Counted from the first letter of the stretch, positions 1 through 64,000 are shown. The stretch: DNA of 64,000 nt from Lepidodermella squamata (GCA_047495785.1 JBLDXI010000036.1:186001-250000), one strand, 5' to 3'. The notes: generated by a model from the letters alone, not told the origin. Program-made: numbers and translations.

Positions 1-886
1 ACGTACACCTCCGAGCTGCTTGAAAACGATTGAAAGTGTTCGAGCACGCCGATATTTATTAATCTTTCAAAGATTACTATGAAATGTATACAATTATAAG
101 ACTGGAAACCCAATATGTTTTCGGTTTGTGATTCCAAAAAATTGGCGCGAATATAAGGATGTACACGAATAGAAGGAGCCTGTCTTTCATTAGTGTCAGT
201 CTTATGTACGAGCAAATACGGTACCTACTGTGATTATATTAATAATTCTCATAATAATTTTAAAAACTATGTTAAACAGCTCGACCTTAATAACTATTTG
301 ACTTCAGTAGTGAGGCGCCGTGACATTTAGTACCTATGACCATTTCGCCACTGTTGTTCGCGAACAAGAAGAAGAATGAATAATAAATAATAAAGTTCCG
401 GCGGAACTCTTTCATCAAGATCCGTTACCAACGATCTCTGCGCAAGTGCAAGCGAAACAATTGGCTATAGGTAGTTATGCAGTCTGGCTTGGTCTCATTG
501 AGTCGCCTCAGGGCGCGTTCAAGTAAAGACCCTGAGTTTATCTTGTCCAATGCTTAAATTGTGAAATTTGAAAGTAAAGCTGGAACTATTGGATTAGATT
601 GGAGTTTGTTTCTTGTTATCTATAATTATTGGCAACGTCAATAAACTGAAAACATGGTAGACATTGCGCCTGATCGGATTACGGACTAAGGACGAAGAAA
701 TTAGGTATATATCTCAATCGCTAATACAGACAGCTCTCATACTTTCTGGCCCGTATGCCTCGGCCACGGTTATGTCTTATGATAATGCTTCGTAGGATCA
801 AGACAAATTCTCAATCCCTGAAACGTTGAGCGAACTACATAGGGATAAAAAAGGATGATGATCACTGTGTTTATTCTCAGCATGTA

Positions 887-3220
887 CTAAACAGTTACAG
901 GCACTTCAGAGTAGAACAAATATGGGTATCTTGGCACAACGCCAAACAAAAAAATCGGTGTGATGATAATGAGAGTAATGTAAGAAAACAAGACAAATCG
1001 GTCCATAACATCAGCGATGAATTCCCACCGTTGAATTCGATAGATTTCCAACGTAATTTGCAGATCGTGATCCGCCTTGTCACTGCCAAACATTTTCTTA
1101 TCCGGATTTGTCTCAGTCGCGATCTGAATGTCGTGCTGGAAAATCGAATAGAAGCTACTGCGTAACATTTTCTCATACTCATCGTGCTGTTCTTCCTTGG
1201 TCGTTGGTAATCTCGGTTTTTTAACGCGGAAAACCGGCGCGAGAAAACACGCGGCATTGTACAACCACTCGGGCACAACCTGCTGCCGCCTTTGGTCACG
1301 GCTCTTCCGGAAGCAGATAAAGACCAAACCCTCGCCTAACATAGCTAGGCATATGTAAAGCATCGATAGATCAATGTAGTAGCACAGCAACGGGATTTTG
1401 TCAGAGGTTCGAGGTATGTCATCGATTATCATAAGCTGGAAAACGCCGTAGGCCAGGAGGCATGTGAAGGACAGCTCCAACTTTTCGCTGTCATCAACCG
1501 CAGCGGCGAATGTCGCAACTTCCGCCAGCGAAATTATCAAACTAGGCACGATAACATTGATAAGGTAGTACCCAATCTTCCTCTGAAGGACGAGGTCGAA
1601 TTCAACCCTGGAAAACGTATTGGTCGGGATGACGTACTGGACCCGTTTCACCCGTTGATCTGTACTAACAAGTGACCACTGTTCGTTCTCGATCCACCAC
1701 CTCTTCTGAATTGTGTCGCCGAAGTGGAAAACTTGGAATTCGACTGTGTACCGCCAGCTTTCCATGATAAAAGTGCAATTTTGGGTATCGAAAGGGAACA
1801 ATCGGATGTCGAAGTCACAGAATGCCTTAAAGGTCCCACCTGGCCGGTATGAGATGTAACCGTTGCTTGAGACTCGCACCATTTCCTGGTCGTGCATGAG
1901 CAACAGCTCGTAATGTTGTTCAGAGTTTATCATGGCGATTTCAGGGATCCAGATTTGTCTCTGCGGTGTTGTAACGCTGGGTACGCAGCAGTGGGGAAAG
2001 GTTCGGTTCCAGGTGTGAAATTCATCGAACCAATACTGAAATGGAGGACAGGAATGGGAGGGGGTTTTGAAATTATCGATAAGAAACCTACAAACAGCAG
2101 GTATCCAGACAGTTTCAGAGCTTTGTCTCGCTCAATCTAAGAAAATCATTGGTATATAAAATTGCAATAATTAATCCAGATTTTCTTTCGACGAGCCTTC
2201 CATTTGAAGAGTTCGAGCATAATTTCTGACATCTATGATAATTCTATTTCTGAGGCTTTGATGGATTGGTAATACTACTCTGATGGATGATGGATTGTTT
2301 CCGTCATTAGGACTTGCACCCAGTCCAGATAACCCCTCAGATACACAGTAGCTCATAAACTGAGACACGGTACCTCATATTCACGGTGCGAAGGACAGGG
2401 AAGCTGGGGTGTCGCGACACCCCAGCTCTGGGACTCCAAACCCGAGGAAGGCAGAAGAAACCACAGGGGGGATTCTCGGCCAGGTCCCAGAAATTAAGCA
2501 GAAAACACCTCAGCTCCCGGATCCTACTTCGCACACTGGCCACTCTAATATTGTGATAATAAATTTTACCTCACTGTTCTCTATCCCCATTCGTCAAGCT
2601 TTATATGTAGTTTCATTTATATGTATAACTCTAAAAGGTTCAGCTTCACAGAAATTCGGGATTCAATCTTAATCTTACTCTATCTATTGACCTTGGGACA
2701 TAAAACTGCGACTTTATCGGAAAGACTCGAGACCACTGCGAGACCAGCATAACAGTTGGGGTTAACGATCCCTAGATTCCGTTTAATTGGAATAAATTGA
2801 AGCGGAGAATGGTGAATGGTTCAGGGGTTAGGCAAAAATCTAAACCGGTGTCGCCGAAAAAGTTGTCAGAACGTTTTCATCTAGGCTAAAAATTCCGTGT
2901 TTGCTTACCACATCGTTGATGGTCGACAAAACGAGGCGAACTTCAATGTTTATCGGCTTGTTACTGCGCTTCAGAGGCCTCACCCAAGTCTCATGTTTGC
3001 CAAATACGTCTCGCGCGATGACATCCTCACTAATAGAGACATTGCGACACAGCGGCGAATTAGCTGAAACGGCCTGCTTTAATTTCTGCGGAACTATAAC
3101 TTCATCGCCGTTTTCGTCTATCGTAACATTGTACCATAAACTCTGGCCTGAAGTTGCTGCGATCACGTGGATCACGAAACAGAAGAGAATTTTCGCGAAA
3201 TTATGCGAGGTCAAAATCAT
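887..3220 (-). CDS. Cys-loop ligand-gated ion channel subunit, nAChR-like non-alpha, copy 1 (~501 aa; exons 3220-2909, 2136-2092, 2035-887)
   Basis: Signal peptide MILTSHNFAKILFCFVIHVIAA; VRP motif; 45-nt exon as in nAChR genes; Cys-loop CDFDIRLFPFDTQNC; loop B SWRY; four TM segments; SEK at the M2 start. All introns GT-AG, phase 0. Confidence 0.93.
2382..2538. mobile_element. Short hAT-like MITE containing the palindrome AGCTGGGGTGTCGCGACACCCCAGCT, in channel intron 1
   Basis: Ends CACGGTGCGAAG ... CTTCGCACACTG (imperfect TIR). The same left end and palindrome core recur from 34117; related ends at 57109 and 63440. Absent from the paralogous intron. Confidence 0.55.
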
Positions 3221-4610
3221 GTTTTTTGACAAGATGAATGTCTCAATGTATGCTGGCTTGCGGCGATCTGAGAACAACAAATTGTGTAGTTAATTGAGCT
3301 GGTTCAATTGCTTGCGGTTGTTGTGATAAGTGCGTCACGGAAAAAAATACGCTTTAATATTTTATGATGGCGAGCCGTCGATTTGATTCGATGTCAAGTG
3401 CGATCACTTTATGTTTTATTTTATATTTAACCAGACATGAATTAATAAATCTGAGGACAAATATCTTATTCAGCTATTATAAGAGTGATCTCGGGTACTT
3501 CCTAGAAATTTCTCGAGAGCAATCTAAAATTGAATTATTTTCCGAATCGCGGAATTCTTACCATTCGGTTCAGATTTCAAGCCAAGGTTAGTGATTTTCT
3601 TGTCTCATTATTTCGATACATTAATTCCATCTACTGCGCCTACCACTCAACCATCAGGCAGCTTCTATCTCGATGAAGTCAGAATATTCTGTTAATCACG
3701 TAGGATCATGGCTAGGAAAAGCTAACAGCTCCACACTTATGTCTCTAATCAGCCTAGCATGTGCATTGGCGACTCAGTTTTGCTTCGAGATACAAATCAG
3801 CTAATAAACCTAGTTCATTCCTAGCCGCGTAGAGAACATGAAGAACTCGCACTGGAACTTTGAAATATGAATTCAAAGCGGTTTTTAAGCAGGATCTTCT
3901 CGCTAAATGCATGATACCACAGTCCATTCAGCCATCCGAGCATTCGGCCACAGTCCATGGTCCCGTTTCACTCGATCATCAGCCATTTTTAAACTAATTT
4001 CAACCAGAAATGCGTTAGCTCATCTTTAGCCATTTGGTAATGGAACTCGCTCAGCTTTAGCAATTAACTCAGGTTTTCCCTAGGCCCATTCTTGAGCATT
4101 ATTTCGTGATCTTTGGTCTATTAGAAAGGGGAAACAGTCCAAGTTAAGAAACAAGAGATTCGAGATGTCGAGAGCCTGTCGGCTCCGTTATTGACCTTCG
4201 TTTTCAAGGCCTGTGGAATTAGGTCCTTAATTAAGTTAGGCTGAATCTAGAGTATTTCCATCGCTTCATTCCATCAGTCCATCCTATCAATTCCATTGCT
4301 TCATTCACGCCGAGTTAACTTACTGAAATTTTGAACATCAAGGCTGCTGAATGGCCTCACATTTCAGCCTACAAAGCTCGCAATCGCTTCCATTATCGCA
4401 GTTCAGCTGCCACACCCTGACACATCTCAATCATATATCGAAGGCCTCATGAATCTCAATAGACGAAACTCAATTGGGCTGATCGAAAAGCATCAAGTCA
4501 GTCAAGCGGGATAGAACAGTTGATAGTGGATGCGAGCTAGAGGTTGTGTAACGCTTTTTGAGACACTGAAAGCAATGCTATTGATGATTTGACTGTATTT
4601 AGTCTCTTAG

Positions 4611-6588
4611 CTAAACTGTCACAGGCTGCTCAGAGTAGAACAAATATGGATACATAGGCACAATGCCAAACAAGAAAATCGGTGTGATGATAATGAGTGT
4701 GATATAAGAAAACAAAACAAATCGGTCCATAACATCAGCGATGAATTCCCATCGTTGAATTCGATAGATTTCCAAAGTAAGCTGCCGGTCATGAGCCGCC
4801 TTATCGCTGCCGAACATTTTCTTATCAGGATTCGTCTCAGTCGCGATTTGGATATCGTGTTGAAAAATCGAATAGTAGCTACCACGCAGCATTTTCTCAT
4901 ATTCATCGTCCTGTTCTTCCTTCGTCGTAGGCAATCGCGGCTGTTTCACGCTAAAAACCGGCGCGACAAAGCAAGCGACACCATACAGAAACTCTGGGAC
5001 AACCTGTTGGTGCCGTTGGTCACGGCCTTTCCGGAAGCAAATGAAGACCAGCCCTTCGCCTAACATCGCTAGGCATATGTAAAGCATCGATAAATCGATG
5101 TAGTAGCACAACAACGGGATCTTGTCCGAGGTTCGAGGTATGTCGTCGATTATCATAAGTTGGAAAACGCCGTAGGCCAAGAGGCATGTGAAGGACAGTT
5201 CCAACTTCTCGCTGTCGTGAACCTCAACGGCAAATGTCGCAACTTCCGCCAGGGAAATTATCACACTAGGCACGATAACATTGATAAGGTAGTACCCAAT
5301 CTTTCTTCGAATTACCAGGTCGAACTCAACCCGGGAAAACGTGTTTGTCGGTATGACGTACTGAACTTGCTTCAGCCTTTGATCCGTTCTGACCAGGGAC
5401 CATTGTTCGTTCTCGATCCACCACCTTTTCTGAATTGTATCGCCGAAACGGAACACCTGAAATTCGACTGTGTACCGCCAGCTTTCCATGATTAGCGTGC
5501 AGTTTTGGGTATCGAAAGGGAACAATCGAATGTCGAAGTCGCAGAAAGCTTTGAAGGTGCCACCCGGCCGGTAAGAGACGTAGCCGTTGCTGGAAACTCG
5601 CGCCATTTCTTGATCGTGCATAAGCAGAAGTTCGTAGTGTTGTTCGGAGTTGATCATCGCGATTTCAGGGATCCAGATCTCCTTTTGGGGGACGGTTACG
5701 CTAGGCACGCAGCAGTGGGGGAATGTTCGGTTCCAAGTGTGAAATTCATCGAACCAATACTAAGTCATGGAAAAATGACGTGGTCTCGAGTTTATTTGAT
5801 TAGGAACTTACAAAAAGCAGATATCCAGATATCTTCAGAGCTTTGTCTCGCTCAATCTGTAAATAGGAAATGATTTTTCACTTTTCAATATTCAAGAATT
5901 GGATGAGCCTTTGGCCTTAGATAAATTCCTATTCCCTGAGGTAAAATGACGAATTTAGAAATGTACAGGATTTTTCCAACATTTTGCCAAATTTGTCGAG
6001 GATTTTTGAAGGTACTAGACACCCAATTACAGTGCCGGATTTTCTTGTAGCCCGAATCCCGAATGTACCAAAATGAAGGAGTTTTAGGTAATCAACACAG
6101 AAAGACGTATATGAAGGTAAACTGAACATAATACAAATACAAAATCCCGGACAAGTATAGGATAGGATGGTTTGGTTACTTTTGTGGCCATAAGATCCTT
6201 TACTGAACACTGAATATCGTACTGCTTTTCAGGTTCAGGCTTTCTCTATTCAACCGTTACAAGTAAGTTTCCGGCTTACCACGTCGTTGATGGTCGACAG
6301 TACGAGGCGAACTTCAACGCTCATTGGCCTGCTGCTGCGCTTCAGAGGCCTCACCCACGTTTTATGCTTGCCAAAAATATCCTCCGCAACGACATTCTCG
6401 CTGACCGTGATATTTCGACAAATCGGCGAATTTGGGGGGATGGCTTGCTTCAATCTCTGCGGAATTATGACTTCATCGCCATTTTCGTCTATAGTAACAT
6501 TGTAACGGAAACTTTGGCCCGAAGTTGATCGGATCATGTGGATAAAAAATAAAAGAATGTTCGCGAAATTTTTCGAGGTCAAAGTCAT
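4611..6588 (-). CDS. Cys-loop ligand-gated ion channel subunit, nAChR-like non-alpha, copy 2 (~500 aa; exons 6588-6280, 5856-5812, 5759-4611)
   Basis: Same three-exon structure as copy 1 (309/45/1149 nt vs 312/45/1149 nt) with a highly similar protein; tandem paralogue. Confidence 0.93.
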
Positions 6589-7340
6589 TTTTTTCGTCTC
6601 GGCTCGCGGCGATCTCAGATCAACAAATGTAAATTGAGCTGGCTCAGTGGCTTGCGGTTGTTGTGATAAGTGCGTCACAGAATATATGAAAAGGCTTGAA
6701 TATTTGATGATGGCGAGCCGATGAAGAATCGATTTGATATCAAGTGCGATCGCTTGTATTCATGTAACCAGACATGAATTAACAAATCTAAGGACAAATA
6801 TCTTATTCATTCAAGTACGATCTCTGTGATTTTCTAGATAATTCTTGAGAACAAGATAAGAATTGCTATAAAAAGAACAAATCCTAACGTGTGGAATTGT
6901 CTATTTATTTGAGGTAGGTCTTTCCTTTAATGCGAATCTTTGTTTGACTATTTGATAGGTCTCGCCATAGTCTGTGCTAAGACTAGTTTTTGGCAGCGAT
7001 TCCTAATTGCTAATGCCTAGGAATCGATTACAGAAAACATCGATTTTTTTCTATGTTAGACGTGTTAGTAGCGAACTCTGAAGATGTCTGCTACCAAAAG
7101 CCAAAGAAGCCCAATGGTTTGAGGCACCTGAAAAGCTGAGATCACCAATCTTCGCTTTAATATCCAATTATTTTAATGCGAAAAAATAAAAATATGTCTT
7201 GAAATGATTTATTGCGAAATTGATTTCTAGAATTTTCGAGATTGCTTTTCCAGAAAGGGCAATAAAAATTACCATTTAATAACGATCTTTGGTAAAAAAA
7301 TTTTCCAGATATCACCATTTAATAGAAACAAATTCAGTTG

Positions 7341-8728
7341 GGGGGATGTGATCGAAGCAAATGTGTAAATTTTAGTTTAACCTGATATTTTTTAATTGAT
7401 TTCAAATTTTCGAAAGTGTGATCGAAGTAAATAAACTTAGGTTTTCGGGCGAAAATTACTTTATTTAAATAAAATCGCGCATTTCATAGTTTCGCAACAA
7501 TGGCGACGATTGTTGCATAACACTGTCTGTTCAGCACATGTACAGTAATTCGGATTTTTATGCTTTTTGTAGCTTTTATCGCACTCTGATTATTTGTCTG
7601 GACCTGCTTACAACATGGGCAAAAGGGAACATTCAATTTGAACTCTTATTTCATACAATTAGGGTGAAATTTGGCTAATGCAGCCTGAAGCGGATTTTCT
7701 TGGAATGGGAATATTTCTAGCGGGACTAGTCAGACCCGAAAGTGTTGCACTGTTCTCGCAGTTTAATACAGGCTCTCTTTATATTGCTGATAGTGTAAAT
7801 CAAACCAATATTATTGCCCGGATTGTTCATGAAAAGCTGCAGCTTCGATATATTTCGGAATTTTGATTCGTGTGGGTTGAAAGAAGGGAGAATAGGTAAT
7901 GCAAGCACATGGCTGACATCAAGATTATAATTTTCCAGAAATTTGCCTGATTTGAAAATTGGCAGCGGGGCAATCAACCTAAACATCTAGCTATGTATTT
8001 CGATTATTGATTTGGAAATTCATGAATAATTTCTGATATTAAATGCAGAATGACTGCCGATAAATCTGATAAGAACGCGATTTTCGCTGCTCGCTGATAC
8101 GGCCCTGATTTTATGGTCAGGTTAGGTTAGGGTCGGGGTTAGGGTTTGAGGCAAGCTTGTTTCGGGGTCCGAAAATACCAAAATACATATGGCCAAAATT
8201 TGCGCCATTTGTGGAAGCAACAAAATTCGCATCCATGTACGAGCATCGCTCAGCGAAATCGAAGATTTCGGTTACGTTTACTAGTACCTTAAAGTGAAAA
8301 AATTATGGCACTATTGCTGTCCTCGTAAGTGCTGCTGAAAACGTATCCCTGAACACGCGATGAATCAGCATATTCATTGTTGCGCAAGAGATTTCAGCTA
8401 AAAACTTGATTAATTTTGCGATAAAAAGCCATATTTTAATAAAATCTAAGTCCTGCCTCGAGCAAGACATAGATTTTATTTGATTTATGGTATTTTTCGT
8501 CGATTTCGAGCTATTTTTAGCCAAATTTATTAGAATAATGTCAAGAATGAGGTCAAAAAGTAAAAAGCAGGAGAATCAATTTGATTTCGCTCGGTTTTTA
8601 TTTAAAATTTGCCCCAAAGTAAATTTTCAAATTAATTTTGGCCGAAAACAGCGAATATTTAATAATTTTGGGTAAATTATAATAAATTCATACGAATAAT
8701 AAATTTTTTTGCTTCGATCACATCCCCC
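7341..8728. mobile_element. Non-autonomous PIF/Harbinger-like DNA transposon (1388 bp)
   Basis: Perfect 21-bp TIRs GGGGGATGTGATCGAAGCAAA (7341-7361, 8708-8728) flanked by 3-bp TSD TTG (7338-7340, 8729-8731); no transposase ORF. Confidence 0.8.
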
Positions 8729-9355
8729 TTGGAAAGATTAAATATGAAGAATTTTTGAAATAAATAAATTTCAAAGAAATTAAATTAAATTAAATTGAAT
8801 AATAAAATAAATTAAATTAAATAATCAATTTCTATTAAATTTTCGGGGATTGCATACTGCTCAATTAAAACCAAAATTGGAAGCTCGATTCATATAGCTT
8901 GGTCGATGGGCTAGTTCCAAATGAAATTCCGAAAAATTTGCGAAGCTTAAAAAATGGGATATTTCAATATAATTCGGATTCGGATATACCCAAAGTTGTG
9001 GCTGGTAAATAATTGCAAACTGAAAAAACCGAAATGCGGTGGGTGTATTTATTGGATAGCTATAACAGTTTAATAATTGTCTCGAGTGCCTCGCGCCCAC
9101 CAACGCTCGTACATATCCTCGATTTACGAGCCAAAAATATATGCTGAACAACTCCCCCTCCATTTCTAAAAATTCCGCCCAATAATTGAAGATGAGAAAT
9201 GTGTGGGGAAAATTTTAATTCAATTATATCGCCAACGTATCAATCATTTACGGAAATTTCGCGCTTAGAAACTAAAATCAAATCCCTAGCAACCGATGTT
9301 GAAAAATCGACAAAAAATATTTTCCATCATTTATTCACAAAAAAATTGTATCGAT

Positions 9356-11206
9356 TCAAAGTCCGGAGTTATAGCCCATCGGAATTCCGAAGCCGAAATC
9401 GTTCGGGCCAATTTTGTTGTAGTAATGAAACGAGCACTGCGTTGACCCGGATTGAAACGAAACCCGCCTGCCATAGCCATAACCATCGACCTTATTCTTG
9501 TTATTATGCTGAAACCGCAGCGTTGGAACAAGCGAGTACAACGACGCCATCTCGCCAAAGCCGCTTCGGGGTATAATTAACCTGTCCATGCGGGTCAGCG
9601 CGTACCAATCTAAAAAGGTCTTCGCGCCGAACAGCCATAATTCACTTTTATTAAGGCGGCTGTCAGGTCGTGACCTAGACGAGTGAACGGTCACTAAATT
9701 GGCGCAATAATCCGCGCTGTTCGCCACCTTAATAAAATAATTAGAAGCGGCGTGACCTAATTTTCGCTCGAGGCCTTGCGTGAATAGTGACCTAGTTTCA
9801 TTTTCTGACCTGTCCATAGTCAGGAAAATTATAACGTTTTTCGGGCCGCTTTTAGTAATAAAATCAGCTGCGATTTCGCCGAAGCACGTGACCTGATTGC
9901 CGGACACCCTGGTCGCATTTACGTCGCCTCGCCGAATTTGAACGCCGATTTTTAAGGAGTCAGACCAGAATTTTTCGCCGCCTAATGGGTCGACCAGGCA
10001 TTTTCTGAATAAATTCGCGAGTTCATCGCCAGGCCGGGGCAGGAGGGTTCGAAAAGCTGCAGATGCCAGAATTGATCCGTCGATTTTTTCTTGAATAAAA
10101 TGCTGGAAAACAGGGTGGAAACTCGGGTTTTTCAACAAACCAGCGATTCCTGTCATCGAATTAGCTCGAATTATTACGAAATTTCGATTTGATAAGTTAA
10201 AAGGTAATTTCGGGTTCGCTGCCCATTTTTCTAGCATTTTCTCGCCAGGTTGATTCCGGAAAATTACCGCAGACCCATTGTCGGTTTTTCGTGATTTTTC
10301 CACAATTTCCTGGTATTTTTCACGTGCGATTTTGTAGGCTTCGAAATTGATGCCCTGCGGGAAGTAATCGGTCAATTTATTGCGGTAATTCCATTGAACG
10401 TGGAAAGGTCGATGAAGGCCGATTGCGAGGTAGAATATGCTGGCCATGCCTCGTAAACGATCAGCAAATCCGACTTCTTTCATACTTTCCGAAGTGATGA
10501 ACTATTAAAATATAAAATTTTAATAGAATTATCCGATATTATTCGTCAGATTAATAATTGAAAGAAATAAATTTGTAAATAATTTTAGCAATCCTGGATT
10601 AAATTTCTTGAAATTTTAATAAAAATTCAGAAAAATGCTTCAAGGTTGGAAAAATTCGAAGCAAAGCTAAAAAATTGGTTCAACTGAATTTTTGAGAAAC
10701 ATTAGCGAATTTTTATATTGTGAGCCAGAGACATTATTTTGAGAAATTTTTACAATTTCGAAATTTCTTAGAGAATTTTTTCGAGATCAGTAGAATTTTT
10801 TTCCCAAATTCAATTTCATAGATTTGATGGGCTGAAGCTTGAGAATTATTCAAACCTGAACGATTTCCTCATTCGAATTCCTCAGCTTGTAAGAAATCGG
10901 ATCCAACCAGAATTTCCGGATAGCCTCTACGAATTTTTCGGTTTGCTGGTTCCGAATTGCCAGATCAGCTTCGATTTCCTCATCGGAAATCAGTGGACCA
11001 GAACCAAGGCTACTTTCATTTTTCAACAAAATCGCATCGATCATTCGATCCCATTTAGCCTCAATCTTCTCCTTAGGAATTCCAACATAATTTTCTGGAG
11101 CGATTTCGATATTTTGGCTCTGGAAATCTTGAATGAAGAACAAAATAGCGAAGAGGCAAGCAATAATCGCAAGAGCGATCGTATTTTTCAAATTTACTCT
11201 AGCCAT
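9356..11206 (-). CDS. Fucosyltransferase-like GT-B glycosyltransferase, type II membrane (~498 aa; exons 11206-10856, 10501-9356)
   Basis: N-terminal signal-anchor TIALAIIACLFAILFFI; GFADRLRG; motif I IGVQIRRGD; motif II IFLTMD; motif III DWYALTRMDRLIIPRSGFG, as in the alpha-1,2/alpha-1,6/O-FucT superfamily; in-frame phase-0 intron. Confidence 0.8.
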
Positions 11207-11770
11207 TCATGAAGCAGAATAAAAGCATTACAATAAATTCGAAAAAAAATTCCATCAATAGGAGCACGTGAAAAAATCGATATTCAGGAGTAGCCAATGA
11301 AAAAATACGATTTTATGAAATATATCTTGAAAGTATGAATAAATAATGAAAATATTTTTTCAGACATTTTTATATAAAAATTTTGAAGATTAATATTTTC
11401 ATTAAAATAAAAGAATTGATTTCTAATATAGCCCCTCGATTATCGAATTGTTTACAAAATCGATTTTAGCACCAGCCAGTAACAGATCAAAAATTGTCTG
11501 AGATGACTCATTGTATTTTACCCAGCTGAATGTGTTAAAAAAATCTTTGGCATTTCTTCAAGGTAAATAAATCGCAAATCGCAATAAGCATTAACACGAT
11601 GATTAATTATTGCTGCTGCAATCTGAGAATAGACGATTAGTTTTTCCGATCGATGCGTGCTCTATAGATACGTGCGAGTAATCTAAACAATTTGGACAAT
11701 TTGCGGCATGAATAAATAACAGCGCAGGGTGTTGAATAAATAGCAACCGGCCAGCTATCACCCTGGAACC

Positions 11771-11778
11771 TATATAAA
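11771..11778 (+). promoter_or_regulatory. TATA box of the ankyrin gene
   Basis: TATATAAA ~100 nt upstream of the ATG at 11878; AATAAA at 13823 after the stop. Confidence 0.5.
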
Positions 11779-11877
11779 CCAGCGAAGCGTGGCACTTGAA
11801 TCTGTAAATCACAGCATTTTCTCGAATTACTCGCAATTTTTTGGTATAATATTAAGTACGGAAATAACTGGGTCACG

Positions 11878-13753
11878 ATGCCGAATTTGAACGCGACGGC
11901 TTCAATGAAGAATTTCACGCCTCGAAATGCGGCCATGGCGCCTATTCCGACTAAAACTTCGTTTGGAACTTCGAGTGGCAAAGCTACCCCACGCGAGCCA
12001 GGCAAAAATCCGAACGATTACATCGAAGAAGGTAGGAAAAATGATGGAAAAAATTCACGCATCTTTTAATCATTGAAATTTGATAATCTTTGAAAAATTT
12101 TATGATCCCAGGAAGCTATTGAATTGAAAAAGGAAATTTCTCATGCTAAGCTTTTGCCAGAATTCTCAAAACTTCAGGAATCAGAGCTTTCAAAAATGTA
12201 TTGCTAAATTTAGAAAAACAATTGAAAACTCTGGCAATGCAATAAGGTCCAAAGAGGCATGATCGAAGCCTTTAAAAAAGTAAAGAAAAAGCATGATTGA
12301 TCGGAACAATCGTAGATTCAAGCTAAGAAGATTTATTTCGATTATTCATCATTTTCATTCCCGAGAATTTGATTAGATTCCAAAGTTTCAATTTTCCAAG
12401 AATTAGGTAAATTAGTTGAAAAATTTTTTAGAATCGGAATTTAAAAATTGAAAATTTCTTAATTGTTTCTCAATTTTTAGCATTTTCACCAAATTTAAAT
12501 AATTTCGAAATTTCTCGTATTTTCAATTTTCAGATTTTTTGAATGGCAATTCGAACTTGAAATTGGGTTAAAAATTACGTGGATTATTTAATTGAATTAT
12601 TCTCCATTCAAACTTTGTCAATAATTTATGAATTTTTAACTCAGAAAAATGGTTATTCGAAATAATTTTTCTGTCATTTTTCCACATTTTTCCACAGCCA
12701 AACAAGTCGTAGCTCTGTTGTACAGTGCTTCTCGAGGCGACGTAGCTGCTATGCGTGAATTTCGCAAGAAAGGCTACGACATGGCTAAGGCGGACTATGA
12801 CGGGCGCAGTTCGCTGCACCTAGCCGCGGCCGAGGGCCACTTGAATGTCATTCAGTACCTGGTTGAAGAGTGCGGCCTCAATGCGTTCCCACGTGATCGG
12901 TGGAACTTCACGCCGTTGGACGATGCGACGAAGTTCGACCGGGCTGATGTGATCACTTACTTGAAGGACAAGGCTAGCAACTACGGCACGGCTCAGGTCA
13001 CGGAAGGTGAGTTATAAAAAATTTCAACTAAAGCAAAAAACTTGTTGATTTTTCAATCTGCCTATCTTTTTCATCCGGATTTTGAAAGAAATCCAACTTT
13101 CACAGGGATTTTACTGAATTTTTCCATTATTTTCAGAAAATTATAAAAATAAAATTCGAGTTGAAATTTCTAATTCATCCAGAGGACAATGAAAATCTTC
13201 CTAAGAAAACTGTTGCAAAATTTAAAAATTTGAAAATTTTCAAAAAATTGTATGCATCATTATTCCATAGTTTTTCAATTATTCTTGGAACTTGAGAATT
13301 TTTTTAAATTTCAACAATTTTTAGAAATTTTCCAAAAAATTTTAAAAAATTATTTCCGTTTTTTATTTCCTATGAATGTGTTTTTTGTATTTTTCTTCTC
13401 GTTTTTTATATCAATTTTTCGATTTATTTTGAAATTTATCCAATATTTCAGAAATGCAAGTGGTTGCTTTGCTGTTCGCAGCCTCACGCGGCGACACGGC
13501 CGCAGTTCGCCACTTCAAGACCATCGGCTACGACCTTAACAAGGCCGACTACGACGGGCGGACCGCCCTTCACCTTGCAGCGGCCGAGGGCCATCTCGAG
13601 ACCGTGCGCTACCTGTTCGAGGACGGTCGCGTTAACCTGGCAGCCCGAGACCGTTGGAACTTCACCGCCTTCGACGATGCGATGAAGTTCAACCGCAAGG
13701 ACGTAGCCGCTTATTTGCAGTCGAAATCAATCGAAGGCTACAAGCGCATTTGA
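11878..13753 (+). CDS. Protein of two tandem glutaminase-type C-terminal ankyrin-repeat domains, no catalytic domain (~254 aa; exons 11878-12031, 12698-13006, 13452-13753)
   Basis: Each domain reads VVALL(Y/F)xAsrGD...DYDGR(S/T)xLHLAAAEGHL..V.YL...DRWNFT..DDA.KF, matching the GLS/GLS2 ankyrin tail. Both introns are phase 1, joined ORF 765 nt. Confidence 0.85.
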
Positions 13754-13949
13754 TGCACATTTATTTCCAAACAAAGAAACAAACATTTGCAATTTAAGCA
13801 TAGGTATATACCGTGAAGATGAAATAAAATATACCCAAAAAGTTCAGTCAAGTGAATTAACGTCATAAGAAACTTATAAAAAGTTTCGCAAGAAAACGAA
13901 GAAGGTAGAAGCAGAAGTTGTCAATTATCAGATTTGTTGTACGATTGGT

Positions 13950-16900
13950 TTAGGGTTGAATGTATCCTTTAATCCAATCCAAGACTCGGCAAATCCTGGC
14001 ATATATTCCAGGCGAATTGGCCACGCCGCATGAGTTGCCATGGGAAACAATGCCTATCTGGCGATAAGGCCCAATACCGTCTCGCCTGCACATCAAAGGC
14101 CCGCCAGAGTCACCAGGGCACGTATCGACTCCGTTAACCTCCGCTCCAGCACACATTTGAGCATCTGATACCCTGTCATAGCCTCCTAAAACTTCGCAGG
14201 ACGCCGCCGAGGAAATGGTCAAATTGACCTTTTTCAAAGTATTTGACATAGATTCTCTTTCTGTCATACCCCACCCTGCGGCTGACACTTGAACACAACT
14301 GTCGACGCGTTGGTTATCTCTCGAGTACGTTCCGTCGCACATTGACGAGTCGGGCAGGCATATCAAGCGAGCGGAACTTGTCAAGACGACCGGTGACTCT
14401 AGCTTAATCAGGGCGACATCGAAGTTGTAGTTATCCGATTTGCTGTAGTTAGGATGGATTATGAAGCTTCTCGTTAGGCGGCGAATATATTGGTTTGTTT
14501 CACTTTCGCTGGAAAAATTAGTTCGGCCTATTTCCGCTATTATCCCTACCAAGCCATTCCTGTTAACGGTCAAGCAATGGGCTGCGGTTAGGAGCCATGA
14601 TCTAGCGATGAGAGAAGCGCCGCAGTACATGGGCTCGCTTTGTCTGGAATACGTGATTTCGAGTCTGGTCATCCACGGGAGTTCCCCAGGTTCAGCGTAA
14701 GCTCCACCCATGATTCGCGCAGTCGCCCCGATTCCGCAAGCGCTGTAGTCAGCTTGAATTACAAGATTATAACTTTAAATGCCAATAGATTAGTACTCAC
14801 CTTGTGCTCTTCCGCATCTCGGCAGCTCGTCGCTCCATTCACCATCCGCCTGACAAGTTGTTTCTGGGCTAGACTGCCTGGTGAAGGCATAGCCTGTGAG
14901 GCATTCAATCACGATGACGCTACCAGTGGGGAGAGAAGTATTCGGCTGAGCAGTTCTTCCACTTCCTGTCAGCTTCAATAAGGAGTTCGGCCTGCTGGGG
15001 ACTATACAAGGCTCGCCGGTTGTCTGGTCGTTGTAAAAAAGGGATTAGAAACTTGATAATTACAGGCCTAATCATAAATCTCATGGCCTGAAACATCTTG
15101 AGTGAAGGAAACTGCACAGATACAAAAAATATGTATATCCGCGCAATTTCCGCTACTTCCGCTACTTGCCGAAAGAACTATCGAAGTGATAACGTTACTT
15201 TCAATTCAAGATTTCTAATTCGGGCACACTTTTGAGTCGAGAAAACGGAGGAATGTTACTTCCTCTAAAAAAGCTACAGAAATGTGGTCCCGAGTCAGCT
15301 AGCCGAGTGGGTTGCCGAGTTTGTTATGACTTTTTTCAGGAGAATTGCATATAGGGGACGCTTCCCCCAGAATGTTTTGAACATTTCAAATTTCTGAAAG
15401 TATAATTTCATGAAAGTAGAAAGTAGAAAACCGTTCCACAAATGAATGAACACGCTGTATTTATGCTTATTTATGATTAAACTTACAAGTTCTCGCTCCT
15501 GTAAGACGCAGGAACCAGGCTGAGACCATGTCAAGTTCGAGAGGCACGATATCTCCGTATTGCCTTGGAGCTGGAAATTTCGAATGCAAGATATATTTCG
15601 CGTAGCTCCGACGCTCGAGAGCCCAGAAGATACGACACCGTTTCGAATCTTTGGTAGTTGGCCGCAAACTTTGAGAAAATTAATTCCTCAAGCAATCGAC
15701 AAGTAACCAAAATTAACCTGACGCTGCGCAGCTACCAGGCAGCGACCAACTACCGTTCGCTTGGCATCGGCTTGTACCCTGACCTACGACACTATAGCCC
15801 TGATTGCAGACCAATGTCATCGTGGACATGAACAAAGTAGACATATTCGAGCTCGTCAAATACCCATTCCTGATGACGGGAACCGAGCTGCAGTCTGGAA
15901 ATGAAGAATCAATTATCAATAGAACATTTATTACTTTTGAAAATTTAGAAAAATTCAGGCAGGTCAGGAGTCATAATCGTTAACAACTAAATCTGTCTGC
16001 ACGTTACGTAAGGAGCTGTTTGTAAATTTGCTTCACTGGCCTAGCCCCTGAGCTGATTAACGTGTTGAAAATCTAACATGCCATTTAGATCTCATCGAGT
16101 TACATCGATAAAGAGGTCAACCGCCACATAAAACATGAATGTTAATGATTGGAGAATTTCGTTATTTTTGAACTTACTAATACGGCTACATCTTCCATTG
16201 ATCGCCGGGCGAAAAGGGGGTAAGCAGGTGGCGAAATTGATTGAGGCGGAGTAGTTATAGCCGGCGTTGCATTTGACGATAACGGCCTCTCCTTTTGCCA
16301 CTGCAGTTCTTGGCCTTAAAACTTCGCCGGTATCAACCAATGTATTCGCATCCACTCGGCTGACATAACCTGCTTGAACGTCAGGTACGTAACACGACTG
16401 ATCAGGTCCGGCAACGGTGTTTTCAGTGATCCAATCTAGAACCTTGCACACTCTGCTGTAGATGCCGGGAGTTCCGAGGCATGAAGCTTCACCGTTTGAC
16501 AATATGCCGAACAGATAAGTCCTACTTGAAATCGAACACATAATTGGACCCCCAAAATCTCTGAAGCAAATGCTGCTCCTATTTGCAGCCGATAAACACA
16601 TCTGCGAGTCGGTGATAGTGACCGATTCCAAGCGGCTGAGGAGATACTCCTTCGAGCAATTTTGGTACGACCGAACCAGAAGATTTTGCTTCCTCGGGAT
16701 CCCCGATAGTATACCTGGGACAAAAATAAACACGTAGAATGTTTCACTATTAAAAAAGTATACGGCAAACTAATTTTTAAACAATAATACCCAACAGTTT
16801 CCTTCGGCAAACCTTCACACCAATATGATATCGCTAGCTTCGTGGATAGAGGGCCGCTTCTAGTATTTATGAGCAGAAAATCAAAATTTTCAAAAGAGGT

Positions 16901-19341
16901 ACCTGCCGCTTTTTTAATTTTTGAAAATTATTAAAATTATAATGGGCGGATAGGGCGTTAGGTGGCATAAAAAGTGGTCGCGTGCCGCCCTTTTTGCAAT
17001 AACAGCTCGAATAAATTCACTATAGAAAGATCGTTAGTTTCCTATCTGTTACAGTGTTGTCTATGGCTGGAATAATAACGCATTTTAATATTTTTAATTT
17101 CACCGCCAAAGAGACATGTTTTCGGTTGCACGTAAATTTACTTATCGTGCCAAAGCAACTACCTGCTTTCGCAATGCGCGCTTTAAGTTCCTCGCCGATT
17201 TTGCCATCATCAGTTATAATGCTACATAGATACTTGAACGTGCTTACTTTTCCTGAGATGGACATGCTTACGTGCTTACATGCAGAGATGATTGCAGAGA
17301 ATCAAATATAAATGAAATGAGGCTAATAATAATTTTCGTTGTGTGAAAAAGCCAGGAATATCCGAAGGCTATGACCTTGATTGACTGATTTACAGCTTAA
17401 ATCACGGATCTCCTTCAATCAATAAAAATCAATCATTGTCCCAATTTTCCAGGACTAAATCAATCAAATCAAATCATCGACACCCAAAATCATAATAAAT
17501 CGCGAAACATCGGGATTTCCTGTAAGCTGTAAATCAAATCAAACCAAATCCAAAGCTCTGGGGTGTGTTTTTTCAGTCCGGTCTGAAAAAGTTCAGTTGG
17601 TCGACTATTTTTCGAACGGTCTGAAAGCGCCATGTGCTGCGCGTGCAGTGAAAAGGGTGGAGACCGAGAAGACCGTGTTTCCAACATGTCAAGTGAAAGG
17701 GGGTGGCTAATTCAAATATAATTAGCTCGGAAATAACCACTAATTGCCACAAATAAGTTCAAAAGAGCACGGACGTGGTCCGTGGTCATATCATATCAGA
17801 AACGTTCCCTTTCAATGTTCAATGTGAGGTATTTTCAGGTTTTTCACTTGAATTTTACTCAGATATCGTATGAACTTCACTTGATATGTTGGCAACACGG
17901 TCTTCTCAGCCTTCACCCTTTTCACTGCACGCGCAGCACATGGCGCTTTCAGACCGTTCGAAAAAAAGTCGAACCAACTGCACTTTTTCAGACCGGACTA
18001 AAAAAACCTTAGATAATAGTAAAGATCGGACGCTTACGATCCTCCTATAGTGTCAAATTTTAGGGTTGAAAGGTCACCATGTGCACAGCCACATTTTTTG
18101 TGCTTTTTATTTGAGGCATGTGCGCCTAGCTTAACGCATGTAAAATCGACTCATTTTGAAAAATGTCATTTTTTTTAATTTTTTGATAATTTTTATTCTA
18201 TTAGTACAACTTTTAGCGCTTTTTCAAACGAGACCAGGCTCGTCTTCCCAGGACCTTTACAAGGTCACCTAGATATTCGCAAAGTAGCTCACAAATTCAC
18301 GAAAATCGAAATTTGTCGATCTTTTCTGGGCGGTTAGCTCTACAATAACTAATCATGAAAATTAAAAAAAATGGTTTTATTCTTGTTGTTCTCTGAGCTT
18401 TCCAAATACAGATTATTTTTCGAACGAGGTAGGGCCCTCTCTTAGCTGGTTGACTCCTTTTGCTAAATATGTCTTCGAAAAATAACCAAAATTAACTCTG
18501 GACTGTTTCAAAATATTCCACCTGAGGGAAACATCCTGAAATTCTTGATATCAGATTGGTAGGAAGATTCGCCGCAGGAAATTGTTGAGTTTTAAGTTAA
18601 AAAAAACATAACGTTAGAATTATTTTAATACCTCGAAGATAAAACATCGAAGCTACATCCACAGCGAAACCACCCCAGCCAGCTGCAATCCCTGACTCGC
18701 AACCGTCGATTGAATTCGCTGTTATCGCGTTGTTGCGGCACATTGCGTTCGCATCTGGCAAACAAATTGGCTTGATATTTTGCGAGAATCTCGGTACAGA
18801 GCGTGTCAGTTGTAATAGAGCAAAATCAAATTCGTAGAATTTCTGACTTCCGTTGAATCTCGGATGAACAAGAGGTGGGAGATGAATCACAGATATGTAC
18901 GAATTTGTCACATTCGGAACGTTGATGTCGTGGTAACCCAGCAAAGCCTTGATCCTGTTCATCAACAGGTGAAAACATTCAGCATCAAACCGGAAAATAA
19001 CGGAAATTTACAAAATTGGAGTCGTTCCGTTTTTCCAAACGCAATGAGCCGCTGTAATCAGCCATTTCTTCGTGATGAGAGAAGCTCCGCAATTTGAAGA
19101 CGACGATTCGGCTCTCCAATATATCTCCAGGAAGACCTTGGACAATTATCCTGTTTTGATTTTATGTGACCAATGTAAATATGCGAACCAGCCAAGGGTA
19201 CTCATTTGGTTCTGCTCCATGAATGAAGGTTGGGCCTCTTGATATCGTCTCAGGAGTCGGTTGTGCAACGCCACACTCAAAATCTTCAGGTTCCTCCCCG
19301 GTTATGAGCCCAAAGAGAGCGATGGCTATAATAAGGCGCAT
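13950..19341 (-). CDS. Secreted multidomain serine protease, copy A: signal - protease homologue (catalytic Ser lost) - 4 CCP/sushi-like modules - trypsin-like protease (~840 aa)
   Basis: Exons 19341-19189, 19136-19012, 18954-18632, 16714-16178, 15894-15718, 15668-15487, 15023-14801, 14752-13950 join in frame (2523 nt). Domain 1: TAAHC, DFALL, ICFRDFGGP. Domain 2: R|IMGG, TAAHC, DVALI, DTCPGDSGGP. Confidence 0.85.
17065..17250 (-). mobile_element. RTE-like non-LTR retrotransposon fragment (RT C-terminal/thumb region) in the protease intron
   Basis: FKYLCSIITDDGKIGEELKARIAKAGSCF...VSLAVKLKILKCVIIP matches the FKYLGS...RIxKA...SL.TKL signature. Confidence 0.7.
17575..17999. mobile_element. Foldback/MITE with ~120-bp inverted arms
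   Basis: AGTCCGGTCTGAAAAAG...AAGTGAA (17575-17697) is inverted at ~17876-17999; flanked by T and A runs. Confidence 0.7.
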
Positions 19342-19814
19342 TCCCGAGCTAAAGCTTGCAACAAAATAAGATAACATATATGTATTGTTAAGAATTCGTG
19401 TACAGCTTGCATAAAAACTCTCCGTCTTATAAACTCCTTTGCCCCGTATTCCTCCACGTATTTTTTACTCGTACGATACACACTCGAAAAGATTATACAA
19501 CTTAGTTTTGTGCAGCATCGTTTGCATTGGCAACAATAAAATTGCGGGCTATTCTGTGAGTGAAATTCAATACATCCGGAATGAGTTAGTCAAAATATGA
19601 ATATTCACATTCCTAAGAGCTCGCGTGACTGATGAACGAACATTTCAATTGGACTTTCCAGCATTCTAGCAGAACTTCTGATTATTTAAGACAACAGAAC
19701 AGAGAAAACTGCGTAGAAAAGGACCATTATGGCATTCAAAGAAATCTGAATTATGCAAGAAAACGTAAAATTTGTATCGGTAATACTTCAAAAATTAGGG
19801 CCAAGGAACCATAC

Positions 19815-19851
19815 ACCGATGCGTTTCGGCTTTTATTGCCATCTTCAGGTT
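19815..19851 (-). ncRNA. Minimal hammerhead ribozyme, second (variant) copy
   Basis: AAC-CUGAAGA-UGGC-aauaaaa-GCC-GAAA-CGCAUC^GGU; AUC triplet, weakened stem I and broken stem III palindrome. Confidence 0.55.
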
Positions 19852-20221
19852 CTAACCAAGAAATTTACAAAATCAATTAAGCTAATTTCAGATGTCAACA
19901 ATCCGTACGGCCTCTCACTTCATTTTTGTTACCAGTTGATGAAGATTATAAAATTGCCGGATTAGTTAAATTTACATCATAAACGTTACTAGAATCATGT
20001 GCACACGCAAATAACCGCTAAATTAGTTTATACTTGCATACTACTTGACTAGAATATTCAAACTTTAACTCGTTGTGATTCTAGTATCATTTATGATGTA
20101 AATTTAACTAATCCGGCAATTTTATAATCTTCATCAACTGGTAACAAAAATGAGGTGAGAGGCCGTACTGATTGTTGACATCTGAAATTAGCTTAATTGA
20201 TTTTGTAAATTTCTTGGTTAG

Positions 20222-20258
20222 ACCCTGAAGATGGCAATAAAAGCCGAAACGCGTCGGT
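20222..20258 (+). ncRNA. Minimal type I hammerhead ribozyme (Penelope-type)
   Basis: ACC-CUGAAGA-U-GGC-aauaaaa-GCC-GAAA-CGCGUC^GGU: core CUGANGA/GAAA, stem II GGC/GCC, palindromic ACGCGU, GUC cleavage triplet, stem I ACC/GGU. Confidence 0.75.
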
Positions 20259-20294
20259 GTTTGGTTCCTCGGCCCGAATTTTTTGAAGTATTGA

Positions 20295-20890
20295 GGGGTA
20301 TTTTCGAAGCCCTCTTTATCGATAAAGTCGGCTCTATCCCATAAAGTCGGCTTTATCTGCAGACGATAAAGCCGACATTATTGTTAAAGTCAACTTTAAG
20401 GTGTAGCATTTTCGAAGCCGTCTTTTGCTAAAGTCGACTTTATCGCGTAAAGCCATCTTTGCCATGCTATTTCGTAGAAATTAATGAATGACGGTATCAT
20501 AAGTCGCTCATAATTAACCATGACCTACATTTTGCCAGCATTTTTTGTTGTGATAAATCGTAAAAAAACGACGTCGCATGAGAGCTTTTAGGGTCAAATC
20601 ACTCATCTGTGGACAAAATTATGCCGATAAAGCCGACTTTAAGGCGATAAAGACGAGGGTGGTCGTCTTTACCGGTTCTAGTACATACCTATATGCAGGA
20701 TAAAGACGACTTTTCACAAATAAATTCGGCTTTATGTTCGAAAATCACGTTGTGGATAAAACTACCTCTATGTCTATCATATTAACCAGCTGAGATCAGC
20801 TATCTTTAGCTAAAGTCGACTTTAGGAGATAAAGCCGACTTTATTAATAGAGTCGACTTTATCATAAAGACAGCTTCGAAAATAACCCCC
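20295..20890. mobile_element. MITE with GGGG termini and internal TAAAGTCGACTTTA-type palindromic repeats
   Basis: GGGGTATTTTCGAAGC ... GCTTCGAAAATAACCCC; many AAAG(T/C)CG(A/G)CTTT units; no clear TSD. Confidence 0.65.
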
Positions 20891-21748
20891 AAATATCTAC
20901 TATGATATCGCTATACCATCAAAAAATCCGCTTCAAATTTGTATCGGCGAAAATGCTCGAATCACCTCCCAGAAAACTGTACCTAGTCAAATCAATTCAA
21001 CGGTTTGTTGAATATTAAATTATACATTTTAATTGTATATACACTTGACCGAAAGAAATCGACATCTCATGCGAGCAACTGTGACATGTTCAGAAATCTC
21101 ACGTAGATAGCAGATCAATCCTGGCCTTGAAACCGGCAGCTGTCCATAAAATTGCAGAATAGCTATCTATAATATGATGGGCATGAATGCCTCAAATTTT
21201 CGATAATAAGCATCGCTATACCACAACTACTTGCCATTTGGTGAGAGGCAGGAATACTTTGTACCTGCAGGGGTCAAGTTCAACGATAAGATGGGCTGGA
21301 AACGGGTCGCAGTTCAAATCAATCGAAGGCAACAAGCGAATTTAACTAAAATTTATTGTCAAAAGAAGAAACAAGGAACCATCGCGTACAATTCATGCTT
21401 ATCTATTTTCCATAGAGAAAAAATAAGAAAAAATAGAGCCAAAAATGAGCAGCCATTGCCCACCTCAAATCTTATACCACGCGAAAGAGCAGCTCGCGTT
21501 CTATAGGTATGCAAAATTTGGTAGAAAACGGTTTTAAGAACGCACTTCTATAATAACGGAGATCAATATTTTAGCTTGAGTGCTTACTCTGGTCATTTTT
21601 TTCTCTATGCTATTTTCGTAATAATTCGTGATAAATTAAACCTGAAAAATGTTAGTCAAGTGAATTTACGTCATAATCGAACTTATAAAAGAGGCTCACA
21701 AAAGAAGGATTCAGCTTAAAGTCATCAGATTTATTGTTACGTCAGGTT

Positions 21749-22105
21749 CTAGGATGAATGTGTCCAATCCAAGACTCGGCAAACCCTGGAATTAATTCCT
21801 GGCGAATTGGCCACGCCGCATGAGTTGCCATAGGAAACAATTCCTATCTGTCGATAAGGCCCAATATCGTCTCGCCTGCACATCAAAGGCTCGCCAGAGT
21901 CACCAGTGCAAGTATCGACACCGCTCCAGCACAAATTTGAGCATCTGTTACCCTGTCATAGCCTCCTAAAACTTCGCAAGATGCGGCCGAGGAAATGGTC
22001 AAGTTGACCTTTTTCGAAGTAATTGGCATTGGTTCTCTTCCTGTCGTACCCCATCCAGCTGCTGACACTTGAACGCAACTGACGACGCGTTGGCTATCCC
22101 TCGAG
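21749..22105 (-). pseudogene. 3' fragment of the trypsin-like protease, copy C
   Basis: Matches the last exon and 3' UTR of copies A/B; frameshifting deletion in CAGA[EVN]GVD; GDSGEP; truncated at the junction with the GPCR fragment. Confidence 0.85.
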
Positions 22106-22111
22106 ATACCA

Positions 22112-24858
22112 GATACCAACACATTTACCAACATCGTAAGTGAATTATGTTTCCGTTTTCATACTCACTGAACCTTTTCCCAGATGGATCCTATAATGGT
22201 TCGCGAGTTCGAAGCTCGAAACATTTCTCTCGTTTTCATGGACAGGTTCGGAGAGGAAGCAGATGATGAAGTCGAGATGAATTCAGTTTTCACGGCTTTG
22301 AAGAAGAAAAAGCCTAGAATCATTATGCTGGGGTTAGTGCGCAGTGCCCCCCTGCCCATCGCTTGCTACCTCCACAAATACGAGATGTACAGCCCAGCTT
22401 ACGTAATTTTCTCCTATGGCTGGACGTATTTCGACGAGTCGAATGACATTCCTGTCACAGTCTCAGTCACTGTCTTCATGGTTTTACTAAGAAAACGATC
22501 CTGAAAGTTCTACCGAGGTTCATTTTCTTTTCAAACGGATTCTTGGCCGATATTTTCGGTGATGATCTCAAGGAATCGCTCGGGGAAACTAAGGATTCGT
22601 TCCTAAACTATGTCCGCCAGGACGTGAATGATACCTCCACGGCTATTGGCTACGAATACTTCGTGCCTGTAATCTACGACCGGATTGTAATAGCTGGGCA
22701 TTTGCTGAATGAAACAGAAAATTACTTGAATTCACTCAATTCGACTTTGGCAGATTGGACGCTCGATTCCGAGAATTACAATCGAAACAGAACTTTCATG
22801 ATTGAGCTTTTCCGGAAAATGTCTGGAAAACTGTCTTTAAAGGGCAGAGCTTCTGCTTATTGCTCTTGGGTCTAACACTTCTTTTGTAGCTGTATCAGAG
22901 AAAATCGCTCTCGAGCTGAATCAGCACCGAAATTTTAAAATCCGTCATTTTATTGCTCGCGTCATGCTGTTTGCCCTCTTACCGCCATTGTTACTGGCCC
23001 TATCTATCGCCAACGCACCTTTCAAGCCGTTTCACTCAATTCGCGACGATGAGACTTCTCCGGCGAATGATCAATTTGTTGTTCACCAACTCTTGTATGT
23101 CGAGTGTAGCGTTGTCCCCTCACTAACGTACACGTCTCCGATTTCAGCAGCGCTAACTGTACTTGCTGGTCTGGGGTTCGTTTCGAATGTCATAACAGCA
23201 CTGCTATTAGCTTTCGTAGCTCGGTCTGTTGTGAGGAAGCGACACGCTGCGAAAACTCACCCCGCAGTGTTTCTGAGGCGGATCGCATCCGCTGTGTATG
23301 TCCTGGCTACGATCGTCGTAGCAGGCGTGGCTATAGGACTGCTTGTTAACCGCTCGAGCGCTAATCATTCTTGGTGCCATCATAAGTTTCCTGTTTGCCG
23401 TCATTAATAACGTCCTGATTTTGCTGAAGAAACTTAAAAAGCCCGTAAGATCGCGGGGTACGACCCCTTCACGCATTGAGGATGTACACGCTCAGCCTAA
23501 TGCTTTCAAGGCTCCGTCCTGCCCGAACAAAAATCCTCCTTTTGTAAACCAGCGTAGAACGGTGGATATTGATGTAGATCCATGTAAGCAGTTTCAAGAG
23601 TAATAAATATAAGCTGAATGTGGCTTTGTAAACTGATGTATTTACCGGTCAGCCACAAATCAACGGAAAACTACATCGCTTTACGCGCAATTACTTTAGC
23701 GTAGCCTAGCAGTCTGGTAAACCTTTCATGCTCACATCAATTTACATTGAATTACATGGCCTTGGCGACTTTTCAAATTTTGAGAGGCCAGACGTTAATT
23801 ACTTTATTACTTGGTATGCCTCAACTTGGAATCATTTTACCACTCCATTTCACAATTATTTTACCCTCATCCCTTTACGGATCTCAAGTCAACAGTCTAA
23901 GGCTGTGAGCTGAGCGAATTTTCCTACAACAGGCTCGCATTTATTACAGGTTAACAATTCTTTAGCAATTTACATGTCCCTAGTGTTCTGAAATCTCCGT
24001 ATTATCTATATATTTATTTCTCAGGTTGGATGGTGTCTGATAATCGACCATGCAATTCCAATCGCCGAAGATAAGCCCGCTTTCAGGTAAGGCTTGAGTG
24101 GTTTGATTGGTCCCTTTGCTTCTATGTTATACAATTTCAGCGTGTTTCCACAAACTATGGAAGAATTTGCATGCGATTTTGGCGTTGTGAACCGCGAATT
24201 CCCACTTAAGAACTTGGTCGCTGACTCCGCTTAAACTCAACCCTGTGATGGCTCTGCTGCGCACGGCAAGTCCGCTCTAATTCGCTCTTCTATACTACCC
24301 CGAGTTGCAAGCTATTGGAGGAATGGCAAAGGACGTTTTCTTATTATTGCTCTAATTTCTCATCTTCTAACTTCTTGCTCCCACGCGTGTTTAAAGCTGA
24401 TTCTCTTCGTTCTCGTTGTATCTCATGCGCTTCTTGACTGCTTAAACTTTCAATGCAATGCTTCCGTTTTCGTTAATTTTTGAATGCAATGGATTCAAGG
24501 ACTTGTGCATCGCTCGTACTTGAGCTTTTTGTTAAAAATAAAATTGCACTTTGAAATTTGATTGCCTTTTGTATATAGGTGTAAAGTCGTAGCAGTAGTA
24601 TATATGTAGTGTGGAATGGGAAGGTAAACCGGTGTAAATGGCAGGAAATGTAGAAGCCAGTAAACCGGGGTCGAAAGTAAATCAATGTAAAACGCAAGCA
24701 AATGTAAACCAGGGGTGCCAAATTCGCCAGTAAATACAGCGTTTTACTTGAGGCAGTTTTACTCGCGTTTACAGCGTTTTACAAGGCCGAAATTTTCGTT
24801 CGGGTGGGTAAGTCCTTCCCCTTTGAAACGCATTTACGCCCTACCAGATACGCACTAA
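22112..24858 (+). pseudogene. Class C (GABA-B-like) GPCR, copy 1: mid Venus-flytrap region plus TM3-TM7, frameshifted and TE-interrupted
   Basis: 48-nt intron 22136-22183; VFT-like ALKKKKPRIIMLGL...YVIFSYGW, YDRIVIAGHLLN; near-identical to copy 2 from IELFRKMSGKLSLKG onward apart from a deletion; last codons resume at 24805 after the insertion. Confidence 0.8.
23522..24804. mobile_element. Non-autonomous EnSpm/CMC-like element (1283 bp), 2-bp TSD TG
   Basis: TIR CCCGAAC(A/G)AAAAT; GTAAA/TTTAC subterminal motifs; the paralogous empty site at ~30947 reads TCCTGGATAAGTCC. Confidence 0.8.
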
Positions 24859-25407
24859 TTGATGCTGCAAATACCCCGTGACAATATTGGCAGTAAAACA
24901 TCTGACAGATCGAAATAACGGCCCCGAAATGTTGTGCGTGGTAAGCGGGAAGCGGCATCTTCAGAGGAGCATAATAAACGAGACGTTGCATGTTGCATGT
25001 GATTCCGGGTCTTTCGTTTCTCGTTTTTCCTCGGGAAAATTCTGGCTTCGGCAGAGCGAGAAAGATTTTCCCATTTAATCGGCAGGAGTTTTCGGGTGAT
25101 GAAGTCTTGAACTAGCTCTAATCGTTGCATTTCAAGATAGGCTTCAGAAGTGGACAACCGGAAATTTCATTCAATCCGTACTTACAGTCAGAATCAATCA
25201 AAGGTTACAAGCGAGTTTACCTAGCATTTATTTCCAAACGAAGAAACGATTCGGACGATGTTTATCTATTTTCGTATAGATGAAATAGTCTTTAATTCGA
25301 ACATTCAGTAAAGCGAATTTACATCATAACGAAACTATAAAAAGGTTCACAAGAGAGTGATTCAGCAGCTTAAAGTAAAAGTCAGCAGATTTGTTGTCAC
25401 GTCAGGT

Positions 25408-28400
25408 TCAGGGTTGAATGTATCCTTTGATCCAATCCAAGACTCGGCAAACCCTGGAATATATTCCAGACGAATTGGCCACGCCGCAAGAGTTACCATA
25501 GGAAACAATCCCTATCTGGTGATAAGGCCCAGTTCCGTCTCGCCTGCACATCAAAGGCCCGCCAGAGTCGCCAAGGCACGTATCGACGCCCTTAACCTCC
25601 GCTCCGGCACACATTTGGGCATCTGTTACCCTGTCATAGCCTCCTAAAATCTCGCAAGAGGCCGCCGAGGAAATTGTCAAGTTAACTTTTTTCAGAGTAT
25701 TAGACATGCGCTCGCCCCGTTCCGTCATACCCCAACCAGCGGCTGAAACTTGAACACAACTGTCGACACGTTGGTTATCTCTCGAGTACGTTCCGTCGCA
25801 CATTGACGAGTCGGGCAGGCATATCAAGCGAGCGGAACTTGTCAAGACGACCGGTGACTCTAGCTTAATCAGGGCGACATCGAAGTTGTAGTTGTCCGGT
25901 TTGCTGTAGTTAGGATGGATTATGAAGTTTCTCGATAAACGGCGAACATATTGGCTTGTTTCACTTTCACTGGAAAAATTGGTCCGGCCAATCTCCGCTA
26001 TTATCCCTACCAAGCCATTCCTGTTAACGGTCAAGCAATGGGCTGCGGTTAGGAGCCATGATGGAGAGATGATTGAAGCGCCACAGTACATGGGCCCGCT
26101 TTGTCCGGAATACGTAATTTCGAGTCTGGTCATCCACGGAAGTTCGCCAGGTTCAGCGTAAGCTCCGCCCATAATTTTTGGCGTCGCCCCGATTCCACAA
26201 GCGCTGTAGTCGACTTGAATTCACAATGTTATAAAGCGCGTTCCATAAGTTGCGCAACCATTTGTCATTTCGAAACTTTTCGAAGGTAATTGATCTAATT
26301 TTTCAAATTATCGAGGAAAACCTGAAAATCCCAGATAGTAACTGGTTCGATAATTTTCGGTTTTTACCTGATTGGATCAAATCTCTTAGAATTTCTTTAA
26401 TCCAATTTCCATGATTGCTATTCTCATGGCATTTCGAATTGCTGTCAGATATTTCTGGCTATAGACTAGATTAAAACGTTCCATATCATTTCAGAGTTTC
26501 TGTTTCCTTTTCCGTTCATTTCCTTCTCTTGCGTTACTTATGGAACTCGCCCTAGAACATGAAATGTCAGGTTCTCACCTTGTGCTCTTCCGCATCTCGG
26601 CAGTTCGTCGCTCCATTCACCATCCGCCTGACAAGTTGTTTCTGGGCTAGACTGCCGGGTGAAGGCATAGCCTGCCAGGCATTCAATCACGATAACGCTA
26701 CCAGTGGGGAGAGAAGTATCTGCTTGGACAATTCGTCCACTTGCTTTCAGCTTCAATAAAGAATTCGGTCTGCTGGGGACTGTGCAAGGCTCGCCGGTTG
26801 CCTAGTAGCCGTAAACAAATAGGCGTATGAAAACAAAGGACAATAGCTGTTAGCAGAAATTTATTTCACAATTCTGCTTCATTCTGCTTCATTCCAATTA
26901 TATATTAAATATACCCGCAACGTGGTATGGGGAAATTCTTGAAAAAAACGACGAAACAGCGCAAAACACTACACTGTTACACCCAAGCGTAACATATCGC
27001 GCAAGCATTAACGTAACTATTTTGTTGTTTGCGTGCTGCCGAAACGCTATCGAAGGACGAACCTAACCTCTAACCCTATCCCTAAATACATTTACGGGTA
27101 GACAGCAGACACTCCGAAACGTCTTGAATATAAAGAAATAGCAGAAATATTAGGTCCAACCGAGCAAAATACGGAAATTAACGAATAAGGTACAATCATA
27201 ATGCCTGGTTACAGGGGTTTCCCAGGTAAATTTATAATTTATTTGTTGAAATCGCAGTTTAAGCTCATAGCGAGCGAGGTTTTGCTGATGATGAAAATAG
27301 AATTCATGAATTTTCTTTATGCCGGACCTGATTTGTTATATTCATGTTGATAACAATTTATGTTGGAACTTACAGGTGCTTGCTGCCGTAAGACGCAAGA
27401 CCCAGGCTGAGACCATGTCAAGTTCGAGAGGCACGTTATCACCGCATTGCCTTGCAGCTGGAAATTTCTATCGCATGATATGTTTCGCGTAGCTCCGACG
27501 CTGGAGAGCCCAGAAGATACGGCGCCGATTCGTATCGTAGGTGGTTGACCGCAAACTTATAGAAAATTAATTCCTCAAGCGATCAACGCGAAATAAAAAA
27601 TAAGGTTAGGGATTAGAGATAGGTCGTTTTACGTGGACCATAGTGGAAAGTGGATAAAATTGACCTATGATTTCCGAACTCAAGAGCCGAGTCAACTGGG
27701 ATTTTTTGATGATTTCAACTGGTAAAGTCGAATTGCGATTAAAATGAGTCGTAAATATGTTCAGATCGTTAGAGCCTAGTTTAAAAAAGAAATGCGCGCA
27801 TTATTAACTTACTCATAGGGCTACTACATCTTCCATCAATTGCCGGGCGAAAAGGAGGTAAGCAGGTGGCGAAATTGATAGAGCCGGAGTAGTTATAACC
27901 TGCGTTGCATTTGACGATAACGGCGTCTCCTTTCACCACTGCAGTACTTGGGCTTAAAACTTCACCGGTATCAACCAATGTATCCGGGTCCGCTCGGCTG
28001 ACGTAGCCTGATTGAACGGCAGGTACGTAACATGACTGCTCAGGAGTATCCCTCGGTCGTGGTACATCAGTGTTCTCAGTGATCCAATCAAGTACCTTAC
28101 ATACTCTGCTGTAGATGCTAGGAACGTCGCCGTTGCACGAATCATCGCCGTTTGAAATTACGCCAAGCAGGTAAGTCTTCCTTGAAATCGAACACATGAG
28201 CGGACCCCCAGAATCTCCCATACAAACGTCACTGTTATTTGCTGCGCCTAAACACATCTTCGAGTCAGTGATGGTGACTGATTCCGAGCTGGCGCGTGAA
28301 TACTCCATCGAGCAATTTTGATATGACCGAACCTGAAGATCTAGCTTCCTCGGGATCTCAGATAATCTAGCTGAGATACAAAATTGACAAAAAATGTTTC

Positions 28401-28604
28401 GCTGTTGGTATTATATTAATACTTCGAGCGAAATGGCCCCAGCCGGCTGCAACCCCCGAGTCGCATCCGTCGATCAAATTCGCAGTTATCGCGTTGTTGC
28501 GGCACATTTTGTTCACATCTGGCAAACAAATTGGATTGATTCCCTGAGAAAATCTTGGTACAGGGCTTATCAGTCGCAAAAGCGATGGCTATGATAAGGC
28601 GCAT
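25408..28604 (-). pseudogene. Multidomain protease copy B, 5'-frameshifted (exons 28604-28423, 28370-27813, 27555-27374, 26801-26579, 26213-25408)
   Basis: Paralogous to copy A. A deletion fuses the signal peptide (MRLIIAIA) out of frame to LISPVPRFSQ. One CCP exon is missing. The C-terminal protease (K|IMGG, DTCLGDSGGP) is intact. Confidence 0.75.
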
Positions 28605-29441
28605 TGTAAAATTCGCCTGTGCTACAGCGTGCAACAAAAATAAGATGATGCATTAATACCTCTGTTGTGAATTTCGTGTACACCATGCGTAAAATCTCCA
28701 ACTAGTAATGTTTTCTCCTTTTTCATTCACGTTTTCTATACTTGTGCAATACACAGATGCAGCTTTCACCATCGTGTGTAGAATCTTTTTACAATGCTGA
28801 GATGATGGGTTTTTGTGTGGGTAACATTTAAAGGCTGTTAAAAACATCCGGAATAATAAAAAATTAATACCGCATTGCTGCAAATACTAACCCAAGCTTA
28901 TGCTAAGTTGGATGGCTGAAAATCACCCAAACTGGCATTCTATTCGAGGGTGGGGTTATTCAACTAGAGCTCCAGAAATTTTCAATGACTTCCAAAGGGG
29001 AATACCCAACCTCGTAAACGTTGATCACCCGTTTCAACCTCATAGCTGAAATTCGAAAACATCAAAATTCATCAACATAATAACACCATAGTCGATGGAA
29101 ACTTTTTCTGCTACAAAATGGCATTCAACTCTACAGAAAAGCATTCAAGCGAGTTAGATCTGGGGGAGGGCAAAATTTCCTGTTTTTTTGCGCCCACGGA
29201 AGTGCATTTTCTTGTCACAATTATATTTTTATTTTTAAACTTGAATGACGAGTTGTCGTAAAACATGGCGAGGCGGGGAATAGCCTGCATAATGTCCTGT
29301 TATCTTGGGCCCTCATGCAATCACCCAAGGGAGTGAATTTTCGAGTGACAGTTGTTTCCGGATTTCCTATCGCAAATGGAATAATGAAAGGTCCAGTAAT
29401 TCATTTGACATTTCGCTCGTTGCTCATTTTCGCTAAAAAGA

Positions 29442-31010
29442 ATGTCAACGTTGAGCTTTATTTTATTGCTAATGATTTCATTTGCTCCCATCATCGCAGC
29501 CCAAAATCTGAAGATGGAGGTAGTTCCCATAACAACACCAATGCCATCAACAATGACCGTAGCCACATGGCGAAACCTAAGCGCAAACCTACCATTGACG
29601 AGGCCGAAAGTATTAAGGGTGCTCACGTCGCTAATGTATTCAGGCGGCAATCCCCTTGGTCCGATCGGCGTTCTAGCTCAAAGGCTTGCTGTCGAGAAGC
29701 TCGCCAGTATGCCAAACTGGTTGCCGGGGTACAACCTGCAATTCGACTTGATCGACGACCGCTGCGAAGACACAGCTTCGATGGTTGAGCTTTTCCGGAA
29801 AATGTCTGGAAAACTGTCTTTGAAGGGCATCAAAGGCGAATGGAGTTACGATCCGAAAGTCGATCTCCCCACAGGTTACATGCCAATCATTTTCACTCAG
29901 TCTGTAGTCGAAAAAGGTCGCGGCAAGTCTGTAAATGTTGGCCATTACATTTCAAAAAGAGCCAGTGGCAAAATGACAATCTACGACGGGAAAATTAATT
30001 GGTACACCGAAGATGGGTCCCCACCCAAGGATAGGCTAATAAATCTGATTCTTAACATGCCTATGGTTACGTTAACAACTAACATCAGTCTGCTTTCGTT
30101 TGGAGCAGCTTTTTCTGTTCTGTTGATCTCACAACTGGTTTATGCCCTGGCCAGATCGAAGTACGGCGTTTTTATAGAGACTGTCTTCCTAACAGGAAGT
30201 TTGATCGCGGTTGCCCACGTTTTCGCAATACCTATAGGATTTCTCCAGAATCCTTGCCCGAATATCGCTGCAATGATTCTGCTTATTGCTCTTGGGTCTA
30301 ACACTTCTTTTGTAGCTGTATCCGAGAAAATCGCTCTCGAGCTGAATCAGCAGCGAAATTTTAAAATCCGTCATTTTATTGCTCGCGTCATTCTGTTTGC
30401 CCTCCTACCGCCATTGTTACTGGCCCTATCTATCGCCAACGCACCTTTCAAGCCGTTTCACTCAATTCGCGACGATGATTATTCCCCGGCGAATGATCAA
30501 TTTGTTGTTCATCAACTTTTGTATGTGGAGTGTAGCGTTGTCCCCTCACTAACGTACACATCTCAGATTTCAGCAGCGCTAACTGCAGTTGCTGGTCTGG
30601 GGTTCGTTTCGAATGTCATAAGAGCACTGCTTTTAGCTTTTATCGCCCGGTCTGTTGTGAGGAAGCGACGCGTTGCGAGGACTCACCCCGCAGCGTTTCT
30701 GAGGCGAATCGCATCCGCTGTGTATGTCCTGGCTACGATCGTCGTCGCAGGCGTGGCAATAGGACTGCTTGTTAGCCGCTCGAGTCAAGCTCTAATCATT
30801 CTTGGTGCCATCATAAGTCTTCTGTTCGCCGTTATTAATAATATCCTGATTTTGCTGATGAAACTCAAAAAGCCCGTCAGATCGCGGGGTACGACTCCAT
30901 CGCGCATTGAGGATGTATATGCTCAGCCTAATGGTTTCAAGGCACCATCCTGGATAAGTCCTTCCCCTTTGAGACGCATTTACGTCCCACCAGTTGCGCA
31001 CGAATTGTAG
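29442..31010 (+). CDS. Divergent class C (GABA-B-like) 7TM receptor, copy 2, with an internally deleted Venus-flytrap domain (522 aa)
   Basis: Signal peptide; AQRLAVEKL..MPNWLPGYNLQF..IDDRC (VFT start); GIKG.WSYD and W...SPPKD (VFT end); seven hydrophobic segments; uninterrupted ORF. Confidence 0.75.
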   Translation: MSTLSFILLLMISFAPIIAAQNLKMEVVPITTPMPSTMTVATWRNLSANLPLTRPKVLRVLTSLMYSGGNPLGPIGVLAQRLAVEKLASMPNWLPGYNLQFDLIDDRCEDTASMVELFRKMSGKLSLKGIKGEWSYDPKVDLPTGYMPIIFTQSVVEKGRGKSVNVGHYISKRASGKMTIYDGKINWYTEDGSPPKDRLINLILNMPMVTLTTNISLLSFGAAFSVLLISQLVYALARSKYGVFIETVFLTGSLIAVAHVFAIPIGFLQNPCPNIAAMILLIALGSNTSFVAVSEKIALELNQQRNFKIRHFIARVILFALLPPLLLALSIANAPFKPFHSIRDDDYSPANDQFVVHQLLYVECSVVPSLTYTSQISAALTAVAGLGFVSNVIRALLLAFIARSVVRKRRVARTHPAAFLRRIASAVYVLATIVVAGVAIGLLVSRSSQALIILGAIISLLFAVINNILILLMKLKKPVRSRGTTPSRIEDVYAQPNGFKAPSWISPSPLRRIYVPPVAHEL

Positions 31011-31214
31011 CTTGTAAAAAAGATCTAAAGATCAAGATTTCCGTGACGAGACTAGCAGTAAAATATCTGATTCGGGTCTTTTCTTTTATTGAAAATCAAA
31101 CGAGTGATTCGCCAAGTATTGCACACTCTATGGTGCGTAATGCGTAACACCCATTTGCAATCGACAAAAAACCGTGAACAAGAGCCGGAATCAGATATCA
31201 CGGATTCCGGCCAC

Positions 31215-31360
31215 CACCTAACTCTAGCCCCAGCCCCATCCCTAGCCCTAACCCTAAACCCTAACAATATCCCTAGCCCTTAAACCTAGCCTTACCCCAA
31301 CTCCAAACCCTAACCCTAAGCCAAACTTGACTTTAACCCTAGACCATAACCCTAACGACC
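31215..31360. repeat. Degenerate (TAACCC)n-like tract
   Basis: cctaaccctaaaccctaac-type units; similar tracts at ~8120, ~27060 and 40010-40470. Confidence 0.6.
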
Positions 31361-31959
31361 CCAAAGTGAAGAGTGAAGAGGTCTCAATACAATCGTCAAT
31401 ACAATCTATTGCGAAAGCTATAAAAAAAACTATTCCGCTTAAGAAAACAGCAAAACGAAATGCGTCTGGTATTACTCAGAACAGAAATCTAAAGAAACAT
31501 TCCCAGAAAGAATGTTTATCAGATCATGCTGCTTCAAAGATTTGATACCGAGCAATTTCTAATCACGTCACTTCAGTAATCAGCAAGTACACTAGTAATA
31601 CGTCTCGCTCATGATAGTACTTGCCCAGCTATCACAGGGATAACTCGAGAGCAAGTGGGTTTCTTTATCGAAATCACGCTCTAGCAGGACGCAGCCCTCA
31701 GCCATCCAATCTGCTGCCTTTGTACGTGTACACGGAACCGTCGGTCCACTTTAGCGTCCCATCTGCTAACTGAGTCAGTACTATTCAAGCTCGATAAAGT
31801 CCCTGGGCCTTAGCAGCTAGCTTAGCTCGAGTCATTTCAATATCCGGTTTCATCATCGCCAATCGGCAGTTTTGATTAGCGCACAACTGAGCAGCGGGAG
31901 ATTGCTGCCAACTGCCACAAGGCGAGAATAAATTGTATAAATCAACATTAAATTTCCTA

Positions 31960-33512
31960 ATTCTTACTTCACGTTTTCTCCATCGTCCCTTTCCGAGTAG
32001 AAGAAAAAGCGTTCAAGTGCTTTTGGCAGCTCACCAAATCTGGATAAACATCAGAAGGTGGGAAGCAAGTTTCGCCACACCCGATCCACTGGCTGCTTCC
32101 CATCGGAAGTAACTGAAAAATTTCCAGAAAATTAAAAAGTATAAGTAAGTCTGAGGTCTGAGTGTTTTAATAGAATAGAGCTTAATTAATTATTTGATGC
32201 AAATAGGAAGAACGTTAATTCGATTTTTTCAGGTATTCCAAATTTACTCAGCCTTCCTTACAAGCAGCAAAATTGTTGAATTTCGTCTCGTCGTCCCATT
32301 ATACACGTGCCGTAAAAAATACTGCAATATATACTTCCAGAGAAGTGCTTCAGTAGGCTTCATACCGTGTTCGCTCCGATTCTAGGACGCACAGGCATTC
32401 TTCGTGCTATCAAGACATTCTATGTGTTTGCCCTGTAACATTATATTTGAATATAAATTCAAGAGAATTTTTGTATTCCTCACCTGAAGTAAATGATGGC
32501 AATCACTGAACGATTCTGAAACTGGAGAGTCCGAGGCTCCAACGCCACGTCCAACCTAACGTCATCCAAATTCTATATTCAACAAGTTTAACAACCAATC
32601 TTACTTCATATTTTCCGCCTCCTGTTGGGCAATTATCTCTACAGGTTCTACCGTTTGCCGCGTCATAGCTCACGCGAATATGCTGAAAAAAATCGAAGAA
32701 ATGATTCATATTACTCCTTGCTCGCAGGTCTCTTTGGTGAGGTAAACAGTTGGGCTAAGAGTCTGAAAGGCGATCAAATATGGTAATTGTTATCGCTTTC
32801 AGCCGGAGCTTTTGTGCAGCCTTTGAAAGACGGACCCGAGCAGTCCAAGCAGCGGCGATGCGGATACATTTCAGGCGGAGCTCAATCCGAATAATTTAGA
32901 ATAGATGTTTGAACTATAACCCGAATTGCATTCGTAAAAGGTTTTGAACGTAGCTCCTGTGATTGTCCCATCAGAACACGAGTCACAAATCGAAACTGAT
33001 AAACATTTTATTGACGGAGAGCTTGTGAGGTTTCTAATTAGTTTTAAACAGTTTTACAAAGCCTGCATTCACTTTTTTGCCCAAGTTCTATTTTCTAACC
33101 AGACAGGCAATCGGCGTAGTTGCTAGCCTAGTCGGTTTTCGACTAGTAGTCGAAGACTGAATTATGAAAAACATTTTCATTCACGACTTTTCAGAACTGT
33201 TTTATTTTTGTCCGGCAAACCAAGCCTTTCGACGAGGAGCAAATCGCTAAAGGCTGTGAAATTTCGCCAATTTATCACACAAATGAATCTAAGCATGAAC
33301 CAAACTAGCTCCACTGAGGCAGTGAGCTTTGCCGATGTAAGTGCCAAGGCTGTAGGACTAGAGGAAACTGAACAATAGGAATGAAGTTGCTGCTTGTTTC
33401 TTCACTTCATACCTGAGTTGAATTGCAGGCTTCAGACTGACAGACGACGAACGACCGGTCGCTTTGTAGGAAGTGATAGTGAATTATCAGCGTTATTGCG
33501 TTTGACTGTAAA
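31960..33512 (-). pseudogene. Decayed paralogue of the 4-Cys micro-exon gene (exons 7-19 homologues plus a possible extra module)
   Basis: FLQSDRSFVVCQSEACNSTQ, SYSLGTYIGKAHCLSG, TITGATFKTFYECNSG, MYPHRRCL, TLSPTVYLTKETCEQG, HIRVSYD...CPTGGGKYE, GKHIECL match exons of 60684-63170; lost cysteines, stops and frameshifts. Confidence 0.75.
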
Positions 33513-33949
33513 CGATTTAACAAAATATTAAAAAATAAATTCAAATCAACTAGCTTAGTCTATTGAGGCCAGTATATTGTTGTTGCTAAACATGAGAAAT
33601 CATATTTGCTTCGAAAGCACCTGTTTTCCAAAGTCTGTTGGAGCAATTCAACTACTTCTAGAGGCTTGTTTTGTTGAATTTTATGACCAACTGGGCCCTC
33701 TGCGGTTTTTCAGGTTTATTTCACTCCGGCCTTGCGAACTGTTATTTGCACTCATTTATTTTTTCACTGTTTTTAGAATGAATGAGTGCAACATTTGCGA
33801 TATTTTTTGTTATTAAAATCGCGTGTCTTGCGCCTTATTTGCGGTCATTTTTACGAAGCCATGCGATCTCAGCTAAATTTCGAAACTGAATAACAAGCTT
33901 TATTTTTTGTTTCAATTCGTTCATTTCCACTATATAAAACTTTTAATAA

Positions 33950-34090
33950 ATGTACACGTTACTGCGAGTTATTCTAAGCCTCAGCTTAACAGGCGTGGCT
34001 TATTCAGCCGATTATAGACGCTGCTATTCCCGGCTGAATGATAGCTTCACCGGCTGTAAAGCAGCCTGTTCTTTTTTAAACGAAGTTCAG
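33950..34090 (+). pseudogene. Isolated exon 1 of a 4-Cys micro-exon paralogue, with TATA box at 33931
   Basis: MYTLLRVILSLSLTGVAYSADYRRCYSRLNDSFTGCKAACSFLNEVQ, 141 nt, same length as exon 1 at 60684; GC donor; MITE end 26 bp downstream (34117). Confidence 0.75.
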
Positions 34091-34902
34091 GCAAGTAATC
34101 ATGCTATCTGTTGATTCAGGGTGCAAAGTACAAGGGTGCTGGGGTGTCGCGACACCCCGCCTGCTCCGGGACTCCAACCACAGCTGACAGCTAGGAGAAT
34201 GGGACTTGGATTTTTGAAATCCCCAACTCACGACGGATCGTTTTATATAAAAATTTGTCGCACAATAATATAGAAAAATGTTGAAAAAATGGTAAAGGAT
34301 ATTATTGTGCGACCTGGCTTAGGATCGCTAGTCGCTTTCATTGCGCTTACACGGCTTATTTTGCGTTACATATAAGCCTGAGTAAAAAAACCTATTTTCG
34401 GGACTATTGCTGTCAGCGCACAAAACATTAGATTGAGTCGTTCATCTTAGAAAAAAGCATATCGGAACTATGTACGAATAGACATTCCGTTTTTTCTAAT
34501 GCATAATGATTTTCTGATTTTATTCAGCTGATGCACGCAAAAATAGTTCATATTTATATTTCATAACCACATGCCAGCATTTTAACTACAGGATGACACG
34601 AAAAATAGCGAGAAAAAATTATGGTAAAGAGTTGTTGAACTCAATACCAACAGACAAGTTGTGTCTATGAGCCGAGTGATCTTATCTGAAAAACAGACAG
34701 CATTGAAATAAGTTCAAATTGCGCGGAAATTATGGAACCTGCCGGGGTGAATTACCGATATATATATATATAATAAATTCAGTGTAGATTTAGATGCAAT
34801 GTCTCATTGATTTAGAAAGAAATGATAGAAAAAGTACATATCAATGAGGAAATCACTCGACAGAAGTCTCACAAACGGCGTATACTTGCTCATTTCCAAG
34901 CA

Positions 34903-37900
34903 TTACAAGGGTTGGTATGTTTCGCAAATGGCGCTTTTCGACTTCGCATCACATAAATGGTCGTTCATATAGCGATTCGTTGCATAACCATCGCGGCCTG
35001 AATATTGAGTATACTCCGCGCATTTGTCATTGCCCGGCTCTCCTGGCCCCCACTGCTGGTTCAGCGCCGTGAAATTTGACCCATCGATCCAGTGATAAGC
35101 ACCGGAGAACTTGCTCAAGCCAGTCCAGCCAGACGAGAACCCAGAAGCTGCTAGGGCTGATCGAACGTCCTCCTGCTCTTGAGAAGTTTTTACACTAGCA
35201 AGTTGTCCAAAATTGGCCAAACAAAGGTCTCTAGCCTCATCGCGGCTGATATCACCAGACTTGTTAGCTATGAAGAAGCTCTTCTCAATGGTGTTGCAGG
35301 CCCAATCGGATGAAAATACTTTATCAAGAGGGAAGGTAACCTCATCACGATTGCAGCCATCAGACGCCAGTCTACAAGTTGCCTTACCGCCATCCGATTT
35401 CGCAACGCATCTCAAATATCCATCAGCCTAGAAAATTCGGATAATTTTTTCGAAAATTCAGTCTGCAGTTGAACTTACTGGTGGGGGAACGTAAGGTATA
35501 TACGTTTCGCAAACAGCTGCATCGTATGCGTCCGAGCAAGGTACGTCGTTGAGGTAGAGATCTGAAGGCTGAGAGTCCGCCACGCCGTACTCTTTGTAAA
35601 CGCCACACGAGCCGTCGCCGGAAGGCTCATTTGTACCCCATTGCCATTTCAGGGTGTTCAGAGGTGATCCATCGATCCAGCGTTTAGCCAGTCCCACCCA
35701 AGCCTGCTTAACAGATTGCTTAACCATAAAGCTTCGAACTAGATCCTGCTCATTAGCCGTCATTATCGAAGCTAACTGGCCGGATTTCGCGAAACACAAG
35801 GCGTTTGCTGCGCCCCACTGCTTTGGCGAGTCGAATTTCAGAACAAAGACCTGTTTCGTTAAGTTCTGGCATGAGGCTGTGTTTTCGTAGGTAGCATTTG
35901 ACGGGTGAGGGAATTCATCGCCAATACAGCCCGGGGTTGTTGCACGACAGGTTACAGCGCCAGTGGACGTTGAAACGCAACGAGCCATCGAGGAGCCGGC
36001 CTTTCATAAACAAAAAGATAGAATAATTGGCCATATCGCGAGACAAATTGAAAATTGAATAAAAATTTTAGAAATTTCTCGAAAAATTCCAAAAAAATTT
36101 ACAACAATTCAAAAGATTCACGACTATTTTCTATAGGTTTCGCAAACTTTCTTTCCTATTTTGTCCCTACAACTTCCTGCCTAAGCGCTCAAGGTTGCAA
36201 TTGAAACTTACCGCTGCTGGCGGTTCAAAAAAAGTTTCACAAAGCGCGAAGCGTCTCTGGTCGCCACAATTAACGATTCTTGGATATATATCGGCTGGTC
36301 GGTGATTGGAAGCACCGATCAACTCAAGGGTGGAGCATGAGCCATTTCCACTTGGCGAGAACAAGTCCCAGGGTGTAAAGATGCTGTTGTAGTTTTCGCC
36401 ATCTATCCAGCGCAATTGAGAGGCTTTGGTTAGACCAATCCAAGTTGAATTCGTCGAATTTGCAGTCAGCATTTTCCGAGCTTGATTCAAATCAGCAAAT
36501 GTTTTGATAGTAGCCAGTTGCCCATTTCGAGTTTGACATTGGCCATTCGCGTAATGCCAGCCAGCTTGCTTATCCATTTCGAGCAGAAAATAGGATTTCA
36601 TAGCGTTGCTGCATCCTTCAGCAGTTGAAAATGATGAGTCCAAGGGCACTGTTGCCTCATTTCGAAGGCAGCCGGCCGACCATGGTCGGCATGTTACTGT
36701 ACCGTTAGCCGATCGCGAAACACATCGAGCGTAACCAGTCTGAAACGAGATATTTTAATTGAGAGTTCATAGGCCGATCTGTTCCCTGAAAATTTCGGAT
36801 GAATTGTAATTTGAAAATAAGAGCCCGAATTTTAAATCATTCGCAATTAAATTTGAGCCAAGATTCGTAAAATTCATTTTTATTTGAAATTCCCAGGAAA
36901 TTTTTAAAATTTTCAAAAAAAGTTTGAACTCGACTGCTACTACACTCGTAGAGCACGTTTTTCAAATTCCTGGATTTTTGATAATAGGATGTAATCAAGC
37001 GTTAATGAGCTTAATTTCCAATCTTGAAATAATATTAAATTAAATATTTAATGCATTGAAAAAATTTGTTAAAATCGAACCAAGGTAGTCGACGGGCGGA
37101 AGGTCTCGCAAATGGCGCTATTTGAAGTACCATCGCAGATATGATCGTTCATGTACAAATTCTCATGGTAATCAGCTTGGCTTCCGTATCGCGTGTACTC
37201 AGCGCAGTCATCGTTCCCAGGCTCTCCTGGGCCCCATTGTTGGTACAAGGCTGAGAAATTGCTGTTATCTATCCACCTCCTAATCCCAGATGATTTTTGA
37301 AGACCAGTCCATCCCGACGAGATTCCCGCGTTGAACAGGAAGGCTCGAACCCGGTCCTGCTCGTCAGCTGTTTTAACAGTAGCCAACCGACCAGATTTCG
37401 CCACGCACAACTGCCTCGCTGCGTCGCGGTTCAATGGAGACGACGCGTTGGCAATGAAAATTTGCTTCTTGACCGAGTTGCATTTGAATCTAGCAGAGTA
37501 AACGGTATCGGATGGGTAGGCTAGCTCGTCCGATCGACAATTATCGGGCCGACATGTTACTATATCACCATCAGCTTTATTCACACATCGGAAATAACTT
37601 ATAGACTGGTAAAACATTAAAATTCGCAATGAAGTGAAGTTTTGAAGTTTTGAAGCTAACCTTTGGAGGCTGAGATTGAAACGTTTCACATATGGCATAA
37701 CTTTTCTCGGTGAGGCACTCCTGCATTTGGATGTGGTAACCCTCAGGCTGGACCCTCAAGAACTCAAAACTTGAGCATGAACCACTAGTGGATTGGTCGA
37801 TTAAGAGTTCTGGTATTTCCTTGAAGTTTGACCCGTCAATCCAGCGCAACGTTGTGGTTTTCGTTAGACCAACCCAGGCGGATTCAGCCGATTCATCCTG

Positions 37901-40900
37901 CAACAGATCGCGAGCCATTTGAAGTTCATCAACAGATTTGACTGTAGCCAACTGCCCGCCTTGCGACTGGCACAGGCCATATGCATTATGCCAGGAGGTT
38001 GGTGTGCCAGGCCGTAGTAGGAAGTAACGTTTGCTTGCCCCCAGGCAGTCTGTCTCGTTTGCGAAAGATGTTCCGCGAGGAATCGTGGCTTCTTCTCTCA
38101 AGCAGCCAGCCGGTAATGATCGACAGTTGACAAGTCCGTTAGAAGCCCGAGAAACGCATCGAACATAGCCAGTCTAAGAAGCAATACCGAGAGAATAAAT
38201 ATTTTGTTAATCAGTTCCGTTGAAAAATAATAACAATCAAGCGTTTTTAATACAGTCAAAATTATTCATTTTAAATTCCTACTTAAGCAGTTCAAAAATT
38301 TTAATGTAAATAATTTAATTTAATGAATAGCGAAGGGCGACAAAACAGCAACTTCGCAAAACAGCGAATGCGACAATACAGCAACATCTTAATATGTAAA
38401 AGATGCATTGTGTTTCTGCCGTCACAAGTTGGAAAAAGTTTCTGTTTTTTTTGCGTTTGCTGTGTTGGGAATCTAATAAATAAATAAATAAATGGTACAT
38501 TGCTGTTCTACGACTAAACCGTAGCGTCAATACAGATAGCGACAACTCCGCACGGTCAGCTCCGCAAAATGAATCCAGAATTATTCGATGAATTATTTTG
38601 GCAACAACAACTAACAAGGATTGAGGGTTTCCTCATTGGGTTTAGTTTCAAAAGATTAGTTAATTTTCCTTTCGAAATTATTAAATGGGACACACTGTTA
38701 CACAAAGTTTTCGATCTCGCGTTATTCAATGTGGGTGAGTGTCCAGTCTTTTACTATTAAAACTATTGCTTACCAGATTAGCCTGCGTTGGGGCGTAAGT
38801 TTCACACACCGCTGCTGTATGCCAGCTGTCGCAAACCACGTCCGCCAGATACAGGTTTGTATGATAATCGCCGTCTGTTGCAGCCATCCCATAAGCCGCG
38901 CAGGTTTCTAAATATCGATCCTCTGATCCTAATGAGGCACCCGGCTCGCTTGGCCCCCATTGCTGAGGCAAGGCAACGAAGTTGCTGCTATCGGGCCACG
39001 TAAAAACGCCGTTAATTTTCACCAGGCCCACCCAAGCTCGGTCAAGCGATCCGGCGAATAACAATGCCCTCAGCTGATCTTGTTCATCAACAGTTTTGAT
39101 AGAAGCTAGATCGCCAGATTTCGAATAGCAGAGGTTTCGCGCTGTGTATTGATCGATAGGATCTTGGGATGTTACAATGAATAGCTGTTTTTGGGCATTC
39201 AGGCACTCATCTGCGTTGTTGAACACGGCGTCTAGAGGGTAGGTAACTTCATCATTTCGACAGCCTGTGGAAGCAGCTCGGCATAATGCACCTCCCCCAG
39301 CAGCTACGCAACGAACATAACGGTCCTGAAATCGAAAGCAGAAACCATTAAGGAGGTATATCCTCGAAATCCTTCAAGTTTTATATCAATTCTAGAATAT
39401 TGTGTTCCCCCTTGAATTTTTTACACGAAACTGAAAGAGTTACCTGTGATGATTCACGAATGGTGTATTTTTCGCAGACGGCTCGACCATACAAGTGGTT
39501 GCAAGGGCTGCTGACGAGATAAAAACCGGCGGCGAAAGACCTTTCACTTGGCATAAAATCGTATATTGCGCATATCGATTGATAATCGATCGGTTGCCGT
39601 GGTCCCCATTGCAGTGAGAAATTTCCTAGTGGAGACCCGTCAATCCAGCTTGTTGTTGCTGTTTTGTAGAATCCAACCCATGTTTCATCAGGGTAGAATT
39701 CCTTGAATAATCTGCGAACAATGGCTTGCTCAGTTGCACTTGTGATACTAGCAAGCTGCCCTGCTTGTTTAGCGCATTCAGCGTTCGCATCTGTGAAAGT
39801 CTTTCGGCCGCCCAAATCCAAAAGATAGAACTCTTTGCGCAGGCTAAGGCATTGCGTTTCATTGACGTAGGATTCGTTCGCCGGGAAAGGTATCTCATCG
39901 CTAAGACACCGCTGTCGGCATGCCGCTGCGCCATTTGAAACTGATACACATCTCATAAAGCCAGACTATTCGGGTAAAAAGAAAAAGTCGGAATAATAAT
40001 TTATTTCATATTCCTAACCATAACCCATCAATTCTGAATTACAATCAAATCCCATATGCATAATCCTGACCTTGAAATTTAGGATCAGGCATTATATGGT
40101 TAATCCCAATCTCTAATTATCTTTCCCAAGATTGACTGCATCTCCAAATCCCTACACCTTTATTCTAACCTCTAGCCCTAACCCTGAAGTCCAACCAAGC
40201 CATAACCTCTGCACTATCCTAACACTAACCCTAACTTGATTCCGCACCTAAATTATCTGTTCCAAAATCGATTATTTCTGAACTCCCTAAACCCTAGACC
40301 CTAAAGCTATCCCTGAACCCCAACCAAGCTCTGCATAATCCTGATCATGATCCCAACCCTAATCTCAAGCTCCTATCATCTACCTATTATCTTTCCCAAG
40401 ACTTACTACTTACTGCATTGTTTTCGTAATTTGTAATTCATGAAGCCTGAATCTCAACCTAACCATAATTATTATGCTACACCTTTTCCATTTGCATTTT
40501 GCCGCGGCACAATTGTATTTTGCCGTTTTATTTTTAGCATGAACTTGTTCACGTGAATGGTGGCTGTTATTTTTTGAATACGACGACGAAGAAGACGCAA
40601 AAAATAACAGCCATCATTCACGTGAACAAGTTCAGCTAAAAATAGAACGGCAAAATACAATTTTGAAAAGGTGTAGATGAAAATTTCGTCCCTGCCAAAT
40701 GGAAAACCAAAATCAAAATTCCTTACCGAAATTTGCTGTACTACGTATGTTTCGCAGACAGCGTAGTTATTTAAATTTCTACATTCTGAATCAGTAAGAT
40801 AGTAACCAGCCAATGCTATTTCCGGAGAATACATGTTGCCGTAGGAAAAGCACTTCCTGTAATTGGTGCCCAGCAGAGCGGAGCCAAGTAGCGGTGATAT

Positions 40901-43900
40901 CGGCGAGTACTTGGCACCATCGATCCATCGCAGTTCCGAATTAGATTTAACCAGGCCGACCCAAGCCGAGCGCACGTTTTCTGCCGAGAGCAAATTACTA
41001 GCATGCCTAAGCTCACTAGCTGTTTTCAAAGCCGCAAGTTGGCCACTCTGCGATCGACATCTCGCATTCGCTCCGTTCCAGTCAAGGCCGTTGTTGAAGC
41101 TCAGTAGGAAAATCTTCCTTTCGGCTCTCAAACAGTCAGCTTCACTAGCGAAGGATGTTCTAACGGGTAGCGTGACTTCATCCCTCGAACAGCCGTTAGA
41201 CCATGGCCTGCATGTAACGGCACCCTCCGCCGATCTCAAAACACAGCGAGCGTAGCCATCCTGTAGAAAGCAAATAGTTCAAACTGGAGAAATATACTGA
41301 GAAAACCACGTACAGGTCTGTTATAAGCCGCGAATGTCTCACATATCGCATTCTTCGCAGATCCGAAGCAGTAGTAGCTTTTCGTCAGGTACACATTTTC
41401 TGGCAAATTTCCTTGCTGGTTTCGGGAATATTTCAAACACTGGTAATCAGAGATTGGCACATTACTAGGCCCCCATTGATCACTTAGCGCTGAGAAGTCA
41501 CCGCCATCGACCCAGTGAGATTCGCCACCACTTTGCAGTAAGCCAACCCAGGCATCTTCATCGTTGGACGTCGAATTGGTAAACATAAGGTCCCGCAGTT
41601 CCTCCTGCTCGTCGGCTGTTTTAATTGTCGCCAATTGCGCTGATTCCGCTGCGCATTCATCGTAAGCCTGGTCGTATGTCACATATCCGGCGGGTAGTGA
41701 AAATGCTTTGAACAGCTGTTTCTTCGCTCCGATGCATGCTTCCTCACTTGTGAATCGCACGTTCGGCGGAAATGTGACTTCGAACTGCCCGCAGCCAGGC
41801 AAAATCGGACGACAAGCAACGACTCCGCCTCGTCTTTTCGCAACGCATCGAACGTAAGTGGACTATAAAAAATCGTATTTGAATAAATTTTTCGAATAAG
41901 AAGGTTTCCAATCTAATCCATATCCTAAAGGAGCCCAAAGAAAATAACAGACCCTACTTCAGATGAATTCGCTGCTACTTCAGATAAAGATTATCTGTGT
42001 TACGGAACTAAAAACACCCAAGCGTAAAATTAAAAGAAAAATTAAAACAATAATATAATTAATATAATTAATAGATAAACATTTCGTGTCTCAATTGAAC
42101 TTCTTTACTGACCCTAGCGAAAAAAGTCTTCGCGTGTACATGCATCGACTATGCATTGACGTGCATGTCGGTGGCGCTATGCATCGGCTATGCATGTGAA
42201 TGTATATTGCGTGCATGTACACGCTAGAAAATCAACGCGTTTACATGCGTAGTGAGTGCACAGCGGTTGCATGTGCATAGTTGCTGCGACACATCGACAA
42301 CACATCGACGTGCATAGAAGATGCATAGCGCATGTGAAGCAAATGAATGGCAATGCATAGCGAGGGTGTAAAATACCTAGAATCGGAATCTGTATGCCGT
42401 GATCCGAGATCGATGGAAATCACTTGAGTGATCAATTATTGTAAAATTTAGAAATCCACCTAAATAAAACGTTAGCTGTAATTTTTGCGTTTCCAACTTT
42501 GCTGTTATTGTTTCTTCTACGCATTATATCTTCATAAAGCAGCATTGTTTGTTCTTTCCACCCAATAAGCGCTATTTCAACCTCTCACGGTTCAACCTCC
42601 TACTTCTGCAACACCATGCTCTGAATGAGTTTTAAATTTTACCCAAACTATAGCGCTAGGGAACCATCTCATCTCATCTTTTTCATTTAGCCTAAGAAAA
42701 ACTAATTGTTTAACTGTCCTCACAACGCAAGCGTTCTTCTAAACGGTTAATGCGTCTTTATTATATTGCATTATCAATAGACAATTCTAAACCAATTCCT
42801 TTCTCAGATGATGAAGTCACGAGTATTTTTTTAACCATCCTATATTTAATTATTTGAACTTGGCGACTTAGCCTTGGCGAGCCTTGCTTTTGCTACCACG
42901 TCTACTGAGATTTGAAATGTGCCACGACCTGCTCGCATTTTTGGGTCGGCGGTTCGCATTATTAGGGGTAATAAAAATAAGGCACGCGCGCAGACTGGCC
43001 ACACTATGGCTAGCCATGTCGCTCGTTTTTACTTATTACGCTCGTCGTCATTCATAAAATAACGTTCGCTAGCTAAAAAGCTGAAGGCCTAAGTTTTCGA
43101 TTATTCTTATCACTTTCAATATCATGCCATGCTTGATATTGAACGACCATTAAAATGACGCGCCTGGCGAAGCGCAAGAGGTTCTGAAGTTAATTTTGCT
43201 GCTCTTGAAAATTATGCAAATTATGAAAGTGTATTGCAGCTAGGTCTGTGTCAAGCTTAGGCATGCAATTATTCAAATGGCCTTAAACCTATCACGCTGT
43301 CTCATGTAAGTGGAGACTTGATACTTATTTCTGCATAACTATTGATTTGCTATCGATAGGCTGGAAGAAGAGGTAATTGGCTGGGCTGTCGATTCGCATG
43401 GGGCGGAGGGTTCGAACCCTTAGCTGTCATCCGACGCTTATCATCTTAGAGCTTGGTAAGCATTACGCCTTACCCTGTTGTTTTAGTTTTTCCTTGAGCG
43501 TTTGGTGTATAGATTATAACTGTTTTAATTTTCGAATTATTTTCCGAGCCCCGGCTGCCCGCGGAACGAGCTATTTCGCGTTTGTGACTGGCAATACGAG
43601 ATTGCCCGGCTGCGCCAAAATTTTATCGGGCAAGAAAACCCTTTTCAAGATGTGTTACGCGATGACAAGAAGACGGAGAAGAAGACAACGATGATGAAGT
43701 TGATCTAAGTTGAAGTTAAGGCGAAGGCAACAAAGATGCTGAGGATGAATGTTTCAAGTGTTCGCTATGTTAAGTAAGTACATGTAAACTTGATGGATTT
43801 TTCTCAAATCCTGAGCCATTTAATATTTTATCAGGTTCTGTGGTATGGTGTTTGGATTTCGCGCGCGGTGCGGTGAATTCTTCAAAGTCAGGGTGACTCG

Positions 43901-46900
43901 AGTTATTTCGGTGGTGTACTTGACCACCTGGAAATTGGTGGACAAGTCGCTCATGGTTGCGATCAATATCCTCTATTGTGCCTTTCAAATTGTGTCGATT
44001 TTATCCTATTGTCCTATGGTTTCTGATTCTAATCTCCTCTCTGCAACCTCTTTCGCGTTGTCTTGGCCGCTTTTCTGAGTAAAGAAGTGTGAACTGGTGA
44101 CTTTGACTTCTAAATTTGATAGCGAAATCTGCATATGGGTGGGTAGGGTAGGGTAGGGTAGAGTACCAGTGGTACGCCAGTGGTACCATCAGGTCGAGCG
44201 GATGCAGTAGGCGCAGTAGCCCACCAACAGCGTGTACATGCATATGAGTTGCATGTTGCTTGTGTTCACTTGTATAGCCGATGCAAGGCAGTGACTTGTG
44301 ATTACTCGCACTTTCGACACATCGGCAATTGAATAACTCACAATGGCGACGCATCGGTTTCCAACGCATCGGCTACACATGCGCGCGCATCGACAACGCA
44401 ACGACTATGCATGTAAACGCGCTAAGCTATACATCCACTATACATCGCCGATGCATAGCCATCGCATGCCAACGCGTTGTGGTTTTTTAACTAGGGGATA
44501 GATTCCTAAGTTTCCTTACATTTTCTTCGGAACTGGTAACGAAAGTCTCACAGACAGCGCCATAAGATGTGCCAGCACAAGATACTTCTTTAAGGTAGAA
44601 TCCAGTTGGGGTCGTAAGATCGCCTTGGAAGTGTTCGTAGATGCCACAAGAGCCGCTAATTTCCTGATCGCTCAGCACCATACGGCTGAATAAATTGACA
44701 TATTCCGAACCATCGATCCAGCGAGGTTTCAAAAGACCAACCCAAGCTGAGTTCACTCCACCTTCGGCCATTGCCTTTCGCACGGAATCTTCCTCTGTAG
44801 CTGTCGTAATCGTCGCAAGCTGCCCGGACAGGTCGGAACATAGCTCGTTCGCATCGCGCCAAGATTGGCCCTCTGTAAATTTGATCGCCAAGTATTGTTT
44901 ACGTTGATTCAAACATGATGCTTCGTCCTCAAAGATAATGCCCCGAGGAAGAGAATCTTCATCAGCGCGGCAGCCAACTGCCGTAGATCGACAGGCCACA
45001 TTGCCGTTCAAGGACGAAACACAGCGAGCGAAACCGGTCTAGATTAGAGGATATAAATCTAAGTAATGGGATCTTTAGTTGAAATGAAACATACCGAGGG
45101 CAGCTTTGGCTCGAAAGTCTCGCAAACAGCCGCAGTTTTTAGGTCATCACACGGCACGTCGTTGAAGTACAGCATTTCGGAATCCCGTGTGCCCAGCTCA
45201 ACACACTGCCCATCGCCGGACGGCTCAACCGTATGCCACTGTTGATGGATGGGCCTCAATCTCGCGCCATCAATCCAAGCGAACTTAGATGAATCTGAGT
45301 CGTACCTCAGACCAATCCAGGCAGGCAGTTTTGATGCGTTGCTGCTGAGAAGCTCACGGGCTTGATTCAACTCAATCGGCGTTTTCAGCGTGGCGAGGCG
45401 GCCATTTACTTGGCTACAGGCTCGGCTAGCCGCATCGTAGTCGGACGCGGGTGATAGGTCAGCTTTGAATAGCCTTTTTACAGCGTAGAGGCATTCGAAT
45501 TTGTTGATGACACCAAACTTCGGCGGGAAATGTTCTTCGCCATTCGAGCATTGCTGGCGACATGAGACTCTTCCGTTTATATATGGATCGAAACATCGAA
45601 CGAGAGGCTGTAAAAATCAGTTCAATAATCTTGTTCAAAAACGGTTTAGGGCACACTCTCATTTTATACAATCTTTCGAGTTTGAGAATTTTCCCACCAA
45701 CCACAATACCGTAATCCGGTACAACTTTGAACAGGTACAACTTTGAACATTTCACACAAATAAGCTTTTCTCTGAAACCATGGGGATCTACCGCTTGGGA
45801 ATTTACTGAATATAGGTTGAGATCTAACATTTTGCCAAGTTTCATCAACACAGCCCCCAAAGTCTCTTCCTTAAAAATTCCGAAAAAACAAAGTTTTTGG
45901 TCTACTTTGAAGTGTTGTCCAGCGATAATTGTACTTTTGGGGTACCCCTTGCCAAATCCTTACGCTTGCAAATTTCCGAGAATAAAAAATATCAGGATTT
46001 TACGGTGGGCGGCCCCGGTCGAACTACCTTGAATTTTCACATCACAATGAAGTTTGCATGGACGTAGGTGTTCAAAGTTGTACCGGATTACGGTATTTCG
46101 AATTTTTGAATATATGAATTGAATTTATTTCAATTAATGATTCATGCTTTGCCCCATGGACCCCCATTTATCAATCAAAATCAATCTGAAATCATTTACT
46201 TGTGGATTCATTAAAAAATCCCAGTAAATCTAATATAAAGAGCTTGGAAATTATAATCCCAGGGTAAACCAAAAAATTCTGGTCAAAATAAAGCAAAATT
46301 GGTAAAAAAAATGGGTCGAAATCAAATAAAATCCGATTCTCCAGTAACCAAACACCTTGATTTTTGGCAACTTTACGACACCAGGCTCGAAAATTGTTAC
46401 AGACAATCCAAAAAGTTGACGCATCAATAAACTTACTGAAGGAAATTTCAGACTGGCAAACTTCTCACAAATAGCCCCTTTCGCTGTCATCGAACATGCC
46501 ACATCAGCCAGATATGTACCACCAGGCAGCGAAGCTGTTAACTCGAAACTTTCGTAAACTCCACATTGGCCATCACTACCAGGGTTCCCCGGGCCCCACT
46601 GCCTTCCTAGTCTTTGAAATCGCGAGCCATCAATCCAGCCGAAATCAGCTGTCTTCGTAAGGCCAACCCACGCCTGGTTAAGGTAACTCGCCGGGTACTC
46701 AGCCATGAGCTCAGTCACTTGTCGGTGCTCGACCAGAGTCCTGATAGACGCTAAGCGTCCATTTCTCAGGCTGCATTCTTCATTCGCCATGTCCCAAGTC
46801 GCTGGAACATCGAATATAATCGGGAAGTATTCCTTTTCAGATATGGAGCATTCGTTCAACGTGGAATAACTCATTGCGAGTTGATCTACTATCTCGTCGC

Positions 46901-49900
46901 CAATACAGCCATCCGTTATCGCCCGACAAGAACTTTCACCCGTAGAGAACGAAATGCATCGAAGGTAACCGGGCTGAATAAAAGAAAAAAAATCATGAAA
47001 AAATATCGTCGGAAATGTTGTGAAGAACCCACCACAGGCAGCTCATAGCTGAAAGATTCGCACAGTGCAAAGTCTTTTCCCAGGGAAGGCTGGTCGAGTC
47101 GAAGGAAAAAGTTAGTAGGCTTCACTTCGGCTCGATCGAATGTGACAATCGAGCCAAAGGAGTCTTCAAGGCTGTTCGGGGCAGGCTCAGCTACTCCTGG
47201 CAGCTGGGCGTAATTTGCGCCATCTGACCATTTCAAAGCTGATTCACCGCGGACAAGACCGATCCAAGCCGAGTCGATTGATCTGCTGGTCAAGAGTTGG
47301 CGAACTTGTTGAAACTCGGCGGCTGATTTTATTGTCGCGAGCTGGCATTTGCCCGATGCTTCGTGCCAACTACCGCGTGATTCCAGGATGGAATATTTTT
47401 TCTTAGCTTCAATACATTGAGCCTCAGACTGGAAAGGCGTCGAGGCCTGAGCTGTTGTTTCGTGGCGTTCGCAGCCTGGAGGAAACTGGCGGCAAGCTAC
47501 CTGACCACCATTGGACCTTGAAACGCAACGAACGTACGCGGCCTTAAAAACAACATTATAAAACAAATTACTCTGAAAACATACAAGCATATAAAGTTGA
47601 CGGAATGTTTTAATTAATTTCGAAAACTCTCAATTTCGTTTGTTTTTTCTTTGAAATTTTTGATGCAAAAAGCAGCGCATAGAATTTTCAACGATTTTTC
47701 TTCTTAGGAACAAAGTAGAATTCTCGAACTAGGGGATATTTGCGAGCCCAAATTTTATAACCGAAGAAATAGAAAATCAAATCAAATCAAATAAAAGTCA
47801 CTTGAGGCCCTTTTCTCAATTTCGAGAGCTTTCAATGTCCATATATACCTAATTTAGCTTCTACCATTCCTGAATATAAAAGACTAAGTGAAAGCTGAGC
47901 ACGATCCGTTAGTAAATTCGTGAATTATTTAACGGTTATTGTCATAAAATCCTCACCTGTCGACTTCCTTCCCGATAGGTCTCGCAGATAGCGAAGTGAG
48001 CAGCAGCATCGCACGGAGCATCATTTATGTACAAAAGCGAGTGATAATCTCCTGCAGTGCTGTAGCTAATATAAGCCACGCATGTGTCGTAGCTGTTTGG
48101 CTCACCCGGCCCCCATTGTTGGTCGAGCGGCGTGAACTCTGAGCCATCAATCCACGTGTACTTGTCGGAAATCATCTTAAGACCGATCCAGGCTGTATTT
48201 GAAGATCTCGCGTAAAGCAGAGCTCGAACTTGGTCTTGCTCGTCGGCTGTTTTTACCGAGGCGAGTCGCGCGGAGCTTTTCAGACACAGTTGTCGGGCGT
48301 CCTCGAAGCTGAGTCCTTGCAATGCGTCTGGAATAAATAAAACCTTGGCAGCATATTGGCAGGTTAGGTCAGTTGAAAAGGCAAGATCGCGAGGAAGTGT
48401 TTGCTCTTCTCTTCGGCAGCCCGAATCATAAGGCCGGCAGGCTACTTCACCATTTCTTGCCACGCACCGAACGAAACCAGCCTGAAACAAGATAAGATTT
48501 TCCCATATCGAAGACTGAAATATTTCGATTAGGAAAAAGGTACTCGCGCCAAAACTGTATTACAAATTCTTGAAAAATGAAGAATTTACTCAACCAACCT
48601 TGACGATTGGGTCTTCGAAGGTCTCGCAGATCGCAGCTTGGATCGTTGAATCACAGGGAACATTTTTCAGGTAATATATCTCCTGCGCCGAAAACGGGAA
48701 GTACGCAGCACAGGAATCTTCGCCCGGGCCATCGAGGCCCCATTGGTCAGAGAGCTCACTGAACATCGATCCATCGTTCCAGGTCCGATTGCCTGAAATT
48801 CCGGTCAAGCCAACCCAGGCAGACAAGGTTGGTGAGCTCGAAAGCATCAGCCTCGTTAATTCGACTTGATCATCAGCCGACTTGATAGTCGCAAGCTGTG
48901 CCGATTTCGAAGAGCAGAGATGCCGAGCGGTTAATCGGTTGATTGGCTCAAAGGTAGCCTCGATGAACAGCGTTTTGCGCGCAAACTTGCAGTCGAATTC
49001 TGAGAGATAGATTTTCTCATTCGGAAAGGTAACCTCCAGTCTATCGCAACCACGTTCGGTTGGTCTACAAACAGCAGAACCTTCGCCATATTTAGCTACA
49101 CAACGAACAAAGCCCTATGGATATATAAAATAAAAATCGGATTTAGGCGGAGAATAAAATTAAACTCACGCTGGAAAGAGCTCTTGGTCGTAAGGATTGG
49201 CATATAGCACCATTTAAGGTAGCTGAGCACGAGAGGCTGTTGAGGTAATAATCAGGAGCTCGGGAATTCGAAGCGGTGAGAAATTCATAGATTCCACAAG
49301 AATCGACTGGGATAGGGTCGAGGTTCCGAATTCGCCCAGGAAGCTCAAGATAAGGCGACCCATCCAGCCACCCCAGCTTATCAGCATTCGTCAGCCCAAC
49401 CCAAGCTTTATTCATAGATTCGCCCGAAATTAGGTTGCGAGCGATTTCTTGCTCTGTAGCCGTAGTTATCGAAGCCAATTGGCCTGAAGCTTCGGAGCAG
49501 GCATCTTTAGCTTCGAGCCAGGTTTTCGCTACATCAAACTTGAGGATAAAGAGACGTTTTTCCTGGTTTGAACATTCGGAGCGGTTGGAATAGATGACGT
49601 CAGGTGGCGAGTGGGCTTCATCACGAGCACATCCGATCGACCTCCGCCGGCATGTCGCTGTTCCAGTTACAGATGACACGCACCTTTTGAAGCCGGCCTA
49701 GAAACAAAAATAAAAATGTGAATCTTTGATAAACCCCTAAATTGAAATTTTGAAAAACAAATTTTAAAATAAATTTTAGGAAATGTTCGAGATAATGTTC
49801 AAAATGTGACCAGAGCAACTTACGAGTCGTACATCGGCCATGCATTTGCCATAGTTATCCGCAAAACTGTTCTCGAAAGCGTAAATTTTGACCTTGAATA

Positions 49901-51075
49901 TACAAACAGAATTAACTTGAATGTCACGATAACTCAAAACGATACCTGTTGCAATCCTTGCGGGCACGATGCGTAGCATACACTTGAAGTGAGTGATTCA
50001 CACTGAACAGCGTTCTGAAGGAAACAGATCGGAAATTTAGAATTTTATCAGTTAAAAATTGAAAATTGAACTCACAAATCTCAAGCAATTATCTTCAGAT
50101 CTGAAAGCTTCGGGCGAATAAATCGAAGTCTCAGCAGGCGCTGGACATTTTTTGCGGCATGCCTTAAAATTTCGCGTCGAGGTATCGAAGCAGCGATAAA
50201 CAGGGGCGAGGTCTGGAGCTCGAACTTGAAAAATTCAAAATTCACCAAAATTCAATTTTCGACCGGGAAATTTTACGCCATTTAGTTTGACAATCTTCCA
50301 AATCATCAAATGTTCGCCCTGGTTTCTGTAAATTCGAGATTTTAGTATGAGCAAAATTGAGAAATTATTGTTAACCGTTCCGGCCGGGCAGTCCAATCGC
50401 TTTGGCATGCACGTCACCGTGTAACTGCCTTGATGACAGCGTTTGAAATGCTGGGTCTGAATTTGATATTAATGACGATAATCTGCTCGTTCCCATGGCT
50501 GGTCTTACCTCAAAATGTTTCAGAGCCAATTCGCACTCCTCGTAATTGTCTCTGAAGAATTTGGCACGGCTGAAAAGTTTGATCTAGAAAGAAACATGAA
50601 CCAACATTTTTACTTATAATTTTCATTGTAAAACGAAATTTGAAAAAAATCTCTAATTATTTGGGTGCTCTATTTTATCGAAAAATCTAACCTCAATCTC
50701 GCCTTCACGGCAACTGGTGATTCCAAAGCGGCAGATTGGCATCAATTTTTCATACAGGTAACAGAGTCTCGCAGCCTAAATGAAAATAATTACCGAAACG
50801 CTGTTAAATTAATGACAAATTTATAGAATTGACCCCCTGAGTGCAGACTGTAACATCAGTAAAATTCAGCCCTCGCTATTAAAAAAATATTTTGAAATTA
50901 GAAATTTTAATGCTGAGTAAATCTAAATTACCGGATACTCATTCAATCGACAGCCTTCAGGTAATCTTCGACATCGTTTAAAGGAGGCGTCGAACTGTGA
51001 GAAGCACCGTATCCAAGTTGTTGCAGAAGCAACGGGTACAGCAAAAATCGCAATCAAAATAAATGAGCGTAACAT
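34903..51075 (-). CDS. Giant secreted lectin: signal + 5 four-Cys modules + 16 x [four-Cys module + C-type lectin domain] (~3,060 aa, 25 exons)
   Basis: Micro-exons 51075-50932, 50875-50834, 50775-50692, 50583-50509, 50456-50376, 50325-50277, 50224-50076, 50014-49946, 49892-49824. CTLD exons 49697-49170, 49114-48599, 48481-47957, 47542-47033, 46973-46437, 45607-45095, 45038-44520, 41862-41314, 41260-40727, 39965-39444, 39325-38774, 38173-37661, 37605-37081, 36739-36212, 36000-35479, 35427-34903, all GT-AG and phase 0. LAS/TI, W(V/I)GL, WIDGS and A(V/I)CE motifs; no TM segment; TATA at ~51130. Confidence 0.85.
40511..40662. repeat. Near-perfect ~65-bp-arm hairpin in a lectin intron
   Basis: 40511-40576 is the reverse complement of 40598-40662, 21-nt loop. 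Confidence 0.8.
42112..44496. mobile_element. Non-autonomous EnSpm/CMC-like element (2385 bp), 2-bp TSD GA, in a lectin intron
   Basis: Ends CCCTAG..AAAAAA / TTTTTT..CTAGGG, GA on both sides; ATGCAT/GCATCG-rich subterminal repeats at both ends. Confidence 0.7.
45709..46093. mobile_element. Tc1/mariner-pogo type MITE (385 bp)
   Basis: Perfect 25-bp TIR CCGTAATCCGGTACAACTTTGAACA with TA TSD on both sides. Confidence 0.85.
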
Positions 51076-54074
51076 TTTTAACACAAATAAAACTGGAAAA
51101 ATAAATAAATTGAACAGTCAATTAGCTTTATAAATACAACTAATAGAGAATCGTTCGAGAAAATTCTTCAGTAAAACGCGTGTCTCTGCGTATTTAGAAC
51201 GAACACGTGTGGTTCATAATTACTATCGGGATTGAAATTAGTGGCCATTCACAAATAGATGAGTGTAAATTTTAAACGCTCGATAAGACGTGAAATGTTT
51301 TATCGTTATCGGCCATTGGCAGGTAAAAATTCTAATTTTTTATGATTCTTATGACGTCATCTACCAACGGAAATTGTTGCGAATTTTTATGTTGATAAAT
51401 GTTCGAGCCAGTGATAAATAAATAAAAACACTGCATTTTTATTCAATATTTTTTATTCAAAATTTTTCCTTTCTTTCGAGATTTTTTCCTCAGATGCACC
51501 TGCAGCAGGTCGTAAGAAAATACGACAATTATGCGGAGGACAAGTGAGTTCAAACGATGTAATAATTTGCAAACTGGATTGATTTTCTGAAACATTAAAA
51601 ACCTGGGTTTTCTTTCGCCACCGTCAAGTTTTACATACGAACGAACTACCCTGATTTAATTAAAACTCATCCGCATCCTCGAAATTCAGGTATCATAGAA
51701 TATTATATCTGCAAAATGCGGAGAAGCCGAGCAATGCTTGCAAATACAATAAGAGCCAGCACCCAGCAGAAGCACAAAAATGAACAAGCTGTGTTTTTTG
51801 GACGGGGCCGAGCATAATGGCACGGCTGCTCGAGCCGGAATCGGGTAAAGCTGATCATTAGGCGTAAAATAATGAAAAATATTGAAATGTTAGGGACGGA
51901 GGACACGATTCACATCATGATTCAGTTGGTCAAAAACACCGACCAGGCGATTCTTGAAGTACTCGGCACCGCCGATGAGGCGAGTTTATTGGACAGAATC
52001 GAGGCCGTACGATCAAGACATCGGCGAGTTTTAGCAGATCTGTCATCGCTGAAGTCATCTGCTGATAATCGCGAGCTAATTTTCTCAAACTTCATGCTGA
52101 ATTGAAAGATGCGGTGAAAACAGCCCAATGTGTCCCACTGGAGAAACGCTTTCAAGAAGTCGAAGCGGAGTTGCATCTCGTTCAAAAAGAGAATGCCCGC
52201 ATGTCTCAAGCTGTGTTCGGAAAAGACCGCCAGACTGTGTAAGATACCAAGCGCAAACTGGAATTGAGCGGCTCTGGAGTTGCCGACGTCGTATTCTTAC
52301 CGCAGGGCAACGTTGCAAAATTCAAGTTCGTCACTCGACAACAAGCAGCCGCAGCCTTGAAAACATCCAGGAAAACGGATGCAAGGACATCTTTGCTTGG
52401 ATTTTTTAGTATCTGGCAGCTTGGCGCTGGGCCTAATAGAAGTGTTCCACAAGGGCTGAAAGTCACAGTGAAGGAAGTAGGCTTTTCGCCGAAAGGGAGA
52501 TGCCCATCAATTTTCACTCGCGACTACGTCGCTCGCATTCTAATCTTCACCTCTTTTTCTGGTGATGCTTTTGTAGTAGATTCATTCCCACTTTGTTGCT
52601 TTCAGACCTTTCCCCTCACATTAATTCTGATAGTTTTGGGGCAGGAATGCTACGAAACAAAAAATTGTAACACCGCGAGCGATGCGAGCTTTAGCTGTCG
52701 CTTTTTCGCAAAATCATCGGTTAGAAATGTGCTGAAAATGATTCGAATTAAAAATTCTTGGACCTTGGAAGAAGTTCAAGCTAATTCAACTCAAGGCTAG
52801 AAGATTCTCAGCATTTGAAGCAGTGTTTTTTTTAACAAGCGATTGTTACAAACGATTTTTTTGGTAGTTACCTCGCTTGAAAATTATAAGACTTGTGCTG
52901 AATTGGTGAAAATTTAGAGTAATTTGAACCTAGTGAATTTGAGTACAAACGAAGCGATGAAATTTTTCGGATTTAACAATAAAATTAGCTCCAAAACCCC
53001 CTAAAAATGACGATATAACAGGCTTTCACAGACGTTACTACGATATTGGATTTTAAACTCAGTCCGATTGGTTGTTTCAGTGTAACAATTGTTACAAGCC
53101 TGAAAAACATTGTTTGAAATCTATCCCTTCTGAATTGGGCCGATACGGGATTCTCTTCCTCAACGAAATCTCGATGAAAGCTTGAAGTGCCAGTTTAACT
53201 AATGCTCATTGTATGCTTTTCGCAGATCTGAAAGGAGCAATGATAAGTAGCCTGAACGAGCGCAGCGAGTGAAAAATTGTGAAAATGCAAGAGCGGAAGC
53301 AATTTTCTTATATGGCTCTGAAAATGCAAAGCTGCAGCCCTTGTAGTAGCTACATCATGACTGATACTGAGGCTAAACATTGAGGTTTACTGAGTGCCGT
53401 GCACTTTCCTTTTAAGACAAAGTTTAGAGAAGGGGGATGGTTTACTTTTTTGGGGGCGCGACGTTTCGCGAAGAGGGGGTAAACCCCCTCATCCCTCATC
53501 TTCAAGGGGAACATTCTATCGCCCTCCCCAAGCTGGCTAACAATATATTTCCGGGCAAGACTGTCTGCAAGGTCGATATCGTAATAAATTCTTGCGATAC
53601 TTCCCACTTACCATATTCTGGGTCATGGCCCAGTTAACGGCTACGGCGCGCACCTTTATTGCCTTCAATAAAAATCGCTAAAAATTGGCTTTTCGTGATT
53701 TGATGTTATTCAGCTGAATTTTTTGATTTTTCAAAAATTTTCATTCCAACGCCTAATGATTTAATTTTAGCCGTGGCGATTCGCAATTGGTAAATTCCAA
53801 TGAATCAATAATTTCAATTAATAACAAAGTGGTCACTTTCCTCGATGGTTTATATGAATAATCAAAATTATTTGCAAATTATTGTAAATTGAGAAAAAAA
53901 TTCTGACAGTGGGAAGTAAAATCTTTCGAAAAAAATTTTAATTTCGAAATTTTGAAATGTTCTAAGGTGGATTTAACCCGAATTCTTCATGGACTTCAGT
54001 GCCCGCATCAACTCTGCAACCGTGGTTGCTACTAAGTCGAAGTATCATTCGATTCGATTTGATACAAAAAATAG

Positions 54075-55142
54075 CAGGGTTGCACTAAATACAGGTCGCC
54101 TCTACTTTCTACATGTTTAAACGTTTAAACGTTTAAACATGTTTAAACAGGACTTTATACAGCTTGTGGCGACATCACCTATTTCAGGCAGGTATACAAA
54201 GGAATTAAGCCCCAAATCAAGCAAATACTTTCGATAAACGTTATTGCCGGTATATAGGTTACGTCGTTGGCACCATTTAGCCCACAATTCAGATTCCTCT
54301 TCATGTAAATTTTTACTTTTCCGTGATTAAAGGCCTGTCCTCGTTGAGGCTACCTATGTAGTATTAGTTGAAGTATCAGGAAGTAGCCTTGGCATTAAAG
54401 CGCGCAACTTATGATACGTAGAATTAAGCATTAGTGCGCGCACCTTTCAGCGCACCTGTAATGCAAAACGAAAGTCACTGGGGGCGCGCGTTAACGCCAG
54501 GGTTTTTCTGGGGTCTGGCAGGATTAGCGGGATTAACGGGTACTCTCAGCAGCTCTTGGTATTGCGTAAGAGACTTTGAAAGGCGCGCGCACTAATGCTT
54601 TATTCTTAATTCATTTTCGCGTTAGATGCGCGCACTAATTCCTGAATTTGACTTCACCCTTGTAATTAAAAATATTGTACTATACGTCCTAACGCAGAAA
54701 GTGGAAGTTGATTGGGAGCGCTGCGTCAAAACGGTGATTTTTCGAAGCATGCGAATCAACACCTTATTTGCAATTGATAAGTACATGAGATTCTTCGTAC
54801 ATTATACACTCTTGCAGGCTCCTTTCATGCTAAAGTAACTCCGGGTTTCTAGCCATGAGAAGCAATGAAAAATCTCAGAACAACGCTCAGGTGACGTAAA
54901 AATGTTTTAAAACATTGGACGTTTGTCAAATTTGAATGAAATGAGGCAAATAATAGTTGTTGTTGCGTGAAATAGCCAGAAATACTTCACGGCTATGAAC
55001 TCAAGCGACTGATTTTAATGAAATCATAGCATTAATTGATAATGACTTTATACATATGTATAAAGTGCCCGGACTTTATACTGTTTAAACATGTGTTTAA
55101 ACACGTGTGTTTAAACATCCTGTTTATACAAGTGCAACCCTG
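54075..55142. mobile_element. hAT-like non-autonomous element (~1.07 kb)
   Basis: TIR CAGGGTTGCACT / AGTGCAACCCTG; subterminal GTTTAAAC arrays at both ends; near-TSD AAAATAG. Confidence 0.7.
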
Positions 55143-56562
55143 CGAAAATAGTGTGCACATGATAATGATTTTGCGAGAAGATGAATGCTTACTCATTGAT
55201 ACTGGCAAAAAATCATGTTGATAGGTTGGGCTGGTAGGATATAGCTTATCCCGCACCCTTATCCCGCAGTCCCGCATCACGTGAACAAACTGCGGGATGC
55301 TGCGGGAGGAATTTCTAAATGTTTGACATTGTCAAGGGCGTGTCGTCAAATGGGTGTTCTCTGTGAACATGAGGCATCTACTATTCAACAGGGCGCCTCT
55401 AGCTACATATATCTCATGAAAATTCATCACCGAAGTTGCAGTAAAATATGGCCCGGAACATTAGAAGGAAAATTTCGAAATTTACCAAGTGTGTTTTTTA
55501 TCTCACATTTCACCGCGCTGATTACTGGCTGAAAACTGGCTGAGTTGTTGACAAGCGGTTTTCGCCATTCGAAGGCCCGTCGAATGGTACACTAGACACG
55601 CTTATTATATTACGCCGAGAGTCTTCCGAATCGGCGAGAAAAAATTCGCAAAAACATCGAAATTTCGAAATTTGTGGATCGACCGCGCCTCCTATAGGCA
55701 AACTATGGGACGATGGGACTAGTCTCGTTCGATTCGTCTTGAAATTCTACGTAGGACAGTGTAATTGTTACGTGCACACAGAACAGGTGAATGTGTTTGA
55801 AATTTGACAGAAATCCGAGTGCGAGTGTGAGCGCCGCCGCCTAGTCTGAAAAACGCGTTTTGCCGCGCCTACTATTGTTCAATAACCATGAATGGCTACG
55901 ACAACGTGCTTGGTCTCTAATCATTCGGCGGAAAATTTGCTACATTTTACGCGTATTCACATGTGAGTGCTATCGCGGTAAGGTGTCAAAATAATTGCCC
56001 AAAGTCAGGAAAATTGAAATTTTTATTTCACTAAAAATCAACGGCCGGCAAAACCTTACTGTCAAAGTAAAATTAGCAAATATTAAGGCGGTTTTAGTAC
56101 CGAAAAATCCGCCATGCTTCTGAATCAACTTTGAACACGATAAATTCCGCACCTAATTGAGTGTTACCTGCGCGTCGAAAAATTTAGACCTCGTAATTTT
56201 TTGTGAAATTTTAATGTTTGAAAATTCGTAGAAAATCAACCGTTGATCCGATTAATTCCGTGGTTGCACTGTTGGATAGATAATATTGAGGCAAATGTTT
56301 TGATGCGCCCCTCCGGGGAAGGGCGGGCGCGAAACCCGCCATAACAGTAAAAATGGTCGCATCGCGATGCCGAAAACCAGCGATGAGTTAACGGAAGCCA
56401 AGAAGGTTAACGTGGACAGGTCTACGGTTGATTCATAGGTTGGCATGGTTCAGTCTAAAACTAAAGAACTCACGTGGCAAGACGGGACAGCGTACACATT
56501 TAACATTTAACAGGGCTGATTGGCTCTATCTTTTTATGTAATATGTGTTTACATATTCATTA

Positions 56563-56995
56563 GCTCGAATATGACCTGCCGTCTGTGGCGGTGTGGGGTG
56601 AGATTTTGCGATTTTCTATCATTGTAGTTCGATAACAGGCTCATTTGATTTTTCGCAGACTGCTGAATACCTTAGCAGCATCTTGAGAGCAGAATACTCA
56701 AGCGACGCTTTGCGACAGAAATGGCGAGTTAGTCTTACGTTTTCGTAACATGCATACCAATGCCACGCAACGGTGTTGCTTTCCTCCCACACTATCGATG
56801 CTCTTTCTCCAGAGCGACCGCTCCTTTGTTGGCTGCCGACCGCCTTGCAACTCGAACTACATGACACAGGTGAAATTTTGAACAATGATCGAAAGGCAAT
56901 AGAATTTTGATGACTAACAAAAAATGTTCTGTCATTTTGGTCCTTCAGCGTTGGAACTTGAATCGACGAAGCGCATTGCAACAATGAAATGGGTT
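56563..56995 (+). pseudogene. Deleted remnant of a 4-Cys micro-exon paralogue (exons 2, 4, 5, 7, 8 homologues)
   Basis: Shares intron/exon sequence with 61075-61730 (TTCGATAACAGGCTCATTTGATTTT, CAAGCGACGCTTTG, TTTCTCCAGAG.GACCG). Confidence 0.75.
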
Positions 56996-57299
56996 TTTTT
57001 CTATGGGAAATGGGAAGAGTGTTTTATTTAACTGATAACATCTGACTGGTAGCGAGTGAAAATTGGGATTCGGCGTCTTATTTTTCTGTATTTTCCAGCA
57101 TATGGCAACAGGGTGCGATCTTGGATTCCGGAGCTGCCAGGGATGGAAAAAAATTGTTTGCTGTTTTTGCCAAAATTACTTGTTATTTTGGCGAATAACA
57201 GAGCGAATAACAGTTCTTTACTTTAATAGTTTCTTGTTGTGTTTTCTTTTGTTTTAGCCTGATGCACAAGGACCGAAACGTCGCCCGTTATAAGTAAAG

Positions 57300-59442
57300 T
57301 AGTAAAACCTGTTATCTCGAACTCTGTGTATCTCGAAAACTCGTGTATGTCGAACGCGTGGCGAGGAACCGTGGGTTTTTCAGCATGTGACACATAATAT
57401 TTACTCTGTGAAGTCGAACTCTGTCTATCTCGAAAGTCGAAGGGCGGGAAAGGAACGGTAGCCATATGGCCCATTGTTTTGACTCTGCGAAGTCGAATTT
57501 TCAGAGCTAATTCCTAAAATTTCTTCGCTAAATTCTAGAGTAATTTCATTCACAATTTTTGTTTTACGATGCCGGAATTAAATCCGCAAGATAAAATGAA
57601 GGTTTTGGAGCTTATCGATGCGAAAACTCCCTATCCTAAAATAGCCGTCGAGTTCAATATCGCGCCGTCTACCGTTTCTAAGATCAAGAAAGATCGCGAA
57701 AAATTACAAGCTCTCTACTTGAGTTCACTCGCTGTTAATAAAGAAGGCAAAGTCGATGACACCAAATGCCGATCGCGCTCGCTGCGAGAGTGTAAATTTG
57801 GAGTCATTAATTCTATGCTTCTGGCGTTCCTAGTGCTTTGTCGAAGCAAGAACATTGCTCTAGACGGTCCCATTTTGCAAACAAAAGCGAAATTCTTTGC
57901 TGATGCCCTGGGATATGCCAATTTCGCGGCGAGTAACGGCTGGCTTCGCAGCTGGCTTGATCGCGAAGGGATTTCATTGAAAGAACTAAGCGGTGAATCG
58001 GCGGAGTTGCCGAAAGAATCGCTCGCGGCATGGTTCCTAAAACTACCCACTATAATTGCCGGCTATGCGATGAAAGATATTTTTAATTGCGACGGTAATT
58101 GATTTTTTTCAATTTTACGATTTTTTTTATAAATTTTATGATTTAAAGGATTTTTTTTCCGTCAACTTCCGACTCGGTCTTACGTTTTGAGCGATGACGC
58201 ATGCAAAGGCGTTAATGTGGCTAAGGAGCGTGTTAGCGTGTTGTTTACCTGCAGCGCTCTCGGCGAGAAATTAAAGCCGCTCGCAATCGGTAAAAAATCC
58301 TCGCGTTACATAATCTTGTGTAAACACTTCATTCCAGGTCACGCGGTGTATCCTCGCGCGTTTAAAGCAAACAACGTGGCTCGCGACTTGCGTAATCTTC
58401 CGGTCACGTGGCGTTACAGTAAGAAGGCGTGGATGACGACGGCTATTTTTGAAGAATATCTAAAGGACCTGAACAGCGCCATGAACAAACAAAACCGCAA
58501 AATTTTATTGCTTCTTGACAACTGTTCAAGCCATGTCGAAATCGAATTGTCGAACGTCAAGCTGGTGTTTTTGCCTCCTAATTCTACTAGTGAAGCCCAG
58601 CCGTTCGACCAAGGCCTCATTTACAATGTTAAATTGCACTTTCGCAAGTTTTTGCTTCAGCGCCTAGTTTCTCGCATCGACGACTTCGAGACGGCGTCGG
58701 ATTTTACGAAAACAATCACTGTTTACGACGCCGTAAATTGGATAACTGCGTCGTGGAATTTGGTCAGGCAAGAAACATTCGTGAAGTATTTTGCGAAAAG
58801 CGGCGTATCGCCCGCGGGTCAGCTGGAATACGACGCTGAGGACGAAATCCCGCTGTCAAGCCTCGTAGTTGGCCTCGATAAATTACCGGCCGCGATTTCC
58901 GCTGATTTAAATCTTGAAAACGTCGACTTCGACCGCGATTTGCCAGTTCATTACGAGCCCGAAGGTCAAACCGTCGATGATGTTGCGCGTTTCGTACTCG
59001 AACGTCGAGAAGAAGAGGCCGCTCAAAGCGTCGCGGAAAACGCTGGGGCGATCGAAGTGCTTGAAGAGACACTAGACGGCGTTCCTGTTCTCGAGCCGCC
59101 TACGGTCGAGGCAGCTTTGGCGGCTATTGACAGCGCTATTCCAATCATTCTGGCATTCAATTAGGCGATACTCTCGTTAACATTGAAAATCAAATTCATC
59201 AAAAGCGGGCAGCTTGCCTTAGGCAGCCTAGCATCACCGAGTATTTCAAATCCAGCGTCAATATTAATTAACTTGTTGATTTTCGTGCTCTGAAACCTTT
59301 TGACGATGAAATAAACGCGTTGTAATAGGCCCAGGGGCTATTTTCCATGCTTTTATATCGGTCTCCCTCTATCTCGAATCTCTCTGTAAGTCGAAGGGGT
59401 CGAATGGCACCGTGAGCCTTCGAGATAATCGAGGTTTTACTG
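57300..59442 (+). mobile_element. pogo/Tigger-family DNA transposon, degenerate
   Basis: Right TIR reads CAGTAAAACCTCGATTATCTCGAA followed by TA; left TIR is a decayed match; encodes the transposase below. Confidence 0.9.
57569..59270 (+). pseudogene. Tigger/pogo transposase (HTH-CENPB + DDE_1, DD29D), introns 58095-58148 and 58290-58337
   Basis: FAASNGWL, IFNCD, KAWMT, LLLDNCSSH, QPFDQG; the DETG motif lacks ET; the C-terminal PIP box QPSITEYF lies in a shifted frame after the stop at 59164. Confidence 0.85.
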
Positions 59443-60683
59443 TAATCAAAAGCAACTTACTGTCTGCCTGTCTGTCTGCGTGTCTGCGTGTCTGTCTGCC
59501 TTCGCTAAATCATCCAGCGTTACAGAAGCGTTACAGAAAAATGGGCTTACTTAGCGCCTCGCCCCAATCATAGATCACTTCGTTCTGATGAATGAATGAC
59601 CCAAATGAATGAAATTGAACTACAACAATTGGGCGAAAAAATCAAGGCGCAATAGTGTTTGAGGTCAGATGCATTAATTTCGTCCTATTGAAAATATAGT
59701 TCATTCAGCCTGAATCTGGAACGCAGCTATTGTCTTCGATCTATTGTCTATAGTCGAAACGAGAAACGAGGTTGAAAAAACGAGACGCTAATAACAGCTA
59801 ATAAAAGGTGAACTAGTTTGTTGTCTGACTGTTGTTGCACAATCGCAATTGCGAGCTGGCAGGGCATCAATATTTTAATTTCTAACGAGCAAAAAACGCC
59901 TCTATTGGACAATGGAAATTTCATTTCGTCCGAAATGTGTTATTAGTCGGAAAACGGTCGTTCGCGTTTTATTCACTGCTCATTGCGAACAGTTTCAGCC
60001 TGACATTGAATAAGGTTATCTTAAATTCAAAGATCAAGGTTAATTTATATCTCTCTTAGCATGCCAGCAATCTCAGGTAATAAATTTTCCAGACTAATGA
60101 TGTCGACTTTGCTCTAAATTCTTCTGGGCCTAGAATGTTTTCGAAAATTACGCTGGTTGATTGCGCTGTGCGCTGGTTAATAAGAATGAGCTCTTGAATC
60201 GAGCGATTGTTTTGCTACGAGTAGTGGCCTCGGACTCTCTGTCCATAGTCCAAACCAGGTCAAGGTTAATTATAAAGGACGAAAACTCGCAGCGAACCGC
60301 GAACTTTGACCCTAAAAAATTTCCAATTTAGGTTTTACACTTACCAATTCTAGTTATGTGCAATGGAATTTATTGCGAGGCAAATCACTTTTCCAGTGCT
60401 AAGAGCTAAGGATGGAGCTCATTTGGAATAAATATTATTTTGCCTGTCTAACTTGATGTTCATATATTTTTCAATGTAGCGAATTAAGTAACGATTACGG
60501 GAGTAGTTTTAACGATCATACGATCACGTCCAAATTCTCCGTCAAAGTCTTTCGAATGCCCATTCCAAATAAAATAAAATGGATATAAATTGAGAATGTT
60601 TGAGTAGGGTAGCTATTAATTTGAGGACCGATTCTTGCTCTTTTTATTTAGGAAGCTTATTTTATGATTCTATTCTTAATCAA

Positions 60684-63170
60684 ATGGCCACTGCTATTCG
60701 CATTATTATTTTGATGACACTGGCCAGTTCGGCTGTCTCAGTCGAGTACAGGCGCTGCTTCTCTCGACTCAATGATAGCTTCACCGGTTGTAAAATGGGA
60801 TGTACCTTTGTCGAAGAAGTTCATGTGAGTAAACACATTTTCTCTGAATGAATTTTATTAAACAAATGCCTTAGCTCGGAACTGCACTGCCGTCATTGGC
60901 AACCTGCTTGGATGGGGTGAAATGCGCTTTTGTAAATACAAATTTGTTGCTACGCGTTTATTTCAGTCCGCTCGCAGCTGTTTTAACTACAAAACAATCA
61001 ACATGCGCTGTATCCCCCGCAACTTGGGCTGTTCGTCAATCGACGAAGTTATGGTAAGCATTTAAATCGTTCTTCTTCGATAACAGGCTCATTTGATTTT
61101 TCTCAGACCGCTGAGTACCTTGGAAATAACTTCGAAACGCAGTACAATCTGTGTAGATCTTCAATCAAAAAATTCCCAGTGAGTATTATCTCAAATCAGG
61201 CTCTGTGCGAACTTGGAACTTCACCGCAGAATGTTCAAGCGACGCTTTGTGAAAAAAATGGCGAACGAACCTGCATTCCAGCAGATGGCCCTTGCCCAAA
61301 CAATGGCGTAAGCATTTTCGCTTGTTTCGCCTATTTTTCCGGCTCAATTTTACCGTAGAAAGTCGTGGGCTACTGGTCGACTACGCTATCTTGCATGGCA
61401 CAGGAAAACTGTGAGTTTGCACATGTTTATGATTCCAAAATCTTTCCTAATTTCATACGTTTCAGTGCAACGTAACGAAACCGACTACCTTCCGCACTAT
61501 CGGTGCTTTCTCCAGAGTGACCGGTCCTTTGTTGGATGCCGACCGACGCCCTGCAACTCGACCTACATGACTCAGGTGAGGCTTGGAACAATAGACTTCA
61601 ATTAATATTAGCGCTTTCAACCCCGTAAAAATTCGTCAAAATGACTGTATAATAACTTGCAAAAATCATTTTCTTATTTCAGTCTTACAGTGGAGGAACT
61701 TTCATCGACAAAGCTCATTGCCTCAATGGGGTTGGTTTACTGTATTGAAAAAGTAGATTTTACTGATACAATTTCATCAATTCACAGCCGGTAGTGCTGT
61801 GTCACTCGTCGAATGGCTACGATTGCCGCGATACCTGCCCTTCTCCCATGACAGTGGTAGGCTCAGTTTCAAATGAATACATCTAGTACAGACCTAGTTG
61901 AACCATTTAGTATACAACGTTCGCCTGGAGACCTGATTTTACTACCAACTACGCAGATTGCCTCAATTTTTCAAGGGTTTGGAACTGAGGCCAGAATCGA
62001 TAGCAATCATTCGCTTTAATATTCACAGCCGTCACTGCTGTGTTCTTCGCCGAGTGGCTTCGTTTGCCGAGACTCCTGCCCGCCCCCGATGACATTGGTA
62101 GTTCACTTGAAGTTGACTCTACAAAATTATCTACTACATATTCAGGTTTCGATATTCAACTCCCAAAAAAGCGCTGCTGAAAACAACGCTTATTGCCTAG
62201 ACGAATTGGTTTGAATCCTAATCATCTGCTTCCATTTGCCATGATATCATCTTTCAAACCCGACAATAGAAACCCCATAAAATCTGCGTCGATCAAACCT
62301 CGTACAAATTTGTGAAATGCATTCCGGTATCTAATTACACATGGTGCCCTACCGGAATTATAACGGGAGCAACCTTCAACAACTCGATCGAGTGCGCAAA
62401 TGGTAAGCATTGATCATCGCTTGATTTAATTTTAATATTAGAAAATTGATATACAGCACCATCAACCATGTATCCTCATCGCCGATGCTTCGAACCTTTG
62501 GGGTTGACATTTCCAGGATGTAAACAAGCCCCACAGCAGTGTGATGGCAACAATGTAAGATTTTCCTTGGTAGTTTCCATATTTTCCTAAATTTCCTTTC
62601 CTTCAAGACGCTGAGTCCAACTGTCTATATTACTAAAGCGGAATGCGAGGCAGGGGTAAGATTTTCAGACTTCCTTTTGGGAACATTTCCCTGGTTCCTT
62701 TAATTATGCCGTTATAGCGAATTCGAGTATGTTATGATGGAACGAATGGTGGCAGCTGTCTTGAAACTTGCCCTACTGGGCCCGGGAAATATGATGTAAG
62801 ATAGATATTATGAAAAAATCAGACGGAAATACGTAAATTCACATTACAGCTTGGCCTCGTAGGATCCCCCGACTCTCTGTCTAAATCTTTTGATAGCTGC
62901 CGAACTTTCATGGAGGTAACATTTCTATCTTGAAAATAATTTCATGTCATTTGGCGTTGTGTATCCTTACTAGGGCAAACACGTCAATTGCGTCAACAGT
63001 GTGACAAAATTTGCTGTTGTTTGCATGCCACAATCGATGAATTGCCCAGCTAATACGGTAAAGTCAATTGTAATAGGTTTAGATATGCATCTAGAAAGGT
63101 ATTATTGCAGACATCGTGGGCCAATGGTCAGCTCTACGACAACTTGAACCAGTGCCTGATAAACAAGTAA
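60684..63170 (+). CDS. Secreted cysteine-rich micro-exon protein with ten 4-Cys modules (~487 aa, 19 exons)
   Basis: Exons 60684-60824, 60875-60916, 60967-61053, 61107-61178, 61230-61307, 61359-61410, 61466-61575, 61683-61730, 61788-61856, 61911-61976, 62029-62097, 62146-62208, 62270-62402, 62457-62554, 62608-62655, 62718-62795, 62850-62915, 62974-63057, 63111-63170. All GT-AG, no internal stops; signal peptide MATAIRIIILMTLASSAVS. Confidence 0.8.
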
Positions 63171-63439
63171 GATACATTTATCCTTAGAAGTTAGAAATAA
63201 GTTGCTAGTTGCTACTTTCCCTAACCAAAAGCCGAACAACAGGGGGGCCCCTTATATTTTCTATCCTCGCCCCTGAGAGATGCAAGAGGGAACCCTTACC
63301 TCCTATATCCCCCTTTCGGTAAAATTCCCATCTTCTACACCGGGGAAAATGCTGTTTGCTACCTCTTTGTAGCTGGGTCTAGTAGGATCACCTTATTAGC
63401 TAGACTTTTCCCAGCCAACGTTTTAATAGCGGGAGGGAG

Positions 63440-63697
63440 CAGGGTGCGATCTTCGATCCCCGAGCTCCCAGGGATGGAAAAAACTTTATTGCTGTATTTG
63501 CCAAAATGACGAGTCATTTGGGCTTATAACCGAGCGAAGCGAGAAAATTTTGGAAAATTTCCACTAAAACACGTCCCAGAACCTCCCAAAATTAACAAAA
63601 CAGTAGGATAAATTCTCATTTTGTTGTTTGGCCCCTCCGAGGGGGGATGATCCCCCCATTCCCCCCCCCCCCCCTCCCTCCTGAAAGTCGCACACTG
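63440..63697. mobile_element. hAT-type MITE (258 bp)
   Basis: Imperfect TIR CAGGGTGCGATCTT / AAAGTCGCACACTG, perfect 8-bp TSD GGAGGGAG; 5' fragment of the same family at 57109-57200. Confidence 0.8.
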
Positions 63698-64000
63698 GGA
63701 GGGAGACTCTTGTGCTTTTCCAGAGAACTCTACTTCCCAAAGCAGTAATTTTCGCTGATTTTCAGACCGTCCCTGGAAAATGACGAGAAATTAAAATTTC
63801 GCATTTATCTGCATGTTTTTCTGTTTTTTCTGGCCTCCGCTGCAAATGAAGTTTTCATTAAAAATAGATGAGCACAGCGTGGTCGAATTATCTAGAAACC
63901 GATGAAAAATTGATAGGTCGGAAAATCTATCCCCTCCGGCGCCTTATGGGAAGATGTTGAGTCATCTTGGCGATCTCTCTGGATCTCTAACCGTAAATGA

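Follow-up and report, generated by a model that had tools for sequence, protein, structure and literature searches.

Introduction

Two described systems come closest to the gene analyzed here. The first comprises the mosaic proteins of metazoans, which are built of modules such as EGF, Sushi/CCP, TSR, and LDLa, each encoded by one or two exons. Animals repeatedly invent small disulfide-rich repeats, and modules that have been shuffled among metazoan proteins typically have phase-1 boundaries. The second comprises the micro-exon genes (MEGs) of schistosomes, in which alternative splicing is documented; their products, small peptides that are for the most part unstructured, are not known to contain cysteine repeats. 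As excerpted, one preprint gives MEG exons of 3-81 bp, typically under 40 bp, and introns of up to 5 kb (bioRxiv 10.1101/2023.06.21.545858). An excerpt of a second paper describes accelerated evolution of schistosome host-interface genes, MEGs included (PMC4350168).

Here we follow up a gene at 60684-63170 (+) of a 64,000-nt stretch of Lepidodermella squamata DNA (the window). A preliminary description had presented it as a hidden micro-exon gene for a new secreted, disulfide-rich repeat family, with ten copies of a four-cysteine module and a product that might be diversified by exon skipping. Our analysis argues, with good but not complete confidence, for an intact gene that would encode a secreted chain of ten four-Cys domains; these would belong to an apparently lineage-specific family and serve as stiff units of a matrix, mucus, or coat. 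The likeness of the gene to schistosome MEGs is superficial.

Results

Gene model and coding constraint

We translated the three forward frames and joined exons at GT-AG boundaries, which gave a gene of 19 exons at 60684-63170 (+), each 42-141 nt long (median, 69 nt; shorter than 50 nt in only four of the 19). The introns are GT-AG in all 18 cases. Their lengths are 48-62 nt in 17 and 107 nt in the remaining one, and 16 of them are in phase 0 and two in phase 1. The spliced coding sequence (CDS) of 1464 nt translates to 487 aa with 40 Cys. Its features are as follows:

60585..60591 (+): TATAAAT-like motif, a candidate core promoter as read from the sequence, ~95 nt 5' of the ATG
60684..60824 (+): exon 1, ATG, signal-like peptide (residues 1-20), and Cys 1-3 of module 1
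60875..60916 (+): exon 2 (42 nt), Cys 4 of module 1; donor GTGAAA, followed by a 50-nt intron
60967..61053 (+): exon 3, Cys 1-3 of module 2; 24.8 bits to module profile A1
61107..61178 (+): exon 4, Cys 4 of module 2; the next 51 nt are intron
61230..61307 (+): exon 5, Cys 1-3 of module 3
61359..61410 (+): exon 6 (52 nt), Cys 4 of module 3; ends in phase 1
61466..61575 (+): exon 7, Cys 1-3 of module 4, the module nearest to the lectin-gene consensus; 14.7 bits to the lectin-only profile
61683..61730 (+): exon 8 (48 nt), Cys 4 of module 4; weak donor GTTGGT
61788..61856 (+): exon 9, Cys 1-3 of module 5; exon 11 is its tandem duplicate
61911..61976 (+): exon 10, Cys 4 of module 5
62029..62097 (+): exon 11, Cys 1-3 of module 6
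62146..62208 (+): exon 12, Cys 4 of module 6
62270..62402 (+): exon 13, the entire module 7, the sole unsplit module; ends in phase 1; 43.5 bits to profile A1
62457..62554 (+): exon 14, Cys 1-3 of module 8
62608..62655 (+): exon 15 (48 nt), Cys 4 of module 8
62718..62795 (+): exon 16, Cys 1-3 of module 9
62850..62915 (+): exon 17, Cys 4 of module 9; haplotype differences, 4 synonymous and 1 non-synonymous
62974..63057 (+): exon 18, Cys 1-3 of module 10; 34.3 bits to profile A1
63111..63170 (+): exon 19, Cys 4 of module 10 and TAA stop (63168-63170)

The 18 splice junctions are predictions from the genomic sequence, and two of them involved a choice. We took 61179-61229 as a 51-nt intron because the second haplotype (see below) has two stop codons there. 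In view of these stops, we rejected an alternative of 18 exons and 42 Cys in which one exon was 201 nt and one intron 35 nt long. We set the end of exon 2 at 60916 because the intron that follows is then 50 nt long, which is the usual length, as opposed to an odd 35 nt.

Several measures indicate coding constraint on this model. GC content is 0.48 in the exons versus 0.34 in the introns. A codon model trained on the long exons of a neighboring lectin gene (see below) gives the CDS a log-likelihood of +68 bits in frame, against -82 and -107 bits in the other two frames and -46 to -141 bits for the reverse strand; the concatenated introns score -172 to -205 bits. The only public sequencing run found to cover the locus is genomic. 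Its contigs are continuous through the introns and resolve two haplotypes at approximately equal depth, which are ~6-7% diverged. Among the exonic haplotype differences listed, 13 are synonymous and 5 non-synonymous; under neutrality ~78% would be expected to be non-synonymous, and the observed 5 of 18 has a binomial P of 1e-5. The haplotype indels (n = 3) and both stop-creating changes are all intronic. Chance would not produce such a structure. The gene is under purifying selection, and we conclude that it is an intact, real, intron-dense animal gene.

The heterozygosity of the genomic run is very high (~6-7%). The two intervals compared differ at 23 positions in 352 nt (61121-61472) and at 14 positions, plus 3 gaps, in 194 nt (62781-62974).

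The 3' end and the surroundings of the gene

The 3' end of the gene is uncertain because the stop is donor-like, the 100 nt after it contain no AATAAA, and a high-copy repeat begins at ~63216. Specifically, the sequence AA/GTAAGA at 63165-63172 overlaps the stop codon and could serve as a phase-2 donor. The locus might accordingly be only part of a longer gene, or else an unexpressed recent duplicate that is heading to decay. The good donor consensus at the stop, the repeat insertion in place of a following AATAAA, and the decayed copies nearby all fit such an account. Yet the frame is complete from an ATG with a signal peptide to the stop, the polymorphism indicates purifying selection, and no module-like exon is present at 63171-64000. 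All 40 Cys are retained as well, whereas a decayed copy at 32.4-33.6 kb has lost Cys. We therefore consider a longer or decaying gene unlikely.

Related sequences occur elsewhere in the window. At 32400-33600 (-) lies a decayed, inverted copy of the ten-module gene with counterparts of exons 7-18; it carries stop codons and a frameshift in the module-7 exon, and several Cys have been lost. Next to this copy, the other strand carries a paralogous first exon that looks intact (33950-34111, +). It is laid out like exon 1, with a signal peptide and Cys 1-3, and has 74% DNA identity to that exon. A degenerate partial duplicate at 56628-56886 (+) corresponds to intron 3/exon 4, exon 5, and exon 7; it has internal deletions and matches these parts of the gene at 83-93% DNA identity. 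The duplicate is situated 4 kb upstream of the intact gene, and between the two is a 325-aa open reading frame (ORF; 58187-59164, +) that matches a DDE_1 (pogo/Tigger-type) transposase (E 1e-35). This transposase may have taken part in local rearrangements.

On the 3' side of the stop, the high-copy repeat occupies 63216-63700 (+), where contig depth rises to 290-909, and has many loose ends at 63302-63340. A long C-rich tract lies near 63650-63680, and a related stretch, cagggtgcgatcttcgatccccgagctcccagggatggaaaaaa, is found again at ~57105-57150. Toward the other end of the window are two intronless ORFs of Cys-loop ligand-gated channels (887-1933 and 4611-5708, -; 348 and 365 aa). The nearest relatives of the channel ORF at 4611-5708, at 39-59% identity, are on ENA metagenome contigs, and its named matches are only vertebrate alpha-9 receptors, at 24-27% identity. 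A 375-aa ORF at 9356-10483 is unmatched, and a 522-aa ORF at 29442-31010 (+) has a weak ANF_receptor match only (E 0.008). Rfam gave no match in the 64,000-nt window. According to Pfam, the content of the window is of animal type: Cys-loop channel ORFs, C-type lectin domains, and a pogo-type transposase.

The protein and its four-cysteine module

The N terminus encoded by exon 1 is signal-like by hydropathy, with a hydrophobic core (mean Kyte-Doolittle, 1.66) and small residues before the likely cleavage site. No transmembrane-like segment follows it in the hydropathy profile of the 487-aa protein, which is probably secreted. Ten modules make up the remainder. Their Cys spacings are 7-10, 3-8, and 15-24 residues, the linkers between them are 7-18 residues long, and each presumably contains two disulfides. 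In nine of the ten, one exon encodes Cys 1-3 and another encodes Cys 4; the exception is module 7 (62270-62402), which occupies a single exon. The modules have diverged strongly, to 17-34% identity with module 7. No tandem repeat is detectable at the DNA level across the whole gene, and modules 5 and 6 are the only pair that can still be aligned as DNA, introns included.

The preliminary description had arrived at the same architecture. Its 19 exons of 42-141 nt and introns of mostly ~50 nt agree exactly with our rebuilt model, its mostly phase-0 introns are borne out by the count, and the signal peptide, the ten modules with 40 Cys, and the identical 3 + 1 split of nine modules were all recovered. 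It had further described the gene as hidden in the ORF track. The gene is indeed intron-dense, but this is the ordinary look of any such eukaryotic gene.

A shared module in a neighboring lectin gene

The same Cys pattern recurs in a large gene 10 kb upstream of the ten-module gene:

34909..51117 (-): giant lectin gene, signal peptide, extra N-terminal modules, and 16 cassettes of module + C-type lectin domain (Lectin_C in Pfam)

In the six-frame translation of the window, the four-Cys pattern occurs 20 times within one open frame, 17 times in the lectin gene. In 16 of these 17 cases the module immediately precedes a Lectin_C domain, and the two form a cassette of 165-178 aa. These cassettes have phase 0-0 boundaries, and their acceptor lies ~5 residues ahead of Cys 1; the inter-module introns of the ten-module gene occupy the same position.

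We compared the modules of the two genes with profiles. An HMM made from the lectin-gene modules alone matches modules 4 (14.7 bits) and 10 (9.1 bits) with the Cys in register. When independent profiles of the ten-module gene and of the lectin-gene modules were aligned with hhalign, they matched over 38 columns with 85% probability (E 6e-6). A flanking motif, aromatic-x-R-C ... G ... C-R/I-P ... C ... F/Y-x5-C, is common to both genes. Based on the hhalign match, the in-register HMM matches, and the matching intron position and phase, we assign the ten modules and the lectin-gene modules to one family.

The lectin gene has features of its own. Its signal peptide lies at ~51.1 kb and its extra stand-alone four-Cys modules at 50.1-51.0 kb, and a gap at 41.9-44.5 kb may contain an insertion. 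Its lectin domains are without the long-form N-terminal Cys pair.

Predicted fold of the module

AlphaFold modeled a lectin-gene module, supplied with the family alignment, at a mean pLDDT of 91.1 and a pTM of 0.64. The model has strands at residues 2-7, 14-18, and 27-29 and a helix at residues 39-43. Module 7 was modeled at a pLDDT of 81.8 with its elements in the same order, strand-strand-strand-helix. The module is thus confidently predicted to fold as a beta-hairpin followed by a third strand, with a short helix at the C terminus. In this fold, Cys 1 and Cys 2 are on the two hairpin strands, Cys 3 precedes the third strand, and Cys 4 is within the helix.

Search for a known family

The preliminary description had been unable to match the module to EGF, Kunitz, Kazal, WAP, ShK, chitin-binding, or sushi domains, and had proposed that an HMM of the module be built and searched and that its predicted structure be run through Foldseek. 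We did both. Our module-level queries were module 7, the segment 61107-61307 (exons 4 and 5, read through intron 4), 27 module sequences, and profiles. In the module alignment, several one-Cys exons were misaligned when entered as fragments, and only three of them were used.

Pfam returned no family for module 7 or for 61107-61307 at E<=1, and none for any of the 27 module sequences at E<=10, with EGF, Sushi, Kunitz, Kazal, WAP, ShK, CBM14, TIL, and Lustrin_cystein among the families covered. The lectin cassettes matched Lectin_C only, beginning after the module. A search of PDB sequences gave a single chance row (E 1.4). A 45-position profile of the 27 modules found no genuine match among 1.84e9 representative proteins; the sole match, P0001, is a spurious one to a translated satellite-like repeat. 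In a word-indexed search of 5.8e9 proteins, the module + C-type lectin domain (CTLD) exon found nothing, and a 16-cassette profile found only one generic fish CTLD. A metagenome scan with a 5-row alignment found only three loci, all with generic CTLDs; at least one is bacterial and lacks the module. The ESM Atlas, searched via sequence features, gave no usable match, and two of the ENA metagenome contigs with relatives of the channel ORF (L001 and L002) have no module. Structure (fold) searches matched no known family; they contained no CBM14 or tachycitin row, and their only EGF row was the EGF domain of fibulin-4, at a Foldseek E of 9.9. The Pfam signature of MbtH (PF03621) is absent from the module.

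We also considered the Cys domain of oikosin, a larvacean house protein, and rejected it; the literature matches, as excerpted, concern the mucin CysD/CYS domain. That domain is much larger than the four-Cys module, with roughly ten Cys.

The reach of these searches bears on a further alternative, namely that the module is a very divergent member of a described disulfide-rich family (EGF-like, chitin-binding, Kazal/FIMAC-like, Kunitz-like, three-finger, and so on) that the HMM and fold searches missed. The 45-position profile has weak long-range sensitivity and might overlook distant homologues in other phyla; a profile from the lectin-gene modules only scores the whole ten-module protein at just ~16 bits. 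The protein libraries appear to lack sequences of Lepidodermella itself and of its close relatives; since the profile is short and the libraries are apparently without this organism, the database negatives have limited power. EGF-like domains have six Cys (paired 1-3, 2-4, 5-6), are all-beta, and span ~35-40 aa, whereas the module has four Cys and a predicted C-terminal helix. CBM14 (peritrophin-A, PF01607) has six Cys with conserved spacing and aromatics, as compared with four Cys here. We regard membership in a described family as rather unlikely. Within reach of the tools used, the module family appears to occur only in this genome, and the proposal of a new repeat family holds up.

Discussion

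We favor the reading of the locus as an intact gene for a secreted, repeat-only protein. Its product would be a ~51-kDa secreted protein that consists only of a signal peptide and ten tandem four-Cys domains of 35-45 aa. We take the 3 + 1-Cys exon pair to be the ancestral two-exon unit of the domain, multiplied through tandem duplication, with phase-0 boundaries that keep the frame as units duplicate; module 7 has no internal intron. Splicing is most likely constitutive. Judging from the architecture, the protein could form an extended chain of rigid, disulfide-braced units in the extracellular matrix, mucus, or surface coat, and the module may act alongside lectin domains as a stiff spacer or accessory binding unit. 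This role seems to us the likeliest because each lectin domain of the neighboring gene is paired with this domain. The local cluster probably evolves via gene birth and death, with decayed copies at 32.4-33.6 kb and 56.6-56.9 kb.

The predicted fold invites a more far-reaching proposal. MbtH-like proteins (PF03621) are partners of bacterial non-ribosomal peptide synthetases, and the module may be a new extracellular, two-disulfide, strand-strand-strand-helix domain that is shaped like the cytosolic MbtH fold and confined to a poorly sampled animal lineage. We offer only tentatively, as a possibility that we would not yet lean toward, the full form of this proposal: a lineage-confined, MbtH-fold-shaped extracellular domain that has become one of the chief units from which secreted matrix proteins and lectins are built, and whose two-exon, phase-0 unit would permit quick gain and loss of modules and possibly regulated exon pairs.

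We next compare the gene with schistosome MEGs. The preliminary description had suggested a MEG-like diversification, in which symmetric exons or exon pairs would be alternatively skipped to give secreted isoforms that differ in module number and kind. Both systems have secreted products (presumably so here) and many short exons, mostly multiples of three in length. In the ten-module gene, the phase-0 introns would allow 15 of the 19 exons, and every exon pair, to be removed without a frameshift. However, exons 6, 7, 13, and 14 are asymmetric singly and become symmetric only as the pairs 6 + 7 and 13 + 14, dropping any single exon would leave three or one unpaired Cys, and phase-0 boundaries are also found in the constitutive-looking lectin cassettes. 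The strong divergence of the modules means that isoform content would differ. The donors of five consecutive exons, 8-12, are weak and non-consensus (GTTGGT, GTAGGC, GTTTGG, GTAGTT, and GTTTGA), as is often the case in cassette exons. MEG products are unstructured and without Cys repeats, whereas the gene here encodes ten predicted folded four-Cys domains. Its exons of 42-141 nt and introns of ~50 nt are also unlike the 3-81 bp and up to 5 kb of the preprint excerpt (bioRxiv 10.1101/2023.06.21.545858), and the purifying selection seen between its haplotypes differs from the accelerated evolution that the excerpted paper describes for MEGs (PMC4350168). Given these exon and intron sizes, the unpaired Cys, and the purifying selection, MEG-like diversification is unsupported, and we judge it improbable. 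Skipping of entire exon pairs is possible, with the weak donors of exons 8-12 as a small hint, but splicing-driven diversification has no support yet.

As a gene for a secreted chain of four-Cys domains, the reading we prefer, the locus can be set beside the mosaic proteins of metazoans. Like them, it would encode a secreted series of tandem, small, Cys-rich modules; its module boundaries coincide with introns of one phase; it appears to have grown by tandem exon duplication; and its module is combined with lectin domains, in this case in the neighboring gene. The module matches none of EGF, Sushi/CCP, TSR, and LDLa in the sequence and fold searches, and it has four Cys and a predicted strand-strand-strand-helix structure. 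Its boundaries are in phase 0, as opposed to the phase 1 typical of shuffled metazoan modules. Because animals invent such repeats repeatedly, no new principle is involved. If confirmed, the module would nonetheless add to the extracellular modules a new family of small disulfide-rich domains, whose fold is predicted with confidence and whose expansion can be clearly traced, and it would provide annotation for a set of genes in the genome that standard pipelines now report as "no hit". The family occurs in two architectures: (i) a pure ten-repeat protein, and (ii) the partner of every lectin domain in a giant with 16 CTLDs. It would thereby offer a convenient case of the lineage-specific origin of a module and its spread through exon duplication, in phase 0 instead of the usual phase 1.
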